A stretch of DNA of 64,000 nt from the IMG/VR virus record IMGVR_UViG_3300022391_000001, positions 32,001-96,000 of that record; one strand, 5' to 3'. The stretch is from a virus. The position numbers were made by a program, and so were the translations under genes. This document shows positions 1-64,000 of the stretch, piece after piece. The notes below the pieces were generated by a model, which saw only the letters and a program-made list of their open reading frames with translations, was not told the origin of the DNA and ran no database searches. Positions within the stretch are counted from its first letter, which is position 1. Each line of letters begins with the position of its first letter.

Positions 1-119
1 ATGATAGTAACCTCATGATCACCTCGCTGAAGTATGTGGTGTAAGTATCTTAGCTGAAACAGCGGCGCGGAGTCCTTCTGTCGGTTACACTTCCAAGAGT
101 TGCCACAAGGGAGGTGCCC

Positions 120-605
120 ATGAAGTTTGTCATTGCAGCCGTCTGTCTTCTCGCCCTCGTGGGGTGTGGGATGGGCAATCAATCCTACACGATTGATGGG
201 GTGCCTGTCGTGCTGGAGGATGGGACCGGGGCCAACCCGGTCAAGGAGCATCTCACCCTCGCTGTCCAGCTATTCCGACGCGATGCCCGAGACCATTGGG
301 AATTGGATGATGCCGATGATGCCTCCATTTGGAGGTCGCTGCGGGAGATCCGCTGGACACAAGAAGCGGTGATCGACGGAGCCCGCTATGATGAATCGCT
401 CCGCAATGTAGAAGCCAATTGGAAGGGCTGCGCTTTGGAAGTCCCCCTGTATCCCGCTTTGGGTGCGCACTACGTTTGGGAATTGACCAACGCGGCGCCC
501 TCCGAAGCTGAATTGGATTGGGCTGCTGAAGTGCAATTGGAAGCTGGGCCTGTGGTCTGCACCGGTGACCAAGGTGCATCCTTTTGGGATCAGATTGGGC
601 TGTAA
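120..605 (+). CDS. putative lipoprotein
   Basis: GGAGG RBS at about 110-114; N-terminus MKFVIAAVCLLALVGC carries a lipobox; one of the few plausible plus-strand genes. Confidence 0.7.
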   Translation: MKFVIAAVCLLALVGCGMGNQSYTIDGVPVVLEDGTGANPVKEHLTLAVQLFRRDARDHWELDDADDASIWRSLREIRWTQEAVIDGARYDESLRNVEANWKGCALEVPLYPALGAHYVWELTNAAPSEAELDWAAEVQLEAGPVVCTGDQGASFWDQIGL

Positions 606-615
606 CCGGCGGAGC

Positions 616-861
616 CTATGCTGACGGAGATGGCTCTGACGCCCCATCTGGGTGTCGAGCGATGCCGGCGTTGGCCCACATCATCGCTTGCTCCAGATGC
701 GTGAACGCCAGTGCTTTCTCCCGTCCTGCTGGAACCACCGCTGACAGCAACTTGGCAAACGCCCAAGCCATCCCGCGCACCTTCTCGTATTGGCGCTGCT
801 GGTTGGCGTTGGGCGGGTGATACACAAAGCGATCTTCCAGGTCTGACATATCCATCACCAT
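616..861 (-). CDS. Acb2/Tad1-like helical hairpin protein (candidate nucleotide-signal sponge, anti-defence)
   Basis: FVYHPP...QYEKVR...VPAGREKALAFTHLEQAMMWANAGIAR matches the F-x-YH-x-P...REKSLAxTKLEEAxMWAN family pattern; GGAGGG RBS. Confidence 0.7.
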   Translation of the reverse strand: MVMDMSDLEDRFVYHPPNANQQRQYEKVRGMAWAFAKLLSAVVPAGREKALAFTHLEQAMMWANAGIARHPDGASEPSPSA

Positions 862-872
862 CGCACCCTCCG

Positions 873-1097
873 TCAGCACAGCTCTTCAACACCGTTGGAA
901 TTCAGGATGTCCCAGAGCTGTTTCCGCGTCGTCTCGTATGCTTCGTGTTGGGCTTCAGTCAACTCTTCATATTTGAGTTTGGAACGCAACCACTGGTCGA
1001 TGTCGAACAGCGCGGAGCGATAGGAGCTGCCCTTGATGGCGTTGTCGAAGTCTTCACGCTCTTCAATGAGGTCAAATTTGAGCAGTGCCTCGGCCAT
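873..1097 (-). CDS. conserved phage hypothetical protein
   Basis: MAEALLKFDL...LFDIDQWLRSKLKY; GGAGG RBS. Confidence 0.65.
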   Translation of the reverse strand: MAEALLKFDLIEEREDFDNAIKGSSYRSALFDIDQWLRSKLKYEELTEAQHEAYETTRKQLWDILNSNGVEELC

Positions 1098-1102
1098 GAC
1101 AA

Positions 1103-1444
1103 CTATCCTCCCTTCAGCTTGTGCATCCAGATCATCGCATCCAAATACACTTCGCTGTTGAAACGACGATAATTGCCTAGATGGCCGATAAGCAAGTGAC
1201 AATTGATCCCATAGCGTCTGTTTTCGCACAAGGTCATCAGGTTGGACGTTGAAAGCTCCATGTCCGGCGCCAGGTGAAACGGGATTTTGTGGTGGACTTC
1301 CAGCCTCTTTGAGCTCCCGCACACCTGGCAAACCGGATGTGTTACTAGATGGGCTGCCCTGATCTTGCTCCAACTGGGACTCCGCTTGGCGCCCTTCGGC
1401 GCTTTGCCCTGAATCCTGTCCTTCAGCTGTTCTATCAGAGTCAT
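1103..1444 (-). CDS. HNH endonuclease
   Basis: CQVCG...LEVHH...NLMTLCE...CHLLIGH HNH/zinc motif. Confidence 0.85.
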   Translation of the reverse strand: MTLIEQLKDRIQGKAPKGAKRSPSWSKIRAAHLVTHPVCQVCGSSKRLEVHHKIPFHLAPDMELSTSNLMTLCENRRYGINCHLLIGHLGNYRRFNSEVYLDAMIWMHKLKGG

Positions 1445-1459
1445 GGCAGCCCTTCATGG

Positions 1460-1690
1460 TCAATCCTTTGTTGACTCGAACATTTCAGGGATCATCACTT
1501 GATGCTCCAAAAGCGCCTTCACAAACAACCCTTTGACGTGGATGAGCACCTTCAGGCTCTCATCATCGGCATCGTCAATGGCCTCCAATAGCGCTCCCGA
1601 GAATTGATCCAACACATTCCAATAGGACTCGCCATTGATGGCCGACAACGCCTCATCTGCCTCGTTGAACTTCATTGTGTATTCACTCAT
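1460..1690 (-). CDS. hypothetical protein, possible paralogue of 873-1097
   Basis: MSEYTMKFNEADEALSAINGESY resembles MAEALLKFDL...NAIKGSSY; GGAGG RBS. Confidence 0.6.
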   Translation of the reverse strand: MSEYTMKFNEADEALSAINGESYWNVLDQFSGALLEAIDDADDESLKVLIHVKGLFVKALLEHQVMIPEMFESTKD

Positions 1691-1946
1691 AACATCCTCC
1701 TGTCCGGTCCCTTGACGGACCAATTGAAAGCACAGCTTCCGTCGATCAATCGCAACCCGTTTCAATCACGTTGCGACAATTGAAGCATACCAATCCACCC
1801 TGGTGCGAAGTCAATCCACGACCGCAAACTGGGCAAATGAGCGTCGCCTCAATCGGGATATCACCTCCCTTGAATCGGCGATGGTGCCATGCTGTAACCC
1901 ATTCTGATTGACGGGTGGTCGCCGCGCCTTGCGTTTTGGGATGGGC

Positions 1947-2486
1947 TCATTGGGCACGTGTCCTCCTGAACCCTAGCAGGCGACCCCGTTTGATCGAGCC
2001 CTCGCACCCCGCGATGGGGCAAGGCGACCCCTCCTTGAGCCCCTTGGCCACCTCCAACCCTTCATGATCTGGCCCGTGTTTCTCGCACAACAGATCATAC
2101 ACGGCACCGATGCGTCCATATCCGTCGGCGAAGCGCCCGGCCACCTCGTTGAGCACGATCAACAGGGAGGTTTCGCCATCCTCGCCCTTCACGCGACACT
2201 CAGTCAGCTCTTCAAGAGCCAGTGGCATCTCTGCCCACAAACGCCGGAGGGTGCCGATGATCCGATCTGCCACGATGACGTCCAAGAGCCCGACACACGC
2301 GTCGCACGCTCGCGTTGCGTTCTTAGCCTGTTCTAGCTCGCCCTGGAGCCTAGACACAGACGCTTCCGCTGCGCTGCGCCTAGACACATTCTCGGCCAAT
2401 TCAGCGTCCAGCTCCTGAATCCGTCGGCGCAGATGTGTCACTTCGGTGTCGTCCACGAGCCCTCCCTTGTTATCCACCGGGCTCAT
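1947..2486 (-). CDS. hypothetical coiled-coil protein with Cys motifs
   Basis: 179-aa ORF, coupled to upstream gene (ATGA overlap). Confidence 0.6.
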   Translation of the reverse strand: MSPVDNKGGLVDDTEVTHLRRRIQELDAELAENVSRRSAAEASVSRLQGELEQAKNATRACDACVGLLDVIVADRIIGTLRRLWAEMPLALEELTECRVKGEDGETSLLIVLNEVAGRFADGYGRIGAVYDLLCEKHGPDHEGLEVAKGLKEGSPCPIAGCEGSIKRGRLLGFRRTRAQ

Positions 2487-2704
2487 TCACTCTCTTTGGA
2501 TGACAAGTAGCGTAGCTCATCAGCCAGGGAGCGGAGCTGCCTCGGTGTCAGTTGCAACTCAACCTCGCACTCGTGGTCGGCATCCGATGTCCTGGACAAT
2601 CCCAGATGCACATCCCCGCGCCGATCCACTCGGACCACCACCATGCCCCTGTCGGTCATCAACCGCGTCTCTTCATCCTGTGGCTCTTCATCATCGTCAA
2701 ACAT
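2483..2704 (-). CDS. hypothetical protein
   Basis: 73-aa ORF in a tightly packed operon. Confidence 0.55.
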   Translation of the reverse strand: MFDDDEEPQDEETRLMTDRGMVVVRVDRRGDVHLGLSRTSDADHECEVELQLTPRQLRSLADELRYLSSKESE

Positions 2705-2712
2705 CGCAAACC

Positions 2713-3069
2713 TCAGTTCAGCCGGGAAATCTCCGCGCTGTCATCGTCCATCTTCACCACCTTGAAGGGCGGCTCCGGAATCAACTTGCTCACCACCTCG
2801 GGTCCGAGATGCTTCACCAACCCACCTATCGTAACATCAAGCGCCTGCGATGCGATGACAAATTGCTCGGCGGCCAATTGAGCTTGAGCCGAAGCGGTCT
2901 TGATTCCGTGAAGCACCGCGACAAACGCTTGCGTCCACCCTTGGATGCCGGCGGCGTCGGCGATGCGACGGAGATCCGCAAAGCGCTTCTCCACCTCCGC
3001 CACCCACGCGCCCATCCCTTGCATCGCTGACAACAGCTCCACCCGCTGCCCCTGGTCTTGTCCGTTCAT
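2713..3069 (-). CDS. hypothetical protein
   Basis: MNGQDQGQRVELL..., AGGAG RBS. Confidence 0.6.
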   Translation of the reverse strand: MNGQDQGQRVELLSAMQGMGAWVAEVEKRFADLRRIADAAGIQGWTQAFVAVLHGIKTASAQAQLAAEQFVIASQALDVTIGGLVKHLGPEVVSKLIPEPPFKVVKMDDDSAEISRLN

Positions 3070-3486
3070 CGCTCCTTGCTTTCTCTGTCGAACTTCTCTT
3101 GGTGCTCTATCATTTTCATCCAGAAGCGCCGTTGCCGCCCTTCTTTCCACCGGCGAAACTCAATCGCCCCCACCACGATTGTCGCCAACACAACTGCCAC
3201 CATGAAGTCTTGATCGCACGCCATCTCCCTCCCCTGGAGCTGGACGTTGATATTCCAACCACGCTTCATATTCGGCGGCGCACACCGGACACATCTCGGC
3301 GCCGTCCATGATCCTCCGACGGTCCACGATGGTTCCGACCCGTATCCAACGGTGTTGGTCGAGTGGTATCAAATTCACGAGCGGCTGGCGACAGAAGGTG
3401 CTCAAGCCGATAACGTGATGGACTTTGATCATTTGGATTGAGCCGCGCAACGGCGACAAAGATGGGCGCGTTTGCTGATTCGCAAT

Positions 3487-3717
3487 TCACCCCTCATCTA
3501 TCCGACACCAATCAATCGCCAGGATGTCGGTCTGCGATGCCAGCCAAGGCACGAGGTCCCCTGTCACCGTGCTCATGTAGATGTATGGTAAAGTCATCTT
3601 TGAGTTCTCATCCGGCTCCTGCAACGCGAGCCACATGCCCTTGCCATTCCATCCTTCGCGGTAGACCTTGCCGCCGATTCTGAGCTGCTCAAGTGCTTCG
3701 CCAAACGTCATCTTCAT
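3487..3717 (-). CDS. tad2: DUF2829 / Thoeris anti-defence 2 (Tad2)-family protein
   Basis: MTFGEALEQLRIGGKVYREGWNGKGMWL...PYIYM...VPWLASQTDILAIDW is the characteristic DUF2829 signature. Confidence 0.85.
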   Translation of the reverse strand: MKMTFGEALEQLRIGGKVYREGWNGKGMWLALQEPDENSKMTLPYIYMSTVTGDLVPWLASQTDILAIDWCRIDEG

Positions 3718-3893
3718 TCGTCATCATCCTCTTCAATGTCATCGTCGTCAAAGGCGTCGATGGCCGCCGCAACGTCCCAACAATATTGGGCTAGTTCATC
3801 GGAGTCAAAATTCTCAAATGCTTTGGCGGACATCGCCGCCACTGCCAGCTTCACTGTTGTTTCCTTCACCTTCTTGATTTGTTTTTCTGACAT
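3714..3893 (-). CDS. small helical protein with acidic tail
   Basis: 59-aa ORF with AGGAG RBS; homologous to 4201-4443. Confidence 0.65.
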   Translation of the reverse strand: MSEKQIKKVKETTVKLAVAAMSAKAFENFDSDELAQYCWDVAAAIDAFDDDDIEEDDDE

Positions 3894-4200
3894 CTTGCGC
3901 TCCTGTTCAGTTACCTGGTGCCGGAGGTGTGGAACCTCCCTGTTCCACGGCGTCACGATTTGCCTGCTTCGCAGCCATCGGCTTTCCGCGAAGGGATTAT
4001 GACCGGCAGAGCGGCGCGATGCTGGCCAACAGACATCGCGCTGTGTTCCCCGGCTCGCCTGTGCTCCACAGACTCAGGTCAATTCCTGCTGTTGACCGGC
4101 GGCATACATTCCGCCGACGCCAAATCTCCAGCATCCAGGGTCCCGGCAGGATAGCTCGCTTGAGCAGCTTCGGCTAGACTGTACTCAAGGGAGGACAACA

Positions 4201-4443
4201 ATGCATAAAGTGATCATCGCCCTCGGGCTTGCCCTTGCTATGGTCGTGCCCGTCGCCAGCAGCATCGCTGGCCCTGATCCCAAACCCAAAGATCCTACCA
4301 AGAAAGTGCAGGAGCTTGCGGGCGCTTGCGTCCTGGAAGGCATGGGCGCGGGTGCCTTCCAGACTCTCACCGCTGAAGAGCTTGCTGCCTACTGCGTGAC
4401 CGTCGCCGTTCAGATCTTTGAGGCTGACTACACCGCGCCTTGA
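4201..4443 (+). CDS. secreted protein (signal peptide), paralogue of 3714-3893
   Basis: GGAGG RBS; MHKVIIALGLALAMVVPVASSIA signal peptide; KKVxE...AF...ELAxYC core. Confidence 0.7.
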   Translation: MHKVIIALGLALAMVVPVASSIAGPDPKPKDPTKKVQELAGACVLEGMGAGAFQTLTAEELAAYCVTVAVQIFEADYTAP

Positions 4444-4711
4444 CGCCCTCGCTCGGAGGGTGGGGCTGGGATGTAGAGCTTAGGTGCCGTCAAGGCACCC
4501 CCGCCGACCACGCAGGCCCTCCGGCTTGGAAACCGGTGCTCGGTTTCAGGGTCTGGCAACCCTTGGTCTATCCCACGCGTGCCAGCGCGCTGCCCCTCAA
4601 TTCTCCGCTGTAGAACCTCGATGGCCGCCGCGTAGTTGGCGGCGGCGCCGTCGCATCGGTTCCGCATAGCGCGATTGAGCATGTTCTCCAAGACCGCCAA
4701 AGTCAACTCCG

Positions 4712-4981
4712 TCATTCCCAACCTCGCTGCTTCTTGCTCCACGTCCACAAATACCAACGCCTGCCGGGCACCTGCGGAAGTGACGCCAAATCCCTTTGGT
4801 CATACACCGTCCACCCTCGTTCAGTGGGCTTGCAGTCCGAGTCTATCCACCCGGCGTCAATCACGGTCTGGACATGGTGTTCCAGCCCCAACCAGCTCCC
4901 GAAGTAAGCACCCGCTTGCCCATGCTCCACGCACCCCTTCAGCACAGCGAACTGGATGCGTCTGTCGTCGCTGTAGAGCAT
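4712..4981 (-). CDS. hypothetical protein
   Basis: 89-aa ORF with GGAGGG RBS. Confidence 0.5.
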   Translation of the reverse strand: MLYSDDRRIQFAVLKGCVEHGQAGAYFGSWLGLEHHVQTVIDAGWIDSDCKPTERGWTVYDQRDLASLPQVPGRRWYLWTWSKKQRGWE

Positions 4982-4982
4982 C

Positions 4983-5318
4983 TCACCCTCCGTCCTGCTT
5001 GAAGTGGTTGTCTTGCTGTATGATCATGGGCGGCAAGCACTCTCGAAGCTGACGCTCTGTGGTCGCCTTGATGACTTCGGTGAGATATTTCGCGTGCTGA
5101 ACTAGACAGGCGGCCAAGATTTGAGCCACTGGCGCGTCGGGCCTGTGGTTGAGCCACGTCGTCATGGATGCCCGGATCACCGGGTCGTACAGCGACGCCA
5201 GCTCCATCAAAGCATTGGCTGTGGGCAAGTCGACACCCGCCTTATGCATCCTGAGTACAAAATCAGCACTTCTGGTCAACAATGGGGTCTTCTCCAATTC
5301 CCGGAGTTTGAATTCCAA
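4983..5318 (-). CDS. hypothetical protein
   Basis: 111-aa ORF packed in the operon. Confidence 0.5.
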   Translation of the reverse strand: MEFKLRELEKTPLLTRSADFVLRMHKAGVDLPTANALMELASLYDPVIRASMTTWLNHRPDAPVAQILAACLVQHAKYLTEVIKATTERQLRECLPPMIIQQDNHFKQDGG

Positions 5319-5370
5319 TAGTTCAGTCGCCTCAGATCACACGCCCCGAACCGCAGCGCCCTGTCATCGA

Positions 5371-6066
5371 TTAAAGATGGTCGCCGCTCCGATCATAGAC
5401 GATCTCGATGCCCGAGGTGTCGTTCAGCGCCGACGCGAAGCGCTCCTGGTGCTGCTCCGGGAGCAGCTCCCATCCGATACACAGACGCTGTGGCGCCACC
5501 GCGTCGCCCATCACCCACTCCGTCAACGCTCGATGCATGTCCCCGCACACCCTGTAGTTGGCCACCAGCACCATCCCGTCGATGGCCATCCCGGTCACCG
5601 TCGGATTGCTCTCGGGATCATACAGCGACACCCGAGTCACCGCTGAACCGGGCATCTTGCCCCTGTAGCCGATACACCCGAGATTGTCCAGCGAGTCCTG
5701 CCACAGCGGTTGGTACTCCAAAAGCCGCTCCCGATACCAAAGCGTGCGCTCCTGGATGTCGACCTTGGTTGGCGGCGCCGTGTGGCGAGTGTGCACCCCT
5801 CGGGATATCTGCTCCAAAAAGTCTTCATCGGGATACATGAGGGATTGGTCCAAACGGTCTGTGTCCACCTCCACGACCCCCCAACGCTCGCCCTCGGAGG
5901 TGGCGTTGAAGGCGAAGTGAAGAGCATAGGTGCTCGTGAGATACACCAGCTGGTCAGTGGAGCCGATACGCCAGTTGGACTTCCGACGGGTGACCGCCCG
6001 TGGGGCCAGCCCCTCGGAGGGTGCCCGTCGGGCAACGTCGGCGGAGGTGCCGTGGTACAGCTTCAT
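5371..6066 (-). CDS. ADP-ribosyltransferase-fold protein (H-G-T ... VYLT clade)
   Basis: N-terminal LYHGTS, G-L, VYLT and A-x-x-FA, plus a later acidic PDEDFLE, in the order typical of ART/Tpt1-like NAD-binding folds. Confidence 0.65.
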   Translation of the reverse strand: MKLYHGTSADVARRAPSEGLAPRAVTRRKSNWRIGSTDQLVYLTSTYALHFAFNATSEGERWGVVEVDTDRLDQSLMYPDEDFLEQISRGVHTRHTAPPTKVDIQERTLWYRERLLEYQPLWQDSLDNLGCIGYRGKMPGSAVTRVSLYDPESNPTVTGMAIDGMVLVANYRVCGDMHRALTEWVMGDAVAPQRLCIGWELLPEQHQERFASALNDTSGIEIVYDRSGDHL

Positions 6067-6068
6067 GC

Positions 6069-6338
6069 TCAGTGCCCGTTTGGATCTGGATTTGGCCGCT
6101 TCCGGTGCTCTTCAGGGTCGGAGGTGAAGTTGAACCCCGCGTCCTGGAGCCGTCGGATGATGTCGTTTTCAGTCTCACCGTACTCAATCACCAGATGGAA
6201 ATTCAACGCTCCGCCCGTCGCCGACGGTGTCTTGTGGATGGGCATGCCTTCTCGGAGCTTCCGGAGGTTCATCTCTGACAGCCCGATAACCACCATCGGC
6301 GTCCCGTCGCCTGCTCGCGTCCCCGCAATCAACATCAT
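6069..6338 (-). CDS. hypothetical protein
   Basis: MMLIAG...VVIGLSEMNLRKLREGMPI; GGAGG RBS. Confidence 0.6.
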   Translation of the reverse strand: MMLIAGTRAGDGTPMVVIGLSEMNLRKLREGMPIHKTPSATGGALNFHLVIEYGETENDIIRRLQDAGFNFTSDPEEHRKRPNPDPNGH

Positions 6339-6385
6339 ATCCTCCAAAACGTTTGAGTGATTCACTAGGGATTACACTTCAAGAA

Positions 6386-6736
6386 TCACGCCAGGTGCCC
6401 GTCCTCAGTGCGCGTGATCTCCCAATAACCGCTGGCATCGACCATCAGACGCTGGATGCCCATCTTGGCCATGTCCTTGTGGATGCGCGCTGCGTACCAA
6501 TCGAAGTTGGACTTGGACTTCTTGCCCCGGCGCTGCGGTTTCTCCCGGGCAATCTCCGTCTCAATTTCCTTCAGCGTCGCAAAGCACACTCCGAGCCCGA
6601 AGCGCTTGCGCACACGCTTCGCTGCCTCGTTCATCGAGCACCCCGCTAACATCTCACGCTTCGCCGCCGCCCTTCGTGCACGGAGGGCTTCCCGGGTCCC
6701 GGCACCCGTTGGCTTGTCTTCTCGGTTCTTTGCCAT
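6386..6736 (-). CDS. basic hypothetical protein, possibly DNA-binding
   Basis: 116-aa Arg/Lys-rich ORF with GAGG RBS. Confidence 0.55.
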   Translation of the reverse strand: MAKNREDKPTGAGTREALRARRAAAKREMLAGCSMNEAAKRVRKRFGLGVCFATLKEIETEIAREKPQRRGKKSKSNFDWYAARIHKDMAKMGIQRLMVDASGYWEITRTEDGHLA

Positions 6737-6922
6737 CCTCGGTGCCTTTCGTTGCCCGTCGGGACTTTCTACAGCGGTGACGTGGGCGACGCTGAAGCCT
6801 TGGCTGACTGGAGCTGATAAAGGCTGATAAAACAGACGCTCGGAGCGCTTCCGATCGGTATATCAGCCGTTTTCCGCTGGTTTCGGCTGGTTATAAGGCA
6901 CGAAAACAGCCAAATCGCACTG

Positions 6923-7033
6923 TTTCGGCGTGTTTTCGGCCATTTTCGTCTGGTTTTCGGCGTGTTTTCGGCCATTTTCGTCTGGTTTTCGGCGTGTTTT
7001 AGGGCCTTTTTCGTGTGGTTTTCGGCGTGTTTC
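6923..7033. repeat. tandem repeat of a 32-33 bp unit, about 3.4 copies, with phased T-tracts
   Basis: TTTCGGCGTGTTTTCGGCCATTTTCGTCTGGT twice exactly, then a degenerate third copy and a partial fourth. Confidence 0.9.
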
Positions 7034-7042
7034 TATATCACT

Positions 7043-7750
7043 TCAGAGTGGGACTGGGCCAAGGCTGATGCGTTTTTTGCCATTATTTTTGGGACGTTTG
7101 GCGTGTCTGATTGTGCCGCCGGTGGGTTTCTTGGGTGGGGGCGGAGGTGTGGGGTGTGGGGGTGCCGACTCGGGATGGGGCTCGGGCGACGCTTCCGGGC
7201 TCGGATCTGTCGCGTTGTGGACAGCGAGCTGGCGAGGGTCCATGTCGATAATGGACTGATCACCATACTTGGACATCAACTTTTCTAGCACCGCCAGCTC
7301 CGAGGTGATCATGGAACGCAATTCCTTGTTGCTCAACTCGGTCACGATAACGCCGTTGACCACCTCCTTGCGCTCCGGCTGGCGATGGATGAGGCCGAAG
7401 CTCTGCCCACGGTCAATCAGCTTGTCGTATATCTCTGAACGGGCGCGCACTGCGCCGACCATGGCGGAATACTGCTTGGACCGCTTGAACTCGGCAATCA
7501 TGGCCGATAGGTCACGAACGTTCTCTGCCTGCTTCATCATGTAGTCAACATAGACGTGCTCCACCGGCCGGCGGCGAAGGTTCTCAGACTCCTGGTCAAA
7601 CATAGCGGCTTTCAGCTCATTGTATTCGCTGGCTGAAAGTCCCATTTCTTCTTGGACTTCTTTGTCGCTCTTGCCCGATGCCAACCGACCATAGATCGTT
7701 GACACCGCCTCAGCCACCATTTTCCGGGTGTATCGGGATATCTGGGCCAT
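7043..7750 (-). CDS. HTH/helical protein, possible terminase small subunit
   Basis: N-terminal HTH-like GKSDKEVQEEMGLSASEY, helical core, ELSNKELR motif and Pro/Lys-rich tail; the TerS call is inference. Confidence 0.45.
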   Translation of the reverse strand: MAQISRYTRKMVAEAVSTIYGRLASGKSDKEVQEEMGLSASEYNELKAAMFDQESENLRRRPVEHVYVDYMMKQAENVRDLSAMIAEFKRSKQYSAMVGAVRARSEIYDKLIDRGQSFGLIHRQPERKEVVNGVIVTELSNKELRSMITSELAVLEKLMSKYGDQSIIDMDPRQLAVHNATDPSPEASPEPHPESAPPHPTPPPPPKKPTGGTIRHAKRPKNNGKKRISLGPVPL

Positions 7751-8066
7751 CGCTCACTTCCTTTCTGACCATCGTCACCACATCCGCAAAGGCGAACATC
7801 ATCGGAAACAATACCCCAAATGCCCATGCAGAGCGAGTAGTGGGGCTGGGGTGAGAGTCCACTCGGTCCATCGCATCTGCACTCGAATACAAGGTGTACA
7901 CACCGAAGCGAATGCGCCAGTGCCATCCGGGATACAGCCGCGACAACGCAGAACGGGAATCAACGATGTACACCAGAGTCGGCACCTCAACGGCCGTCCG
8001 ATAATGAGCATGAGACCATGGCAAGATGAAGTGAGCGACCTTGGACAACATTCGGACCAGGAGCAT
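7710..8066 (-). CDS. hypothetical protein
   Basis: 118-aa ORF with GGAGG RBS. Confidence 0.5.
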   Translation of the reverse strand: MLLVRMLSKVAHFILPWSHAHYRTAVEVPTLVYIVDSRSALSRLYPGWHWRIRFGVYTLYSSADAMDRVDSHPSPTTRSAWAFGVLFPMMFAFADVVTMVRKEVSDGPDIPIHPENGG

Positions 8067-8102
8067 TGGACACCTCCCAGTCTTAGTCTAGCCCGAGTCT
8101 GC

Positions 8103-8651
8103 TCAATTGAAATGCAAGACACAACGACTAAGCACACCGACACCGGCGATGCGACTCTGGAGACAGTGACCCACCTCACGGAAGTGGTCAACGATTTGCT
8201 CCAACAGTCCGGTCACCGGCGGAGTTGACGCTTCAGCGTAGGCTCGCCCTGGCGCCGAAGCGGATACCTTCACCCAGTTGCCATGGACAGCGGCAGTGCC
8301 ATCCTCCAACAATACATGGGCTATGCCGCCAACCACCACCCACGTGGGCTGGCCCGCCGCAGCGCCGTTCTCATACACAACCCCGAAGGGATCGAATGAA
8401 TCCGCCGGAGCGAGGACAAAGCCGCCCTCCGCCGCCCGGTCGACACTTACAACCGAGCCTCTCACGCTCGGCACGCCAGTGCCGTTGAGCAGCCGGATTG
8501 CAAAACCACCGTCTGGAGTGAAGCGCGAGGCACAGTCCGATGTCTCGCCCCATCCCAGCGAAGTGGAAAGAAGCTCCAGAAGAACAGCGGCGTGCGCTTC
8601 GCTCACCCCGGTGCCACTCAGAGCGTCGGCGAGTGCCTTGGGAATTGTCAT
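8103..8651 (-). CDS. putative virion beta-rich (cement/fibre-domain-like) protein
   Basis: FTPDGGFAIRLLNGTG...GVVYENG...WVVVGGIAHVLL...HFREVGHCL; Gly/Val-rich beta pattern seen in phage structural domains. Confidence 0.5.
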   Translation of the reverse strand: MTIPKALADALSGTGVSEAHAAVLLELLSTSLGWGETSDCASRFTPDGGFAIRLLNGTGVPSVRGSVVSVDRAAEGGFVLAPADSFDPFGVVYENGAAAGQPTWVVVGGIAHVLLEDGTAAVHGNWVKVSASAPGRAYAEASTPPVTGLLEQIVDHFREVGHCLQSRIAGVGVLSRCVLHFN

Positions 8652-8777
8652 TGATAGGCTCCTAACAGGGTTGAATCGGAATGCGACAGAGTCTAGCCTG
8701 TGGGCGACCGATTGGCGAAACATCGGAGCTTGCCGGAAAGGACACATTCAGAAATACGTTGGCCGGAGGTGACCGCG

Positions 8778-9131
8778 ATGACGACAAACATCCGTCTGGA
8801 CCGATACTACAGCAAGCCGAATGAAACCCAAAGCGCCTGCGACCACGACAAGGTGTACAACCGTCGGAGGGTGTATACCTCGCACCCTCCGAAAATGGAC
8901 TGGGCGCGGAGAAGGTGTGGGTTGAGGGGCAGGGACACGTTGGGTGGGGGCGAGGTCGATGACGAGTATTCAGCGGAGCTTCGGAAGTGGGCTGAAGACG
9001 GGGTTGGGGATAGGGATGGGACTCGAACGGGCGGCGGTGGACAGTGTCTCGTCTGCGGTGGGCCGGTAGGTGAGACGGGGTGCTTTCGTGTAGAATGCCT
9101 CGGGCAACCCTTCAAACCTAATGGGGTGTGA
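8778..9131 (+). CDS. hypothetical protein with C-terminal CxxC-CxxxxC zinc motif
   Basis: GGAGGT RBS; CLVCGG...CFRVEC. Confidence 0.5.
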   Translation: MTTNIRLDRYYSKPNETQSACDHDKVYNRRRVYTSHPPKMDWARRRCGLRGRDTLGGGEVDDEYSAELRKWAEDGVGDRDGTRTGGGGQCLVCGGPVGETGCFRVECLGQPFKPNGV

Positions 9132-10637
9132 GGTGGGTTGCGGGTGTGGGGTTGGGACGTGTCGGCGTGGGGTTTTTTCTGAAAACAGCGGATGGCAATA
9201 GCGGGCAAGGACGCGCGTGTGTATTTTAGGTGTGTTTCGGGTGTATTTTCTGGGAGTGTGTTGATATCTTTGAATAGTGGTCGTTCGATTCCCGAGACGG
9301 GGAAAGTGGTCGCTTGAGTGGTCTTGGCGGGGACGATTGTTGCGTTCTGTGGTGCATGGGTGTGGGGTTTTGGCTAGAAACAGGTGATGGCGTGGATGGG
9401 GTGAGCGGGATGGGGTGTGGGGTTGGGTGTGGGACGGTGACGTGTGGGCGTGGGGTTTTCTCTGAAAACAGGTGGTGGGGCGGAGGTGTGGGGGCCATGG
9501 GTGTTGGGTGATTGGGTGGTAGTTGAGTGGTTCAAAAGGGGTGGAAGTGTGAGACGGTGGCGTGGGAAGCGTGGGGTGGTTGTGCCAGGCATTGGGCTGC
9601 GGCGCAGCCCACCCCACGCTTCCGTCCACAGTGGGGGGGTCGCTCCGCTTTCACACCGCAATCGCCCCCACCTCGGAGCCCTCCGCCGAGACACTCATCC
9701 CACCCAACCAGGCATGTGTTATCTGGTAGCTGGGAGCGCCAGATTGTCTACCGGACGGTAGGCAGCGGGCACCCCTCGGAGGGTGTGCGGTCGGAGGGTG
9801 AGATTGCCCCTCCGAGGTGTGGTTTGCGCATGCCCTCCGAGCCCTGCTCTATGATGCATTTTTGCACGCAAAATGCCATGCGGTGTTGGGTGATATGTGT
9901 GCGAAAGTATAATTATTTAGCTGTGTTGTGTGGAGGTTGAATTATATGGGGTTTCCGCACGCCCTGTGGTGTGTGCGAAGCACACTGCAAGTGGCAGGAA
10001 GTTCAACGATTTCGCCACACCACACCCACGCCGCCCACTATCCCCACTAGAGTCATGTTTATTTGTTCGTTTCTCGTCACATCCCCTTCTACGGGCTACC
10101 CCATTCAGTCTTATCCCCACTCTATCCGCTCTTCATCCTTTTCTCGCTCCTATCCCTCCCTTGTACTCGTCATACGGGTACTTGTATATGCTCCTATGTT
10201 CTTCTCGCTTGTTCTAGTGGCTTCTCTCATTTCTCGTGTAGACTTGTGTTGTAGTTGTCTGCGATGCCTTCTGTTGTTTCCTTGTGCGTGGGGCTTCGAG
10301 GTGGGGTCTGGTTTTTCCGGGCTGTGGGAGGGATGGTGTTTTCTGGGCTCGTGCAATGCTGTTGGACTTGAGTTGCTGTGGTGCGCGGATAAACAGCCTC
10401 GATGTTTGATCTTGAAGTCCGGTTTCTTAGGGCTTCCAATAAAAGGCGTGTTTCCGGCTTCGTTGCTCGTTTAGGTGTTGTCCGAGTTGAATTCTATGGG
10501 TTTGCGTTGGCTGGAGCATTGTCTGTGTCCATGCGGGTGCGTTTCTTGTGCCGCTTTGGCGTGCCAAATTTCTATGGGTGTTTTCGTGTCTCTTCTCGGT
10601 GCTTTGTTCAGGTGGCGTTTCCGTCCGGTGGTGCTCG
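9132..10637. other. about 1.5 kb non-coding, strand-skewed, repeat-rich region
   Basis: only low-complexity spurious ORFs; G/T-rich plus strand; dispersed GTGGGGTTTT-n-GAAA(A)CAG and TCGGAGGG motifs. Confidence 0.7.
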
Positions 10638-10934
10638 TTAGGATTTGTCTGTTTCTGGCTTCGTTTCCGCACACAGTTCTATGGCGGAATGGGGTGCGCT
10701 TGCCTTGATGGTCTTCTCCACGGCGTTGCGGAGCCGTTTGGCCTGCATTTTATGCTTCTCGTTACACCACGGGCACGAACGGGCGGGACGCCGCCAGCCC
10801 ACGTCAACCGCATCGACGTCATAGGTGTGCATGAGCGCTTCTAGCTTGCCGATGAACTCCGTCCTGTCCCTCGGGTCATTGTCGCAGATGATGTTTCCAA
10901 CCAGGTTGCTTTCCACTTTGTGCTCCGGTGTCAT
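10638..10934 (-). CDS. hypothetical protein (CxxC)
   Basis: 98-aa ORF, last gene of a coupled operon. Confidence 0.55.
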   Translation of the reverse strand: MTPEHKVESNLVGNIICDNDPRDRTEFIGKLEALMHTYDVDAVDVGWRRPARSCPWCNEKHKMQAKRLRNAVEKTIKASAPHSAIELCAETKPETDKS

Positions 10935-11148
10935 CCTTCTCGGTTCCCCCGCATGATTTTTGCCTCTTTGGGCGTGTCAGGTTGCAAACGGTCGGCGTTC
11001 ACGTCCGGATAAAGCGGCGCCCGGATTTGATCCAGCCGGTCGTTGAGACGCTCTATCGCTTCGGTCAACCGTTCTTGCGACTTTCGATGAAGCTGAAGCT
11101 CCGTGATCAGCGTCCGGAGATTGTGGTTCAACGTTGATGTGTTTTCCG

Positions 11149-11568
11149 TCATGGTTTCTTGCTCCCGCGTGGCTTCGCGTTGTATCCTGTGCCCATTTTC
11201 GGCGGCACGCCCCGGCTGACTTCCGAAAGCACCTTGGCTGCCAGGTCCCTCGGGATGCGATGGAGCCCCCAATCGGCTGGGATGAACAGTGCTGTGGCCT
11301 TTGCACCTGTCCTCCGGATTGCTTCGCGCACCAGCTCGATGTCGGCGCCGTCGGGCGGCGAGCCCTGCTGGTACTTGAGCAGGATCAAATCACCATCCTC
11401 GATGCGGAGCTTGCTCACCATCTCCCTCCATCCATAAAATTGTGTTGCTCGTGCCTGATGCTTGGCCTCATATTCTCGTGCCTTGCGTTCCCATCGCTCG
11501 TTGTCCCACTCATCGCCCAAGTCCAGCCCGGTCCACAGCACTTCGCCGTCCAAGTCGTTTCGTCCCAT
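11149..11568 (-). CDS. hypothetical protein
   Basis: 139-aa ORF with AGGAG RBS. Confidence 0.55.
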   Translation of the reverse strand: MGRNDLDGEVLWTGLDLGDEWDNERWERKAREYEAKHQARATQFYGWREMVSKLRIEDGDLILLKYQQGSPPDGADIELVREAIRRTGAKATALFIPADWGLHRIPRDLAAKVLSEVSRGVPPKMGTGYNAKPRGSKKP

Positions 11569-11599
11569 CCGGACTGTCTCCTATGGGTGATTTTGTTTG

Positions 11600-12070
11600 T
11601 TATTGCCGCCAGCGGTCCCGGAGCTGTTCTAGTGTTGCTGCCGAAAATGGCTTGTTGCTGGTCCTCAGCTCCTTGGTCATCGCCCTCTGATATTGGATCT
11701 GCTCGTCCAGGATGGCCTTCAGCGCGTGCTCCGTCGTTGGGTACTTGAGCACCCGTCCGGAGCGGTCTGAAATCGTCATCCCCTCCGCGTCCCACTCTAT
11801 GGTGATCAGCGGCGGAGTGCCGAGGATGTTCTCCGCCGCTTGGCGAAGGTGACTTGGCGCTCCGAGCGTCCACCCATCCGATCGCATCAGCACGATGTCG
11901 TAGTGAATCCCGTCCCGGCGTGCCTGCCAGGTGGGCACCGCGTCCCCCTCGTGGTTGAGCAGAACTCGGATGGGCCCCTTCTTCAGCACGCGGACAAGCT
12001 CCGCCCCGTGCCCGTTGTCATCTAGCCCGAGCATAACACCACTTTCCTGCTGTTTTCGTGCGTCCCCCAA
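11600..12070 (-). CDS. hypothetical protein
   Basis: 156-aa ORF with GGAGG RBS. Confidence 0.55.
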   Translation of the reverse strand: MGDARKQQESGVMLGLDDNGHGAELVRVLKKGPIRVLLNHEGDAVPTWQARRDGIHYDIVLMRSDGWTLGAPSHLRQAAENILGTPPLITIEWDAEGMTISDRSGRVLKYPTTEHALKAILDEQIQYQRAMTKELRTSNKPFSAATLEQLRDRWRQ

Positions 12071-12084
12071 CCCTCCGCCTGGAC

Positions 12085-12333
12085 TCAGACTCGCCTTTGT
12101 TCTATCGGCAAAAATTGGTGATACGTGATGGTGTTGTTGACGTTGTCCTCCGTCCGCTCGATGTGACGGCGAAGATCAAACCCGTTGATCACCAATTCTT
12201 CATGGATTTTGTGGCCCATTTTCTGCGCCGTCTGGAGCGTCACGGTGTGGGTGATGTATCGGTAACCGTCACCGATGGCCACCCGGTCGCCGTTGACCAG
12301 GAGCTTCTTGAAGTGCTCATCCTTGAAGATCAT
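12085..12333 (-). CDS. hypothetical protein
   Basis: 82-aa ORF with GAGG RBS. Confidence 0.5.
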   Translation of the reverse strand: MIFKDEHFKKLLVNGDRVAIGDGYRYITHTVTLQTAQKMGHKIHEELVINGFDLRRHIERTEDNVNNTITYHQFLPIEQRRV

Positions 12334-12703
12334 CTTCTAACCTCACATCAATGATCCGTCGCCCTTCTCGGATCTGCTTACAGGTCTCACACTCCGGATC
12401 GTGCTCGACAACGCTCTGGAGCCCGAGGATGGCCCGAGCGGCGTTGTGGATGCAATCATCGTATCCGCAGCTGTTCTCGCACTCCGTCCCGGCGGCGGTC
12501 TTCAGCAGCCCTCGGAGCTTCGCGCCTGCTTCCGGATCATCAAATTGCTTGTTCCAATCTTCTGTGCGTTTCCGTGGCCAGCTGGACACCTCCGGCGCAC
12601 CCTCCGGTCGCAGAAGGTTGAGCAGGACGCCATCGAGCCGCCAGCCATGAAAACTTGTGCCGTTGTCGCTGATCTTGTTCCAATCCATGATGTTCTTGGT
12701 CAT
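12317..12703 (-). CDS. hypothetical Cys/His-rich protein
   Basis: CENSCGYDDCIH and HDPECETC motifs. Confidence 0.5.
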   Translation of the reverse strand: MTKNIMDWNKISDNGTSFHGWRLDGVLLNLLRPEGAPEVSSWPRKRTEDWNKQFDDPEAGAKLRGLLKTAAGTECENSCGYDDCIHNAARAILGLQSVVEHDPECETCKQIREGRRIIDVRLEDDLQG

Positions 12704-12933
12704 GATAGCGTGTATCCCTTGCCGCCGCAATTCATGCAGACTCTCTGGCGGGTGTCGTACCACTTCCTGCCATCATAGGCGATGCGAGATGCCTTGCGGA
12801 GCGTCTGGAGCGCTCCGTCCAGGTATCGGGATTGGACCTTTGTGGACAAGGCGTCGTGGATCTCTGAATGACTCAACCTCTTGTCCTTCAGCAACTCCAT
12901 GATCTCTGCTTCCACCCCATCCTTTCTTTCCAT
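12700..12933 (-). CDS. small winged-HTH-like protein with CxxCxGxG
   Basis: IMELLKDKRLSHSEIHDAL...ALQTLRKASRI...W pattern. Confidence 0.55.
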   Translation of the reverse strand: MERKDGVEAEIMELLKDKRLSHSEIHDALSTKVQSRYLDGALQTLRKASRIAYDGRKWYDTRQRVCMNCGGKGYTLS

Positions 12934-12948
12934 GTTTTATGCGTCCTT

Positions 12949-13245
12949 TCACGGGAGCAACCCGCTTTGGTATTCATCCCATTGCTCCTGCCAAAACCCC
13001 ACCCATTCTTCCATGTGTTCTTCACAGAGAATTGGCGGCGTGTCACTTTCTGCGTCCCCGTATGCGGTCATCACCGGCGCCCGAGTCCCCTCCGCCTTGC
13101 GTCCGTGCCGCTCGCACTCTTCACATGGCCCCGTGCGTGGCAACTTCCAGAACCACCCTGGAACCGACAACCCTGGTATGTATGGCTTGATGGGCTCCGG
13201 CGGCGGAGTCGAGAAACGGCGGCGCAGCTCATCCAGCGTCGGCAT
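12949..13245 (-). CDS. hypothetical zinc-finger protein
   Basis: MPTLDELRRRF start; CEEC...LCEEH. Confidence 0.55.
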   Translation of the reverse strand: MPTLDELRRRFSTPPPEPIKPYIPGLSVPGWFWKLPRTGPCEECERHGRKAEGTRAPVMTAYGDAESDTPPILCEEHMEEWVGFWQEQWDEYQSGLLP

Positions 13246-13444
13246 CAAATCCCCAAGCGAGTGTATCCCGAGGATGGACACGCACCTTGGTCTGGCCGCG
13301 CTGGATGTGGTATATTCCGCGCCTGCTCTCCAGGAGCGCTCCGGTGAAATTCAGCTCCAGATGCGTGACCGGCTTGTCGTGGGCGAGTGTGTAGCCCCTC
13401 GGGAGCTTGCCGATGATGTCCCTGATGCTCTCGATGTCCGACAC
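13229..13444 (-). CDS. hypothetical protein
   Basis: 71-aa ORF with AGGAGG RBS. Confidence 0.5.
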   Translation of the reverse strand: MSDIESIRDIIGKLPRGYTLAHDKPVTHLELNFTGALLESRRGIYHIQRGQTKVRVHPRDTLAWGFDADAG

Positions 13445-13494
13445 GGCGCCACCTCCTTGAACCGTATCTACATACAGGGAGCCGTCGGCGCTGA

Positions 13495-13797
13495 TTAGAG
13501 CTCACGCGGATGCGGCCCGTCGGTGATCTCTACTATGCTTTGACCCATCTGGTTGGCCGGTCCCGGCGGCGGCTGCCCATCTCGCTTGCGCCGCTTGATG
13601 GCAAATTGGTGTGCCGCTTGAATCGCGGAATTGGAGCTTGGGCCCGTGCCCTCATAGGCTCGGCCATCGTCGGCGGTGAGCGTCGCTCGCCAGTACTGCG
13701 GCCTGTTCTTCTTGCCGCTCGGGATGGGCTTGTCCTTGGGGCCAGTCTCTTTGGGCTTCTCAGGACGTGGCTTGGGCCCGACTGGATTCTTGGCCAT
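13495..13797 (-). CDS. hypothetical basic protein
   Basis: 100-aa ORF with AGGAGG RBS. Confidence 0.55.
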   Translation of the reverse strand: MAKNPVGPKPRPEKPKETGPKDKPIPSGKKNRPQYWRATLTADDGRAYEGTGPSSNSAIQAAHQFAIKRRKRDGQPPPGPANQMGQSIVEITDGPHPREL

Positions 13798-13850
13798 CGT
13801 GTGCCTCCTTGATGGAGGTGATCATAGCGTGGATGCGTCTGGGAACCGAG

Positions 13851-14426
13851 TCACGGATTGAGCCCGTTCTTGTAGCCCTTCAGCGCCTTGTCGCCAGCCA
13901 GCTCAAATGCTGCTTTACGGGCCAAATATTCTGTGCTGAACACACCCTTGTCGGTGATCTTCATAGCCTTGCCCCGGCGACCGTACTGGGCCCGCACCTT
14001 GTAGGATGTCGTTTTGGTCGCCCCGATGCCAACCTTTGTTGCCAAGATCTCGACCACATACACCTTGTCGGAACGCTCATCCCGGAGATGAAGCGGGATG
14101 CGCTCGTGAACCTTGTAGGGCGGAGGTGGCGGAAGCAGCTCCGCTTCGGCCATTTTCGGCCCGTGCGGGAGCGGTGGACGCGGCGGCGGAGTCTTGGCCT
14201 TGGGGAGCGGCTCTGGCTTGCGCTTCGGTGCTTTCTCAGGCGGAGGTGGCGGCGGCGGAGTATTATCCTTGAGATGCCCAGGCCCCTTTCCCGACATCGC
14301 CGTCAAAGCATCGCCCATATCGTCCAGCCGGGTTTCAAAATCAGGCTTGTTGGCCGTTTTGCTAGGCTGTGAAGCGGGTGTGTTGCTTGTCCCAAAGCGC
14401 TGTCGGAGTTGGTCGAGTGTTGGCAT
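13851..14426 (-). CDS. Pro-rich protein with C-terminal WGR domain
   Basis: SDKVYVVEI...VRAQYGRRG...A...KALKGY is the WGR pattern; GGAGTCAGCCATG start. Confidence 0.75.
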   Translation of the reverse strand: MPTLDQLRQRFGTSNTPASQPSKTANKPDFETRLDDMGDALTAMSGKGPGHLKDNTPPPPPPPEKAPKRKPEPLPKAKTPPPRPPLPHGPKMAEAELLPPPPPYKVHERIPLHLRDERSDKVYVVEILATKVGIGATKTTSYKVRAQYGRRGKAMKITDKGVFSTEYLARKAAFELAGDKALKGYKNGLNP

Positions 14427-14512
14427 GGCTGACTCCCTTGTACAACTTGTCCAACGAGCCTGGTTTGAAATAAGGCGGGTGCCTTCTCGGAGGTGCCCGC
14501 CCACCTCCCTTG

Positions 14513-14707
14513 CTACAGCGTCAATCCTTCGTTGAGCTCAACAAGGCGCCCGATACGGTCCATGAGCTTGCGGTATTCCTTGGCGTGATCGTCCCCTTCT
14601 CGGACGTTGCCGAGGTTGTATGCCTCGCCCATGAGCTCACCTAGCTCCGTCGCTTGCTCCCGGAGCTTCTGAATCTTCTTTGCCCTTGCTAGCTGCTTCG
14701 CGTCCAT
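14513..14707 (-). CDS. hypothetical protein
   Basis: 64-aa ORF with AGGAG RBS. Confidence 0.55.
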   Translation of the reverse strand: MDAKQLARAKKIQKLREQATELGELMGEAYNLGNVREGDDHAKEYRKLMDRIGRLVELNEGLTL

Positions 14708-14710
14708 GAC

Positions 14711-14902
14711 CTACTCCTTGCCGATGTCGCCGTTGAGGATGAGCTGGCGCTCCCAATGGGATAGCGTCCGGAGATCATCGAGTGCCTTGCGGTAGGCTCG
14801 CTGATACGCCTCATAACCGGTTCTTGAGGATGTTAGCTGGCGATGTGCCTTCCAATAGCGTCGGGCTTTGTCGATAACCTGATCCGTTGTTGCTTTCTTC
14901 AT
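14711..14902 (-). CDS. hypothetical protein
   Basis: 63-aa ORF directly below a conserved promoter. Confidence 0.55.
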   Translation of the reverse strand: MKKATTDQVIDKARRYWKAHRQLTSSRTGYEAYQRAYRKALDDLRTLSHWERQLILNGDIGKE

Positions 14903-14934
14903 GGTCGACTCCGTTCTTTCCTTGTCCTACCTAT

Positions 14935-14963
14935 ATCATAAGTCCATCCACTGTAAAAGTCGA
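14935..14963 (-). promoter_or_regulatory. conserved phage promoter TCGACT-N17-TATGAT
   Basis: minus strand CCACTCGACTTTTACAGTGGATGGACTTATGATATAG; the same architecture occurs at six sites. Confidence 0.8.
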
Positions 14964-15031
14964 GTGGAAGTGGCCAAAAAAGTTGGCGCCCAAGGTCGAT
15001 TTTGTCCCGTGTTGATTTCTCAAGGCGCCAA

Positions 15032-15066
15032 AGCGGCTTGGGCACCCTCCGAGGGTGCCCGCCGCT
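15032..15066 (-). terminator. GC-rich hairpin, probable terminator
   Basis: AGCGGC..GGGCACCCTCCGAGGGTGCCC GCCGCT inverted repeat just after the 15073 stop codon; only a short U-tract. Confidence 0.55.
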
Positions 15067-15072
15067 GTGGTC

Positions 15073-16044
15073 TTAGGCCATCGCGTCCAGAATCATCTCC
15101 GCTTCTGCTTCGGCCCGAGGGTCCAAGGACCACTTCTTCAGACCACGGAAGCGCTTGCAGTCGATGTCGACCGGAACCAAGAAGCGAGCGAAGTTGCCGT
15201 TGAGCTCGACAGCTTCGGGCTGGAGCTTGCCGGAGTCGACCAGATCCTTGACTGCCGCCTTGGCCGCTTCGGCGGTGACTTCGCCCTTGTCGGTGACCGC
15301 GTACACGCCACCGGGCTTGCGCTTCCCGCAGCCCCGCTTGTGCTCCGCTTCGGCGGCGGTGACTTCAACCAGGCGGAAACCGGCGGCGGCCATGTCCTTG
15401 CGAACCTGCTCGTCATCCTCGGGCTTGAGGATGTATTCGATGGCGCTGGGGATGAACATCCCGAACACCTTGCCTTGCGGGAGCCGCCCCGTCCCGCCGC
15501 AGGTGGCGCACATCGAGGTGTCGGCGACGTTCTTGATGCTGAAGCGCTTGGGCTGATGAAGCCAGTAGTTGTACTTGCGGTGGTCCCAGATCGAGCCGTC
15601 CTTGAGGGTGATGTGCCCGCCGGTCCCTGCCTCGATGGTCTCGGGCTCCGCGTCGTATTGCGCCTGAAGCTCTGTGGTCTTGCGTGCGCGGTTGTCCAGG
15701 AGCTTCTGAAGGCGTGCCTTCTCGGTGACCTCATCGGCGTCGGTGGCGGCTTGGAGTGCGTCGATGAGCTTGTCGGACTCTGCGCCGATGCGATCGATCT
15801 CGTTTTGGAGCTTCCGCCGCTCCGGGTTTTCAATAACGCCGACGCAATCCGGACACTCGCTGTACTCGCCCTCGTCATGCGCGACGAAAATGACCGTGCC
15901 GGGCTCCATAAGGGCGGCGGCGGTGGCGACGTTGGGGAGCCGCTTGGAGACTCCGAGTGCGAGTGCTTCGTCTGTGTAGGACTCGATGGACCCGTAGTGC
16001 TCTTGACCGATCCACATGAGGTAGCTGTTGGTGATCTGTGACAT
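15073..16044 (-). CDS. hypothetical protein with CxxC pairs flanking a coiled coil
   Basis: 323 aa; CPDC...CATCGGTG; strong coding pattern; GGAGTCAGCCATG start. Confidence 0.75.
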   Translation of the reverse strand: MSQITNSYLMWIGQEHYGSIESYTDEALALGVSKRLPNVATAAALMEPGTVIFVAHDEGEYSECPDCVGVIENPERRKLQNEIDRIGAESDKLIDALQAATDADEVTEKARLQKLLDNRARKTTELQAQYDAEPETIEAGTGGHITLKDGSIWDHRKYNYWLHQPKRFSIKNVADTSMCATCGGTGRLPQGKVFGMFIPSAIEYILKPEDDEQVRKDMAAAGFRLVEVTAAEAEHKRGCGKRKPGGVYAVTDKGEVTAEAAKAAVKDLVDSGKLQPEAVELNGNFARFLVPVDIDCKRFRGLKKWSLDPRAEAEAEMILDAMA

Positions 16045-16080
16045 GGCTGACTCCCGTTGGTTTCTTGTCCGTCTGCCTAT

Positions 16081-16109
16081 ATCATAATTCCATCCACCGG
16101 AAAAGTCGA
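16081..16109 (-). promoter_or_regulatory. conserved phage promoter TCGACT-N17-TATGAT
   Basis: CCACTCGACTTTTCCGGTGGATGGAATTATGATATAGG. Confidence 0.8.
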
Positions 16110-16156
16110 GTGGAAGTTTGCCAGAATCAGCCTTGGGAGGCAACTTTTTTGGCGGC

Positions 16157-17023
16157 TCACGCTTGCGCCGCTTCATCCATGTCGCTACGGTGGCGAAGAT
16201 AGACCGGAAACCTGTATGTGGCGACTGCTGTGGGGTCTTTTTGATGCTTGAACTCAACCCAGCGTCCGAGGTGCCCCGCTTGGTCTGCCCAGATCTCGTG
16301 CCGTTGTTCGTCTGTGAAGCCCGTTCCAACTTCCACCTCTGAGCCGTCAGCCATCTCCAGGATCAACGCTCCGAGCGTACCCTGGAGACGCCGCGTGCCC
16401 TCCTGATAGCCCTTGATGCGCCCGTCGGAGCTTGTCCAGGGCTTGCGTTTCATCCACGCTCGGGAGCGGCGGCCAACGTATACGCCATCGGGGTCCTTGA
16501 GCATAGCCCCCTCGAAATTGTGGGCCAAGAACACCTCAAACACCCGCTCCACCTGCGCATCGTCGGACACCTCGATGTGGGGTGTAAGCGACACGTTGGC
16601 GGCGCACGAGTGCTCGATCAACTCCTGGAGCCTGTCCTTGCGCTCCCGCAGCGGCGTCTCATCCCCGCCGGGAAGCACCAAGTCAAACGCATAGAACATC
16701 AGCGCGCTGCGGTCCATCTCGGGATCTTCAGTCTTGACGAGCGAGGTGGTGGCGTTCCAGGACTCGCTGAATGCTTCACCGTCGATCACCACCCCGTCCG
16801 GATACAGACGATTGGCCTCATCGACCAGCTGATCAGCGATGAAGCCCAGACGGTCGGTGTAGTCCACACCGCTCCGCTGTACGACGATGCCGCTAGACAC
16901 ACCGTTGAACACGAGCTGGAACCGATACCCATCCAGCTTCGGCTCTGCCCATAGGGGCCATTTAGCGTGCTTCTCGGACCACGCCTCTGCGAGCATCATC
17001 GTTGGCTTGTGTTTGGTTGCCAT
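16157..17023 (-). CDS. lig: ATP-dependent DNA ligase
   Basis: EPKLDGYR (motif I), IDGE, FYAFD, EGAMLK, WMKRK, and an OB domain with VGTGF and RFPVY. Confidence 0.92.
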   Translation of the reverse strand: MATKHKPTMMLAEAWSEKHAKWPLWAEPKLDGYRFQLVFNGVSSGIVVQRSGVDYTDRLGFIADQLVDEANRLYPDGVVIDGEAFSESWNATTSLVKTEDPEMDRSALMFYAFDLVLPGGDETPLRERKDRLQELIEHSCAANVSLTPHIEVSDDAQVERVFEVFLAHNFEGAMLKDPDGVYVGRRSRAWMKRKPWTSSDGRIKGYQEGTRRLQGTLGALILEMADGSEVEVGTGFTDEQRHEIWADQAGHLGRWVEFKHQKDPTAVATYRFPVYLRHRSDMDEAAQA

Positions 17024-17033
17024 CGAGCCCTCC

Positions 17034-17240
17034 TCACCCGTCATAGTCTTCTGTGTCCTGCTCAACGTCAATCGTTTCCACGACGGTGAGCCCCATCGCC
17101 GCCACCTGATCGAGCACCCACCTTCGGGGGCCAGCGCACTCTGTCACCCAATCTTCAAATGGGCCGGAGCGCACTTCCAGTGTCGCCACAGGCAGCCCCG
17201 TCGTGAAGCAGCTGAGCAGATGAAGTCTTGCTTCTCGCAT
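17034..17240 (-). CDS. hypothetical protein
   Basis: 68-aa ORF with GAGGGG RBS. Confidence 0.45.
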   Translation of the reverse strand: MREARLHLLSCFTTGLPVATLEVRSGPFEDWVTECAGPRRWVLDQVAAMGLTVVETIDVEQDTEDYDG

Positions 17241-17253
17241 CGTCGTTCCCCTC

Positions 17254-17970
17254 TCAGTCAAATGAACCCGTGTTGCGCCAAAACACCTTGAGGTCGGCGT
17301 CCTGGTAGACCACTCGGTTGGGTGCGTCGTATGTCTCGCCCATCGTCTGCGCCTTGTACGTTTCAAAGGCCACAACATAGCTGCGCTCGATGAACTCGGA
17401 GCCGAAGCTGACCTGAATCCAGCCCTTCTCGGCCAACGCTTCCAGATGGGCGTCGGTGAGCTTGAAGGGGAGCTTCGCCTGCGGCTTGCGGGAGCTGATG
17501 ATGGCCATGATGTTGATCCAACGCGGCTTGGAGCTGTAGCCCCGCTGGATGGCGACGTTGCCAGACGCTTGGTTGACCTTGACGACGGTTTCCCACAGCG
17601 GCGATGAGCCTTTGTAGCGCACCAGAACCTCATCGCCCGGCTCGATGGCGAGGGTGTCTAGCTTGTTGCGGCGTGCGTTCCGTCGCTCCCGCTTGTGCTC
17701 TTGAGCGTTGTCCCGATTGTCCTCATACTTGCCGGTGGCGGCGGAGATCTCGGCGGCGGTGTATTCCCGAGATGGCTTCCCAAAGAGATTGGCGCCTGTG
17801 ACTTTGAAGCCATAGGCATCCTCCTTGGCGGGCTTGGTGAGCGGTGCGAGACTGTACTTGTTGCGCCCTCGGAAGCGTCCCCGCCGGATTGGCTCGATGT
17901 CGATGATGATGACGTCCAGGCGTGGCCCTTTGGCGGGAAGGATGCTGACGATGTCCCCGATCTTGTACAT
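17254..17970 (-). CDS. hypothetical protein with SH3/KOW-like repeats
   Basis: YKIGDIVSI and IEPGDEVLV motifs; GGAGTCAGCCATG start. Confidence 0.65.
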   Translation of the reverse strand: MYKIGDIVSILPAKGPRLDVIIIDIEPIRRGRFRGRNKYSLAPLTKPAKEDAYGFKVTGANLFGKPSREYTAAEISAATGKYEDNRDNAQEHKRERRNARRNKLDTLAIEPGDEVLVRYKGSSPLWETVVKVNQASGNVAIQRGYSSKPRWINIMAIISSRKPQAKLPFKLTDAHLEALAEKGWIQVSFGSEFIERSYVVAFETYKAQTMGETYDAPNRVVYQDADLKVFWRNTGSFD

Positions 17971-17997
17971 GGCTGACTCCCGCTTGCGTCCGATGTC

Positions 17998-18189
17998 CTA
18001 TTGAACGTGATCTGGACCGTTCCAGTAGCGTCGGCAAAACGAGCTGAATTGCCGCTCCGTCCACCCCGTCCCGCTCGCTGCCGCTTTCATCAACACGTCG
18101 ACATCGGCGTCAAGCGACGGGTCGCAAAGTGTGTCCATGACCATATCCGCCAAAACCTTCAACTCTTCAACGGTGTACTTCTCGTTCAT
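17998..18189 (-). CDS. hypothetical protein
   Basis: 63 aa; GGAGTCGGTCATG start. Confidence 0.55.
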   Translation of the reverse strand: MNEKYTVEELKVLADMVMDTLCDPSLDADVDVLMKAAASGTGWTERQFSSFCRRYWNGPDHVQ

Positions 18190-18225
18190 GACCGACTCCC
18201 GTTTGCCCTTGGAAATCTTGGACGT

Positions 18226-18456
18226 TTAGCGCTTGCCATAGGGAACGCCGTTGGACTCTTTGTCGCCTAGACGCTCGATAAGGCCCTTTTGACAAAGCGA
18301 GGAAAACGCGCGGGCTTCGCCGCGCCCGAAGCTCCGGAGGGTCCGACCGTCGAGATCTTTGATCTCCGTCGGAGGCATATCGGAAGCGGCGAAATCCTCG
18401 AAAATGTAGAAGAAATCAGGGAGGGAAGCGAGAAGCTTGGCTTGCGGCTGTGTCAT
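18226..18456 (-). CDS. hypothetical protein (winged-helix-like end LCQKGLIE)
   Basis: GGAG RBS before MTQPQ; first gene below the promoter. Confidence 0.5.
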   Translation of the reverse strand: MTQPQAKLLASLPDFFYIFEDFAASDMPPTEIKDLDGRTLRSFGRGEARAFSSLCQKGLIERLGDKESNGVPYGKR

Positions 18457-18492
18457 CGTCGTCTCCGTGTTGCGCTCGTTGATCATACTTAT

Positions 18493-18521
18493 ATCATAAC
18501 CCCATCCACTGTAAAAGTCGA
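18493..18521 (-). promoter_or_regulatory. conserved phage promoter TCGACT-N17-TATGAT
   Basis: CCACTCGACTTTTACAGTGGATGGGGTTATGATATAAG. Confidence 0.8.
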
Positions 18522-18567
18522 GTGGGCAGAACACAAAATCGACCCAAAGCGGCAACTTTTTTGACGC

Positions 18568-19143
18568 CTAATTGGAAACCGGCACGATTCCAAACCGTTT
18601 GGTCAGCTGAAATTCATTGATCAGCTCGTTGGCAACCTCGTGGGAACCCATTTCCTGGGCAACGATGCTGAGTGCGAGCCCGATAACGTTGGTGCTGTAG
18701 CGGCCAGCCCCGGCGATGGCCTTGCGGATACGCTGCCGTGCCTCCTGAACCACCTCGGGCTCCACCGGCAAGCACTCGCACACCGCGCAACCGCACTTCG
18801 CGCATAGCGGCTTGGGCGCTTGCACCGGCGTTTGCACCGGCGCTTCTGCCGGCGGCGGAGCTTCGGCTGCGACGGTTTCCTTCACCGGTGGTTTCGCGGT
18901 AGCCTTGCGGGACTTCTTCTTGGTTGCACTTCGTGGAGACTTCTTTCTGCCATCGGGCTCCGCCGCCTGTGGACCGGTTGCCACGGGCGGCGTCCTGATG
19001 TCACCGTGCCGATCGCACGCCACATTGCGACAGTAGGCATAAGGGTCCGATGGCTTGACGGGTCCCGCGTCCATTCGCTTGTACAGCGCCTTGCCGCAAC
19101 AATCACACCTCGGTTGCTTCGGTCGCCCTTTGTAGTTGCTCAT
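18568..19143 (-). CDS. hypothetical protein with two Cys clusters
   Basis: CDCCG...CRNVAC and CAKCGCAVCEC; GGAGTCAGCCATG start. Confidence 0.65.
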   Translation of the reverse strand: MSNYKGRPKQPRCDCCGKALYKRMDAGPVKPSDPYAYCRNVACDRHGDIRTPPVATGPQAAEPDGRKKSPRSATKKKSRKATAKPPVKETVAAEAPPPAEAPVQTPVQAPKPLCAKCGCAVCECLPVEPEVVQEARQRIRKAIAGAGRYSTNVIGLALSIVAQEMGSHEVANELINEFQLTKRFGIVPVSN

Positions 19144-19173
19144 GGCTGACTCCAAGTTTGATGTGTCCCTTCT

Positions 19174-19202
19174 ATCATAGAACCAGGCGCTGAAAAAGTC
19201 GA
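19174..19202 (-). promoter_or_regulatory. conserved phage promoter TCGACT-N17-TATGAT
   Basis: CCACTCGACTTTTTCAGCGCCTGGTTCTATGATAG. Confidence 0.75.
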
Positions 19203-19219
19203 GTGGGAATTGCTGCCAA

Positions 19220-19459
19220 TCACTGAATGTGAATTTTTGCTATGCGGTCAAACGGGATCCGATCCATCGGGTCGCCATTGAGTTCAAGCTCCGAGATGAC
19301 GTCAACGTCAAATCCGTTGAACTGCATAGTCCGGAGCTGGAAGCCCGACAAGCGCCCTTCTCGGCGGATGCCGTCGGAAGTCTCCAGCTGCACAAATGAA
19401 TTCACCGCGCCCAATAGGTGTTCAATCCACCACGCCATCGATGTCTTCTTGCTCGCCAT
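19220..19459 (-). CDS. small Sm/SH3-like beta protein
   Basis: VQLETSDGIRREGRLSGF...IPFDRIAKIHI. Confidence 0.5.
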   Translation of the reverse strand: MASKKTSMAWWIEHLLGAVNSFVQLETSDGIRREGRLSGFQLRTMQFNGFDVDVISELELNGDPMDRIPFDRIAKIHIQ

Positions 19460-19658
19460 CTGTCTCCACTCCGGCGCACGCAGCGCTGCAAAATCGTTTG
19501 CTTTTTGGAACATCTGCGCTGCATTTCTCGCAGTGTCCGATCCTGTAGAATCCAATCGCTTCAGCCTTCACCAGATTGGTAAAGGCCAAACGCTCTTGGC
19601 GTGTCATGTAGTCCAAATCGGGGCTGTTTCGCCACCCGTAAGTCTGCTTCAGGCTCAT
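19422..19658 (-). CDS. small zinc-finger protein
   Basis: CEKC...KRFCSAAC. Confidence 0.55.
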   Translation of the reverse strand: MSLKQTYGWRNSPDLDYMTRQERLAFTNLVKAEAIGFYRIGHCEKCSADVPKSKRFCSAACAGVETDGEQEDIDGVVD

Positions 19659-19993
19659 GATTTCCTGTTCACCACCCGGCGTTGACCGGTGGCTTTGGAC
19701 CAGAAGCGCTCCGCCACCTCGGGCCCAACCACCTCCTCAAGCCGCCGCTTGTGCACCAGTTGGACTCCCTTGACAGGGTCCTGTTCCAAAGGATAGGAGC
19801 CCATCCAATCGACCAAACACCCTCCGGCCAATATGGTGAAATCCTTGTAGTTGCCTTTTATCCCTTTGGACACCATCAAGTCCCGGATTATCCGCGCGTT
19901 GGCGGTTGGAAGTGATGCCCGCTTCGCTTGGTTGCGGGCTCGGACTTTGGCCTTCAGCTCCCGCGCCTTCACCTTGATCCGTTCACAGCCCAT
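19655..19993 (-). CDS. hypothetical protein
   Basis: basic ORF coupled to its neighbours. Confidence 0.5.
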   Translation of the reverse strand: MGCERIKVKARELKAKVRARNQAKRASLPTANARIIRDLMVSKGIKGNYKDFTILAGGCLVDWMGSYPLEQDPVKGVQLVHKRRLEEVVGPEVAERFWSKATGQRRVVNRKS

Positions 19994-20585
19994 ATGCCAA
20001 CATCCTTGCCTTCGCAATATCCTTGATCACACACTTGCGTGCCAGCGGATCACATGTACGCAACAAGAACGATGGGTGGAAAGTGCAGATGGCTGGCCAA
20101 ACGCCGATGTCCCCGGTCATCGTGATCATTTCCACATCCACCTTGCGCCCGGACCACTGGGTGATGTTGGTGACTCCGGCCAAACGCCGTGAAGCCACCT
20201 TGCCTAGCAACAGCATCGCCTTGGGCTTCAGCATGTTCACATAGGCCAAGAACCTTGGATGACACGCCTTGATTTCCAGCGGCGAAGGGTCCCGATTCAT
20301 CGGTGGTCGACACGCCACGAGATTGACGATGAATGCTTGGTGCTCTTCAACTCCTGCGCTCTTGAAGCAGCGGTCCAACTCCTGGCCCGCAGGCCCTACA
20401 AACGGCTGCCCTAGCTCATCCTCGTGCGCTCCCGGAGCTTCGCCGACAACCAGGAGCTTCGCCGACGGATTGCCCCGGCAGTGGACCACGTTTATCCGCC
20501 CCTCGTGGAGCTTGCACAGTTGGCAATTCTGCCAGTTGCGATTGATCCGACCCACGTCCTTTATGGTTCCCCGCGCCTTGCTCAC
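19983..20585 (-). CDS. udg: uracil-DNA glycosylase, family 4 (Fe-S)
   Basis: CQLCKL, VGEAPG.HED..G.PFVGPAG, CRPP.NRDP, TFHPS. Confidence 0.92.
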   Translation of the reverse strand: MSKARGTIKDVGRINRNWQNCQLCKLHEGRINVVHCRGNPSAKLLVVGEAPGAHEDELGQPFVGPAGQELDRCFKSAGVEEHQAFIVNLVACRPPMNRDPSPLEIKACHPRFLAYVNMLKPKAMLLLGKVASRRLAGVTNITQWSGRKVDVEMITMTGDIGVWPAICTFHPSFLLRTCDPLARKCVIKDIAKARMLAYGL

Positions 20586-21496
20586 AGTCCCATCTCCCCC
20601 ATCTTCATCAATCCGTGAAGCTCCGCTGGCGCCATCAACGAGCGGAAGCGATAGACACGGAGGTGTTTCAGCAGCGTCGCCTGATCGGGCTTTGGGTCGA
20701 TCAGACGCATCTGGGCTCGTGTCTCGATGGTGGTCAACCGCTTGAACAACCGGATCATCTCCGCCCCTTCGCTGATAGGAGCCCGGAACCTCTCAGGGAT
20801 AGGCATAGGACTGCCGCTTTGTGCCGCTCTGATGATTTTCTCGATGCCCCCAAGCCCTTGTATGGCCTGTGCTGCCGTCTTTGGTCCTATGCCTCGGATG
20901 CCCGGGATGCCGTCGGAGTTGTCGCCAGCCAATGCCTTGAGGTCTGCAATCTTGTCCGGCGGCACGCCGTGCTTTTCCTCCACCTCCAGCGCGTTGTAGG
21001 TCTTGTCGGAGTTGCTACGATAGCCCGGCGAGACCACTGTGACGTTGTCGTTGACCAGCTGGCGCAAATCGGAGTCGCCGCTGTAGATGACCACCGGCAT
21101 CCCCTTCAGCGTCGCGTTGCGGGCCACCGTCCCGATGACATCATCGGCCTCATAGCCCACCCCGCAGTATTGACGGACGCCGATAGCGCGGAGCATCGCC
21201 TTGAGTCGCAGCTCCTGTGCCCTCATTTCATCAGCCAGCGCCTTCATCTCGGCGTCGGGCTCCGCCCTCTGCTTGTACGCGGGCCAGAGCTTGCGCCGGA
21301 AGTTGCCTTGACCTTCCCACGCCACCATACACATCCCACCATAGCGGTTGTGTATCTTCATGGCGCAGGACAAGAAGCCATACATGGCCCCTGTGCCCAT
21401 ATCCCGCCCATTGACTTCGGCGCTCAAGTCCTTGAAGGCATCTGCCGTCCGCCACAGCAGGTGGCGCCCGTCAAAGATCAGCACCGCCGCATTCAT
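20582..21496 (-). CDS. 5'-3' exonuclease / flap endonuclease (PolI N-terminal-like)
   Basis: LIFDG, FRRKLWPAYK, GYEADDVIG, SGDSDLRQL, ALAGDNSDGIPGIRGIGPKTA. Confidence 0.93.
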   Translation of the reverse strand: MNAAVLIFDGRHLLWRTADAFKDLSAEVNGRDMGTGAMYGFLSCAMKIHNRYGGMCMVAWEGQGNFRRKLWPAYKQRAEPDAEMKALADEMRAQELRLKAMLRAIGVRQYCGVGYEADDVIGTVARNATLKGMPVVIYSGDSDLRQLVNDNVTVVSPGYRSNSDKTYNALEVEEKHGVPPDKIADLKALAGDNSDGIPGIRGIGPKTAAQAIQGLGGIEKIIRAAQSGSPMPIPERFRAPISEGAEMIRLFKRLTTIETRAQMRLIDPKPDQATLLKHLRVYRFRSLMAPAELHGLMKMGEMGL

Positions 21497-21705
21497 CCGA
21501 CCTCTCCAATCGGCTCGCCCGTCTCCAAGCACCTGGCCGCTACCCGAGCCTGGCACGTCGACAACCGGAGGGCTCGCAACAGGTCTTTGTCCTCGCAGCC
21601 CTGCTCTATCATCGACCGATACACCTCAAAGATCACATCGGCGGCGATCCGGAGCCGTGCCGCCCTGATCAACGTATCCCGAGATGGTTGATCATCCTCT
21701 GTCAT
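21493..21705 (-). CDS. hypothetical protein
   Basis: 70-aa coupled ORF. Confidence 0.5.
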   Translation of the reverse strand: MTEDDQPSRDTLIRAARLRIAADVIFEVYRSMIEQGCEDKDLLRALRLSTCQARVAARCLETGEPIGEVG

Positions 21706-21923
21706 TTACCCTCCCCATCATCCGCAATGGTCTGCGGGAAGCAGGCGTTGGGCGGCGCCCAAGTCAGAAAACCATCTTCATCCACCTTGCTGTAGCAGAA
21801 GCACTCCTGAACATCCTCCGACCATTCGCACTCCATATTCTCCATCACTTCTTCAGACTCCGGAGCATCATCCATCGCTCCACATCCCACGAGAACCAAC
21901 AATGCCAATGCTGTGTACTTCAT
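21702..21923 (-). CDS. small lipoprotein
   Basis: MKYTALALLVLVGC lipobox; GGAGG RBS; Cys-rich mature part. Confidence 0.65.
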   Translation of the reverse strand: MKYTALALLVLVGCGAMDDAPESEEVMENMECEWSEDVQECFCYSKVDEDGFLTWAPPNACFPQTIADDGEGK

Positions 21924-21932
21924 ATCAACCTC

Positions 21933-22211
21933 CTACAGTCCTTGCTTTTCAACCCACCAGAGCGTGACAGTGACTTCCTTGTCCGTCGCTTCCAACGTCT
22001 GGCTCTTGGGCACCCAAACCTTATCGCCCTCGATGATCAGGAGCGTCGCCTTGTCGGTCATGTGCTCGATGCTCTCGTATGCCAACGTGACTGTTTCCGG
22101 ATCAGCCTTGTCTTCATCCCAACCAACCATGTCCTCTGGATACCACTTCCGTGGCGGCGGCTTGTGCCCCTTCTTTGCGCCGCGCATCTTGGACATATCG
22201 GGCTTTGCCAT
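21933..22211 (-). CDS. hypothetical protein
   Basis: TDKATLL...VWVPKSQ...WWVEKQGL, a small beta domain common in phages. Confidence 0.6.
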   Translation of the reverse strand: MAKPDMSKMRGAKKGHKPPPRKWYPEDMVGWDEDKADPETVTLAYESIEHMTDKATLLIIEGDKVWVPKSQTLEATDKEVTVTLWWVEKQGL

Positions 22212-22212
22212 C

Positions 22213-22542
22213 TCACACGCTCCTGTGGATGCTGTTCTCCGTGGTGAATCCCGCCGGATATCGGCGGCGGAGCTTGTCGATATTCTCTGCGACGATATCA
22301 GCAAAGTGCAAGTTGCTTTGGCTGGCCAACTCTGCTGTGTACCACATGATGTCGCCAAGCTCCTTGGATACATAGTCTGGATCAAATGGATGACCGTGGT
22401 ACAAGTGCTTTTTGAGGTGGTCCAGAAGCTCACCCACCTCACCGGCCAACCCCATCGAGGTGTTGGCCAGTAGCTCCCGCTTGTTCAGCTCCGGATTGCG
22501 GGTCCTGGATGCCAGCTCTTGATACTCGTTGAACTCCATCAT
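22213..22542 (-). CDS. mazG: MazG-like NTP pyrophosphohydrolase
   Basis: FNEYQ...MGLAGEVGEL...KELGDIMWY...NIDKLRRRYP. Confidence 0.9.
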   Translation of the reverse strand: MMEFNEYQELASRTRNPELNKRELLANTSMGLAGEVGELLDHLKKHLYHGHPFDPDYVSKELGDIMWYTAELASQSNLHFADIVAENIDKLRRRYPAGFTTENSIHRSV

Positions 22543-23318
22543 TTCTTGCCTTTCGCCAAACAACATTTCCTTGAACCGCACACGTCGCAGACGGGCTCGT
22601 CATGCGGCGTCGGCACCCCGTCCGGATTCTCAATCCACTCCCGGCTGAGCAGATTGATTGGATAGGTCTTGGTTGTGCGGTTGAACACCTGTATCTCTTT
22701 GGGGTGCAAGTCATCCATCCGGAGCTTCCCTGCCCGGAGCTGCACCTCAGTCCAGACCAATTGCGCGACCACATAAGCGTCTGCGAGGTCTTCACTGGTT
22801 TGGGTGTTGACCTTGCCGGACTTGGCCGGCGGCGGATTGAGCGGCGAGAAGTCCGCGCCCCATCGCTCCTGCACCGCTCGCTCGATGGCATCCTTGTGGC
22901 AGGTCCCGTCGTGAGCGCCGAACATCTTGACCGTGGTCGGATCAGGAAGTCTGATCTTGAATCCCCGGAACCAACACAAGATCCGAGCGATGCCGCCCGC
23001 TTCGCCCATCTGATGCGCCCCTTGCTCCGCCCGCAGAGCATAGTCCTCAATCCCCACATAGGCGGCATCGGTGCGCATCAACACCCTCTTGTCCAAGTAG
23101 TGCTCGATCCAAGCCAGTCGGATCATTCCCCGCACGTGCTTGTCCTTGCTCCGATCCATCTGCTGGATGGGCAACCGCTCCCCTCGTTTGGACCTTGCCG
23201 CCGCTCCGGCGATGTCGGTCCAATACCAGAAGTTGCTCAGCTCGCCATCGGTGAGCTCAACCGCCGCTCCGTGATTCAGTGCGATGTCCATCCCGAGCAC
23301 TTTGGTTTGATCTCTCAT
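22539..23318 (-). CDS. ruvC: RuvC-like Holliday junction resolvase
   Basis: VLGMDIA...VGIEDYA...MGEAGG...PTTVK...EDLADAY acidic catalytic set. Confidence 0.82.
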   Translation of the reverse strand: MRDQTKVLGMDIALNHGAAVELTDGELSNFWYWTDIAGAAARSKRGERLPIQQMDRSKDKHVRGMIRLAWIEHYLDKRVLMRTDAAYVGIEDYALRAEQGAHQMGEAGGIARILCWFRGFKIRLPDPTTVKMFGAHDGTCHKDAIERAVQERWGADFSPLNPPPAKSGKVNTQTSEDLADAYVVAQLVWTEVQLRAGKLRMDDLHPKEIQVFNRTTKTYPINLLSREWIENPDGVPTPHDEPVCDVCGSRKCCLAKGKK

Positions 23319-24010
23319 CGGTCCCACGCCGCGCTGTCCCATTTGTCTTCATCGTCATCGTCACCGGCGCTGGCTTTGGCCTCCATGATCTCCTTGGTCG
23401 CCTTTTTTCGCCACGACACATCGGGCTTGTATCGTTCCAGATAATTCAGAATGTGCCCAAGACGGATGTCAGCGTTGTCCCGCTCGGTGCGAGCGGCGTC
23501 CAGCTCCGATTCCAATTCTGTCACCCTGATGGCCGCGCCAGCGCTATCCTGGATGGCCTGTCTCAAGCTCTGCTCCACCACCGGCAACACCGCCATATGG
23601 ACTGCTGCGTCTGTTGCCGACGGCGGCAACACCTCCGGCGGCGGCGGAGCTTCCGGTGTCTTGGGCGGCGTGGAGGGCTCGTGAACTGCCCTGCCCATCA
23701 GAGTCCCGGTGACTGCTGTGTCGCTCATTTGCAGTTCCAAACCGCCCTGCTCCAAAGCCAATCCCAACGCAGCCCAACAACGGCGCCACACTTCCAACCC
23801 CTTGTTCCAATTGAACGTGTGAATCCGCCCGTTGGTGGAGCGGCCAACCCCTCCGGCTCCGCCGGAGCCGTCGGAGTACACCGACTGAATCGCGTCAGTC
23901 AGCCCCTGCCACTCCCGTGGTTCCAGCGCTGGGCCCAACTGCTCGATGCTTATCCGCATATGGTCCGAGCCCTGTTCAGGGCTGGCAACCAATTGTCTAA
24001 CTGTCATCAT
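23315..24010 (-). CDS. hypothetical coiled-coil protein
   Basis: 231-aa coupled ORF. Confidence 0.55.
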   Translation of the reverse strand: MMTVRQLVASPEQGSDHMRISIEQLGPALEPREWQGLTDAIQSVYSDGSGGAGGVGRSTNGRIHTFNWNKGLEVWRRCWAALGLALEQGGLELQMSDTAVTGTLMGRAVHEPSTPPKTPEAPPPPEVLPPSATDAAVHMAVLPVVEQSLRQAIQDSAGAAIRVTELESELDAARTERDNADIRLGHILNYLERYKPDVSWRKKATKEIMEAKASAGDDDDEDKWDSAAWDR

Positions 24011-24188
24011 AATCCACCTTCGCTCCGCAATCAGAACAATAATATTCCACCCGTTGCGATGTCTCTTGAAGCTCCAAAGCCAATCGTTCCCCATCGGTCT
24101 CAATCTGGCTGCGCGTCCCGATGATGATCCGTTTCTCGGGCGGTTCAATCGTCCCACAGTGTTCACAATATGCCCATGGCTGACTCAC
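23997..24188 (-). CDS. small zinc-ribbon protein
   Basis: YCEHCG...YCSDCG; GTG start overlapping the sbcC stop. Confidence 0.55.
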   Translation of the reverse strand: MSQPWAYCEHCGTIEPPEKRIIIGTRSQIETDGERLALELQETSQRVEYYCSDCGAKVDYDDS

Positions 24189-26143
24189 ATCCGCACCTCC
24201 AGTCTGCTGACGCCACCCTCCTTGGTTACCCACGCGGTGTGCTCGAACACCTCCCCAACCTCAGCTTCGTGGCTGATCACAAATATGGTGCCACGCTCCG
24301 CGCGCAAGGACTGAAGCAGCGTCAATACTCGTTGGCATCCCTCTGCGTCCAATCCGTCCAGCACTTCATCGAGCATCAACAAATCTACATGGCCCCCTTC
24401 TCGGGTCGCCACGAGGTCCATCAGGGCCAAGTCGGTTGCAACCTCCATCTTTTTGAGCTGCCCACCGCTTGGCGGATAGTTATCCTCCAACCCCTCAACG
24501 TCCCACTGGATGTCGATCTCATCCCGATACTCGCCCTTGGCTGACTTGAGCTCCCGCTGGGTGGCGAAGCGCATTGTGATGTCGCCGTCGGCCAGCGTCT
24601 CCAAATAGTGGTTGGCCCGATCTGTTATGTAAGGCATCACTTCATCGAGGATGAACGATGACAACCCTTGGCCCGAGAAGCCCCGCACCCAAAACTCATG
24701 GTGGGCGAGGTCTTGAGACACCAGGACACTTTGCGAGCGGAGCTTCATCAGCTCCGCCTGGTATTCTTCAATCTTGGCCTTGGCGGTGGCCAGTGCCCCG
24801 TCAAAGGGATTCTCACACGCCATGATCCGCTTGATCTGCTCAACGTGCTCCTTGGCCATCGCAACGGCGTGCTTCGCTTCGCCGACGCGCCGTTGCTGCT
24901 CTTGCTCCAGGCGTTCCCGGCGCAAGCGAGCGGCGGAAATTCTCTGGTTGATCGCGTTCAGTCGGCGAAGGCATTCAGATGCTTCGGCGGCGGCGGAGCG
25001 ATAGCGCTTGCGCATCTTCTGGATGGATGCCATAGCGTTGTGGTGGTTTTCTATCTGTTCTGTGCACTTCGCCGCCTTCACAGATGCCTCTTGGAGTGCT
25101 TCGGATAGCTCCCGGCGGTGCTCTTGGACGTGCTCCGAGGTCAACGGCGTACTACAGACCGGACACACCTCGCCATCGAGCGCTTCCAATGCTTCAGTCT
25201 TGGCCGCCACCGTCGCTCGATGCTGGGACTCCATCCTATGCGCCTTGTCCCGCCGACGCTCCAGCTCGTCCAGATCGAGGTCCAGCTTGTCTATCTGCTC
25301 TTCAGCTCCGTCGGATTCTGTGATCTTGGCTCTGAGCTCTTCAGCCTTGGCCTCCAGTGCGTCCGTGTCGGTTTCCTCTGTGTCCTCCGGCTGCCCCGCT
25401 AACAGCTCCTGCGCCTTTTGCTTCAGCCCCTGGACCTTGACCTTCAGCGAGTCAACCTGCCTTTCTCGGTCATTCTCCCACTCTTCTCGCTGTGACTCCA
25501 ATTCATTGAGATCGTGCTCATCTATCCGCCACTGGTAGCCCTCCGCTGCCCTCTCAATCTCATCCAGACTCCGCTTCAGCTCTGTGCGCTTCTCGCGCAC
25601 ACGCTCGTGACACTGCTTGAGGATGTCCGTGCGCAAGATCTTGTGCAACATTTCCTTGCGGTCGACATCCTTGGTCCGAGGGTCGGCGAAGCGTGCCGAA
25701 TCGTTCTGGCCATACATCACCGTGTTCTTGAAGGCCAAGAAGTCCAGCCCCACCATCTCATTGATCTTGTGCTGCAGCGCGTCCCTGGAGCCCGAGAAGG
25801 GCTTGCCGTCGGGCTGAATCAGTTGGAGCTTGGGCGCACCCTTGGTCCGAGCCCGCTCCACCGTCCAGTATTGCTCCGGCTGCTCGAACATCCGCACACG
25901 CACCGTTGCTCGGGTCGCCCCCCGACGGATCACCCGGTCGCCCGCTTCCCCGTCGATGGATTGGCCCCACAGCCCCCATCCCAGAGCTTTGAGCAAGGTG
26001 GACTTGCCCGAGCCGTTGCTCTGGGATGACTCGGTGTCCAGATTGGTCCCGCCCAAGAATATCAACCCTTGGCGGTGCAGAGGCAGCGTGGCGGCGGCGA
26101 AGCTCCCGAAGTCAGTCAGCTGAACATCATACAGGTCCATCAT
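24185..26143 (-). CDS. sbcC: SbcC/Rad50-like SMC ATPase
   Basis: NGSGKS Walker A, YGQ Q-loop, CPVC zinc hook, SGGQ signature, LMLDE..GLD, ISH. Confidence 0.92.
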   Translation of the reverse strand: MMDLYDVQLTDFGSFAAATLPLHRQGLIFLGGTNLDTESSQSNGSGKSTLLKALGWGLWGQSIDGEAGDRVIRRGATRATVRVRMFEQPEQYWTVERARTKGAPKLQLIQPDGKPFSGSRDALQHKINEMVGLDFLAFKNTVMYGQNDSARFADPRTKDVDRKEMLHKILRTDILKQCHERVREKRTELKRSLDEIERAAEGYQWRIDEHDLNELESQREEWENDRERQVDSLKVKVQGLKQKAQELLAGQPEDTEETDTDALEAKAEELRAKITESDGAEEQIDKLDLDLDELERRRDKAHRMESQHRATVAAKTEALEALDGEVCPVCSTPLTSEHVQEHRRELSEALQEASVKAAKCTEQIENHHNAMASIQKMRKRYRSAAAEASECLRRLNAINQRISAARLRRERLEQEQQRRVGEAKHAVAMAKEHVEQIKRIMACENPFDGALATAKAKIEEYQAELMKLRSQSVLVSQDLAHHEFWVRGFSGQGLSSFILDEVMPYITDRANHYLETLADGDITMRFATQRELKSAKGEYRDEIDIQWDVEGLEDNYPPSGGQLKKMEVATDLALMDLVATREGGHVDLLMLDEVLDGLDAEGCQRVLTLLQSLRAERGTIFVISHEAEVGEVFEHTAWVTKEGGVSRLEVRM

Positions 26144-27312
26144 CCACCCCTTGCAGCGGCCAGAGTCTCACGCCCGATGCGCTTCAGCTCCCCAACATCG
26201 AGGTCCCCAGTCACCACCCCGGCAGCGTCCACGTATCGTGCGATGGCGGCGTCCAGCGTCGGCGCCGTCGCCATCTGCTTGCTGTCCGTGTCCCCTTCCA
26301 ATCGGACCTTGTGGTGATAGATCGGCTTGTGCTTCGCCGATGCCTTGATCCCTGTCGATTGAAGAGCGTCGCAAATCGCCTTGACCTTGGGCTTCAACGT
26401 CGCCCAATCAGCGTTGGTACACGCAACCTCAAGACGCAGATAATCACCAGCTTCAATCTTGTTGGACTTGACGTATCCAGCTACAGTGGCAGGCTCAAAC
26501 TTGTTGCCCATCCCCGTCGCCTTGTAGAAGCGGGGCATCTTGGGCTCGATGTACTGGCCCTCTGCTCCGCCCTGGTTGAACTCGATCAACCAATAGCCCG
26601 CTTCGCGGCCCACATCCCCGTAGTGGTGATGCATTGGCGCGCCGAGATACAGCCCTTGGGCGTCGGCGCCGAAGCGCTGGCGGTCGTGAAAGTGCCCGGA
26701 GTACACCTGATCGAAGCCCTCCGTCACCTCATCAGCTTCCAACCCGTCGTCACAGGTCCACTGGAGATGGGTGCACCCGAGGATGGAGTTGTGCATGAGC
26801 AGCACGTTATGCTGATCGGGGTCCAGTCGGGCTCGGATCTCCGCCAACCGCTCCCGAGTGTCCTCCACCGGCATGTACTCCACAGGCCAGAAGCGAAGCC
26901 ACGTGTCAAACTCGAATGGTTCCCCGGTCTTGAACACCCGGATGTTGTCCCGGCGCATCCGGCCAAATGCCTCCACCGTGAAGCGTCCACCTCGGACGCT
27001 GTTGGCGTCGTGGTTCCCCGGCAGGATGTACACTGGCTGATCCAACGCGGTGACCGCTTCCACCGTGTGGGTCAGCGTCACGGCGTCGATCAGAGCCTTG
27101 TCGAATAAGTCCCCAAGGACAAACACCGCGTCCACATTGGAGGCGTCGGCGCAACGCTTCATCTCGTCCCAAAGGCGCAGCTGGTCCTCCAGCCTGTCGG
27201 TCATCCCGTTCTGAGTGGGCTTGGCGTAGGGCAGCCGGTTGGACATATGGATGTCTGCGACCATCAACGCCCTGAACACGGATGGGCTCAAGGAGCTGTC
27301 CCGCTTTGCCAT
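26140..27312 (-). CDS. sbcD: SbcD/Mre11-like metallophosphoesterase nuclease
   Basis: ADIH, LGDLFD, PGNHD, MH, SGHFH. Confidence 0.92.
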   Translation of the reverse strand: MAKRDSSLSPSVFRALMVADIHMSNRLPYAKPTQNGMTDRLEDQLRLWDEMKRCADASNVDAVFVLGDLFDKALIDAVTLTHTVEAVTALDQPVYILPGNHDANSVRGGRFTVEAFGRMRRDNIRVFKTGEPFEFDTWLRFWPVEYMPVEDTRERLAEIRARLDPDQHNVLLMHNSILGCTHLQWTCDDGLEADEVTEGFDQVYSGHFHDRQRFGADAQGLYLGAPMHHHYGDVGREAGYWLIEFNQGGAEGQYIEPKMPRFYKATGMGNKFEPATVAGYVKSNKIEAGDYLRLEVACTNADWATLKPKVKAICDALQSTGIKASAKHKPIYHHKVRLEGDTDSKQMATAPTLDAAIARYVDAAGVVTGDLDVGELKRIGRETLAAARGG

Positions 27313-28385
27313 CGCTTGTACAGCTCCTTGTGTATGGCATCCCGCTTCTCGGTGTCCTTTTTCAGCGCCTTGGCGGCGGCAGGGAGCCCCTGGCCGCCCA
27401 ATTTCTCGCCCTTGTATTCATAGGCGTTGCCCGCCTTTTTGATGATCCCGTCGGCCACGCCCTGGGCGACCAGAGCTTGCTCCTGGTTGATCCCGTGACC
27501 ATAGTCAATCAGCACTTCCGCCTTGCGAAACGGCGGCGCAATCTGATTCTTCTTGCATTCAACCACAAGTTTATTGGCCACCTTCTCGCCGTCGGAGTCC
27601 TTGTTGGTCGCCACACGCCGGACATCCAGGAGTAGGCTCGCATAGAATTTGGGCGCGTTGCCGCCGGCAGTCTCGGTGTCATTGCCAAACATCACCATCT
27701 TCTTTCGCACCTGGCTGATCCACAGAAGGGCCACATCTTCTTTGGACACCTTGGGCATGAGCTTCGGTAACAGCTCCGAGTAGACTCGTGCCTGCGGCGC
27801 CATGTGCTTGTCCTCCCACTCGCCCTCATACTGCGCCTTGGTGATGGCCGCGTTCATCGAGTCCAACACGATGAGGATTGGGATGCGTTCCCCGCCCTTG
27901 CGCAGCTCCGCCGCTCGCTCGATGACCCCTTCACACGTCGCAAACACCGACTCCAAGTGCGGCGGCTGGGCTAGCACCAATTGATCAATGTTCACCCCGA
28001 TGGCCCGAGCGTAGTCAGGGTCCAGCTTGTACTCTTTGTCGATGTAGACTGCCACCCCTCCGAGCCGCTGCGTCTCAGCGACGATGTGCAGCGCAAGCGT
28101 GGTCTTGCCGGAGCCCTCCATGCCGTGGAGCAGCGTGAGACGGGAGCGTGGGATGCCGCCGCGTCCAATGGCCGCGTCGATGGTCGCGCACTGTGTGGAG
28201 ATGACGCCCCGGATCTTGATGGCTAGCCCATCGCTCCCGAGCAACATGGCGCTATCGTCGCCCAGCTTGGAGCGTATGCTATCCAGCACCCCGGTGGCGA
28301 AGTCTAGCTTGATGGCCGCTTCGCCGCCGGGTGCTTCTGGAGTCGCCACCGCCACCTGCTTCTTGGTGGCAGTCTTCTTTGGCAT
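27288..28385 (-). CDS. recA: RecA recombinase
   Basis: IGRGGIP, GMEGSGKTTL, IVLDS, GGNAPKFYAS, KNQIAPPFRKAE. Confidence 0.95.
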   Translation of the reverse strand: MPKKTATKKQVAVATPEAPGGEAAIKLDFATGVLDSIRSKLGDDSAMLLGSDGLAIKIRGVISTQCATIDAAIGRGGIPRSRLTLLHGMEGSGKTTLALHIVAETQRLGGVAVYIDKEYKLDPDYARAIGVNIDQLVLAQPPHLESVFATCEGVIERAAELRKGGERIPILIVLDSMNAAITKAQYEGEWEDKHMAPQARVYSELLPKLMPKVSKEDVALLWISQVRKKMVMFGNDTETAGGNAPKFYASLLLDVRRVATNKDSDGEKVANKLVVECKKNQIAPPFRKAEVLIDYGHGINQEQALVAQGVADGIIKKAGNAYEYKGEKLGGQGLPAAAKALKKDTEKRDAIHKELYKRWQSGTAP

Positions 28386-29581
28386 CAGCCCTTCTTGCCG
28401 CCCTTCTTGCCGCCCTTGGCCTTAGTTTTGGCCTTGTCCTTGCCTTTGCCGCCGGAGATCCGATCCAACTCGGCATCCAGCGCGTCCAGCCCCAAGTCGT
28501 CATCGTCCTGTTTCTTGGTCTTGGACACCACAACTTTCTTGCCCTGCTTCGGCGGCTTCACAGGCTCGGGCTCCGGCTCATCATCATCGTCGCCTTCATC
28601 GTCGCCTTCATCGTCGGCGTCGTCGTCGGCGTCGTCACCTTCATCGTCGTCGGCGTCGTCATCGTCGGCGTCGTCGGCGTCGTCATCGTCGGCGTCGTCA
28701 TCGTCGGCGTCGTCGTCATCGTCGGCGTCGTTCTCATCGTCGTCATCGTCGGCGTCGTCGTTCTCATCGTCGTCGCCGTTCTCATCGTCGTCGTCACCAA
28801 AGGCATCATCGTCGGCGTCATCTAGCTTCACGCCAGAGATCATCGCCTGGATATCCTGTGGAGTCTTGACCATGTTGGCGACCAGCTTAAACAGGTCGCA
28901 ATCGCCATTCTCAGCCATCGCCTTCAGGATCTTCTTGCGCAGCTCCTTGGACAACTTCACAGGCTTCTTGAGGCTTTCGGTGTCAGCCTGGACCTTGTAT
29001 TTGGTGTCATTCTTTCCGCGCCCTTCGCGGCTGATTCTGGCCAATATCGCGGCGTCTGGATCAGTGATGTCGCCGTTGTCAAAGAACAGCTCCATCAACC
29101 CCTCATACACCGTCTTGCCGCACATGAGCACGGCTGGTTTCTCCGGCAATTTCTGCCACGGCTCCGACTTGGCGCGACGATGCTTCAACGGCGTGACGCC
29201 CCACAGAAAACGAGACTGTGGACGAGCGTTGTCTGCCTCTTCATCGCTCAATTGACCCGTCCGAAGTGCTTCAGCCATCGGACACTCCGACGGGAGCTTG
29301 AAGCCCTTTTTCTTGCGCAAAAATGCCTTGACAAATGGATGCTTGATCACCGGGTTGGCGTCGGTGTCCAATGATACCACCATCCCGTTGTTCTTGCCCA
29401 CCCCGAAGTGGACGGTGACGGGCACATAGTTGAGCCCGGCTGTGGGCGGGTGCTCATCGTCATCCCTACAGGGAGGATGGATGTACACCAAAGTGTCCCC
29501 CTCGGGCGGAGCCCAGAAGTCCCCGCCGCGCTGCTGCGCCTCATAGCCCTTGCGCATACGCCCCATATCAACGGCCATCAC
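28385..29581 (-). CDS. gp32-like single-stranded DNA-binding protein with long acidic tail
   Basis: DITDP...ISREG.GK.DTKY.V core typical of phage gp32-like SSBs, an Asp-rich tail, and position next to recA. Confidence 0.75.
   Translation of the reverse strand: MMAVDMGRMRKGYEAQQRGGDFWAPPEGDTLVYIHPPCRDDDEHPPTAGLNYVPVTVHFGVGKNNGMVVSLDTDANPVIKHPFVKAFLRKKKGFKLPSECPMAEALRTGQLSDEEADNARPQSRFLWGVTPLKHRRAKSEPWQKLPEKPAVLMCGKTVYEGLMELFFDNGDITDPDAAILARISREGRGKNDTKYKVQADTESLKKPVKLSKELRKKILKAMAENGDCDLFKLVANMVKTPQDIQAMISGVKLDDADDDAFGDDDDENGDDDENDDADDDDDENDADDDDDADDDDADDDDADDADDDDADDDEGDDADDDADDEGDDEGDDDDEPEPEPVKPPKQGKKVVVSKTKKQDDDDLGLDALDAELDRISGGKGKDKAKTKAKGGKKGGKKG
28575..28820 (-). repeat. low-complexity (DDDAD)n / GACGATGACGCC coding repeat
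   Basis: tandem tcatcgtcggcgtcg units. Confidence 0.9.
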
Positions 29582-29627
29582 TCACTCTCCTTGAACTGGT
29601 GCTGATGTATTCAATCGTCCCGCAGCG

Positions 29628-30140
29628 CTATGCCCGGGCTTTTCTTTTCTGGTTGATTGCACGCATCGCTGATTCCGCGTGCGCCATATCAGGATTCTTG
29701 GCTGCCCTGGGGCGTGTAGACATGCCTGTGGCCTCCAGCTCCGCTCGGGCCATCGCGCCTTTGGATTGGAGCATATTGGCTTTGGTCCTGAATGCCTCAT
29801 AGATGGCGCGGGTGAGTGTGACGTTGCGGGTGGCGGCGGCCAAGCTCTTTTTGATCGTCATGAAGCGAGGGTCCGCTTCAAGAGCCTGCCGCACCTTCCA
29901 CTCCGACATCTTGCCGTCCGCTTCGATCATGGCAGCGCCGGTCTTGGCCCGCCAAGCCCGATACCACGCGTCAGCAGACTTCATCTCCGCTTCGGCTGCC
30001 GCCCAAACGGCTCCCCAGTATGCCATTTTGGCGGCGACCTGATCCATGTCTTTGCTCAGGTCGCCCACCTGCAACTCGACATCCACATTGATGGCGACCG
30101 ATTGGCCGTCCACCTCGATATTGACTTCACCGAAGCTCAT
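29628..30140 (-). CDS. UvsY-like recombination mediator
   Basis: all-helical, with MSEWKVRQALEADP and EAFRTKANMLQS patterns; lies beside SSB and RecA. Confidence 0.55.
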   Translation of the reverse strand: MSFGEVNIEVDGQSVAINVDVELQVGDLSKDMDQVAAKMAYWGAVWAAAEAEMKSADAWYRAWRAKTGAAMIEADGKMSEWKVRQALEADPRFMTIKKSLAAATRNVTLTRAIYEAFRTKANMLQSKGAMARAELEATGMSTRPRAAKNPDMAHAESAMRAINQKRKARA

Positions 30141-30141
30141 C

Positions 30142-30645
30142 TCAGCTCGCTTTCTTGACACCGCCAGACGCTTTGCGCGGGCCACCCTTCGCCTTTGGCG
30201 CCGCTTTGGCTGCCTTGCTGACTTCCTTGGCTGCCTTTGCAGGCTCGGACTTGGGTTGTACCTCGGACTTCACCTCCGCCGGCTCAGTCTTATTGGGCTT
30301 CTTGCCCTTTGGTTTCTTGGTTCCAGACTTCTTGGCCTTTGGCTTCTCGGGTGCTTCAATCGGTAGCTTGGCATTCAGCCACTGCTTGGCACTCGCGTGT
30401 GCGGAGAAATTGAGCACCCACTTGTCACCGTAGGTGATAGAGCCACCCTCCAGGACTGGCGACGTGATCGTGCGGCCCTTCATGAGCTTGCGCTTGAACG
30501 TCCCAAACTTGTGGACTCGCAATTCAGTGCTCTTGGTCAGCAACTCCAACATGACTTCGAACGTCTTTTGAATTTGATCCTTGTGGACGCCAACCGCCTT
30601 GGCGATATCCGACACGCCCAAAATGACCTTTGTATCGTCTGACAT
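30142..30645 (-). CDS. HU/IHF-like DNA-binding protein with Lys/Ala tail
   Basis: LRVHKFGTFKRK...GRTITSP...LNFSA. Confidence 0.8.
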   Translation of the reverse strand: MSDDTKVILGVSDIAKAVGVHKDQIQKTFEVMLELLTKSTELRVHKFGTFKRKLMKGRTITSPVLEGGSITYGDKWVLNFSAHASAKQWLNAKLPIEAPEKPKAKKSGTKKPKGKKPNKTEPAEVKSEVQPKSEPAKAAKEVSKAAKAAPKAKGGPRKASGGVKKAS

Positions 30646-30675
30646 GATTCACCTCCTGTTTGTGTCTTTCCTGTC

Positions 30676-33600
30676 TTATGCAGCCCGCGCATGTTTGGCT
30701 GACTTTTTCAGGAGCTTGATCGCACCGTTGTTCAAGAAATATTGCCAACTTTTCCTGTCTTTCTTGCGATCTAGCTGAATTCGGAGATGATTGCCCGCCT
30801 TGATGTGCTTCTTGGCACTCGCGTCCCATGCCGACGCAAAGCAGATCACATCGATGTAGTTGCCAATCCCGTCGATGATGCCAAAAAAGGCCATTTCATT
30901 GCTGTTCTTGTCGTACTTCAACCGCACATGGGTAATGACCCCGGTGAACCAACTGCTCAACCCGAGTTCAAAGAGCTGATTGGTGATCGCGCTGGCGCGA
31001 AGCGTCGTGACCACTTCGCCCTCCGCGCCCTTGTATTTGATCTGCTTGTCGGCCCAAGGGTAGGACACCGACGGGTGCTGGCCTGCTATGATGCGCTCCC
31101 AGACAGTCAGCGGTGCCCCCTCGTTCACCTTCTTGCGGTACACTTCCAGATCCAATAGGAAATGGGCGCGCAAATTCTCATACCGCGCATTGGCCGACGC
31201 GTGAACCACCACCGGGGTCCCAACGCCCGCGTCAACCACCTCACGGAAGTCATCAAAGATGTCAAAGTCAACCTTGATCCGGTTCTGCTTCCCGCCGACA
31301 TCCTCCACGTTGACATTCGCATACCTCGCTCCCCAGAACATGTCCCGCCGCTCTTCAGCAGACGGAAGCTCCCCTGTGTGAAAGTCCCCCACCTGGTTGT
31401 ACTTCACCTCCACAACAACGCCGACGATGAACACTCCGGCTCCGTCGTTGTTCACCCAAAAGTCTTCATCGCTCATGGCGGCGATTGGAACCTTGATGTT
31501 CTTGGAGATGAAGTCCCCGTATGCATCAACTGGATGCTTCCCAAAGGCCAGAGGGTTGACCTGGGACGCGATCAACTGCCGCTCTTCATCGGCATAGTCG
31601 GGCTCCGCCGCCCATTGCTTCAGAAGCTCCCGAAGCCCCTCCTTGTCCTTCTTGTTGTACACCTTCCAGAAGTCTTCAATGCCCTCGATGAACTGCTTGA
31701 TATTGGGCAACATCTCATCGAGCGCTCCCGCGCGGGCCAGCGCCAAGACCACGCCCTTGTGACACTTGCGCCGGTCCACGCGGGCAAGGAAGTCAAACAG
31801 CCCCTTGTAAGGTTGATTCTCCATGATCGTTGTCGCCGCCGCTTCACCAACACCCTTGATGTCAACCAAACTCCCCCGGATGGCCCTGCGTCCCGAGTCA
31901 ATTGCAAACTGCTTCTTGGACATCGACACAGAGGGTGGCAGCAGCTCGATGTCGTGGCGCTTGACATCCTTTGCGATCTGCTGGATGCGGAGCCGCTGCG
32001 GCTCGTTCTTGAGCAGCGCCCAGTAGAATTCAAGCGGATACTTCCGCTTGAGCCACATCCCCCAATAGGCGATAACTGCATAACATACAGCGTGAGAGCG
32101 GTTGAATCCATAGCTGTTGTGTGATTGAAAATATTGAGGATTTGCACCTTTGGAACAGACCAAATAGTTGGCTAATTCACCACCGTGCTCACACTCGATG
32201 TCCCACATCGACTCCACGCCGATATCTCGGACTTCAACCACAACGGCGGAGCTTCCCAACGCCAACATCCTCACGCCCGGATACAGATCATTGGCTTTCA
32301 TCCACCCTTTGTCGGTATTCCACCAATGATCTGGAGAGCAAGCAAGAGTCTGGCCGCCTGTGAGCTTGATGTCGAATTGCCGACGCACGCCCGTCCTAGC
32401 AACCGTCTTGACTCTGTTTTCGGTTGGCCGCCCCTCGGAATCCAAGGACACGATTGAATCGCCTGGCTTCAAGTCGCTGATTGCTTTCGTTTCAGCCTGT
32501 AACTCCGAGAATAATGCATCGAACACATGTTCTTGCTGTATGTGACTCTGCCGCACCCCAAATAAATGCATATCGGCTCTTGCCGTTTTGAGCCCTTCAG
32601 ATGATAGGATGTGTGCGGCCCTCGTGCTGTTATCTCCAGATTGTCCAGAGTGTTGTTCGTCGTGTCGCCGTCGATATGATGCACCATCTCTCTGGACAAC
32701 AGCTTCCGACCAATCATCTTTTCCATGGCCACTCTGTGCTCCAGCTCCCAGCCATTCTCCGTCTTGATCGTCAAGTAACCATTCTGCTTCCCCTTGTCGC
32801 CAATTTTCTTCTTGCAAGTTGGCGCGCCGCGCTCCGTTGTCAACTCTAAATTGTCGATGTCGTTGTTCATCGGATCGCCGTCCTTGTGGATCACTTGCTC
32901 CCGATTTGTCAACCGCCGGCCTATCTTCTGCTCCATGAGCCATCGATGCTCTCTCACCCATCCCCTCTTTGTCTTCACATCCATGTATTTGCCGTCGCGT
33001 CGGCGGCTCCCTATTGGCTTGGCTTTCGGCATCCTCTTGACTCCCGTTGTCGTTTCGTTTAGCTTCTAACGAAACGACAACGCAAGAACAAGAGGGCAAA
33101 CAACCAAAAAAAGTTATCGCGTCCATCACCCGCCCAGCGGTCTTGGCGTCCATACCGCAAGTTGCCTTCGCGCCCTCGATGAAATTTTGACGCTCCTTGC
33201 CAATAGTCTCGTCGCCCCACTTCTTTGCGATCTTTTTCCTGAGTGAGTCAGCGGTGGCCGGAGGGAACCCGGCGACCTGTGTGAAAATCTTCAGCACATG
33301 CTCCTGGTACACGATGATCCCGAGGGTGTCCTTGGTGATCTCATCTACCAACGGGTGGCCAAAGGCTGACTTCTTGATCAGCTTCGGGTCCTTTTTGCGC
33401 GCCACGTACTGGGTGGCCAAGCCCGAGCGTGCGGTGCCCGGTCGATTCAGCGCTGTCATCGCAGCGATGTCTTCAAAGTTGTTGAACTCAACGCCTGAGC
33501 AAATCTTGTCGGCGCCCGGGGAATCGTATTGGAAGATCCCCACATAGTCATGGTCTGTGAACCCCTGGAGCACATCAGGCTCGTTGAGGTCCAACTTCTC

Positions 33601-35547
33601 CAAGTCGATGTCCACCCCGTGCCGCTCCTTGATCGCCTTCACGCAGTCGTTCAACACGGTCAGAGTCCGGAGCCCGAGCACATCGAGTTTAAGCAGCCCC
33701 ATCGCCGCCACGCCATACATGTCGATGGCGCTGACCACGACATCCTTGCCCTCGTGCTTCCGGATCTCCAATGGAACCAGATCCGTGAGCGGCACCGGTG
33801 ATGTAATCACCCCGGCGGCGTGTATGCCGAGGGTCTTGGCCATCCCCTCCAGCCGCTTGGCGTGACGGAGCACGTCTGGATACTTCGCGTTGAATTCCTG
33901 ACACACCTTGAATTCAGCGAAGCTGTCCTCAATGGTCTGGCTGGCCCGCTCATCGCCGCTGCTCCGCTCGATGATCGAAGCGGTGACCGCGTTCACCTCG
34001 GCATAGGGCACGTCCAGGACTCGGGACACATCCTTCAGGCACTGCTTCCCTGACAGTTTACCCACTGTCGCGATCTGACACACCTTGTCGGCGCCATACT
34101 TCTCACGCAAGTGGTCGATGATCTCCTGGCGACGCACATCCTCAAAGTCCATGTCGATGTCGGGCATGTCGATACGACTGGGTGAGATGAACCGCTCAAA
34201 GATCAACCCGTGCTCGATGGGGTCCACGGAGGTGATGCCCAGCAGGAATGAGACGATTGAACCGGCGGCGGAGCCCCGCCCTGGCCCGCAGGCGATGTTC
34301 TGGCGTCGCACCCAATCATACAAGTCTCGGACCAGCAGGAAGTAACCGATGAACCTCTGCCGCTTGAGCGCCCCCAATTCCATCTTCAGACGGTCCCGGT
34401 AGATGGCGACGGCTTGGGCCGGCGGCATCTTCATCCGGCGGGCATAGGCGGCTGCCCGGCTCGGGATATCCCGCCAGCTCCAACCTCCGATGCACAGCTC
34501 TTTCAGGTACTGATACTGCTGTGCATCTGTGGCGTCATATCCGCCATATTCACTCGGGAGCCGAAGCGCCGGCATCAAGCACGCGAAGCGGTCGATGTTG
34601 ATGATCTTCGGCTCGATCATGCTATTGAACAGCAGAGTGTTGTCCAATGCCTCCTTGATGACCTTGTCAGACATGAATTCATGGTTATCTTGGAAGGCTG
34701 TCTTCATCTCCGCCCGAGTCCGGAGGTGAAACTCATTGTTGCCGAAGCGGAACCTGTCTGGGTTGGACATCCTGTCCCCGGTCCCGATACAGAGCATCAC
34801 CTCGTGGGCGTCGGCATCCTTCTGGTCGACATAGTGGGCGTCTTGCGTCGCCAACAGGCGTGCGTGCTTGCCCCAACGCTCCCGGAGATCCAATGCGAAT
34901 TGGTTGGCCAACCGTTGATCGTCGATGGCGTGCGGTTGCACCTCCAGCCAGAGGTCTTCACCGAAGCGCTCCCGCAGCTTCTCGGCGTCGGCCAATGCCA
35001 TCCGCTTCTTGCCCGTCGCAACCCGGTCGTTGATCGGCGATGACAAGCAACCGGTGGCAACCGCCAATCCGTCGCCGTGTTCCATCAGCGCCTTGAGGTC
35101 GATGCGCGGCTTGTAGTAGAATCCCTCTGTCCAGCCCATCGTGGACAGCCGATACAAGTTGCGGAGCCCTTCGGCGTTCTTGGCCCAGACGGTGATGTGC
35201 CACCGGTCCCGGATCCCCCAGTGCTCCTCATACCCCTTGACGGCGTTCTTGGCGTCGGCGCGATTCATCCCCTGGGTGATCTCCGCCCGCTCTTCAGGCG
35301 TGATCCCCTTGCGATGCATGTCCATCGCGACATAGAATTCAATCCCGTATATGGGCTTGACGCCGTGCTCCTGGCACTCCAACAGCTGCTGGTAATATCC
35401 GCGCATCGTGCCGTGGTCGGTGATCGCGATGGCTGGCGCTCCGCGCTCCTTGGTCGCCTTGACATAGTCGGCGACCTTGCCGCAACCGTCCAATTGGCTC
35501 ATATCCGCGTGTACGTGCAAGTGGACAAAGTCTTCAGCCTTTGACAC
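30676..35547 (-). CDS. dnaE: DNA polymerase III alpha (DnaE) precursor containing an intein
   Basis: FVHLHVH..SQLDG PHP, GPGRGSAAGS, MPDIDMDF, HAAG, KLDVLGL, YGFNRSHA, HhH and OB domains. Confidence 0.97.
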   Translation of the reverse strand: MSKAEDFVHLHVHADMSQLDGCGKVADYVKATKERGAPAIAITDHGTMRGYYQQLLECQEHGVKPIYGIEFYVAMDMHRKGITPEERAEITQGMNRADAKNAVKGYEEHWGIRDRWHITVWAKNAEGLRNLYRLSTMGWTEGFYYKPRIDLKALMEHGDGLAVATGCLSSPINDRVATGKKRMALADAEKLRERFGEDLWLEVQPHAIDDQRLANQFALDLRERWGKHARLLATQDAHYVDQKDADAHEVMLCIGTGDRMSNPDRFRFGNNEFHLRTRAEMKTAFQDNHEFMSDKVIKEALDNTLLFNSMIEPKIINIDRFACLMPALRLPSEYGGYDATDAQQYQYLKELCIGGWSWRDIPSRAAAYARRMKMPPAQAVAIYRDRLKMELGALKRQRFIGYFLLVRDLYDWVRRQNIACGPGRGSAAGSIVSFLLGITSVDPIEHGLIFERFISPSRIDMPDIDMDFEDVRRQEIIDHLREKYGADKVCQIATVGKLSGKQCLKDVSRVLDVPYAEVNAVTASIIERSSGDERASQTIEDSFAEFKVCQEFNAKYPDVLRHAKRLEGMAKTLGIHAAGVITSPVPLTDLVPLEIRKHEGKDVVVSAIDMYGVAAMGLLKLDVLGLRTLTVLNDCVKAIKERHGVDIDLEKLDLNEPDVLQGFTDHDYVGIFQYDSPGADKICSGVEFNNFEDIAAMTALNRPGTARSGLATQYVARKKDPKLIKKSAFGHPLVDEITKDTLGIIVYQEHVLKIFTQVAGFPPATADSLRKKIAKKWGDETIGKERQNFIEGAKATCGMDAKTAGRVMDAITFFGCLPSCSCVVVSLEAKRNDNGSQEDAESQANREPPTRRQIHGCEDKEGMGERASMAHGAEDRPAVDKSGASDPQGRRSDEQRHRQFRVDNGARRANLQEENWRQGEAEWLLDDQDGEWLGAGAQSGHGKDDWSEAVVQRDGASYRRRHDEQHSGQSGDNSTRAAHILSSEGLKTARADMHLFGVRQSHIQQEHVFDALFSELQAETKAISDLKPGDSIVSLDSEGRPTENRVKTVARTGVRRQFDIKLTGGQTLACSPDHWWNTDKGWMKANDLYPGVRMLALGSSAVVVEVRDIGVESMWDIECEHGGELANYLVCSKGANPQYFQSHNSYGFNRSHAVCYAVIAYWGMWLKRKYPLEFYWALLKNEPQRLRIQQIAKDVKRHDIELLPPSVSMSKKQFAIDSGRRAIRGSLVDIKGVGEAAATTIMENQPYKGLFDFLARVDRRKCHKGVVLALARAGALDEMLPNIKQFIEGIEDFWKVYNKKDKEGLRELLKQWAAEPDYADEERQLIASQVNPLAFGKHPVDAYGDFISKNIKVPIAAMSDEDFWVNNDGAGVFIVGVVVEVKYNQVGDFHTGELPSAEERRDMFWGARYANVNVEDVGGKQNRIKVDFDIFDDFREVVDAGVGTPVVVHASANARYENLRAHFLLDLEVYRKKVNEGAPLTVWERIIAGQHPSVSYPWADKQIKYKGAEGEVVTTLRASAITNQLFELGLSSWFTGVITHVRLKYDKNSNEMAFFGIIDGIGNYIDVICFASAWDASAKKHIKAGNHLRIQLDRKKDRKSWQYFLNNGAIKLLKKSAKHARAA
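32116..33102 (-). mobile_element. intein (329 aa, residues 816-1144)
   Basis: FFG|CLPS...ISDLKPGDSI...CSPDH (block B)...GW..A.DL..G...MWDIE...SHN|S; removing it restores FFGSYGFNRSH. Confidence 0.93.
32469..33032 (-). CDS. tandem-HNH homing endonuclease nested out-of-frame within the intein
   Basis: two EHR..ME..IGR.L...E.V.H.DGD..NN..DNLE repeats; own GGAG/GAGG RBS; +1 frame relative to dnaE. Confidence 0.9.
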   Translation of the reverse strand: MPKAKPIGSRRRDGKYMDVKTKRGWVREHRWLMEQKIGRRLTNREQVIHKDGDPMNNDIDNLELTTERGAPTCKKKIGDKGKQNGYLTIKTENGWELEHRVAMEKMIGRKLLSREMVHHIDGDTTNNTLDNLEITARGPHTSYHLKGSKRQEPICIYLGCGRVTYSKNMCSMHYSRSYRLKRKQSAT

Positions 35548-35597
35548 CCGATCCCTCCAATCGGCGGCGTGTATATCCTACCAAACCACTCGGACGT

Positions 35598-36185
35598 TTA
35601 TTCGCCCAACCTTGATAGGACTGCGCGCGCCGCGTCGCCTTTGACCACGTTGGTGGTTGTGATATGGCACTTTGGAACCGTGATGGAGCGCTCGAACATC
35701 AGCGTGAACAGCCGGTCCAGTGTTCTCCAATCGGCCTGCGATGGGAACCACCTCCCCTCGCAGCGCCGCTTACAAACGTCATAGGCGGCGGTCATCCAAA
35801 CGTACAGCACATCGCCGCCCTGCTGTGTCATCAGCTCCTGCCAGAATCCCACCAATTTGCGGCTCGCAGACAGGTCCTTGTAGTAACCATCCAGATGGTT
35901 GTGAAGCACACCATAGGCGACAGCGGAGGGCAGCGAGCGGTCCAATATGACGTTTGCTCGGAGGGTGCCTAGCAGGTCTGCCGTGAAAAGATCCTCGATG
36001 TGGCAGTTCAGAGGTATCCGGAAGTCATCCCTGAGCACTCGCTCCGCGTCGCCCTCGTGCCCCCAATGCAGATCGGAGTTGCCCCGCCTGAACGGCCGAT
36101 ACACCGGCCATTCAAGCCACTGCGACAGCTCCTGGGCACAAGATGACTTGCCAGTCCCGTTGAGCCCCTCCAATATGATGATCAC
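35598..36185 (-). CDS. dNMP (thymidylate-like) kinase, divergent
   Basis: IIILEGLNGTGKS P-loop; ILDRSLPSAVAY. Confidence 0.82.
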   Translation of the reverse strand: MIIILEGLNGTGKSSCAQELSQWLEWPVYRPFRRGNSDLHWGHEGDAERVLRDDFRIPLNCHIEDLFTADLLGTLRANVILDRSLPSAVAYGVLHNHLDGYYKDLSASRKLVGFWQELMTQQGGDVLYVWMTAAYDVCKRRCEGRWFPSQADWRTLDRLFTLMFERSITVPKCHITTTNVVKGDAARAVLSRLGE

Positions 36186-37459
36186 AGAGCCAACCCCTTG
36201 TGAACAGCATCCACCGCTGCCAATGCCCAAGCCAGATCATTCTCCGGGATGGTCAGCGGCGGTGTGAATCGGATAGGCCCGAATTGCCGATGCGTGGCAA
36301 ACAACAATCCGACTTCCCGCGCCCGATGGATGAACTGAAAACCGTCATATCCATAGGTGTGAAAGTCGGGCGTGAAGGCGTTGAGCATCCCGAAACCATC
36401 GACGCTGGCCACCCAATCATAGCCACCCAACACCGTCCGGATCATCTCCCCCCGTTTACGCACCATCGGCAAATTGGCATCCAACCATCTGAACATCTCC
36501 GCTGCCATGTGACAGACAAAGGGCGAGCCCCCGAAGGTGTTGAAGTGGACTCCTGGAGTGAACGCCTTGGCGACATCCTCCGACGCCAGCATACAGCTCA
36601 TCGGGAAACCCATGGCCAAGCCCTTGGCCAGCGTCATGATGTCGGGCTTGACTCTGATCTTCGGGTGCTGCCACGTGGCGTGATAGCCCGCGCGTCCCGA
36701 GCCCGCTTGCACATCGTCATAGATGAGCAGGAAACTGTGCTGCTTGCGTATCCTGGCCAACTCTTGCCAGAATGCAGGCGGATATGTGTGCACAGTGTTG
36801 TTGCCCAAGACGGGTGCGAGAATGACGGCGGCGACTGTGTCCCAATCTGGCGCCTTGGGCTCGTGCTCGGCGCCGTCTGTAACCACCTGTTGGAGCACCA
36901 ACTCATCTTCACGCCATCTAGGGTCCAGGACTCCGAAGCCAGCAGCGATGGGCCCAAACCCGTGGCGGTGATATGGACTGACTCGGAAGTCCCCGGCGGC
37001 GAGACTCAGACCGGTGCGCCCATGGAAGTTGCCTTCCATCGTCAAGATGCGGCGCCGCTCTTCATGCCCCCGGTCCCACCAATACTTGCGCGCAATCTTG
37101 ATGGCTGCCTCGTTGGCTTCAGTCCCGCTGTTGGAAAAGAAGATCCTGTCCATCTCCGTGCGCTGGCAAATCAGCTCCGCCGCTTCCCAGCGCGTTGGAT
37201 TGGGATAGATGTCAGGGAGCTGGTGCGGAGCCCCGGTGCCAAAGAATTTGAACACCGCCTGAAGAACCTCCGGCGTGTTGTAGCCCAGCGCGCAGACACC
37301 CTCATCCCCCCAGAAATCCAAAAGGCGTTGTTGCTTCTCAACATCCTTGACGGCACTTCCGGCTGCCGATTCAACCGTTATCGGCAGCCGTACCACGTTG
37401 TTCATCAGACGGCCGTTGTACTTCTCGGTGTTGACCGTCGTGTCCTCATTCTGGTTCAT
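36182..37459 (-). CDS. class-III PLP-dependent aminotransferase (ArgD/OAT-like)
   Basis: FSNSGTEANEAAIK, FHGRT, DDVQAG, TLAKG (PLP Lys), TFGGSP, IRFTPPL. Confidence 0.9.
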   Translation of the reverse strand: MNQNEDTTVNTEKYNGRLMNNVVRLPITVESAAGSAVKDVEKQQRLLDFWGDEGVCALGYNTPEVLQAVFKFFGTGAPHQLPDIYPNPTRWEAAELICQRTEMDRIFFSNSGTEANEAAIKIARKYWWDRGHEERRRILTMEGNFHGRTGLSLAAGDFRVSPYHRHGFGPIAAGFGVLDPRWREDELVLQQVVTDGAEHEPKAPDWDTVAAVILAPVLGNNTVHTYPPAFWQELARIRKQHSFLLIYDDVQAGSGRAGYHATWQHPKIRVKPDIMTLAKGLAMGFPMSCMLASEDVAKAFTPGVHFNTFGGSPFVCHMAAEMFRWLDANLPMVRKRGEMIRTVLGGYDWVASVDGFGMLNAFTPDFHTYGYDGFQFIHRAREVGLLFATHRQFGPIRFTPPLTIPENDLAWALAAVDAVHKGLAL

Positions 37460-38415
37460 CGGCCATCCTTTCTGGTGCCTGTCCAAGGATCCCTGCCCCA
37501 GAAGCGTTCATATTGCGTCGCACGCTCCATCATCTCCGCCTTCATCGGCACGTCCACGTTGCCCAATGCCAAGGGCAAGGGCTCCGTCGTCCATTCGCGG
37601 TTGAGATGGAGCGGACACGGTGGCAGCTTGTCGTCCCCGGTCAACCGGCGGCGGCATTCTTCTTTGTACACGCATCCCATGAAGTCATCTCCCGACATGC
37701 ACGGCGGTGAGACCATCTCCCGGAATATGGGGTGAATCTTCTCGGCGCACTCGTTGATCATCCCCTCGATGATGGGCCCCCAAATTCCAAGCTGCAAAAT
37801 CCAACATCCCCGCTTGCCCACGATGTGCTGCAGCGCTGAGATGTTCAGCTTCCAGCTGATCCGGTGTTGCGCCCCCAACGGTATCAGCTCCCGAGCATCC
37901 TCCATCGGTATCCCTGCCGCCACCAGCGCGTTGTATCCCGCCTGAATCCGCTCCATTGTCGCCCTGTACAAGTCAATGAGCGTGCTATCCGGATGTTGCT
38001 GAATTGTCAAGGGCAGCCGGTATGCCTCATTGGTGGCAAAGCTCCCCATGTCCTGGATGCGCATCGACTGAGACCACCATGAACTCTTGGCCAAATCAGG
38101 TATCTCATCCATCACTATGTCGGCGCCCACTCGCTCCGGCGAAGGGAGCGTGCCGATCCGATGGCGCACCGCCTGCTCCCGCCAAGATACAGAGACACCC
38201 TCCAGCATGAACACGAGGTCCACGTGCTCGCCGATCGGGATGCGCTGGGCTATCACCGCCCTGAAGAGCTTTTCAATCTCTTCAGGGGCCACGTCCCGCT
38301 TGATCTCCGCCGGAGTCCGAAGCGGCTCCTCAGTCTTGCTGGCCTCCCACACGCTGTACACCAGCTCCAAAGGGTCCCGAGTCCAGGTCAGCAGGGTCAC
38401 TTCCGGTTCATTCAT
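37456..38415 (-). CDS. thyX: divergent FAD-dependent thymidylate synthase (ThyX-like)
   Basis: EH...F.LEGVS...EQAVRHR...SQSMR...GIPMEDARELIP. Confidence 0.8.
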   Translation of the reverse strand: MNEPEVTLLTWTRDPLELVYSVWEASKTEEPLRTPAEIKRDVAPEEIEKLFRAVIAQRIPIGEHVDLVFMLEGVSVSWREQAVRHRIGTLPSPERVGADIVMDEIPDLAKSSWWSQSMRIQDMGSFATNEAYRLPLTIQQHPDSTLIDLYRATMERIQAGYNALVAAGIPMEDARELIPLGAQHRISWKLNISALQHIVGKRGCWILQLGIWGPIIEGMINECAEKIHPIFREMVSPPCMSGDDFMGCVYKEECRRRLTGDDKLPPCPLHLNREWTTEPLPLALGNVDVPMKAEMMERATQYERFWGRDPWTGTRKDGR

Positions 38416-39185
38416 CGCACAATCTCCTTGAATTCTCTCACCACTTTAACAGGCACCTTGTCCTGCACTTCTTCAATCTCCAACGCCCCTTGCGGAGCCC
38501 CCCGCTGAAGCAAGAACATCGATGACATCCGATGCCACGTCACCACCATAAGTGTGCCAAAGTCGTATCGCTCCTTGTATTTCCGAGCCACCACCCGAAA
38601 GTAGTCAGGCCAGTGATCAGGGTGCATCCCGATGGACTTGTGGTATGACGCCCGGTTCTTGGGGAATCGGGACAATCCGAAAATGGCGCTGTCGGTGATC
38701 GTCACCCACTTCTTGGACGCCTTGAAGATGGCGTCAACCGCGTCCATGTAGCGCTTCTCGGTCAGAAATCGGTTGAATGTGAGCTGATTGAAATCGGCGT
38801 GCACCCAATCCCAATACCGTTTGGGTTGTTCACCGATGAAAGCATAAGAGTCTGTGACCCTGGCGTTCACGTCCGGAAGCGATCGCTTGATGGACATCAC
38901 GCAATCCTTCTCGATGTCCAATGCCAGGTGCGCCCTTGGTTTGCACAGCTGCTGGATGATGGAAGCGTGCCAGCCGGAGCCGCCAAACAGTTCCACCACG
39001 CGCCCCACCTTGCCCACCTTCTCGGCCACCTTTTGGAATGCGGCTAGCTCCGCGTGAATCTCATGCCGGCGGATGGCGTAGTGCGAGTGCGGAGCGTCCT
39101 TGCCGATCAGCGCCCGCTCTTCATCGCTCGATGAATCGCACACATACATGCGTTGGCCGCCCAGATCAATCTCGGTGATGTTCAT
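38412..39185 (-). CDS. class-I SAM-dependent methyltransferase-fold protein
   Basis: VVELFGGSGW (motif I), LALDIE, TDSY, WDWVHADF. Confidence 0.7.
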   Translation of the reverse strand: MNITEIDLGGQRMYVCDSSSDEERALIGKDAPHSHYAIRRHEIHAELAAFQKVAEKVGKVGRVVELFGGSGWHASIIQQLCKPRAHLALDIEKDCVMSIKRSLPDVNARVTDSYAFIGEQPKRYWDWVHADFNQLTFNRFLTEKRYMDAVDAIFKASKKWVTITDSAIFGLSRFPKNRASYHKSIGMHPDHWPDYFRVVARKYKERYDFGTLMVVTWHRMSSMFLLQRGAPQGALEIEEVQDKVPVKVVREFKEIVR

Positions 39186-40104
39186 CCCGGTTCCCTTCGA
39201 TGGCTTCGGCGGCGCGTTTGACAATAGCAGGCCAATCAGACACCCGTTGAATCAGCCGCGTATCCTTCAATTCCCTGTTGTATGGCCAATCCAATAACAG
39301 AACAGGCACACCTATGGACGCGACTTCCAGACAATGCTTCACCCGGTCCTCCACAAAGAAGGTTGGGCGCGCTGGAAAGATGTGCTCATAGATCAATTCT
39401 GCCTTGTCTTTCCCGAATAAAATCAAGTCATAGGCCATCCCGTGTTCTCTGAGCCAAAACATCGTATCGGCATACAGGTTCTTGTATTGCGCATATGGCC
39501 GTGCTGTCATCAACACGATCTTGAACCCGAGGTCCCGGATGGCTTGCGTTGCTTCAGAAGCCCCTCTTATGGGCGGCAGCTCCCGGAATTGGCCACCCCT
39601 GTAGAAATCCTCCTTGAGCGATTCAAGCAGAGCGATGGTCCGATCGTTCATTGGGGCTCCGCCCTGGGCACTGTTGAGTTTGTCTTGCCACTCGCTCAAA
39701 TCGGCCAGGCAGTTGTCCACGTCGATGACAACCAAGCGGGTGGAAGTCTCCAGCGCCAAACGCTCCCCTCGGGCTCGATCATCGACCACCGCCGACTTCC
39801 GCATGAACGAGTCATACAGCCCGTCGGAGTCCACCCCGTACAGCTGCGCGATTGCAATCAGATACTTGAGCACATCGGCGGCTTCATCAGCCAAATTGAC
39901 CTGCTCCACGGGTCTGCTCCGGAGCACATGCGCCTTGAAGTGCGTGGCGACCCGCATCAGCTCCGCTGCTTCTTCAAACATCCCCAAGGCCAAGTCCTTG
40001 GACACCCGAGCCCGGTCCATCGGCGACATCGCCGATGGGTCCAGGTTGAACGTCTCTTGCTGTCGCGCTTGGCGCTTGAACATCTCATCCCATCGGTCGG
40101 ACAT
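39166..40104 (-). CDS. dimeric dUTPase/MazG-like domain fused to a HAD 5'-nucleotidase-like domain
   Basis: EEAAEL...DEAADVLKY...K N-domain; VVIDVDNCLAD, MTAR, K, FVED, PYN C-domain. Confidence 0.85.
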   Translation of the reverse strand: MSDRWDEMFKRQARQQETFNLDPSAMSPMDRARVSKDLALGMFEEAAELMRVATHFKAHVLRSRPVEQVNLADEAADVLKYLIAIAQLYGVDSDGLYDSFMRKSAVVDDRARGERLALETSTRLVVIDVDNCLADLSEWQDKLNSAQGGAPMNDRTIALLESLKEDFYRGGQFRELPPIRGASEATQAIRDLGFKIVLMTARPYAQYKNLYADTMFWLREHGMAYDLILFGKDKAELIYEHIFPARPTFFVEDRVKHCLEVASIGVPVLLLDWPYNRELKDTRLIQRVSDWPAIVKRAAEAIEGNRDEHHRD

Positions 40105-41062
40105 CGAACCATCTCTCAGCCAGGTCAATCGCATCCTCCAACACCACATCCATGGTGGAGCGTGAATTCCATGTCGCAAATCGGCCCAGCGGTGCTATGT
40201 TATTTGGCCACTCGGGCTCCACTTCCAACGGCAGCAGATGCCCCTTCAACCCCTCCGTCACTTGATCTATGGCCCACCCATCCTGAAAGATGAAATTGAG
40301 GTCAGAGTGCATCCTCGGGACATCCAACTGGCCGTTGATCTCCACGGAGTAGCCGGAGCCCGACGGCGAGAAACGGTGAACGGCGTCGGCAGGGGTGTAC
40401 GGTGTGTACACATAGTCCCATTGGACGTATCGGTCCCGCAGGGGATGGACCTGGATGACGTTCAGCTTCATCGCAACGCCCTCCGGCACATAGAAGTCAG
40501 CCATCCGACGCACCGCCCACAACGGAATTGTGACCACGCAGTAGTCATAGGGCACTGACACCCCTGATGCGGTCTGCAACGCACCACCCCGGATCCCCGT
40601 CACCGCCGTCTTCATCACCATGAGCCCACCGGCCAATTTCGTGATCACCTCTGGGAAGTGAGCCCGGATGGCCTTGCGGGGCTTGGCTGCCGCCGGATCA
40701 TTCATCGCCGTCGCTGCGGACTCCGCGTCCGCTTCTGTGCGTCGCGTCTTGCGGTAGTGATCGGCTCGTATCCGGGCTGCCTCGGAGCCCGGAAGCGAGT
40801 GCAAATATTTGGGATAGGGATGCACCCCGCCGCGAAGCATGATCCCGCCTGAAATCGCATAGTCGCTGTAGACCACCCCCAATTCATCAAACAGGTTGAT
40901 CATCCCGATGGTGTGGTGAATGTATTTGAGCCCTCCGGCGAGAAATTCCCCGCCCAAGGCGCCCGACTCTATCACCAGAACCTCCGCTTGCAGTCGCCTG
41001 AACACATACGACGCGATCAGTCCAGACATACCACCGCCGATGAGAACCACGCGCGGTTTCAT
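40085..41062 (-). CDS. FAD/NAD(P)-binding oxidoreductase
   Basis: VVLIGGGMSGL...IE...LGG Rossmann, VVTIPL, C-terminal LGRFATW. Confidence 0.85.
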   Translation of the reverse strand: MKPRVVLIGGGMSGLIASYVFRRLQAEVLVIESGALGGEFLAGGLKYIHHTIGMINLFDELGVVYSDYAISGGIMLRGGVHPYPKYLHSLPGSEAARIRADHYRKTRRTEADAESAATAMNDPAAAKPRKAIRAHFPEVITKLAGGLMVMKTAVTGIRGGALQTASGVSVPYDYCVVTIPLWAVRRMADFYVPEGVAMKLNVIQVHPLRDRYVQWDYVYTPYTPADAVHRFSPSGSGYSVEINGQLDVPRMHSDLNFIFQDGWAIDQVTEGLKGHLLPLEVEPEWPNNIAPLGRFATWNSRSTMDVVLEDAIDLAERWFDVRPMG

Positions 41063-41184
41063 TGATTGCCCCAATTATTGTTGGATTAAAAGGCGGGTGA
41101 CGCCGCTGATGGCCGGAAGTCAGCCATGAAAACCCACCATCGCGGCGCCACCCACGCCTCCACCGAGCCCCGGACAAGGAAAGC

Positions 41185-42057
41185 TCATACTGGTGGAGGC
41201 AACCAGTTTAGTCTACCCTCACGGATCATCCGCCCGTAAACCTGCGCCACAAACCTCGCTCCGTCCTTGTCGTGATCTGAGGCACGAGAAGTGAAGAAAC
41301 CATCGACATGCGGGGCCAAGTGGAGCTGTTTGAGTTCAGCTTGAGAAACACCCTTCCACTCCGTCGCTCGGAGCGGTGTCAAGACATCTACCAGCCCAGT
41401 CCGTGGCTTGAAGAGAACCAACGCCAATGGCTGGTCCCGCCCGCTCGATGTTCTCACATAGATTGACATGTATTTGCTCTTCTTGCGCCTATCCGATGTG
41501 TACAGCCGTCCCGGCAAGAGCGCTTGGGAGCCCTTGGGATACTTGTACGGGATCTGCTCCAGCAACGCCGCTCGGAAGTGCTCAAAAATCTTGTAACAGT
41601 CCAACCGGTTGCGGATCGACAACGCCACCAGCGCTTCCGTCGCCGCGCTCTGCGAACAATCGCGTGGCAGCCGCTTGTTCTTGCGTCGCCCCTTCGCGCT
41701 GCGAATCATGTGTTTGCGTGGTGTTACCTTGGACGGATCCCTCTTGGACAATCCGCCCCGGATGCCCCAACGCCGGATGACCTTGTCCAGCTCTTTCATG
41801 AACTCGGTGGCATCCTGCTTGGCGATGGCGTAATGATCCTCCACTCCGTCCACCTCGCACAGCTGGATCTCCACCAAATCGTCCGTGGTCTTCTTGCTTT
41901 CCCTCAAATAGATCTGGAAGGCAGCACAGTGGTTCCGCCACAAACAAGGCTCGCTCTGATCCGGATCTTCGTGCTCCGGTTCCCCGTCACAGGTCTCATC
42001 CCCACGCTCGTATTGCCCCACGCAGGGTGGCATGTATTTGTTGGCATCGTCGCTCAT
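41185..42057 (-). CDS. hypothetical protein (N-terminal Cys cluster)
   Basis: PPCVG...CDG...CLWRNHC; coupled to the sigma gene. Confidence 0.65.
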   Translation of the reverse strand: MSDDANKYMPPCVGQYERGDETCDGEPEHEDPDQSEPCLWRNHCAAFQIYLRESKKTTDDLVEIQLCEVDGVEDHYAIAKQDATEFMKELDKVIRRWGIRGGLSKRDPSKVTPRKHMIRSAKGRRKNKRLPRDCSQSAATEALVALSIRNRLDCYKIFEHFRAALLEQIPYKYPKGSQALLPGRLYTSDRRKKSKYMSIYVRTSSGRDQPLALVLFKPRTGLVDVLTPLRATEWKGVSQAELKQLHLAPHVDGFFTSRASDHDKDGARFVAQVYGRMIREGRLNWLPPPV

Positions 42058-43130
42058 TCTTGCCCCTCCTTGAGCCGCTTCACCAGGTCCCCATACCAAC
42101 CTACAGGCACCTTTTCGCGTGCGCCGTCGGCACCGTAGACCACACCTAACAGCGCGTTGAATTTCCCCTCAAGCACCAATGTGCGGCGGAGCTTCCCCTT
42201 GCCCAAGACCAACACCACGCCCCACTCATAACGCTCGATCATCCGAGACCACTCACCGGCTGCCTGGAAGTGATCCGGCTCCGCCGCGTAGCCCGGAATT
42301 GGCCGAGGGTCCAATCCCCTCCGCTCGATCACCTCTGCCACAAACTCGTGATCGTGATAAGGGGCCTTGCTGATGTGAATCACCGGCCACCCCTTTTCTG
42401 CTACTGCCTCGCCAAACAATTCGCTGAATTCCGAGTCATACTTGGCCATTTTTGTGAACAACAAACGGATTTTGTGCAAGCTCCAATCAACTGTGTTCTT
42501 GGTGACCCCTAAGTAGCGTGCGATGGCGATGCTGGGGACTTCCTTGCTCGCGTCGCCGCCGCTGTTCTTGATCATCTTCAGCAGCTCCACCGACGGATTG
42601 CATCGGGCTGTAAATACCTTCTTGTCCAACCCCGTCAAGGTGTTGAGCAGTCGGAGCTTCATCCGCTTCGCTTGCGCGTCCAACTCCGCCCAGCTACACA
42701 CCACCTCGGGCGATTCATCCGACGCTGCCGGCTCATAGCCCCAACCGTCGCCGTCCCATGCGAGCATGTCATCGAGCGACAACAATGGAAGTGGACGCTT
42801 CACGGCGTTGCCGTCGGCGTCGGTCACGATCACAAAGGGAGTCCGACACTGCGCCAGCTCGTGATACACCAGACCAAGGTAGGCATTGGTCAGGACGCGG
42901 CTGGCATAGGCCACCAAGCCGCCCTTCGCCTTGTTGTAGTCGTATCGCAACAGCGCGCCGAGAAGGGCCAACCGTCCCTCCTGGATGGCGTCGTCCACGC
43001 CGATGGACGGGAGCGAGCGGTGCAACGCCCGGCTCTTATGGAGGATGGCTGGATACACCCTCCGCTCGATGTCGGGGTACATCTCCCGGAGCGCTTCAGG
43101 GCAGCGCCAGCCCTCTGGGAAGGTGGTCAC
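42054..43130 (-). CDS. phage RNA polymerase sigma-70-like factor
   Basis: region 2 DDAIQEGRLALLGALLRYD...LVAYA, LSLD, region 4 IARYLGVTKNTVDWSLHKIR. Confidence 0.8.
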   Translation of the reverse strand: MTTFPEGWRCPEALREMYPDIERRVYPAILHKSRALHRSLPSIGVDDAIQEGRLALLGALLRYDYNKAKGGLVAYASRVLTNAYLGLVYHELAQCRTPFVIVTDADGNAVKRPLPLLSLDDMLAWDGDGWGYEPAASDESPEVVCSWAELDAQAKRMKLRLLNTLTGLDKKVFTARCNPSVELLKMIKNSGGDASKEVPSIAIARYLGVTKNTVDWSLHKIRLLFTKMAKYDSEFSELFGEAVAEKGWPVIHISKAPYHDHEFVAEVIERRGLDPRPIPGYAAEPDHFQAAGEWSRMIERYEWGVVLVLGKGKLRRTLVLEGKFNALLGVVYGADGAREKVPVGWYGDLVKRLKEGQE

Positions 43131-45100
43131 GCTGCCACTCCCTTCTTGCCCTTGAGCAACTGGCTCCGCATCAGCTTGTACACTTCAACGGCCAATGCCT
43201 CAATGTCGTTCACGATGACATGGGTGGCGCCGTGCCGCTCGTTGTAGAAGTCCTGGACGGTCCTGGTCTGTGCGCCGATCCCAATCACCTCGATGCCCGA
43301 GCGTGTGATCTTCTGGATTGCTTCCTTGAGTGCCTTCTCGTTGGTATCTATCGCGACACCGCCGCCTGCCGGTTGGCCGTCAGAGAGCACGAACATGATC
43401 TTGCGTGTCTCGGAGCGCTTCGCCAGCCGCTCCGCGACCATCATCACCGCTTCACAGTCCACGTTGTCTTGGCGGCCCGTGATCGTCGTGAGACGGCTCC
43501 GCACCTTGCGGTAGGACTCGCTGAACGCCTTGAACATGTGGTATTCCATCGGTGCCATGCGGCTGTAGCCGTCCCGCTCGCAGCGGATACTGTCGCGAGT
43601 GCGAGTGTGGAAACCGATGATCTCAAATGGAATGTTCAGCGCGGCGAAAGTCTCACCCAGCGCCACTGCCATCAGCTTCGCCTGGTATGCTTTGGTGGTG
43701 TAGCTGTATCGGCTGTTGCCGTCGCCGTTGCCCATCGAGCCGCTGAGGTCGATGAGGATGCTGATCGCGGTGTCTAGCTTCTCGCCCTGCTCTTCAACCT
43801 GAAACACCGCCCGGTTGCCGGTGCGCACAGAAGCGAGCCTGGAGCTGTCCAACTCGCCGCTCCGCTGATCGCCGATGAGCTTGGATGCCGCCCGAGCCCG
43901 AATGACGGTGGTGAGCTTGCCCTTCAGCCCTCGGATCTGCGCGGCCACCTTCTCTTTGATGACGTTGTACTCCAGGTTGCTGTCGGCACGAGTGTGCGGG
44001 ATAATCTGTGCATCCGCCGCTGCCGCTTGCGGGTGTGCGGAGTATCGGCGATTGCGGCTGCCGTCGGCGCGAGCGGCGTCAATCACTTGCTCCTTGGCCA
44101 GCTCCATGAGGTCGCCGTTGTCGGCGTCCTTGAGCATCGCTTGGCGGCCAGCTTCGGCGGCTGCTTCACGGGCTGCCTCGTCACCTTCGCCACCGCTGTC
44201 CTCGGAAGCCCCTCCGCTGCCCGTCTCTGCGTCTTTGTCCTCGCCCTCATCCTCGCCCTTGGACTCGCCTGAATCCTGGTCTTCTGCGGCATCCTCGTCA
44301 TCCTCGTCACCAGCGGCACTGGACTCGCCGTCTGCCTCGTCACCCTCGTCACCGGCGGAGCCGCTCTGCTCGCCCTGCTCACCCTCGGACTCGCCCTGCT
44401 GACCCTGCTCGCTCTGCGCTTGGTCGGCGTCTTGGCCCTGCTCGCCCTTCTGCTGCGGCTCGCCCTTCTGCTGCTCGGGCTGTTCCAGCTCTTCAGCCTT
44501 GTCGCCGATCTTCTTGATCGCGCTACGGGCCAGCGCCAGACTGTCGGAGCCCCAACGGGACTTCGGGCCAGCGGCGATCTCGTCAGCAACGGCGTCCATG
44601 TAGGGTGTGAACTCGGCAGGCATCCAGCTCGTGTCCAGGCCGTGCGCCGCGAAGATGATGCCGCACCCGAGGGTGTGCCAGAAATTCTTGGAGTGATCGG
44701 ACTTCTGCTGATACTGCCGGACGCTGTTGAGGTTGGCGGCGGCCAAATTCTCCGCCATCCCCGGATACCTGGCGCTGTACTTGTGCTCAATCCGGATGTC
44801 CTCAAACACGTTGAGGAGCATCTTCTCACGATTGGTCCGGCACTTCCGGCAAAGCTGAAGCGGAGTGATCTGCCCGGCGTCGGCGTGATCCCGCTCGTCA
44901 GCTACGTGCGCCGTCTCGTGGTCGAGAAGCCCGTGGAGAACCTTCTGATCGGCGTCCTTGAGGTGGTCGGCGTTGAACGGGTACTTGATCGTGTCGCCGT
45001 CGGTGCAGCACTCATATCCCGAGGGCACTACGTTGACCTGCCAATTGCGGCTCATCGCCCGAGCGATGTTCGTGAAAAGGGAGCTTCGGTCTGTGATCAT
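43127..45100 (-). CDS. CobT-like protein (HExxH domain, acidic linker, VWA)
   Basis: DHETAH, NVFEDIRIE, IDLSGSM, VLSDGQP, IGIG. Confidence 0.88.
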   Translation of the reverse strand: MITDRSSLFTNIARAMSRNWQVNVVPSGYECCTDGDTIKYPFNADHLKDADQKVLHGLLDHETAHVADERDHADAGQITPLQLCRKCRTNREKMLLNVFEDIRIEHKYSARYPGMAENLAAANLNSVRQYQQKSDHSKNFWHTLGCGIIFAAHGLDTSWMPAEFTPYMDAVADEIAAGPKSRWGSDSLALARSAIKKIGDKAEELEQPEQQKGEPQQKGEQGQDADQAQSEQGQQGESEGEQGEQSGSAGDEGDEADGESSAAGDEDDEDAAEDQDSGESKGEDEGEDKDAETGSGGASEDSGGEGDEAAREAAAEAGRQAMLKDADNGDLMELAKEQVIDAARADGSRNRRYSAHPQAAAADAQIIPHTRADSNLEYNVIKEKVAAQIRGLKGKLTTVIRARAASKLIGDQRSGELDSSRLASVRTGNRAVFQVEEQGEKLDTAISILIDLSGSMGNGDGNSRYSYTTKAYQAKLMAVALGETFAALNIPFEIIGFHTRTRDSIRCERDGYSRMAPMEYHMFKAFSESYRKVRSRLTTITGRQDNVDCEAVMMVAERLAKRSETRKIMFVLSDGQPAGGGVAIDTNEKALKEAIQKITRSGIEVIGIGAQTRTVQDFYNERHGATHVIVNDIEALAVEVYKLMRSQLLKGKKGVAA

Positions 45101-45135
45101 GGCTGACTTCCTTGCTTGTCCTTGTCCTATTCCCT

Positions 45136-45164
45136 AGCATAATTGATGCGTGTTCAGAAGTCGA
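45136..45164 (-). promoter_or_regulatory. conserved phage promoter TCGACT-N17-TATGCT
   Basis: GTCGACTTCTGAACACGCATCAATTATGCTAGG. Confidence 0.7.
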
Positions 45165-45202
45165 CCCCAAATTAAGGCAAAATCGACCTTGGGGGCCAAC
45201 TA

Positions 45203-46378
45203 TCATGCAACATCGCCACCGAAATAGCGCTGAATCAGGTTATCCACGAATTTGGCGTCATCAGCTGACAGCTTGTTGACGACGGTGATCTGCGCGGCGC
45301 GGCGGGCATCGCGCATCCGGACTGCCTTGCTAGCCCACGCGATCAGCCGGCGAGTGCTGAAGGTGCAGTAGCACATCTCGTTGGCAAGGGCTTCTCGGAC
45401 CTTGGATGCGATGGTGACCATCTTCTCTGCGATGGCCCGATTCACGCGGGTGCGATTCATCAGGATCTCAACCTCTGTCTCCTTGGCGGGATAGTTTGCC
45501 TTGATGACCACGCCGAAGCGGTCCAGGGTTGCCTCGTTGATCACGTTGGTGCCGGCGTACAACCCGGTGTCGTCGCCGCGCCCGTTGGTGTTGTCGGTCG
45601 CCATGAAGCGGAAACTGGCGTGAGGCACGACCACTTCGCCGCCGTTGTCGGTGAGCACGAGCGGCTTGCCTTCCAGGACGGCTTGGAGCTTCATGAGGAT
45701 GCCGGCCGGAGCGGCGGTGATCTCGTCAAGCAGGAGCCACCAGCCGTTGCGCATCGCTTGGGGCAGGAGCCCGTCGCGCCAAACGGTCGTGCCGTCGGCG
45801 GCGATCTCGTGGAAGCCCACAAACTCGGCAGTGGTAAAGCGCTGGTTGAGCTGGACTCGGACGCAAGGCTGGTTGAGCATCGCTGCCAGCTCTTCAACGA
45901 GCGTGGACTTGCCGCAGCCGGTTGGACCGTAGATGAACGCGGGGCTGTTCTCTTCAACGGCCAACCCCAACTCCTCCAACATCTGCTCCTCAGTCTTGCC
46001 GACCATCCAGTTGGGATTGTGCTTCGGCACGTACACGCCGTCATCGGCTCCGAGGTCCCGGCGGATCTTGAGCTGGACGCAACCGAAGTGGAGGGTGTCG
46101 GGCGAAGCGACGGGCTTGGCTTCCTCAATCGGGTATCCCGTCGGCGACGTCACCGGCTTGGGCGCGGTGACCTTGTTCTGACCGGATTTGGCGCGGTGAC
46201 GCGCCGTCGCGCTGATTGTCGGAGCCCCGGGGAAGCGCTCGTTGTACTCTGCGACGTTGGTCTTGTGCGCGAAACCGAGGTGCGCGTCTAGGCGGTGATA
46301 CCAACACTCGCACAACTTACATTGGATCTTCTCGGAGCCGTCTTTGTCGAAGCGCTCGTGCTTAGCGTCCTTGGCCAT
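45203..46378 (-). CDS. CobS/MoxR-like AAA+ ATPase with N-terminal zinc finger
   Basis: GPTGCGKS, LLDE, ATDNT.G.GD, LDRF, FSTRRL; CKLC...H...H. Confidence 0.9.
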   Translation of the reverse strand: MAKDAKHERFDKDGSEKIQCKLCECWYHRLDAHLGFAHKTNVAEYNERFPGAPTISATARHRAKSGQNKVTAPKPVTSPTGYPIEEAKPVASPDTLHFGCVQLKIRRDLGADDGVYVPKHNPNWMVGKTEEQMLEELGLAVEENSPAFIYGPTGCGKSTLVEELAAMLNQPCVRVQLNQRFTTAEFVGFHEIAADGTTVWRDGLLPQAMRNGWWLLLDEITAAPAGILMKLQAVLEGKPLVLTDNGGEVVVPHASFRFMATDNTNGRGDDTGLYAGTNVINEATLDRFGVVIKANYPAKETEVEILMNRTRVNRAIAEKMVTIASKVREALANEMCYCTFSTRRLIAWASKAVRMRDARRAAQITVVNKLSADDAKFVDNLIQRYFGGDVA

Positions 46379-46438
46379 GGCTGACTTCCTTGTGCTAACT
46401 GTCTTGTTTTGTCCGGTTGCTCTTGTCCGTTATCTGAT

Positions 46439-46467
46439 AGCATAATTCCATCCATCGCAAAAGTCGA
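46439..46467 (-). promoter_or_regulatory. conserved phage promoter TCGACT-N17-TATGCT
   Basis: CCACTCGACTTTTGCGATGGATGGAATTATGCTATC. Confidence 0.75.
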
Positions 46468-46491
46468 GTGGATATTGACCAGAAAATTGCC

Positions 46492-47511
46492 CTATGCCCT
46501 AAGTGCACGATCTTGTTGATACCGATCAGCCAACTTTCTTTGGGCTGAGGCCAATGAAGCGGCCAAGCGAGCACTCCGCCCACCGGTGTAGCGCTCCGCC
46601 GACTCAACCGCCATCCTTGCTTGGTTCCTAGTTGCCGAACCAGGGTCAACCCCATCCGGCAGGCGAGCAATGTGGACCGATCCAAACCGACATGTGAGTT
46701 GTCGGGCCACGTCATAGGGCGCCGTCTGCTCTTCAGGGTCCAACATCACCGTGATTCCGGCGTCCACAGGCTTGGCCAACAACATTTCCAGCTGCTCTTT
46801 GTGAAGCACCTTGCCCATCAGGGCCAACGCCGGGATGCCGTGCTGCCATAACTTGATGGCGTCCAATGGCCCCTCAACCAATGCAACGTCGCCATCGAGC
46901 GGCGCGTGCTTCCACCCCAACAAAAGGCGCCCGTGGTTGGCGCCCGCTGGGTTCAGGTATTTCGGTTCCTGCTGGCCCGTCATGTCCCGAGCGGTGAAGC
47001 TCCGCCCGTTGGGACACTCGACAGGGATGATGAGACGGCACGCAAACCTGCCTGTGCGGGCCCAACCGAGCCCCCATTCACGTGCCGTCTCACGCGTCAC
47101 CCCTCGCTCCCGCAGATACACCGGCATCTTCCATTTCCCTGCTCTGAAGACTGGTATGAACTCGGATGGAAGCTCCGTGTTCTGCTGAACCTCGGGCTGC
47201 TCGCCCCCTCGCATTGCCAGCAAGCGCTGAAGCAACGTCTGCGGAGTCCCTTGCCGCCGGAATTGGACTGCCCGCCGGAGGATGTATTGGCGTGCCTCGT
47301 TGCGGGTGATCCCCTCGACACGCGCAATCAATCCAACCAGCCAGCGTCCCCGCTCCTGGCACTTGAAGCAGATGTAGTGGCCCTCCTCAGCGTCCACGTA
47401 GAATCGGCCATCCTTGCCGCACCAAGGGCACCGCCCCACATACTGATTGGACCCGTTGAGCCTGGCGCCCTCGATGTGACTCTGACACCATTCTTTGACG
47501 TCAAACTGCAT
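46492..47511 (-). CDS. dnaG: DNA primase (zinc finger plus Toprim)
   Basis: CPWC...CFKC, YLRERG, PKYLNP, LVEGPLDA, MLD, DPG. Confidence 0.9.
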   Translation of the reverse strand: MQFDVKEWCQSHIEGARLNGSNQYVGRCPWCGKDGRFYVDAEEGHYICFKCQERGRWLVGLIARVEGITRNEARQYILRRAVQFRRQGTPQTLLQRLLAMRGGEQPEVQQNTELPSEFIPVFRAGKWKMPVYLRERGVTRETAREWGLGWARTGRFACRLIIPVECPNGRSFTARDMTGQQEPKYLNPAGANHGRLLLGWKHAPLDGDVALVEGPLDAIKLWQHGIPALALMGKVLHKEQLEMLLAKPVDAGITVMLDPEEQTAPYDVARQLTCRFGSVHIARLPDGVDPGSATRNQARMAVESAERYTGGRSARLAASLASAQRKLADRYQQDRALRA

Positions 47512-48134
47512 CAGCTGATCTTCGCTTGGACGGCTCTCACCGCTTCCATGATCGCCTTGTGGACCTGGCCAACTTCCGCGTCTGCATTGACGATCGGCCA
47601 AGTTTGCTTGCCGTGGATCTCCTGCTCCGCCATCCGCTTCCAGAACCACCGATAACGCTTCACCACCTTCTCCATCAACCCCGGTTGCTGCTCGTATCGG
47701 TCCCTACGCTCCGGCCGTCGCTCCGCTGAAACAGAGGGCTCCGCATCCAACAGAATATGGATATCGGCCTTGGGCAGATAAGCGTGCATGACCACGAGTT
47801 GACGGGAGTCCAATCCATCCTCCGCCCCATAGACCACGCCGGAGGGCCACCACCGATCGGCGACCGCATTGACCATCATCTTCTTGGTCCAAGCGATCGT
47901 GTCCGCGTGCTCCATCTGATTGGCGAGCTGAAGCGCCTGGAACACCAGTGCGTTGGTCATCCCGTCGGCGTCGGGCTCCGCCCTCCACTCCCGATTCAGA
48001 TGCGCATAGATCAGCTTCCCCACTGGCGTCTCAACATCCGGAAACTTGAACAGCTTTGCGTTCATCCGCTTCTTCAGCAGCTCCGCCTGCGTGGACTTCC
48101 CACAAGCGTCAATCCCTTCCAGCACCACAAACAT
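47511..48134 (-). CDS. tmk: thymidylate kinase
   Basis: FVVLEGIDACGKSTQ, KFP, ADRW..SGVVY, DRYE. Confidence 0.9.
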   Translation of the reverse strand: MFVVLEGIDACGKSTQAELLKKRMNAKLFKFPDVETPVGKLIYAHLNREWRAEPDADGMTNALVFQALQLANQMEHADTIAWTKKMMVNAVADRWWPSGVVYGAEDGLDSRQLVVMHAYLPKADIHILLDAEPSVSAERRPERRDRYEQQPGLMEKVVKRYRWFWKRMAEQEIHGKQTWPIVNADAEVGQVHKAIMEAVRAVQAKIS

Positions 48135-48406
48135 CACTTGCTCCTGTTGATCGGAACGGAGCCTGTAGCCCAAAATCTGTATCGCGCATAGTCGCCCGGC
48201 CGGTCCTTGAACGCCAACAGCACTTCCGACGGATAGCGCTGCCACCGGTCCCGCTCTGACCCATGCATCCCGCTGGTCTTTGCGTACAAAAGCCCCTTCA
48301 GCTCCACTTGCTCCAACGTCAAGTGGGACTTCTCGCAATCATCCGCCGCTTCTCGGCGGCTGTAATGTGTCTCACAGACGTTGCAGATCCACGCTTCTTT
48401 GGGCAT
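48134..48406 (-). CDS. hypothetical protein (C2HC-like finger)
   Basis: WICNVC...A..CEKSH. Confidence 0.55.
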   Translation of the reverse strand: MPKEAWICNVCETHYSRREAADDCEKSHLTLEQVELKGLLYAKTSGMHGSERDRWQRYPSEVLLAFKDRPGDYARYRFWATGSVPINRSK

Positions 48407-49118
48407 CGCGCAACCCCGTTATTCGCTGGATGGATGTCTTGATGGCTTGGCCCGAAGTGTCAATGCCGATGTAGTCCCGCTCGTTGTTCAGAGCGGCAAT
48501 CCCCGTTGTACTGGAACCGCAGAAGGGGTCCAACACCACTTGGCCCGGCTTGGTTGAATTCAGCACCAGAGCTTCGCACAGCCCAACGGGCTTCTCAGCC
48601 GGATAGCCCCGGTGAATCCGAGCGTAGCGCAGGACATCCCGCTGTCTCAAGTCGTTGAGCCGCCGCTTGCCCTTCTCCAAGAAGACGATGAACTCATACT
48701 GGCATCGCCAGTGGTAGCCCATCCCTATCTTCATCTTATCCCACACCAGACGCTTCCACCACTTGAACTTCATCTTGTCCACGATCGGCCGGAGAACATC
48801 GCTGGTCTCGTCATCGCAGAAGATGTACAGGTGCGAGTTGGGCTTCATCACCCGCCAGCACTGTATCAAGAACGGCAAGAAGCGCTCGTTGGGGAATACC
48901 GTGAACCAATCGTTGCTGCTCTTGGCCGAGTGCTTCAGCCGCGTCGTGCTCCCCACCGCCCGGTGTTTCTCGATGGACTCATATGGAGGGTCTGTAATGA
49001 TACAGTCCACCGAGCCCTCCACCAAGTTCTGCATCACCTCGATGGCATCGCCCTGGAACACGGACCAGCCCGGTCCACCCTGCCCTCTGTACTTGATTCT
49101 GAACATGTCAGGCTCCAT
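48372..49118 (-). CDS. DNA N6-adenine/N4-cytosine methyltransferase (beta class)
   Basis: ITDPPY preceding PAEKP and LDPFCGS.TTG. Confidence 0.9.
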   Translation of the reverse strand: MEPDMFRIKYRGQGGPGWSVFQGDAIEVMQNLVEGSVDCIITDPPYESIEKHRAVGSTTRLKHSAKSSNDWFTVFPNERFLPFLIQCWRVMKPNSHLYIFCDDETSDVLRPIVDKMKFKWWKRLVWDKMKIGMGYHWRCQYEFIVFLEKGKRRLNDLRQRDVLRYARIHRGYPAEKPVGLCEALVLNSTKPGQVVLDPFCGSSTTGIAALNNERDYIGIDTSGQAIKTSIQRITGLRDAQRSVDLQRL

Positions 49119-49310
49119 ATGGGATCCTATCACCCAACTTCCGCGCCAGCTTCCAGCCCTTCAAAGTCAGCTTGTATCGCTTCAGCGTCGGGCGCACCCG
49201 CTTCGCCAGCCCTGCTTCTTGCAGCAGCCGGAGATCATCGTCATAGACTCCTGATGCTTCTATCACCCCAAAATTCTTGGATGCCTTGGAGATCATCCAT
49301 GAAATCCTGT

Positions 49311-49571
49311 TCATGTCCCCGTCTTGCAATTTCTCCCCCGTGCGTCATCTCTGTTCTTCACATCCCAACGCCAAGAATTCAGATTGGCGCAACACCCTTC
49401 GCTGATGTACAATTCATAGCGCCATTCAGCCGCTTGCTGGCACACGTATCGCCCTCGCTCTTCATCCCACGCCAACGCCGGGCAGTCCAAGAGCCCCCAC
49501 TTGGCCAATGACAAGGGGCACGGGACTTTGATGCAGCACCATCCGCAACCGACACAAGGATGGGTCTTCAC
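49311..49571 (-). CDS. YkgJ-like cysteine-cluster protein
   Basis: CVGCGWCC...PC...CPAL...C...GCC. Confidence 0.6.
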   Translation of the reverse strand: MKTHPCVGCGWCCIKVPCPLSLAKWGLLDCPALAWDEERGRYVCQQAAEWRYELYISEGCCANLNSWRWDVKNRDDARGRNCKTGT

Positions 49572-50956
49572 GCTTCTCGCTCCTGCTCCGCTTCAGCGAT
49601 GTACATGCGCGTGAACTCCGCTTCCAACGGGAATGTGATGTCACCTTTGCCGTCCCGGTATTTGGCCAGATACAGCTCCATGTGCTTTGTGTCGGGCTTC
49701 AGCGGTCCCTCCGTCGGCGCTGCCTCTTCACCGTCGTCATCGTCTATGGACACCCGCGTTGAGCGGGTGCGCTTCTCGGGCGTGTTCAGGGTTATGACCA
49801 GGTCAGCGATGCGCGCCTTGTCGTAGGACTCGGCGGTTGCCTCTGCCTTGGCGATCTTGTCCTTCCACTCCTTGCCCGCCTGCGTGGAAGTCCACACACC
49901 GTAGCCCTCGCCAGCGAGCCCGGCGATGTCCCAGTACACCTCCGCCTGCTGGAGCCTATGTGACTCAAACCGCCCCACGCCGCGCATGTGATCGGCGGAG
50001 TCCAAGATGATCACCTTGGGGTGAAAGTCGTGCTCCGTCCGCAGATCATCCAACGCGGCGCGCACGGTGTTGATATCACACCGGCGAAGCGGCATCTCAA
50101 CGATATGGAGCAACCCCTCAAACTGCTTCAGCGCCTTGCCCTGCTTTGCCTCCAGCTGGCGAAGCTCCGAAGGTTTGAAGTCATATTCCTTGAACTTCTT
50201 GTATTCCATACGTGACCAGCGGGAGTCCATCCGCTGAGCAATCTGGAACAAAGGCATCTCAAGGCTGAAATACACCGTGGGATAGCCCCGGGCGATGGCG
50301 TTGTAGGTGAGGTTGCTCAGGACGATGGACTTGCCCACGCCCGTCGTTGCGACCACCAGACCTAGCTCGCACAGCTCCAGCCCTCCACTCAGGATCCGGT
50401 CCAGTCGCTTGAACCCGGTTGGGATGCGTGTCCACTCTTCAGGGTGCTCCCGGCGACGCTTCCGCTCCATCTGCCGGTGCTGAAAGTCCGAGATCCACTC
50501 AATGCTGTTGTAGTCCCGTGGCTTGAGCTCCCGGTCCACCGCCGACCGCAACGCCTTGTACACATCATCCACTTGGCCCTTCTCCAGCGACCTTGCCGCT
50601 GCTTCCATGGCCAGTTGGGCGTTGACCGTGCGGACAAACTCCGAGAGTTGATCCAGCGATGCCAAAGCCGCCTTGGGCTGGCGCCGAATGAGCTTGCGCA
50701 CCAACTCCAGGTGAACCGCTCGCTCCCCATCCTCACGGAAGTCCACCCGCGCCCGAGCGATCAAGTGCGCGGCGGTGGTCTGCTCCCGGTATTTGGTCCA
50801 GATCTCATAGATCCCCTTCCACACCCATGCGTGCTGCGGAGTGTTGAAATGGTGCTCCGCCACCAACCGCGCTGCCCGTTTCAAATAGTCTTTGTCACGC
50901 AGCGCGCGACAAAGGATGTCCTCTTCAAACTCCTGATCCAGAATCAGGTTTGTCAT
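49568..50956 (-). CDS. dnaB: DnaB-like replicative helicase
   Basis: IPTGFKRLD, TGVGKS, YFSLEM, ILDSAD, TSTQ, LAKYRDG. Confidence 0.92.
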   Translation of the reverse strand: MTNLILDQEFEEDILCRALRDKDYLKRAARLVAEHHFNTPQHAWVWKGIYEIWTKYREQTTAAHLIARARVDFREDGERAVHLELVRKLIRRQPKAALASLDQLSEFVRTVNAQLAMEAAARSLEKGQVDDVYKALRSAVDRELKPRDYNSIEWISDFQHRQMERKRRREHPEEWTRIPTGFKRLDRILSGGLELCELGLVVATTGVGKSIVLSNLTYNAIARGYPTVYFSLEMPLFQIAQRMDSRWSRMEYKKFKEYDFKPSELRQLEAKQGKALKQFEGLLHIVEMPLRRCDINTVRAALDDLRTEHDFHPKVIILDSADHMRGVGRFESHRLQQAEVYWDIAGLAGEGYGVWTSTQAGKEWKDKIAKAEATAESYDKARIADLVITLNTPEKRTRSTRVSIDDDDGEEAAPTEGPLKPDTKHMELYLAKYRDGKGDITFPLEAEFTRMYIAEAEQEREA

Positions 50957-51665
50957 ATCCCATCTCGCGCACCATCTCGGCGCCTTGGTTGCGGCGATAA
51001 TCCCCAGGCTCCATACAGACTGTGTAGAACCTCCCCTGTAGCATCGACTTGACCGTTGGCCCGTATGCTTGATGCAGATGTTGCAATGACAAATTGGTGG
51101 CGAAGATCACCGGCATTGAATCATCAAGTCGCTCCTTGAACACTCGTTCCAACTGAGCGTCCATATACCGATTGGACGCCTTCACCCGCTCCTTGCCCAG
51201 CTCATCGATCACGACAAAGTCAGAGGTCAGCATCAGAGACAGCCTACGTTGCCGCTCTGCGTCGTTGAAACCTGCCTTGATGTCTAGGTCCAGCTGTGGC
51301 ATCGTCGTGTAGTACGCGGTGAACGAGGCACGCAGAGCACACACGATCACGTATGAGCAGAACATCGTCTTGCCGGTCCCGTTGTCCCCGGTCAGCAGCA
51401 GACCATACCCATGCTTCAACGCCCGACGGAAGTTGGCCACATACCGGCGGATCACGAGGTCAAACGCCTGCCGATTGTGTTTGACCTGATCATCCTTCAC
51501 ATACCAGAATTGCCTGGGCACGCAGGATTCATATGCTTCCAGAGCGTATTCAAACTGCTCCCGGCACGAACATCGCCTGCCCCGTCCCTCGCACTTCCGG
51601 CACAAAATGACGTGCCGGAAATAGGCTCGGGCTCTGAATTCTTCCACCTCCGCCTCAGTCCTCAT
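50925..51665 (-). CDS. DnaC/IstB-like helicase loader ATPase
   Basis: CRKC.G...CSC, GDNGTGKT, VIDELGKE, ATNL. Confidence 0.88.
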   Translation of the reverse strand: MRTEAEVEEFRARAYFRHVILCRKCEGRGRRCSCREQFEYALEAYESCVPRQFWYVKDDQVKHNRQAFDLVIRRYVANFRRALKHGYGLLLTGDNGTGKTMFCSYVIVCALRASFTAYYTTMPQLDLDIKAGFNDAERQRRLSLMLTSDFVVIDELGKERVKASNRYMDAQLERVFKERLDDSMPVIFATNLSLQHLHQAYGPTVKSMLQGRFYTVCMEPGDYRRNQGAEMVREMGYDKPDSGSGV

Positions 51666-53520
51666 GATACATATTCTCCGCCGCCCACTGCACCCAAACG
51701 TCGTGCTTGCCCACGAACACGACTGCGCCTGCCCCTCGGGACATGGCGGCACTCTGGACAGACATCAAGTAGCGATCTGAAACCCCGCTGATGTCAAAGC
51801 CCGCTGACTCCAACCCCGGTCGGAGTCGAGGGTCCAACTTGGTCACATCGCCATAAGAATGGCGATTGGACGCGCCCTCTGCGCCGGCCTTGAAGTCCCC
51901 GGCTCGCCATTGACGCCCCTTCTCGCTCGTCACCTCCATCGCCTGGCACGCCACCCGGTCCACGTTGGTCGGCGAAGTCAAGAATGTGATCGGGGGCACA
52001 CGAAGCTTCGCGTCAGCGAAGTGCTTGATCTGCACGTGCCAGTATTCCAGCACCTGGCGTGGCGTCACGGAATACTGGAGACAGAGGATGGCCGCCGCGA
52101 TGGCGTGTTTTTTCTCCTTGGCGTTGAACTCATAGTTGACCACCCGTCCCGTCTCACGCTGGTCCATCCGGCGATATCGGCTGTAGATGCGGGCATACTC
52201 GTCACCCAGCTTGCTGACCAGCTCCCGCCGCTTCGGGTTTTGGGGCGACAGCCTCAGCGTCTCCAGCATCTCAACCCGTTGCGCATCGGAGGGCTCGAAT
52301 GTGACCTGTGGACGCCCCCTCTGGTCCAACTTGGTCCAGTCAATCGGTTGCTTCGCCGCCGCCGCTTCCGCCACACGCTGGGCTGAGGCTGCCTTGCGCT
52401 TCCCCGCCTGCTTCTCGGCGCCTGCTCGCATCGCCGACATGTCCACGCCAGTCTTCTTTGGCGTGGGTGGCGTGGGTGCTTTTGCACTTCCTGATACTTT
52501 ACGCCTAGTTATAGCCTGCCCCCCCTTATCCGATAGGGATCTAGGGGTTAAGGATCTAGGGGTTAAGGATCTAGGGGTTAAGGATCTAGGAATAGGATCT
52601 AAGGATCTAGGTTCTAAACTACTAGCCACTTCTGCGAAACGATGGGTGGAATTAGAACAATCGCTGGGGACTCTCACATGATTCTTGTCTTTCTTGGTGT
52701 TTTTCGCCATAGGGGTCTTTTCGCTCGATGATGCTGTTCTTGTCCGGTCTTGTGCGCTTCGCGCACATGCAGATTCTGTCGAATCTGCTTGTTCTTCATA
52801 GGGTTTTTGATTTGTGCTATCCTTCTTGAGTGCTTCGATGAAACAACGAACAGCAGAACTGCCACAATATATTGGGTTGCCTAAGGGGTCATGATAGGAC
52901 ATTAAACCAAGATTCAGCTTCCCAAGCGGGATTTTCAGTGAGTGGCCGGTGTTTTGATCAAAAAACCTTATATTTCCATCATCTATGCCATGAAGTGCAG
53001 CCGATTTGCTAGTGGATTTTCCACCCATCCCGTCGTTCCCAGCCGGTGGAGAGTCGTTTTTAACCGATGGCACCAGCTTCCCGCCCGTGAGATTCATCCG
53101 AACGTCTGGTGGGATGTCCTCTGCTCGGGCGAAGTCTATGTCATCTTCACGCAACAAATCGTCCGCAGCCAAGACGCCGATGTTGGAATCAGGGATCAGA
53201 TGGCGGGTGAGCTTCACGAGCCGGTTGGGCCCAGAGATGAGGGCTCGCTTCAGGATCTTGACGACAGTGGGGACTCCGATTGCCTCACGGTAGATCTCGA
53301 TGTATCCCTTGTCGTGAAGCTCCTTGAGGATGACCGACGCTCGCCCCTCGGACAACCCCAAGATCTCGGCCACCTCTGGACGCCCACGAGACAACTCCGA
53401 GTCCGAAGCCACCTGGAAGCGCATCCAGGCTGAGAACCCTTCTTGCGACAGCTCCAGGTAGGCTTGTTGGATGGTGGCGTGGCCCTTGGCAAAGATGTTG
53501 GGATCAGGCTCTTTAACCAT
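51655..53520 (-). CDS. putative replication initiator (N-terminal wHTH)
   Basis: EVAEILGLSEGRASVILKELHDKGYI HTH; directly upstream of loader and helicase; internal AT-richer repeat tract. Confidence 0.72.
   Translation of the reverse strand: MVKEPDPNIFAKGHATIQQAYLELSQEGFSAWMRFQVASDSELSRGRPEVAEILGLSEGRASVILKELHDKGYIEIYREAIGVPTVVKILKRALISGPNRLVKLTRHLIPDSNIGVLAADDLLREDDIDFARAEDIPPDVRMNLTGGKLVPSVKNDSPPAGNDGMGGKSTSKSAALHGIDDGNIRFFDQNTGHSLKIPLGKLNLGLMSYHDPLGNPIYCGSSAVRCFIEALKKDSTNQKPYEEQADSTESACARSAQDRTRTASSSEKTPMAKNTKKDKNHVRVPSDCSNSTHRFAEVASSLEPRSLDPIPRSLTPRSLTPRSLTPRSLSDKGGQAITRRKVSGSAKAPTPPTPKKTGVDMSAMRAGAEKQAGKRKAASAQRVAEAAAAKQPIDWTKLDQRGRPQVTFEPSDAQRVEMLETLRLSPQNPKRRELVSKLGDEYARIYSRYRRMDQRETGRVVNYEFNAKEKKHAIAAAILCLQYSVTPRQVLEYWHVQIKHFADAKLRVPPITFLTSPTNVDRVACQAMEVTSEKGRQWRAGDFKAGAEGASNRHSYGDVTKLDPRLRPGLESAGFDISGVSDRYLMSVQSAAMSRGAGAVVFVGKHDVWVQWAAENMYHED
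52537..52612. repeat. 15-bp direct repeats GGATCTAGGGGTTAA x3 plus partial GGATCTA copies (candidate iterons)
   Basis: seen directly; encodes (PRSLT)n. Confidence 0.85.
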
Positions 53521-53534
53521 TCTATGTGCCCCCG

Positions 53535-53612
53535 AAAAAAAGCCCGGCGGCACGCACGTTGATCCTACAGGACGTACAGGACGCACGCCCACAACGTGAA
53601 CGCCGCTCGGGC
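53535..53612 (-). terminator. long hairpin plus U7 in the initiator leader
   Basis: GCCCG.GCGGC..CACGTTG ... CAACGTG..GCCGCCGGGC followed by TTTTTTT on the minus strand. Confidence 0.6.
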
Positions 53613-53704
53613 AACTTCAATTCTAGCCGACAAAACAACAGTAGGATTTGTCGCCGGGAGTCTCTATCGCTGATGCTGCACTGAAAGTCGAGTCCTTTTA
53701 TTGC

Positions 53705-55123
53705 CTACTCGACCACTCGGATATTGAAGGCAGGCTCCGCCCGGTAGGACGCCAGACGCTCCGCCGAATGGCCAGCAAAGTATGGGTTTGTGGTGTCCAT
53801 GAAGTCAATAAATATGGCCTCTGTTTTGCCGGCGTGCGGCGTCATATTTCGCATCCGCTGGACGCTCGCCTTCATGTCGCGGCCACCCTCCGCGTTGATA
53901 ACCACTTCAACTTCAGGGATGTCGATGCCTTCACCAAAAACGGTCCCGATCAGGATCGGACACGATCGGGAAGTGAACGCCTCGACATTCTCCGCCCTGG
54001 TCTCGGAGCGGTCCTTGCCGGTGACCGCTCGATGGTCCAACCCGGCGGCGGTCATCTTCTCGGCGAGGTCCCGGATCTGGTTCAGCCGATTGCTCACGAT
54101 CAGCACAGACAGCCCTTCTCGGACCTTCGCCGCCGCCAGCTCCACTATCTTGCGGTTGCGCCAATCGTTCATGTAGATCAATTTGTCCCGAAGCTCTTGG
54201 GACCACTTCCAATCCTTGAACCCTTGGGGCTCATTGCAGCGATGCAGCTCCACGTTCTGGCGCATCAGATAGCCCGCTTCAATCAGCCGCGTCGTGGACA
54301 CGTCAATCCGGATCTCGCCACAACAGCCGCGAAGCCAGATCACCCCTCGCTCCTGCTCCCGCTTGGAGTCGAAATACACAGTGGCGCTGAGGCCCACCCT
54401 GTAGCACGCTCCGAGGTCCATCACGACCTTGTGCCAGACATCCCCTCGGAGGTGGTGGGACTCATCGAAGATCACCAGGTCATAAGTCTTGGCCACGTGC
54501 CTGTATCGTGGTTCCCCTCGGACCTTGCTCAGCGTCTGGACGGTCGCCACCGTAACGCATTTTTCATCCCAATGTGAATCGCCTATCCTGCCAACGTTGA
54601 AACACAGTGCCTCGCTCAACGAGGCGTGCGTCTGGTGGAGAAGCATCTGGGACGGCACGATGAAAAGGGTCTGCTTGCCCAGCCGGTGGATCAGCCCCGC
54701 CGCTGTCTTTGTCTTGCCGGAGCGGATAGGCATCTTCAAGATGCCGAGCCCGGTCTCAACCCCGGGCTCCGTGATCGCTTCGATGGCCTCCATCTGGTAG
54801 TCACGGAGCTTGATCCCGTCATTCCACTCATACCGGACATCGTGGGCCGATGGTCGGCGCTGATTGTCCAACCGGTAGGGGACCTCCATGTCATCGAACG
54901 TGAGCAGGACGGTGCGCAGGAGCCCGATGGGGACTGAATAGCCTCGCTGCGCGTGGTAGGTCATCAGGTGCTCTCGCCCGTCCCAACGTCCGTTGCGGAA
55001 TGACGGCGCGAAGCGATGACCTGCGACTGGATAGCTGGTGGCCCTGCTCAACGTCCGGATGATCTGGCGCGAAGCTCCGTTGATGAGCAGGTGACGGTTT
55101 GTTGCTGTTAGCTCGATGACCAT
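53705..55123 (-). CDS. SF2 (DEAD/DEAH-like) helicase
   Basis: LRDYQ, RSGKT, IFDESH, LSAT, EGIDIP, QRMR. Confidence 0.92.
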   Translation of the reverse strand: MVIELTATNRHLLINGASRQIIRTLSRATSYPVAGHRFAPSFRNGRWDGREHLMTYHAQRGYSVPIGLLRTVLLTFDDMEVPYRLDNQRRPSAHDVRYEWNDGIKLRDYQMEAIEAITEPGVETGLGILKMPIRSGKTKTAAGLIHRLGKQTLFIVPSQMLLHQTHASLSEALCFNVGRIGDSHWDEKCVTVATVQTLSKVRGEPRYRHVAKTYDLVIFDESHHLRGDVWHKVVMDLGACYRVGLSATVYFDSKREQERGVIWLRGCCGEIRIDVSTTRLIEAGYLMRQNVELHRCNEPQGFKDWKWSQELRDKLIYMNDWRNRKIVELAAAKVREGLSVLIVSNRLNQIRDLAEKMTAAGLDHRAVTGKDRSETRAENVEAFTSRSCPILIGTVFGEGIDIPEVEVVINAEGGRDMKASVQRMRNMTPHAGKTEAIFIDFMDTTNPYFAGHSAERLASYRAEPAFNIRVVE

Positions 55124-55169
55124 GCTCGGCGTATACTGCGCCCGAGCAAGAGACGATGAGTCATATCGT

Positions 55170-55385
55170 TCAGGTTCCTGTTGCCGCCGCTGCTGTCTTC
55201 ACGCGTTGTAGGGCTCGGAGCCTATCCTTGAGTTCATGTAGGCGTTGGATGCTTTCGTCCAATGTGTCCAAACGTCTTTGTCGTTGGAGGTCTGCACGGC
55301 GGATCATACACACCCGTCGTTTGTCCAACACCGCTTCCAGATCCCTGTTGTGATCCTTTTCAGCCCACTCGCAGCACCCCTTCAT
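55170..55385 (-). CDS. hypothetical protein
   Basis: 71-aa ORF with GGAGG RBS. Confidence 0.45.
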   Translation of the reverse strand: MKGCCEWAEKDHNRDLEAVLDKRRVCMIRRADLQRQRRLDTLDESIQRLHELKDRLRALQRVKTAAAATGT

Positions 55386-55398
55386 GGCTTCGCCCTCC

Positions 55399-55614
55399 TC
55401 AACGGTGTAGATCCGACAACCCCTTCAGCGTATCATTCAGCGCTTCTGTGATCTCTTGGTACTTTTTGGCATCACTCTCTGATTTCTCGATGAGCCTAAG
55501 ATACAACGCCTCCACCTGTTTGTCCTTCTTGATCACCGCATATGTCAGGGCTGCTACGCAGATGCCCAACACCCCATACTCGGAAATGGCCGACAACAGC
55601 TGGGTGAAGCTCAT
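55399..55614 (-). CDS. single-TM holin-like protein
   Basis: EYGVLGICVAALTYAVI TM followed by a coiled coil; in the lysis cassette. Confidence 0.55.
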   Translation of the reverse strand: MSFTQLLSAISEYGVLGICVAALTYAVIKKDKQVEALYLRLIEKSESDAKKYQEITEALNDTLKGLSDLHR

Positions 55615-55949
55615 TGGGCATTCACGATGATAACGCCCATCTGGATTGCTAGGCTAGTGACCAGGACTCCGACGCCAAAGCCCACCCACCGCTGGAAGCC
55701 CGATTGCTCATACCACTTCGGGTCCCTCATTCTGCGGTCCAATTGGCTCTCCAGCCGCTCGATGTATCGGGCGTCAATCATCTTCTGCTGCTCCGCTTGA
55801 TCCGCCTTCACCTCCGCCAACAGTAGTGCGGCGAAGCGGTCATCTTGGAGCAGGACGCCGCTGAAGGGCGCTGGCGTGTCTTCTCGGAGGGCCACGGCGT
55901 CGCCTGCGGTGGCGGTCAGCATCACAGCGAGGATGGCCGCGTGGATCAC
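55611..55949 (-). CDS. exported protein with C-terminal TM (lysis accessory?)
   Basis: signal-like N-terminus, PAPFSGVLL, coiled coil, WVGFGVGVLV TM. Confidence 0.55.
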   Translation of the reverse strand: MIHAAILAVMLTATAGDAVALREDTPAPFSGVLLQDDRFAALLLAEVKADQAEQQKMIDARYIERLESQLDRRMRDPKWYEQSGFQRWVGFGVGVLVTSLAIQMGVIIVNAQ

Positions 55950-56233
55950 GTCCCCCTCCTGTTGTTGAACTCAACCAAGCGTCGGCGCCGCTCATCAGGG
56001 TCCGAGATCTCCTGGATGTCCTCCAGCTCCAACACCCGCGATTCCATCTTGAGCTTGAGCAATTCATGCTCGCGTTCCCGTCGGTCCCGATTCATTTGAG
56101 CCCTGTATTGAAGCCGCTCTGCTTCAGGACTGTGCGGGAGCAGACGGAGCACGAGACAGATGGCGGCGGCGATGACAACCAATAGCCACAGCCAGTATCG
56201 GCGGAGCCAATCGCAAATGTCGTTAGCCATCAC
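55946..56233 (-). CDS. N-terminal TM plus coiled coil (i-spanin-like)
   Basis: WLWLLVVIAAAICLVL TM followed by a charged helix. Confidence 0.5.
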   Translation of the reverse strand: MMANDICDWLRRYWLWLLVVIAAAICLVLRLLPHSPEAERLQYRAQMNRDRREREHELLKLKMESRVLELEDIQEISDPDERRRRLVEFNNRRGT

Positions 56234-56442
56234 GGCACCTTCTCGTTGGCCTTGATTTTAGCCATCTCCCGGCGCCACACACGTTCAAGTGAGTGACCAA
56301 AGTCGGGCTTGTTTACCTTGTGGACCTGATCAAACCTCTGCTTGCCCCCTTCATCTGCCACATCATACACAAACTTGATCGTGTCCGGTGTACCTTCCGG
56401 ATCTCCAGACACAATCATCTGTGCGTATTCCAGCCGCCTCAT
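56230..56442 (-). CDS. hypothetical protein
   Basis: 70-aa coupled ORF. Confidence 0.5.
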   Translation of the reverse strand: MRRLEYAQMIVSGDPEGTPDTIKFVYDVADEGGKQRFDQVHKVNKPDFGHSLERVWRREMAKIKANEKVP

Positions 56443-56453
56443 GGGAGTCCACC

Positions 56454-56993
56454 CTATCCGAGCCGTTTTTCAGCCTTCCACTTGTTCAACAGCTCATTCC
56501 ACCCGACAGCGCCCATTCCAGCCAACGCTCCGGCGACCAATGAATTGAGCAGGTGGCCGCTGGTCTGGTAGCTGACTGCTACCATCGCCGCCGCTCCGAG
56601 CCCGGCGGCGATGTAAGGCTTGATCCACTTCCGTCGCTTGTTCTGAAACCAATTGTTGATGGGACCAAATTTCAGAAGCTTCATCAGGAGCTGAAGCAAC
56701 GCGATCAATCCGGCGAGATAGCCCAGCTTGCTCCAGTCGTTGATCACCCGGCCGATGTCATTGATCAACTCCTTGGGCGTGGGCTCCGCTTCGGCGCCCT
56801 CCGCTGGCGCCAGATGTGTCGCTCCGGAGCCCTCCGTGTCGTTTCCTGCTGTCGCCGACGGTGACGTGGGCATAGGGCTGGGCGCCGGAGTGCGGATGCT
56901 CTCTGCTGTGCCTAGCGGCGTCGTCTGAGCGGCGACCGTCGGCGACGCTAAGCACAACGCCGCTCCGAGTGCGAGTGCCAAAGGGAATCTCAT
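56454..56993 (-). CDS. multi-TM membrane protein (holin-like) with signal peptide
   Basis: AGGAGG RBS; signal peptide, Pro/Thr linker and three hydrophobic segments; directly after the endolysin. Confidence 0.6.
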   Translation of the reverse strand: MRFPLALALGAALCLASPTVAAQTTPLGTAESIRTPAPSPMPTSPSATAGNDTEGSGATHLAPAEGAEAEPTPKELINDIGRVINDWSKLGYLAGLIALLQLLMKLLKFGPINNWFQNKRRKWIKPYIAAGLGAAAMVAVSYQTSGHLLNSLVAGALAGMGAVGWNELLNKWKAEKRLG

Positions 56994-57006
56994 CGATCAC
57001 CTCCTG

Positions 57007-57768
57007 TCAGTAGGACAACGCAAGCTGAAAATGCATGTCATCCCGATTGCGCCACCGTCCTCCCCACGAGAAACCATGTTCTTCAAACACAGCCACGAAA
57101 GCAGGGTCCATCGTCCCCACCTCGCCCACCGGATTGTCAGCCCAGTTGATGTCGCAGGCGATGGCCCAGCTGTGAGTTGACAGCCCTCGCTTCGGGTCGT
57201 GCATCTTGTGTCGAGGGCACCACAGGCTGAATTGCCGGATGAGTTCAGCCAAGCCTTCATCCAGGAGTTTGTGGAGCACCGATTTGAAGATCGGTTCCAC
57301 CTTCTTGTGTACAAGTTGTTGACCTACCACCGGCAATTCAGCGCTTGTGATGTGCCTTTCGGCCCAATCATTGGTGATCGTGATGTAGCCCCCTTGTGCC
57401 TCCTTGTACTCGATGGCGCCATACAGAGCTTCGATTTGGTCCAATCCCCTGGGCACCGGAAATGGCGGAAGTGTCTCGATGCTTCGGGATGCAACGGCGA
57501 TCATCACGCGATCGATTGCCTCCTGCGTGGCATCGTCTACAACTCCGGTGACCATGTAGGCTGATTGAAATTTGGCCACAGCCGCTTGTGTCTTTGGGCC
57601 ATAGATGCCGTCAACGACTTCCACAAGCCCGAGCGTGCGCAGAGCCTTCTGCAGCTCGATGACTGCCAGCCCTCGGGAGCCCCGGCGCAACACGTCATCC
57701 ACCGTCTCAGACAGCACCAAGCGTGGTGGCGGTTGCCTTGGGGTGAAGACTCGTTTCAGCCAGTCCAT
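57007..57768 (-). CDS. endolysin: peptidoglycan-binding domain plus M15 peptidase
   Basis: LRRGSRG.AVIELQ...DGIYGPKT..AV..FQ; LSTHSWAIACDIN...WGG.W...DDMHFQ. Confidence 0.92.
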   Translation of the reverse strand: MDWLKRVFTPRQPPPRLVLSETVDDVLRRGSRGLAVIELQKALRTLGLVEVVDGIYGPKTQAAVAKFQSAYMVTGVVDDATQEAIDRVMIAVASRSIETLPPFPVPRGLDQIEALYGAIEYKEAQGGYITITNDWAERHITSAELPVVGQQLVHKKVEPIFKSVLHKLLDEGLAELIRQFSLWCPRHKMHDPKRGLSTHSWAIACDINWADNPVGEVGTMDPAFVAVFEEHGFSWGGRWRNRDDMHFQLALSY

Positions 57769-57840
57769 GACCTTGACTCATAGCCGGTGTTCACGGCTGA
57801 GTCTATTGTAGCCTGGCTTGTGGCGGAGCCCGAGTCTGAT

Positions 57841-58281
57841 TTAGGATTTGTTGGGCTTGCTGGGGATAGGTGTTGGTGATGGTGGTTTGGCGCCAGGTGC
57901 TTCAGGTGCCTTTTCGCCCTCCGGCGGAGCTTCTTTTTCAGCGGCGGCTGCTGCTTCCGCTTTCTCGGCGGCTTTGGTGGCTTTGCGCCGAGACCACTCC
58001 GCTGAAACCAGCATCCGAGCATAACCGCCCATCTCGCCTGACACCTCTGCGATGGCCGTCCCGAGCCCGGTGACTTGTTGGTTTAGCGCTTCCACCTGTT
58101 TCTCAACATCCGACTTCCGGGTGTTCAGCTCTCTGACTCGCCGCGAAGTCTCGGTGAGCGTTCTCAGCATTTCCTGCTCCAGCGGCGACGCTTCGGCCGG
58201 AAGCTCCGAGCGTCCTGCTTGGAGCTTGCCGATGTATTCTTGTGCCTCTTCAGGCGGCATCTGGTCTTGTTGCTGTTGCAT
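57841..58281 (-). CDS. coiled-coil hypothetical protein
   Basis: 146 aa; GGGGAG RBS. Confidence 0.6.
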   Translation of the reverse strand: MQQQQDQMPPEEAQEYIGKLQAGRSELPAEASPLEQEMLRTLTETSRRVRELNTRKSDVEKQVEALNQQVTGLGTAIAEVSGEMGGYARMLVSAEWSRRKATKAAEKAEAAAAAEKEAPPEGEKAPEAPGAKPPSPTPIPSKPNKS

Positions 58282-58320
58282 GTTCTCCCCTTTGAGCCCT
58301 CGGAGGGCCAATCAAGGCAA

Positions 58321-61300
58321 TCAAGTTTGTAGGGTGTTAGGGCGCCCCACGACTGTAAAACGAATGTGGTCAACATCCTCAGCATTGCGCCTAATGAATG
58401 CATCTTGAAAAGATGTTGATATGGTGGTGCCTCCACTTACGCTGCACCGGATTTGGTGGATGATGAGTCCGATTGCTGTGGTGCTAATCCAATAAGTGTG
58501 ACAAATGCTCATGGAACTTTGGATCCCACTCAAATCCAATGTAACATGTATTTCACTATCAGGATCCACTGCTTGATCCAAGTTGATTTGATAGGTCCCT
58601 GTCCCCAAATTGGAAACAGAAGCGACATTCCAATGGTTGCCAGAAATAGTGGGGGAAGCTGGTGTCGTGATGTCTATCGTTCCGCGCGCAACGATCAGGT
58701 TCTGCTGATTCCTGATCAGCAAGTCCCCCTGGCTGGTCGGAGCTTGTGTGCTGTTGTATGTTCTCGTTTGTTCGGCGTACAGCGCATCCCATCGGTTTGC
58801 TGTTGCGGTCGCTCCGAGGTCCTGGCTAGCGGCGCCCGGCAACAAGTCGCCTGTGTCCAACAAACTGAGCTTGGTGCTGCTGCCAATGACGAAACGCAAA
58901 TCATCGCCGGAGCGATCATAATCCAGGTAATCATTGTCATCAAATTGCACATAGCTGTTTGCAGTCACAGCATAGAGCTTCGGCCCGGCGTCGTTGGTGT
59001 TCTGGCTGTAATAGATGTTTCGGGCGTACACGGATGCCCACCGCAGCACGGTGGTGCCTAGGTAATTCCACCCGTGCGATCCTGGGCTGAAGGACATGTT
59101 GGCTGCATCTTCTTGTCTGAAGACGCAATATCTCGTTGCGTCGCCGATGTACACCAGAGCGGTTGCCGGCGATGAGTTGCAGTCATAGACGATGGAGAAC
59201 TGCTCGGTGCTCAAAGCGGCGGAGTCGGCTAGCTTGAGCACCGCATCGACAGTCTCGGAGCTGCTGGCGATCAGGAGCTTCGCCCCGGCGCCATAGACCA
59301 TGGCATCGGCACTGTCCAGCGGGGCGTCTTGGCCCGTCCCCATGACAGTGCCGTCGGTGCTGACTCGGAACATTTGCGTGCCAGTTGTCGGGCCGGTGGT
59401 GGCGCCTGCATGGATTTGAAATCCAGTATAAGCACTCAAACGAGCATCGCTGGATTCCCGTGTGATGGAAAAGATGTGGGTTGTGCTAGCATAGCCCAAC
59501 AGCCCATCGTCAGCGCTTGTGGCGTCAAACCGGATGTTGCCGGAAACATCGAGTTTGGTTGTAGGCTGGACACCGATGCCGACGTTACCGCCGAAGTAGG
59601 TCTCTCCCGCGTTGACATAGATAGCGTAGCCTGGCGTTGCCCCTTGGATGTAGATACCGTAGTTGGTAGCTGCGCTCGTTAGCGACAGCACGTAGAGCCC
59701 GACCTGTTGAGTTATTGTGCCTCCGACTACATTGTTAGCTTGAAAATGCCTGAAGTTAGTTACAGTAGTAGAAGTCCCAAGACCCCCAAGTGAAACGAAG
59801 CCGTAGTAATTGCCTATTGAGCCAGCATTGTTTGAGATATTTAGCAAGGATCGAACGGCCGAGCATTCAGTAATTGTGCCCGTACCGCTCGGCTTGTTGA
59901 CATTGCTATACACCCCACGAAGGTCGTCGATTACTTTGCCACTCGCAGCAGTCGATTCAGTAAGAACATACGCACCCCCGACGATACCGCTGCTAGTACC
60001 TTGGATCTGATTCTTTGTCAGAGAACCCCAGCCATCAGTATCGCCGTCAGAGGTGATGCCAAGTACGTTGAACTGGTAGTCTGCATTTGGAGCGACACCG
60101 ATGCCGACCTGGCCTGTGTTGCTGATAAAAACTCGGTCACCAGCGGAGGTGCGGAAGATCATATTGTCGGTGTTGTTGTCGTATTTGACACCACCAACGT
60201 CCCGGTCATCCACATCGCCAAAAAGGATGCCTGTTTGACCTGTCGTGCCCGCAACGATGACGACATAGGCGTTGTCGCCAGCCGCTCCATTGTTGCGAAA
60301 GCAGGCGACGTCATTGGAATCCCAGCTAGGGGTCCCTTCGGCGACACCGTCTGGACCGACCACGTCGAATTTGCGCACGGCGTCGGCGGAAGTGCCTATT
60401 GCCAACGTGCCGGGAAACTTGATTGCTCCATCGGCATCAAACTTGGCCACCAGGGTGTCATATGTGTTATCGGTTTGCCAATCCCCTCCGCCAGAGACGA
60501 TGGCAAATGAGTCATCCGTCCCATTCTCACGCAGCCCCATGACAAGCTGGCCGCTGCCCGTCCCTTGGATGAGGGAACCGAAAGTTGAGCCAGAGACGAT
60601 GCTTGTGATGTCCGTGTCTGCTGAGGTGTAATACGCTAACCTCAGCCCAGCGAGGTTCAGGTCCAACCCTCCGATTTGGTCCAAGACCATCTTGGGTGCG
60701 CTCTCAAGAGTCGCGTCGGTGGCGGTGCCGTCCTGTGTGAAGAATTCCAGTGCGCTGGAAGCGTTGTACAGCGTTGCTGCGCTCCATGTCGCTCCGATTG
60801 AGCGCACCCGGATTGCCGCCGCCGGGTGATACAGCGCCCCCCGGCGACCTTCCCACTTGATGCCGCCGAGATACATTCCAGAGGTGACGATGTCCTCGGT
60901 GGAGGTGAGCTTGAGATACACGTCTGCGGCGGATGAAAGGTGCAATCGCTCTGCTGGTGTCGTTATCCCTATGCCGACCTTCCCGTTGCTGTCAATTTTG
61001 AGTCTGTTGGTTCCAGATCCGGCTATACCGGTCCATATATTGAAGGAATCATCTGTTGATTCTTTTGTGATATGAAATGACGTAGAAATATTGTCGCCCA
61101 GAATAACTGAGCAGTAATCAGAACCGTTGGTCACATGTAACGTACCGGCCGGTGCAGCACCGATACCTACAGCACCGTCAAATCGACAAATGCCCGAGTC
61201 CACCCAGATGGAGTAGTTGTTGCCGCTTCCGCCCGAAGCTCCGCCGATGTACAAGCCATAGTTGTCGACCGATGCGGCATTTTGCGTGGCGATACGGACA

Positions 61301-63567
61301 CCCCAAGCACTGGTGATGGTTCCAGAGCCGGTTGGAGTTGCCACATTCAGACCATACAACCCGCCAATCGTCCCCGTATGGTTGTAAACTCCATCGGCAT
61401 AATAGTGGAAATGATTGGTGATATCGCCAGCATCTGCCGTGGTTGTGTATGACCTGAAAGCATAATAGCTTGTGATGTCGCCAGCTTCAGTCTTTTCCAG
61501 ACGGCTAAACACCCCGCGCAAATCAACTATGTCTCCAGTCGTGTGTGCGGTCTTGTGGTAGAAGCTGCCCGTTGTTAGCGCTCCGGCGCTTGCCCCGGTG
61601 ATGTTGTGATATAATTCAGATACAGTTTGCGTCAAAGATGTGGAGCTGTCCCTCCACACTCGCAACTGTTGTGCCGTCGCTGGTGTTGTCCCTATGGCAA
61701 CGTTGTCGTCAATGCGTACGGTCCCGCTGTCTACCCAAAGAGCGTATCCTGGACTGGCGCCCGCGATGTACACGCCATAGTTGTTGGTGCCACGTGTCAG
61801 GTTTTCAACGTGGAGCCCGTACTGAGCGTTGATCGTCCCGGCGCCCGCCGGATTGTCTGCTCGAAAGTGCGTTAGGTCCGTCACCGTGCCGGCGGTGGTG
61901 TTGCCGGCGGAGTGGAAGCCCTTGACGCTGGTGACGGTGCTCGTTTGCGACTTGTCAAAATAGTGCTTGTAACCAACCACTTCTGCCGAGGTCCCGGTGC
62001 CGGTCAGAGCGAGATCACTCACATAGGCATCGTACACGCCCTTGGTGTTGGCGGATGCGTCGTTGATGTACGCTCGGGCGTGGACGCAATATTCATCCAG
62101 AGACTGGTGATCGAGGTCCGCCACCGACTGCAAGTAATGTTGGAGGTTGACAGATGTGTGGTCCCCGAAGTAGCCCTTGACCGAGTGCGTCTCAGCCCAG
62201 CGGATGGCAGGCGTCCCGAGGTCCTGCGAATTGTCCAGTGCCGGGATGAAGTCCCCGCTGAAGGACAAGTTGGCCGTATAGATATTGGCCCAACGTTCCG
62301 TCGGCGACCCCAGGTTGTATGTGTCCGGCGAAGCGGGCAGGATGGTCTGTGTGTTGAGCAGCCCTCCGATAGCCAGCTTTGCTGTTGTGTCCGGAGTCCG
62401 AGCGATGCCGATGCGCCCCGTGGGCCCATCGACGATGAAGTGGTTGGCGGTCCCGGCGGTGTCGGTGTGCTTCCACTCGCCTTTGATCAGGTGGGTGTCC
62501 ACCGCCGCGTCGTCACCGGCGGTCAGGTTGTCCGTGATCGTCTGTGACGCGTTGACCTGGACAAAGTCCTGTTGCGTCGTGGTGCCTTCAACCGTGAGGT
62601 CGCCCTCGATGACCACATTGCCCGCCTCATCGACGGAGAACATGGTGGAGCCTGTGTAGTCCTTGACTGTGATCTGCGGCTCCGCCGATTCCCCGGCGAT
62701 TGACTTCACCTCGATCTTCAGCCGGTCGTTGCTGGCCACTCGGGTGATATGGCTGAGGGTGGACAACGAAGCTGGAATCAGCTCCTGCTCGTCCGTGTCA
62801 AATACGCTGGGTGTGAATCCCGCTCCGACGCCAGTGACAGTGCCCAGGAAGCAGCTCAACCCCGCCACGCGGGGGTCTGTGTATCGTTGGACAACGGGTC
62901 CTAGCAGGATGACCGTGTAGTCAGCCGGAGTCGTGGACACGTCACCAACGTCTTGGCCCAAGAGCCCGGTGGTGGTGATCACATTCTGGCCGCCCGACCA
63001 CGCCACTGTCGCCGTCTCGATGGCCACCGCTGCCGTCGTTGCTCCAACAGGCAGATCATTCTTGTACACCAACACCTGGCGTCCTGCGTTGGATGCGCCG
63101 GATTCTGTGATGGTGTTCACCCGGAAAGTGAGGGTGGCCCCGTTGTTGGTGACCAGGTCAGGGGTCCCGGCTCTGCCCAGGATCTCCCTGTATGTGCTGT
63201 ACTCGGGATAACCGCTCCGAGGGTTGATCTGAACATCGGCTGGACGCAGAGCCCGTTGGAGCGCCACATAGTAGTCCACACCAACCGCGTTCTCAAAGTA
63301 GATGCCGGACTTGACCGCTGAGGCGTCGGAGATGTCGATGAGGTTGCCGATGCCGTCGGACACCAGGTCTGTGCCCGCGATTTGGATCCTGTCAGCCCCG
63401 TCGGCGGCGATGGTCAACCCGTTCCCGTGGACCGCTCCGGAGCTGAAGACACGCTCCGCGTGCTCACGCAACCCTTCGCGCAGATAGTCCAGAAATTTGT
63501 CGCCAAAGTCCTGATACCCAAGCAGCTTCTTGGCGGTGATGCTTGTAAATTCAGCGCCTGTTGACAT
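58321..63567 (-). CDS. long tail fibre protein
   Basis: 1748 aa, Gly/Thr/Ser-rich; repeated GNVGIG..P...L.V and YNLGS...RW..IY motifs; C-terminal NVASVSNLGTGTYQI. Confidence 0.88.
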   Translation of the reverse strand: MSTGAEFTSITAKKLLGYQDFGDKFLDYLREGLREHAERVFSSGAVHGNGLTIAADGADRIQIAGTDLVSDGIGNLIDISDASAVKSGIYFENAVGVDYYVALQRALRPADVQINPRSGYPEYSTYREILGRAGTPDLVTNNGATLTFRVNTITESGASNAGRQVLVYKNDLPVGATTAAVAIETATVAWSGGQNVITTTGLLGQDVGDVSTTPADYTVILLGPVVQRYTDPRVAGLSCFLGTVTGVGAGFTPSVFDTDEQELIPASLSTLSHITRVASNDRLKIEVKSIAGESAEPQITVKDYTGSTMFSVDEAGNVVIEGDLTVEGTTTQQDFVQVNASQTITDNLTAGDDAAVDTHLIKGEWKHTDTAGTANHFIVDGPTGRIGIARTPDTTAKLAIGGLLNTQTILPASPDTYNLGSPTERWANIYTANLSFSGDFIPALDNSQDLGTPAIRWAETHSVKGYFGDHTSVNLQHYLQSVADLDHQSLDEYCVHARAYINDASANTKGVYDAYVSDLALTGTGTSAEVVGYKHYFDKSQTSTVTSVKGFHSAGNTTAGTVTDLTHFRADNPAGAGTINAQYGLHVENLTRGTNNYGVYIAGASPGYALWVDSGTVRIDDNVAIGTTPATAQQLRVWRDSSTSLTQTVSELYHNITGASAGALTTGSFYHKTAHTTGDIVDLRGVFSRLEKTEAGDITSYYAFRSYTTTADAGDITNHFHYYADGVYNHTGTIGGLYGLNVATPTGSGTITSAWGVRIATQNAASVDNYGLYIGGASGGSGNNYSIWVDSGICRFDGAVGIGAAPAGTLHVTNGSDYCSVILGDNISTSFHITKESTDDSFNIWTGIAGSGTNRLKIDSNGKVGIGITTPAERLHLSSAADVYLKLTSTEDIVTSGMYLGGIKWEGRRGALYHPAAAIRVRSIGATWSAATLYNASSALEFFTQDGTATDATLESAPKMVLDQIGGLDLNLAGLRLAYYTSADTDITSIVSGSTFGSLIQGTGSGQLVMGLRENGTDDSFAIVSGGGDWQTDNTYDTLVAKFDADGAIKFPGTLAIGTSADAVRKFDVVGPDGVAEGTPSWDSNDVACFRNNGAAGDNAYVVIVAGTTGQTGILFGDVDDRDVGGVKYDNNTDNMIFRTSAGDRVFISNTGQVGIGVAPNADYQFNVLGITSDGDTDGWGSLTKNQIQGTSSGIVGGAYVLTESTAASGKVIDDLRGVYSNVNKPSGTGTITECSAVRSLLNISNNAGSIGNYYGFVSLGGLGTSTTVTNFRHFQANNVVGGTITQQVGLYVLSLTSAATNYGIYIQGATPGYAIYVNAGETYFGGNVGIGVQPTTKLDVSGNIRFDATSADDGLLGYASTTHIFSITRESSDARLSAYTGFQIHAGATTGPTTGTQMFRVSTDGTVMGTGQDAPLDSADAMVYGAGAKLLIASSSETVDAVLKLADSAALSTEQFSIVYDCNSSPATALVYIGDATRYCVFRQEDAANMSFSPGSHGWNYLGTTVLRWASVYARNIYYSQNTNDAGPKLYAVTANSYVQFDDNDYLDYDRSGDDLRFVIGSSTKLSLLDTGDLLPGAASQDLGATATANRWDALYAEQTRTYNSTQAPTSQGDLLIRNQQNLIVARGTIDITTPASPTISGNHWNVASVSNLGTGTYQINLDQAVDPDSEIHVTLDLSGIQSSMSICHTYWISTTAIGLIIHQIRCSVSGGTTISTSFQDAFIRRNAEDVDHIRFTVVGRPNTLQT

Positions 63568-63582
63568 GACTTCGCCTCACGG

Positions 63583-64000
63583 TCACGGGTTGATGTCCAC
63601 CGTTGTTGTTTCTAAGGGCAGCTGGAACATTTCCACTTCGTCCACTTCGGCTTGGCCATCGGCGATGTAGGCTGCCAGCTTGCCAGAGGTGTAGTCCCCG
63701 TTGAGGGTGTTGATCACCTCTTCAGAGTCCAGATACACCTTGATCCTGTTGGAGCCGCCCTCGGGCTGCACTTCCACGCGCAAGCCATAGTAGGTGTTGG
63801 GCAACAGCGGCTCTGCCAATACTACTGGAAGATATGTGGTGATTGCTCCGCCTACAAGGCTAACAAAGACCACGCTGTTGGCGGCGTGATCAAGCGCTGC
63901 GGCATAATAGTTGTCATCATCCTGGTAATAGAAGCACAGCGCGAAGCCATCGGTGCTCTTTGCCCGCATGAATGCCACTTGCGCTTCCCAATCGGAGTCC
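63583..64000 (-). CDS. 3' end of a virion structural protein (lectin/LamG-like beta domain), partial
   Basis: open frame running off the window edge; FYYQDDDNYY...LRVEV...IKVYLD...SGKLA. Confidence 0.65.
   Translation of the reverse strand, partial: DSDWEAQVAFMRAKSTDGFALCFYYQDDDNYYAAALDHAANSVVFVSLVGGAITTYLPVVLAEPLLPNTYYGLRVEVQPEGGSNRIKVYLDSEEVINTLNGDYTSGKLAAYIADGQAEVDEVEMFQLPLETTTVDINP

Follow-up and report, generated by a model that had tools for sequence, protein, structure and literature searches.

Endonuclease genes read in a different frame from the intein that contains them have already been published, and the locus described here differs from them by its unusual loop near the intein start. 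An out-of-frame intein endonuclease was first proposed by Gorbalenya in 1998, as cited in bioRxiv 10.64898/2026.09.14.751524. In actinobacteriophages, non-canonical inteins carry the endonuclease in a separate frame or in antisense (Gosselin, Arsenault, Gogarten, bioRxiv 10.1101/2025.01.02.630785). Like our locus, they are contiguous, keep the extein frame open and encode the endonuclease in an overlapping ORF of its own; the peptide read in frame is predicted to lack structure, and a free-standing endonuclease gene invading an intein has been proposed as their origin. They differ in the type of endonuclease (endonuclease VII-like in frame 3, or antisense LAGLIDADG/VSR), in their hosts (polymerase, terminase, capsid and ThyX) and in lying where inteins usually carry their endonuclease, away from the splicing domain, whereas our locus combines a tandem HNH_3 gene in the +1 frame with a DnaE host and a site in the beta2/beta3 loop, within the N-terminal lobe of the splicing domain. 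A cyanobacterial dnaX intein with an out-of-frame LAGLIDADG gene (Phillips, DeSimone, Gogarten, bioRxiv 10.64898/2026.09.14.751524) also shares with our locus an overlapping ORF with a Shine-Dalgarno (SD) sequence, a disordered in-frame region, frame-dependent selection favouring the endonuclease frame, and the coexistence of mini-intein and intein-free alleles. Our locus differs from it by its HNH nuclease, its +1 frame, its position after block A, its phage gene and a hairpin sequestering the ribosome-binding site (RBS).

In fractured genes, a free-standing endonuclease gene lies between the halves of a split intein (Dassa et al. 2009, PMC2677866). As in our case, a hairpin-preceded endonuclease cassette sits inside the intein DNA of a phage replication gene, and the 3' end of the endonuclease gene overlaps downstream intein codons. 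At our locus, however, the host frame is unbroken and encodes one contiguous precursor, which implies cis-splicing rather than trans-splicing. Natural atypical split inteins with short N-fragments (25 aa in AceL-TerL, 37 aa in GOS-TerL; PMC11766414) are likewise broken near the intein N-terminus. Finally, ShiLan-type hidden insertions in phage methylase genes (Arsenault et al. 2025, PMC11855218) consist, as here, of an out-of-frame HNH ORF in an open host ORF with the stop codon at the very end of the insert, but they have no splicing domain and no detectable RBS, whereas the cassette studied here has both the protection of an intein and an SD.

All features of the locus are on the minus strand of the window, the 64,000-nucleotide stretch of DNA that was analysed, and the host is an uncultivated 105-kb phage known from a metagenome contig (Table 1). 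A blastn search of the region against GenBank phages gave no match, and no isolate is at hand because the nearest cultured-phage DnaE is at most 35% identical (tblastn).

Table 1. Features of the dnaE locus (positions of the window)
Feature	Coordinates	Strand	Basis
dnaE (DNA polymerase III alpha-like) precursor ORF	30676..35547	-	ORF list, translation, Pfam
N-extein, residues 1-815, C-terminal ...AITFFG	33103..35547	-	translation; junction aligned with intein-less homologues
Class-1 intein, 329 aa, Cys1, block B His, block F Asp, terminal His-Asn	32116..33102	-	alignment A3, AlphaFold, Foldseek
Intein residues 1-11 (CLPSCSCVVVS), block A, first Hint beta strands, upstream of insert	33070..33102	-	alignment, AlphaFold
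Extended RNA hairpin, 15-bp core stem at 33045-33082	33018..33108	-	fold -46.7 kcal/mol, z = -7.0
Read-through linker in dnaE frame, ~198 aa, hydrophilic	32476..33069, boundaries approximate	-	pLDDT, Pfam, stop statistics
Nested HNH homing-endonuclease-type gene, 187 aa, +1 frame relative to dnaE	32469..33032	-	translation, Pfam, PHROG, AlphaFold
Rest of Hint splicing domain, intein residues 212-329 (ISDLKPGD...SPDHWW...WDIECE...SHN)	32116..32469	-	pLDDT 89-98, weak PT-HINT Pfam match, alignment A3
C-extein with stop codon, begins SYGFNRSH (+1 nucleophile Ser)	30676..32115	-	translation; SYGFN invariant in homologues

The dnaE precursor is a single open frame with PHP, DNA_pol3_alpha, DNA_pol3_finger and HHH_6 domains (Pfam). 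A split intein, as in a fractured gene, was rejected, since dnaE with its intein is one ORF of 1623 aa. The intein spans Cys816 to Asn1144 of the precursor, with the junctions FFG/C...HN/S (slashes mark the splice sites); in intein-less homologues, the junction reads FFG-SYGFN unbroken. We found the residues of a class-1 intein: the N-terminal nucleophile Cys816 directly after FFG, the block B His in SPDH (H259, with Ser at the usual Thr position), the block F Asp in WDIECE (D301), and SHN/S with Ser+1. Moreover, C1, H259, D301, H328 and N329 were invariant in alignment A3, in which 16 inteins were aligned for C1.

Structure prediction agreed with this assignment. In the AlphaFold model of the intein, pLDDT was 97 for residues 1-10, 31-50 for residues ~30-190 and 89-98 for residues 200-329, with 89-98 for the Hint core and a strand formed by residues 7-11. 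The best Foldseek matches of the model were solved mini-inteins (E = 3e-8, target TM 0.7-0.77). The linker read in the dnaE frame matched no Pfam family, and the Hint fold is predicted to be complete around this low-confidence stretch of ~190 residues. An initial annotation, made from the sequence alone, had described a dnaE frame open throughout that contains a Cys...His-Asn/Ser intein, with ~190 unstructured-looking residues after block A, and both descriptions were borne out.

The insert begins after CLPSCSCVVVS and ends before KAISDLKPGD, two pieces that are contiguous in mini-intein relatives; CLPSCSCVVVS aligned with CLxxDTxIxTP of the mini-inteins (alignment A3). Both the alignment and the AlphaFold model put the insert after intein residue 11, ahead of the ISDLKPGD strand and off the canonical endonuclease site, in agreement with the earlier placement just after block A. 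It is in this loop position that the case departs from the published out-of-frame endonuclease inteins. The beta2/beta3 loop that holds the insert is also the loop cut in engineered S1 split inteins, which have an N-intein of 10-12 aa and some of which still splice (PMC3620165). Tolerance of this loop is not universal, since splicing was seen in only 4 of the 14 engineered S1 splits (PMC3620165). The window shows a natural use of the S1 loop as the insertion site for ~200 residues.

The first base of the nested ORF is the second base of a dnaE codon, which places the ORF in the +1 frame, and its stop overlaps the dnaE-frame codons for AISDL. From start codon to stop codon, this endonuclease ORF is complete and lies within the intein, in a frame other than that of the intein. 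Its translation contained two HNH_3 stretches (PF13392; E = 2e-19, 69.2 bits against a cut-off of 24.8, Pfam), confirming the proposed tandem HNH gene, and PHROG HNH families matched it down to E = 2e-24. The two domains are followed at the C-terminus by a Cys-rich C-x4-C-x9-C-x2-HY-x-R-x-YR module, which is predicted to be of the DNA-binding type and finds its match at the N-terminus of the second HNH family described below. The AlphaFold model of the HNH frame had a mean pLDDT of 77, with 93-97 in the second HNH_3 domain. In the alignment, the first HNH_3 domain was without the last conserved His/Asn position, and this domain may be catalytically dead. The closest matches of the window HNH covered one HNH_3 domain only, with 45-54% identity, and no close homologue was found; the protein itself was not present in a database of 5.8 billion predicted proteins.

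The HNH gene had been credited with an RBS of its own, and this claim was upheld with a qualification. The SD is present (GGAG-TCAAGAGG-ATG, with GGAG 8 nt upstream), but it is not freely exposed. Instead, it is buried in a very stable hairpin, which pairs the GGAG SD, AAGAGG and the G of the HNH AUG and which was matched in stability by none of 200 shuffles. Expression of the HNH could be very low because its RBS is so strongly sequestered. In the hairpin loop, the HNH frame has a UAG and the third frame a UAA, and the HNH frame is closed by a UAG 33 nt upstream of the HNH AUG. Rfam gave only chance matches to miRNA-like hairpins. No sigma-70-like promoter or terminator was found on the gene strand, where the sigma-70 scan is a weak guide and the phage's promoters may differ.

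We then compared the stops in the two other frames across the HNH ORF with the number expected from 20,000 synonymous shuffles of the HNH codons. No stop was observed in the dnaE frame, compared to 7.5 expected, and none of the shuffles reached zero; by the same shuffling, the third frame had 14 stops and 13.9 expected. At HNH codon position 3, T occurred in 0 of 61 stop-creating contexts and in 26 of 126 other contexts. The dnaE frame is open beyond chance across the endonuclease ORF, and it is kept open via avoidance of T at the HNH wobble position before AA, AG or GA. Free-standing HNH_3 relatives in other phage contigs had 11-30 stops in the equivalent frame. Since selection against stops in the dnaE frame is strong, the insert region appears to be translated in that frame. 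The shuffling of synonymous codons and the count of wobble T were both checks that the initial annotation had suggested for its idea of selection for dual coding; their outcome, together with the nine loci and the frame identities reported next, bears that idea out.

Related inteins were found in viral contigs by the junction pattern HNSYGFN; a single-protein scan of the viral contigs with the Hint and C-extein part returned nothing. All long inteins found at the same DnaE site in other phage contigs, nine unique loci (L018/L039, L019, L023, L038, L045, L068, L069, L070 and L077), had an HNH ORF in the +1 frame and no stop in the intein frame. Between 4.1 and 12.8 stops were expected (P(0) <= 0.005 for each locus), and risky T was seen in 0/36 to 0/68 contexts. 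Indeed, none of the surveyed unique inteins with a locatable N-terminal junction had an intein-frame stop. All nine HNHs scored above the Pfam HNH gathering score. Their identity was 46% in the HNH frame compared to 24% in the intein frame, with substitutions mostly at HNH codon position 3. For this other HNH family, the sequence comparison identifies the HNH frame as the conserved and, by that measure, functional reading.

The nine relatives share with the window the site FFG/C...HN/SYGFN, the +1 register and the absence of intein-frame stops, and in L018 the cassette lies in the same beta2/beta3 loop. In the other eight, unlike in the window, it is at the canonical site. The nuclease differs as well, with a single PF01844 HNH and an N-terminal Cys module in the relatives and a tandem HNH_3 with a C-terminal Cys module in the window. 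None of the relatives' hairpins was as strong as that of the window; conservation of an RBS hairpin across the relatives was not found, and weak SD-containing hairpins were present only in L068 and L069. The other HNH family, which had only two or three called relatives in the protein database, occurs as a nested gene at two positions of the same intein family, and a third insert position was seen in relative P0013, at the protein level only. A search for homologues with and without the insert, also proposed at the outset, further yielded mini-inteins of 138-154 aa at the identical DnaE site as well as intein-less dnaE alleles, and free-standing HNH_3 relatives are present in other phage contigs. 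The same-site mini-inteins, the unrelated HNH family at two positions and the free-standing relatives fit the suggestion that a free-standing-type HNH gene invaded a mini-intein.

With the +1 register, found in 10 of 10 loci, every potential host-frame stop falls on a wobble base of the nested gene, so that synonymous changes alone can keep the host frame open. As a general rule, an invariable +1 register was rejected: the HNH_3 gene in L014 and L016 is in the other register, and the rule holds for the 10 DnaE cases only. In a second DnaE clade (STFG/CLTGDT), an in-frame HNH had sub-threshold Pfam support only.

We consider it likely that the locus is a non-canonical class-1 DnaE intein with an out-of-frame HNH cassette, whose precursor is spliced and whose nuclease is made separately for homing. 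The cassette would comprise the 5' hairpin, the SD and the 187-aa tandem HNH_3 gene, placed in the beta2/beta3 loop in the +1 frame. Ribosomes would translate dnaE straight across it, the junk linker would loop out of the Hint fold, and protein splicing would cut out intein and linker together to give active polymerase. On the same mRNA, internal initiation at 33032 would yield the HNH as a separate product; the hairpin probably keeps this initiation low, and dnaE-translating ribosomes may help by melting it. The nuclease would then cut element-free dnaE alleles, and repair would copy intein and cassette into them.

The strongest competitor, which we nevertheless regard as unlikely, is a relic in which only the dnaE frame is maintained and the nuclease is silent or inactive, leaving effectively a mini-intein with a long linker. 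Such a relic would be consistent with an RBS and start codon buried in a -46.7 kcal/mol hairpin and with a first HNH_3 domain without its terminal metal-ligand position, and the window HNH has no close homologues through which purifying selection could show. Yet all 187 codons of the ORF are intact, with two HNH_3 matches at E = 2e-19 and a confident fold, and one would expect a 600-nt insert that serves no purpose in an essential gene to decay or to be lost. Moreover, the HNH frame is clearly conserved in the sister family.

It is very improbable that the intein is inactive and that DnaE works with the 329-aa insertion retained. A precedent for such a ShiLan-like state exists in the hidden out-of-frame HNH insertions of phage methylases, which have no splicing element (PMC11855218). 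Here, however, Cys1, the block B His, the block F Asp, His-Asn and Ser+1 are all intact and invariant, the Hint fold is predicted with high confidence, and the insertion breaks the invariant polymerase motif FFG-SYGFNKSH.

Phage HNH genes are frequently found in group I introns, which counts in favour of removal of the insert at the RNA level by a group I or II intron or another ribozyme with an HNH ORF. We nonetheless find this hardly credible, and a group I/II intron was rejected. A scan of 31500-33700 against Rfam at E up to 1 revealed no intron, only hairpin look-alikes, and there is too little room for a ribozyme core because the HNH ORF takes up all but ~60 nt of the insert. Selection against dnaE-frame stops further indicates that the region is translated. 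An assembly or sequencing artefact, with an HNH that is truly in frame and was shifted by indels, might be suspected in a metagenome contig but has a negligible probability: two compensating indels would be required, a UAG upstream of the HNH AUG closes the HNH frame, which also possesses an SD and a stop of its own, the zero-stop signal of the dnaE frame cannot come from an artefact, and nine independent contigs from other samples have the same +1 layout. Just as negligible is an HNH fusion made by programmed frameshifting at a U7 run followed by the hairpin, rejected on sequence since, although a heptamer U UUU UUU is present at 33105-33111, 8 nt upstream of the base of the helix, a -1 shift leads into the third frame, where translation would stop after 15 codons at the loop UAA, the loop UAG closes the +1 (HNH) frame, and the U7 is not conserved, relatives mixing TTC and TTT with or without an intein alike.

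Beyond the preferred reading of a spliced precursor with a separately made nuclease, we tentatively raise a bolder idea that we ourselves think more doubtful than probable: S1-loop cassettes may be contiguous precursors of split inteins of the AceL-TerL type, with the hairpin making HNH synthesis depend on dnaE translation. The hairpin loop has stops in both other frames, so that insertion in another register or a single indel would give an S1-type split intein in one step. If true, hairpin coupling would tie nuclease dosage to polymerase expression. The S1-loop insert suggests a route to the origin of atypical split inteins and offers a natural template for loop-insertion or conditional inteins, and the +1 register provides a simple overprinting rule at the 10 DnaE loci. 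All 10 long inteins at this phage DnaE site are dual-coding, which suggests that inteins commonly contain out-of-frame homing-endonuclease genes; nested HNHs escape gene callers, so that such inteins are likely mistaken for decaying or oversized mini-inteins.

An intein interrupts DnaE in the window, and the DNA encoding it carries an HNH gene in a second reading frame (see table). Intein-less homologues of about 1273 to 1294 aa read without interruption through ...AITFFG-SYGFNKSH..., and in the window intein the splicing motifs are all intact, as is the Hint fold. The initial annotation had described an open dnaE frame running through a Cys...His-Asn|Ser intein and a tandem HNH endonuclease encoded by the same DNA; both were recovered. 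The HNH ORF is in the +1 frame, its first base being the second position of a dnaE codon. Its product matched many PHROG HNH families. The source genome, a 105,469-bp viral contig from IMG/VR, has direct terminal repeats and carries the HNH in a single copy. No close cultured phage was found (DnaE identity ≤ 35%).

Features of the interrupted dnaE gene in the window
Feature	Position	Strand	Description
dnaE ORF	30676-35547	minus	1623 aa; PHP, DNA_pol3_alpha, finger and HHH_6 domains
Intein	32116-33102	minus	329 residues between FFG and SYGFN; starts with Cys, ends with His-Asn, then Ser
Nested HNH ORF	32469-33032	minus	187 aa, +1 frame; two PF13392 HNH_3 stretches, E = 2e-19
U UUU UUU heptamer	33105-33111	minus	register fits -1 slippage; 8 nt upstream of hairpin base

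The open dnaE frame had been taken to suggest selection for dual coding. In a stop-avoidance test, synonymous codons were permuted 20,000 times with the encoded HNH sequence and its overall codon usage held constant. Across the window's HNH, the dnaE frame contains no stops versus 7.5 expected, and none of the 20,000 permutations was stop-free. Where a wobble T would produce a dnaE-frame TAA, TAG or TGA, it occurs in 0 of 61 contexts, versus 26 of 126 contexts elsewhere. The third frame contains 14 stops versus 13.9 expected, and free-standing HNH_3 relatives from other phage contigs, which served as natural controls, contain 11 to 30 stops in the equivalent frame. The open dnaE frame thus reflects more than chance, and dual coding is under selection.

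We then scanned viral and metagenome contigs for the junction peptide HNSYGFN and, including other DnaE loci, obtained about 30 unique inteins at this DnaE site. Homologues exist there with and without an insert: mini-inteins of 138 to 154 aa in other contigs (L084, L080 and L032; proteins P0008, P0015 and P0016) and ten cassette-bearing long FFG|C inteins of 272 to 329 aa (window, L018, L019, L023, L038, L045, L068, L069, L070 and L077). All ten long inteins contain an HNH ORF of 146 to 194 aa in the +1 frame; the nine outside the window belong to one family, each above the Pfam PF01844 threshold. In every long intein the intein frame has no stops versus 4.1 to 12.8 expected (P(0) ≤ 0.005 each), with risky wobble T in 0/36 to 0/68 contexts. 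No host-frame stop was found among the unique surveyed inteins with a locatable N-terminal junction, and no split version was seen among the unique surveyed inteins.

In the nine non-window loci, amino acid identity over the same columns is 46% in the HNH frame versus 24% in the intein frame, and substitutions are highest at HNH codon position 3 (0.62, versus 0.44 at position 1 and 0.40 at position 2). These sequence comparisons indicate that the nuclease is the reading under purifying selection in these loci and that the intein frame is simply held open. There is a slim possibility that the HNH is a relic. The invariance of the splicing residues makes an inactive intein unlikely. An assembly artefact was rejected, since it would require two compensating indels and could not produce the stop-avoidance signal; in addition, the HNH begins at a start codon of its own with a stop upstream, and the layout recurs in nine independent contigs. 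An RNA intron was likewise rejected, given the stop avoidance in the dnaE frame and an Rfam search that returned no intron, only chance hairpin look-alikes.

A simple rationale for the +1 register in the ten DnaE cases is that a host-frame stop can arise only through T at a wobble position of the nested gene, which allows synonymous changes alone to keep the host frame open. This register is uniform in the long DnaE cases (10/10) but not universal, as the other one is used in L014 and L016. In these two loci, HNH_3 relatives of the window's nuclease lie out of frame in the host ORF of another intein-bearing phage gene, at 2824-3498 within 167-3748 in L014, where the HNH is nested in the intein of a TerL (GpA_ATPase + Intein_splicing), and at 2830-3465 within 947-3736 in L016, whose host gene has a Hint_2 domain. 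Both show 0 host-frame stops across the HNH, and the host frame is HNH+1, unlike in the DnaE cases.

Other DnaE proteins carry different insertions. A second, more divergent clade (..STFG|CLTGDT..; L054-L065, L071, L076, L083 and L086) has inteins of 243 to 253 aa at the same site, with a Pfam Intein_splicing match and only subthreshold in-frame HNH-like matches. With stops throughout their alternative frames, they seem to be conventional in-frame inteins. P0012 combines a mini-intein at FFG|SYGFN with, a few residues on, a second insert containing an apparently in-frame HNH (CEECG...HEVAHIKS...LLCNSCH). The 1998-aa DnaE of L032 contains its 154-aa mini-intein plus other inserts, and in L024 and L025 the extra sequence, about 270 residues, lies elsewhere. 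In the Rhodococcus phages Dorin and Francesca (GenBank PQ114736.1 and PP978770.1), a gene annotated as endonuclease VII overlaps or adjoins a DnaE-like polymerase match and may be another dnaE-associated endonuclease in cultured phages.

The insert had been placed just after block A, outside the canonical endonuclease site, and this position was confirmed. In the intein alignment (A3), residues 1-11 (CLPSCSCVVVS) pair with mini-intein CLxxDTxIxTP, and homology restarts at KAISDLKPGD. An AlphaFold2 model built from A3 has pLDDT values of 97 for residues 1-10 and 89-98 for residues 200-329, and of 31-50 across the insert, in line with its unstructured appearance in the dnaE frame. Foldseek matched the model to solved mini-inteins such as Mtu RecA 2in0 and gp41-1 6qaz (target TM 0.74-0.77). 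The alignment and model together place the insert in the predicted beta2/beta3 loop, the site of engineered S1 split inteins with N-fragments of 10 to 12 aa, some of which retain splicing (PMC3620165). The HNH-frame product is modeled with a confident fold (mean pLDDT 77; 93-97 in the second HNH_3 domain). In 8 of 9 relatives, the HNH occupies the canonical position after block B. The remaining one, L018, has its cassette in the same loop as the window, but with the other HNH family; given the different nucleases and an identity of only 40% between the Hint cores, the two loop insertions were probably independent events. P0013, which belongs to this DnaE intein family and is known from protein alone (Logan source), has a junk-like insert of about 180 aa between GEEILSSDE and VIRNRIKAIG. 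This seems to be a third position, suggesting yet another loop tolerant of a nested cassette.

The HNH has its own ribosome binding site, as initially proposed, though the GGAG SD, 8 nt upstream of the AUG, is paired in a hairpin. A 101-nt segment spanning the start folds (-46.7 kcal/mol; z-score, -7.0; 0/200 shuffles equally stable) into a 15-bp stem with extending helices that also pair AAGAGG and the G of AUG. No relative has a hairpin of this strength; those of L068 and L069 contain the SD but are weaker. Fractured genes likewise have reported hairpins 5' of the endonuclease gene (PMC2677866). The gene strand showed no sigma-70-type promoter or terminator. The U7 heptamer encodes the conserved FF, its nucleotides are not conserved in relatives, and slippage there would run into a stop 15 codons on; the heptamer is probably incidental. 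Within the hairpin loop, the HNH frame reads UAG and the third frame UAA, leaving dnaE open only in the register actually used; with these stops and a nonconserved U7, a frameshift fusion was rejected.

Residues 152-184 of the window's HNH (P0002) carry the motif C-x4-C-x9-C-x2-HY-x-R-x-YR. This module matches the N-terminal module of the other family (A5 columns 6-38; hhalign probability, 93%) and is thus common to both DnaE-nested HNH families, being C-terminal in the window's. Because it is also widespread elsewhere, with 4 to 13 tandem copies in many predicted proteins that are unrelated, it is no proof that the two nucleases share a target. Predicted-protein databases contain almost no full-length relatives of either nuclease, a scarcity that fits with nested ORFs being skipped by gene callers.

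That inteins can hold endonuclease genes out of frame or in antisense was first proposed by Gorbalenya in 1998, as cited in bioRxiv 10.1101/2025.01.02.630785 and 10.64898/2026.09.14.751524. Such genes have been described in actinobacteriophage inteins (bioRxiv 10.1101/2025.01.02.630785) and in a cyanobacterial dnaX intein (bioRxiv 10.64898/2026.09.14.751524); hidden HNH insertions that lie out of frame but outside any intein have been published as well (PMC11855218). Among the published inteins in the papers compared, we found neither an HNH_3 tandem nuclease in this role nor a DnaE host. The initial interpretation, an HNH gene that invaded a mini-intein and is tolerated because splicing removes the extra peptide, is supported, and we infer the following steps. 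Ribosomes translating dnaE would read through the linker, the same DNA in the dnaE frame, which would be removed by cis-splicing. The HNH would be translated separately, probably at a low level and perhaps in coupling with dnaE translation, whose ribosomes would melt the hairpin, and homing would proceed into element-free dnaE alleles.

Follow-up and report, generated by a model that had tools for sequence, protein, structure and literature searches.

The six overlapping enzyme genes located directly upstream of dnaE in the genome of an uncultured phage form what, judging from their sequences, is a conserved, replication-linked nucleotide module. We propose, with a probability of about 0.5, that the operon is a pre-replicative pathway to a dUMP derivative with an amine-bearing substituent at C5, destined for the DnaE polymerase that the phage itself encodes. 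One rather doubtful candidate for the product is 5-aminomethyl-deoxyuridine, N-methylated where a methyltransferase is present. If the proposal is true, the operon represents a new route to modified DNA in phages.

Organization and conservation of the operon

The window (the whole 64,000-nt stretch of DNA that was analyzed) originates from the 105-kb genome of an uncultured estuary phage, and all features given below are found on its minus strand. The operon occupies positions 35598–41062 and contains six enzyme ORFs, all at the coordinates assigned to them in a preliminary description, with likely starts at 41062, 40104, 39185, 38415, 37459, and 36185 (in operon order, from the flavoprotein to the kinase gene). 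Successive genes overlap by 20, 20, 4, 4, and 4 nt, and a Shine-Dalgarno-like motif is present upstream of each of the six starts. The kinase gene stops 50 nt upstream of the dnaE start (35547), and dnaE itself (30676..35547) codes for an intein-bearing, DnaE-type replicative polymerase with PHP, DNA_pol3_alpha, finger, and HHH_6 domains. On its upstream side, the operon is bounded by a strong terminator-like element, a long GC-rich hairpin followed by UUUU (41087..41163), which ends about 25 nt ahead of the flavoprotein start; the predicted RNA fold of the region 41063–41190 has an energy of −60.9 kcal/mol (z = −4.5), which was equaled by none of 200 shuffled sequences. The initial view of six translationally coupled genes upstream of dnaE is borne out by the ORFs, overlaps, and Shine-Dalgarno-like sites, all of which are present.

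Gene-neighborhood conservation, a point raised in the preliminary description, was found among related viral loci. The five core genes (all but the methyltransferase) occur together with strong scores in 23 of 67 such loci, and three further loci carry the core set with a weak flavoprotein match. Across these module loci, the genes occur in shuffled order and identity to the window falls to approximately 50% for the ThyX-like protein and 26% for the aminotransferase. In every group-A locus long enough to include this position, dnaE comes after the module. This arrangement of genes is far beyond chance. In a phylogenetic tree, the ThyX proteins of module loci form a single clade (SH-aLRT 99); the module therefore probably arose in a single assembly event and has been retained since. 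Other genes vary among the relatives, namely the methyltransferase, a second class-III aminotransferase, and a sulfotransferase. No cultured members of the clade were found, the closest cultured relative being an SP15-type phage at 23–26% identity, and a literature search returned no paper on this gene combination, in line with the earlier remark that it was not recognized from a characterized pathway.

Component enzymes and their relatives

The fourth gene of the operon (37456..38415) codes for a divergent ThyX-like flavoenzyme of 319 aa. It matches Pfam Thy1 (PF02511) with 69.9 bits and reaches 53.8 bits against TIGR02170, whose equivalog cut-off is 87.9 bits, and it adopts the ThyX fold with a TM-score by target of about 0.7 against T. 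maritima ThyX (TM0449), so that its initial assignment as a divergent ThyX holds. Both proteins share the RHR motif (R84-H85-R86 in the phage enzyme) and the arginines at R90, R147, and R174 of TM0449, the latter two aligning to R175 and R202. This retention of the FAD- and dUMP-binding arginines (equivalents of the RHR motif, R119, R175, and R202) counts against the proposed pathway. In contrast to TM0449, an insertion of about 22 residues separates RHR from the SxR element, which reads S-W-W-S-Q-S-M-R-I, such that "SxRY" becomes "SMRI". Tyr91 and Glu86 of the T. maritima enzyme are replaced by Ile and Ser, respectively, and the equivalent of His53 is missing in a region where the alignment is weak; these three residues of ThyX are linked to folate use. 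Furthermore, a C-W-I-L-Q-x-G-x-W sequence replaces the segment past the R174 equivalent, and both a C-terminal extension of about 100 residues and four near-invariant cysteines are present. C204, C239, C248, and C267 occur in 110–112 of the 113 sequences compared (the window protein and 112 cluster representatives), and one of them is situated two residues past the R174 equivalent.

These cysteines define a large "Cys4" subfamily of ThyX that was found only among viral and metagenomic sequences. The divergent ThyX is not peculiar to the operon, as many other phages possess members of this Cys-rich subfamily but neither the aminotransferase nor the flavoprotein. Approximately 38 PolA-phage loci encode a Cys4 ThyX without the aminotransferase, flavoprotein, or kinase. 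In PolA phages, its neighbors include an HD 5'-deoxynucleotidase and genes of the radical-SAM or SDR type. Given its occurrence outside the module, the Cys4 ThyX might be nothing more than an unusual thymidylate synthase, which likewise counts against the proposed pathway. Six related PolA-phage loci, however, contain two different Cys-rich ThyX paralogues together, which argues that these proteins do not all simply make dTMP. No ThyA was detected in the five complete genomes of the clade, and the ThyX-like protein is therefore their only C5 one-carbon enzyme. Three of these genomes encode a dCMP deaminase, which would feed dUMP.

The gene product of 39166..40104 (likely ATG start at 40104) is a fusion of an N-terminal, MazG-like all-alpha NTP pyrophosphohydrolase and a C-terminal HAD 5'(3')-deoxyribonucleotidase of the cdN/NT5C type, as had been suggested from its sequence. 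The NT5C domain lies above the Pfam cut-off (4e-08, 33.8 bits) and the MazG domain below it (16.8 bits, with weak MazG/PRA-PH similarity). Both sets of catalytic motifs, EExxE...D...K and DxDxxxxD / T / K / ED, are conserved in 11 homologues. Profile searches of the PDB retrieved cytosolic 5'(3')-deoxyribonucleotidase (7e-07) as well as MazG-type YpjD and dCTPP1-like proteins, with the C-terminal domain matching cdN and mdN, deoxyribonucleotidases that prefer dUMP and dTMP.

The last gene (35598..36185) encodes a Tmk-family dNMP kinase of 195 aa with a divergent NMP-binding region. It matches PHROG 761, "thymidylate kinase" (3.9e-14), remains below the cut-off of Pfam Thymidylate_kin (17.4 bits), and conserves the P-loop EGxNGxGKS and the DRS...PS..AY motifs, in agreement with its first annotation. 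A canonical thymidylate kinase is indeed encoded separately (47511..48134; Thymidylate_kin 64.4 bits) and shares 24% identity with the module kinase over 103 aa. The argument that the second kinase is redundant unless it has another substrate is weak, because the canonical gene is not conserved among relatives: it is missing at the syntenic position in loci L002, L004, and L006, and only one of five complete relatives carries a second Tmk-like gene. It is the module kinase that is conserved, and in three of the five it is the sole Tmk-like gene; no Tmk match was obtained in the fifth. The canonical Tmk carried by the phage suggests that dTTP is still wanted, another point against the proposed pathway.

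The aminotransferase (36182..37459) belongs, as originally proposed, to the class-III (omega) PLP family (Pfam Aminotran_3, 1.7e-67, 228 bits), a class that handles aldehyde/amine pairs. Its best relatives by sequence are ArgD and the putrescine and ornithine aminotransferases: acetylornithine aminotransferase 2eh6 leads the PDB profile matches (1e-99), followed by succinylornithine, putrescine, and ornithine aminotransferases. The PLP lysine K288, the aspartate D257, the FHGR157 motif, and T317 are invariant and the C-terminal arginine R400 is nearly invariant in 10 homologues. It differs from ArgD in being encoded in a nucleotide operon without any other arginine-pathway gene and in scoring well below every NCBIfam ArgD cut-off (233.8 bits for the argD subfamily, cut-off 410).

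The first gene (40085..41062, ATG at 41062) codes for a flavoprotein of 325 aa whose sequence matches are limited to a GxGxxG-type FAD/NAD(P) Rossmann N-terminus. Its AF2 model (pLDDT 89) predicts the amine-oxidase/PPOX/UDP-galactopyranose-mutase (UGM) fold, with UGM 4dsh as the best structural match in VIA-align (Z 27.0 over 320 aa), followed by PPOX (Z 23.6) and amine oxidases (Z about 21); its Atlas neighbors belong to PF01593, Amino_oxidase. The earlier annotation as an FAD oxidoreductase agrees with the nucleotide-binding N-terminus and the modeled fold, which is not that of a typical alcohol oxidase. Since enzymes of the amine-oxidase fold are atypical as alcohol oxidases, the previously suggested oxidation step, which would turn hydroxymethyl into formyl, is not favored by the fold.

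The accessory third gene (38412..39185, about 257 aa) probably codes for a class-I SAM methyltransferase. Its motif-I-like segment, the GxGxG-like "ELFGGSGWH", is conserved in three homologues, and its ESM Atlas feature neighbors, which serve as a lead only, include class-I methyltransferase clusters at 0.92. These observations agree with the methyltransferase fold first proposed, whereas Pfam, NCBIfam, and PHROG gave no match. The gene is present in only 5 of 27 module loci (four distinct contigs), and the N-methylation formerly placed in the pathway is therefore not a core step.

Candidate pathway and alternative explanations

The module follows the logic of base-replacing phages, as noted at the outset, in that it combines a synthase homologue, an NTP pyrophosphatase/deoxynucleotidase, and a dedicated kinase. 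We infer the substrates, order of steps, product, and incorporation into DNA from this gene content, taking the specificities of the MazG, HAD, kinase, transaminase, and flavoprotein components from their family or fold. In this model, the MazG domain would convert dUTP and/or dTTP to the monophosphate and the fused cdN-type nucleotidase would remove dTMP, such that both jointly supply dUMP and deplete thymidine nucleotides. The Cys4 ThyX-like enzyme would bind dUMP and transfer a carbon unit to C5 via a flavin-N5 adduct without releasing ordinary dTMP. The flavoprotein and transaminase would then interconvert amine and aldehyde on the C5 side chain or its donor, leaving a primary amine, and in some relatives the methyltransferase, second transaminase, or sulfotransferase might decorate the product further. 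Finally, the Tmk-like kinase would phosphorylate the modified dNMP and host NDP kinase would yield the triphosphate. The conservation of catalytic residues in every component counts in favor of this pathway.

Alternatively, the operon might contribute to ordinary dTTP supply and carry unrelated auxiliary genes, which we regard as possible but rather unlikely. The MazG domain would then act like a dUTPase to yield dUMP, the ThyX-like protein would be a normal, lineage-specific synthase whose cysteines form a structural zinc site, the kinase would be the phage dTMP kinase, the flavoprotein would reduce or support ThyX, and the aminotransferase would be an amino-acid or polyamine auxiliary metabolic gene. 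The ThyX fold with its retained arginines, the many PolA phages that possess a Cys4 ThyX alone, and the proximity of the aminotransferase to ArgD fit this explanation, and a module kinase that is the sole Tmk-like gene in three of five relatives need not be "extra". However, ordinary dTTP supply involves neither the transaminase nor the flavoprotein, yet both are kept inside the coupled block in 23 loci despite shuffling, which counts for a tailoring function. A deoxynucleotidase fused to a pyrophosphatase would waste dTMP or dUMP, the aminotransferase lies far under the ArgD cut-offs, the ThyX-like protein lacks the Tyr91 and Glu86 equivalents and falls under the ThyX equivalog cut-off, and two Cys-rich paralogues share six loci. 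In an unlikely variant that also leads to modified deoxyuridine in DNA, the transaminase and flavoprotein would turn an amine, for example, putrescine, ornithine, or a polyamine, into an aldehyde donor, and the ThyX-like enzyme would couple this aldehyde, instead of methylene-tetrahydrofolate, to C5 of dUMP via a flavin-N5 adduct, giving a longer aminoalkyl side chain rather than an aminomethyl group. The nearest solved relatives of the transaminase act on ornithine derivatives and putrescine, whose omega-amines and omega-aldehydes they interconvert, and the flavoprotein fold is common to polyamine and monoamine oxidases and to UGM, in which the flavin N5 forms an adduct with an aldose carbon. 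Going by the titles of 7ndw and 7ndz, ThyX has been solved with a formaldehyde-derived N5-carbinolamine flavin, and an aldehyde can therefore load the ThyX flavin; similarly, a reference title in PMC5977210 indicates that ribose label enters the five-carbon side chain of the SP-15 uracil. The missing equivalents of Glu86, Tyr91, and, in the weak alignment, His53 also fit. This variant is, however, entirely inferential, and we know of no ThyX that takes an aldehyde longer than formaldehyde.

We consider it very unlikely that the module produces or degrades a small molecule that is derived from nucleotides but never enters DNA, for example, to act on host pools or nucleotide-sensing defense. All parts act on nucleotides or small amines, phages use nucleotide-pool enzymes against defenses, and the sequence is silent on DNA incorporation; however, the module is always located directly upstream of the replicative polymerase within the replication gene block, and a monophosphate kinase is most sensible if the product goes on to the triphosphate. 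Highly improbable is an amino-sugar nucleotide route, in which the transaminase and a UGM-like flavoprotein would modify a nucleotide sugar used to glycosylate DNA or the surface. Though the flavoprotein is structurally closest to UGM, the scores of PPOX and amine oxidases are just about 3–6 Z units lower, and neither the module nor the extra genes scanned in relatives revealed a glycosyltransferase or a sugar nucleotidyltransferase. Aminotransferases that act on sugars are normally DegT-family rather than class-III enzymes, and the partners ThyX, Tmk-like kinase, and deoxyribonucleotidase are deoxynucleotide enzymes.

Comparison with known modification systems

The closest homologue of the ThyX-like protein in a cultured phage is encoded by Listeria phage LIS04 (Thornevirus, SP15-type; E 7e-16), near genes for a nucleoside 2-deoxyribosyltransferase and an HD protein; unlike the enzyme of the operon, it has no RHR motif, no loop insertion, and none of the four cysteines. 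In SP-15, a hypermodified uracil (dihydroxypentyl-uracil) is built at the nucleotide level, with a divergent ThyX, gp130, hypothesized to be the first pathway enzyme and the SDR gp129 among the pathway genes (PMC5977210). The SP15-type nearest homologue and this nucleotide-level route count for the proposed amine-bearing dUMP pathway, which differs in its class-III transaminase, a partner unreported in SP-15.

Post-replicative hypermodification of thymidine is described for PhiW-14, SP10, ViI, M6, and PaMx11, with an FAD-dependent lyase leaving 5-aminomethyl-deoxyuridine in PaMx11 (PMC5889632, PMC8989533). The gene sets involved are combinatorial across viral metagenomes (PMC8989533), as are the tailoring genes among relatives of the operon. 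In these pathways, PLP enzymes, flavin oxidoreductases, and varying tailoring functions build an amine-bearing group at the thymidine C5-methyl, which the proposed route of the operon would resemble. However, they start with a ThyA-type dUMP hydroxymethylase and continue on DNA with a 5-hmdU DNA kinase and aGPT-Pplase amino-acid:DNA transferases, and their PLP enzymes are decarboxylases, whereas that of the operon is a transaminase. In the operon, the combination of ThyX homologue, Tmk-type mononucleotide kinase, nucleotidase, and transaminase points to free-nucleotide chemistry.

In SPO1-, SP8-, and phi-e-type Bacillus phages, thymidine is replaced pre-replicatively by 5-hydroxymethyl-deoxyuridine, and hydroxymethyl-deoxycytidine is the T4 analogue. 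A thymidylate-synthase homologue generates the modified dNMP and a phage dNMP kinase phosphorylates it for use by the polymerase of the phage, while a dNTP pyrophosphatase and/or a dNMP phosphatase eliminates the canonical nucleotide. The operon shares this overall logic, but while the synthases of those phages belong to the ThyA family, here the synthase is a ThyX-fold flavoenzyme with four extra cysteines, and the five complete genomes have no ThyA. The operon additionally encodes a class-III transaminase and a flavoprotein of the amine-oxidase fold.

Genomic setting and layout of the operon

The window covers positions 32001-96000 of its IMG/VR source record, a complete virus genome of 105,469 bp with direct terminal repeats, and the minus strand carries every gene around the operon. 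In the 5' to 3' direction of this strand, the replication block begins with a UvsW-like helicase, a large gene with a weak winged-helix (HTH) match, an IstB-like ATPase and DnaB, and continues with an N6/N4 DNA methylase, a canonical thymidylate kinase (Tmk) and a primase. These are followed by a MoxR-CobT pair and two unknown genes, one of which shows a weak sigma-70 match, and then by the six operon genes (35598-41062). On the 3' side of the operon lie an intein-bearing DnaE, an HU-like protein, RecA, an SbcCD-like pair and a 5'-3' exonuclease. Between its finger and HHH domains, DnaE (1623 aa; 30676-35547, minus strand) has a gap that fits an intein. The CobT-like VWA protein and the MoxR/CbbQ-type AAA+ ATPase (43127-46378, minus strand) are a conserved pair, which precedes the module in almost every related phage that encodes DnaE.

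The preliminary description, with six genes that overlap and are coupled and with dnaE next in line, is correct. When the likeliest starts are taken, overlaps with the preceding stop codon amount to 20, 20, 4, 4 and 4 nt, a Shine-Dalgarno-like motif precedes each of the six genes, and dnaE starts 50 nt 3' of the kinase gene, the last of the operon. RNA folding predicts a hairpin of ~20 bp followed by UUUU (41087-41163, minus strand; -60.9 kcal/mol, z = -4.5), which ends ~25 nt 5' of the flavoprotein gene. The position of this hairpin just upstream of the first gene suggests that the six genes form a unit of their own. A scan for promoter and terminator consensus sequences inside the operon revealed none above chance.

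Sequence related to the window's phage was found in estuary and sediment libraries. An estuary library labelled as metatranscriptomic contains window positions 30000-44000 whole within a 19-kb contig at a depth of 68, although such contigs are uninformative on transcription or base modification; this contig may represent DNA carry-over or the source sample itself. Two further libraries hold the same region in pieces, and a sediment run contains a relative of the stretch that is ~95-99% identical.

Predicted enzymes of the operon

The ThyX-like protein (37456-38415, minus strand) contains a Thy1 domain (PF02511, 69.9 bits against a cut-off of 24.8) and shares the ThyX fold with the enzymes of T. 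maritima and M. tuberculosis (Foldseek, E ~2e-08, TM by target ~0.7). The equivalog score of TIGR02170 is not reached (53.8 vs 87.9 bits), and the contiguous RHR-x7-S-x-R-Y signature is absent, its parts RHR (residues 84-86) and S117-M-R119-I120 being split by an insertion of ~22 residues that coincides with a poorly modelled stretch of the structure. The split pattern holds in 11 close homologues. Conservation within the virus-only subfamily, termed Cys4 ThyX after its four near-invariant cysteines, was assessed in 113 sequences (112 representatives and the window's protein), across which RHR, S/T117 and R119 are kept. Near-invariant positions comprise R79, R84-H85-R86, W114, Q116, S/T117, R119, R175, R202, Q208, W212 and W306, and the cysteines C204, C239, C248 and C267 are each present in 110-112 of the 113. 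R84, H85 and R86 align to R78, H79 and R80 of T. maritima ThyX, R175 to R147 and R202 to R174, and by motif correspondence we take S117 and R119 to be the equivalents of S88 and R90. By these correspondences, the arginines with which ThyX binds FAD and dUMP are retained. In contrast to canonical ThyX, the protein has Ser and Ile at the positions of Glu86 and Tyr91, does not conserve the His53 position (where the alignment is weak), reads C-W-I-L-Q-x-G-x-W after the R174 equivalent and carries ~100 extra C-terminal residues, which bear three of the four cysteines.

A family profile at E <= 1e-30 assigned 223 clusters at 50% identity to this subfamily, out of 1.84 billion representatives; at 90% identity the number exceeds 560 clusters, all of them metagenomic. 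A scan of 185,579 species genomes with a single peptide pattern confirmed no relative. Pathways to 7-deazaguanine or 2-aminoadenine and pathways based on dCMP were considered and rejected, as scans of the module yielded no matching genes and R202, whose equivalent is presumably the uracil-contacting arginine, is invariant but for one gapped sequence.

The aminotransferase (36182-37459, minus strand) is clearly a predicted class-III (omega) PLP enzyme. It scores 228.3 bits against a cut-off of 30.5 with PF00202, its PLP lysine K288 and pyridine-N aspartate D257 are invariant in 10 homologues, and an FHGR motif and a C-terminal arginine are also conserved. Its closest solved relatives in PDB profile searches are acetylornithine aminotransferases (1e-99). 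The ArgD models (TIGR00707 and related NCBIfam models) are nevertheless not reached (233.8 bits vs a cut-off of 410.05), and the protein stays below every cut-off of the other ArgD, AstC and OAT models.

The Tmk-like kinase (35598-36185, minus strand) matches PHROG 761, "thymidylate kinase" (3.9e-14), and exhibits the P-loop EGxNGxGKS and DR-S...PS..AY motifs, while remaining below the cut-offs of PF02223 (17.4 vs 27 bits) and TIGR00041 (22.4 vs 83.25). Where an aromatic residue would complete the DR motif, it has serine (D82-R83-S84), whereas the canonical Tmk of the same phage has DRW; the two kinases share only 24% identity, and the NMP-binding region of the operon's kinase is divergent. 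This second kinase had been regarded as redundant unless it had another substrate. Comparison with five complete relatives reverses the picture: the module kinase is the sole Tmk-like gene in three of them, a second one occurs in a single genome and the remaining genome has no match, so that the clade conserves the module kinase, which is no redundant extra, and not the canonical Tmk. In relatives, the primase directly follows the N6 methylase or DnaB without a Tmk between them. A divergent NMP region and a fixed place beside ThyX would fit a dedicated role for the module kinase.

For the flavoprotein (40085-41062, minus strand), sequence comparisons with Pfam, NCBIfam and PDB profiles match only the FAD/NAD(P) Rossmann N-terminus, and no Pfam family reaches its cut-off. 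An AF2 model built with ten homologues as input (pLDDT 89) yielded UDP-galactopyranose mutase (UGM) as best structural match (Z 27.0 over 320 residues), followed by protoporphyrinogen oxidases (PPOX; Z 23.6) and amine and amino-acid oxidases (Z ~21), and renalase was among the Foldseek matches. The fold with two dinucleotide-binding domains and an N-terminal GxGxxG is present, with matches over at least 300 residues. Structural neighbours in the Atlas align with a TM of 0.81-0.85 by query (0.76 for one viral cluster), and all named ones carry PF01593. The model thus indicates a member of the amine-oxidase/PPOX/UGM superfamily (PF01593 clan), whose chemistry is not readable from the fold alone; amine/imine or flavin-adduct chemistry would be more in character, and for the oxidation step of the preliminary description, a simple alcohol oxidation is not favoured by this fold.

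The MazG-HAD fusion (39166-40104, minus strand) combines two predicted hydrolases. Its C-terminal half is a predicted 5'(3')-deoxyribonucleotidase of the cdN/NT5C type, as judged from NT5C (PF06941, 33.8 bits vs a cut-off of 24.8), cdN in the PDB profile (7e-07) and the retention of HAD motifs I-IV (D153-x-D155-x4-D160, T225, K259 and E277-D278), of which D-x-D-x4-D resembles cdN. The N-terminal half is a putative MazG-like all-alpha pyrophosphohydrolase: PF03819 is matched below threshold (16.8 vs 22 bits), weak PDB profile matches point to YpjD and dCTPP1-type proteins, and its acidic motif is kept, with E69, E70, E73, D102 and K105 shared by 11 homologues. The remaining gene (38412-39185, minus strand) has no Pfam, PHROG or NCBIfam match. 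A motif-I-like FGGSGW with acidic residues at the expected spacing and language-model leads in the Atlas (0.92, sharing only 153-163 features) point to a candidate class-I methyltransferase, the weakest of the six assignments.

Conservation of the module and Cys4 ThyX in other phages

Searches of viral contigs identified 15 loci when the ThyX-like protein was the query and 67 loci when a broader alignment was used. A profile search of all ORFs detected the flavoprotein, MazG-HAD, ThyX-like, aminotransferase and kinase genes together in 23 of the 67; three more loci contain all five with a weak or shorter flavoprotein, and in two the module is truncated by contig ends. Conservation of the gene neighbourhood, proposed earlier as a check, therefore holds for the five core genes. 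Gene order varies, with the aminotransferase before or after ThyX and, in some loci, the kinase before ThyX, while both borders are constant: dnaE always follows directly on the 3' side, and CobT, MoxR and the unknown genes, the same ones throughout, precede the module. In a quick version of the tree search, the ThyX proteins of the module loci form one clade (SH-aLRT 99) nested in the wider subfamily, which suggests a single origin of the module.

The methyltransferase gene occurs in only five module loci (four distinct contigs). Other loci exhibit different insertions, namely a second class-III aminotransferase (L008:8695-9921; L-handles denote related viral loci), a sulfotransferase-family protein (L014:12488-13261 and a near-duplicate contig) and an MT-A70 adenine methylase (L004:12839-13423). 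These observations indicate a core of five genes with variable decorations. Many relatives also carry small ExoX-C-like proteins between kinase and dnaE (L002:12844-13323, L004:13339-13782, L007:11535-11945 and L008:11028-11879), which the window, with only 50 nt in this interval, lacks.

The five clade genomes searched contain no ribonucleotide reductase, and neither this phage nor four complete relatives have ThyA (PF00303), with control genomes being positive. A dCMP deaminase, which would feed dUMP, was found in three of five searched genomes and is missing from this phage. At the nucleotide level, the operon has no match among 50,697 phage records, and the aminotransferase and three ThyX variants retrieved only distant matches (<=32% identity) from cultured phages. 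Viral contigs likewise gave no match when searched for exact peptides of the aminotransferase, which reflects a limit of the method, as tblastn found the gene in all related loci. We do not call u304 and u358 paralogues: they were joined by single linkage, yet have no pairwise similarity.

A PolA-encoding phage type without aminotransferase, flavoprotein or kinase accounts for ~38 of the 67 loci (L043, L049, L058, L063, L068, L077 and ~30 others; e.g., L077:4610-9263 and L059:6940-8915). Here, the gene neighbourhood of Cys4 ThyX is fixed and comprises an SNF2 helicase, a PD-(D/E)XK nuclease, AAA_24, a nucleoside-2-deoxyribosyltransferase-like protein, an HD YfbR-like 5'-deoxynucleotidase and a DUF6378 protein. 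Next comes a radical-SAM/SPASM enzyme or, in its place, a short-chain dehydrogenase (SDR), and finally Cys4 ThyX, PolA and primase. This block has the appearance of another tailoring route based on Cys4 ThyX and unrelated to the first. In addition, six PolA-phage loci contain a second, very divergent Cys-rich ThyX paralogue (L051:5742-6650, L055:319-1227, L067:1800-2681, L073:1759-2643, L089:4413-5294 and L090:6079-6936), which reads HRH..SFFSESHQ, has no loop insertion and carries an extra C-terminal CC..GC..GC. In L067, L073 and L089, the two paralogues are separated by a NADAR-domain gene.

Proposed function and comparison with known systems

The gene content suggests a putative pathway that would act on free nucleotides and supply an amine-bearing, C5-substituted deoxyuridine for DNA, a reading to which we assign a probability of about one half. 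The principal alternative, ordinary dTTP supply beside unrelated genes, is rather improbable, and the PolA phages bear on it from both sides. There, Cys4 ThyX is not tied to a transaminase and could thus be an ordinary synthase; the same context, however, again flanks it with a hydrolase for canonical nucleotides and with putative redox or radical tailoring enzymes, which argues the other way. The paralogue pairs speak against plain dTTP supply as well, since two ThyX enzymes that both make dTMP in one phage seem unlikely. That the product is made and not incorporated into DNA appears very unlikely, and a route to a modified amino sugar, which the operon might serve instead, is least probable of all.

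Within the free-nucleotide reading, the particular route first proposed, oxidation and transamination to 5-aminomethyl-dU followed by N-methylation, is by itself unlikely. Somewhat less probable still is a coupling route in which the transaminase or the flavoprotein would provide an aldehyde as carbon donor. Solved ThyX structures with a formaldehyde-derived N5-carbinolamine flavin show that the flavin of ThyX can be loaded by an aldehyde, which lends this variant some plausibility.

Extending the free-nucleotide reading, we tentatively suggest, while regarding it as doubtful, that Cys4 ThyX proteins might constitute a new class of dUMP C5-transferases that depend on flavin and probably contain a metal. 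As the ThyX-world counterpart of ThyA-type hydroxymethylases, they would seed several DNA hypermodification routes in uncultured phages. Tailoring would involve an omega-transaminase and an amine-oxidase-fold flavoprotein in this operon and the other DnaE phages, and a radical-SAM/SPASM enzyme or SDR in PolA phages, while a distant cousin would act in dihydroxypentyl-uracil synthesis of SP-15. The window's phage might then replace thymidine with an undescribed amine-bearing nucleotide made wholly at the free-nucleotide level. If true, ThyX-based amination of free nucleotides by a transaminase would represent a new biosynthetic logic and offer new enzymes for modified dNTP synthesis, explain restriction evasion in a large, globally distributed clade of ~100-kb uncultured phages, give a virus-only ThyX subfamily a testable function and provide a lead on the unsolved SP-15 pathway. 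Should the ThyX-like enzyme prove to be a plain thymidylate synthase, an explanation would still be due for its four-cysteine site and for the transaminase and flavoprotein with which it is conserved.

A description of a module of ThyX, transaminase and flavoprotein was not found in the literature. In the papers found, the thymidine and cytidine hypermodification pathways start from ThyA homologues, and the amine-bearing thymidine derivatives among the pyrimidine hypermodifications are finished on DNA (PMC8989533, PMC13326640, PMC13458397). Post-replicative hypermodification with 5-HMUDK and aGPT-Pplase (PMC8989533) differs in its ThyA-type dUMP hydroxymethylase, which is absent here, and Pfam and PHROG scans of the module found no resemblance to 5-hmdU DNA kinase or aGPT-Pplase.

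Cultured phages contain no close homologue of the ThyX-like protein. The best cultured match is a protein annotated as ThyX in Listeria phage LIS04 (Thornevirus SP15; E 7e-16, 23-26% identity). Unlike Cys4 ThyX, it lacks the cysteines and the RHR motif, and its gene has those of a nucleoside 2-deoxyribosyltransferase and of an HD protein close by. The SP-15 genome carries two ThyX-like genes, its gp130, which "has no homologs," was hypothesised to start the modified-base pathway, and the SDR gp129 is among the listed pathway genes (PMC5977210). The references of that paper include work according to which synthesis of dihydroxypentyl-uracil takes place at the level of the nucleoside triphosphate and a ribose label enters the side chain (PMC5977210).

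A close parallel in gene content is the pre-replicative logic of SPO1 and T4, in which a synthase homologue, a hydrolase for the canonical nucleotide and a dNMP kinase lie beside replication genes. By homology, all three are present here, with putative specificities, and they are conserved together in the module. The finding is classed as putative pre-replicative pyrimidine replacement or hypermodification, built from different enzyme families.
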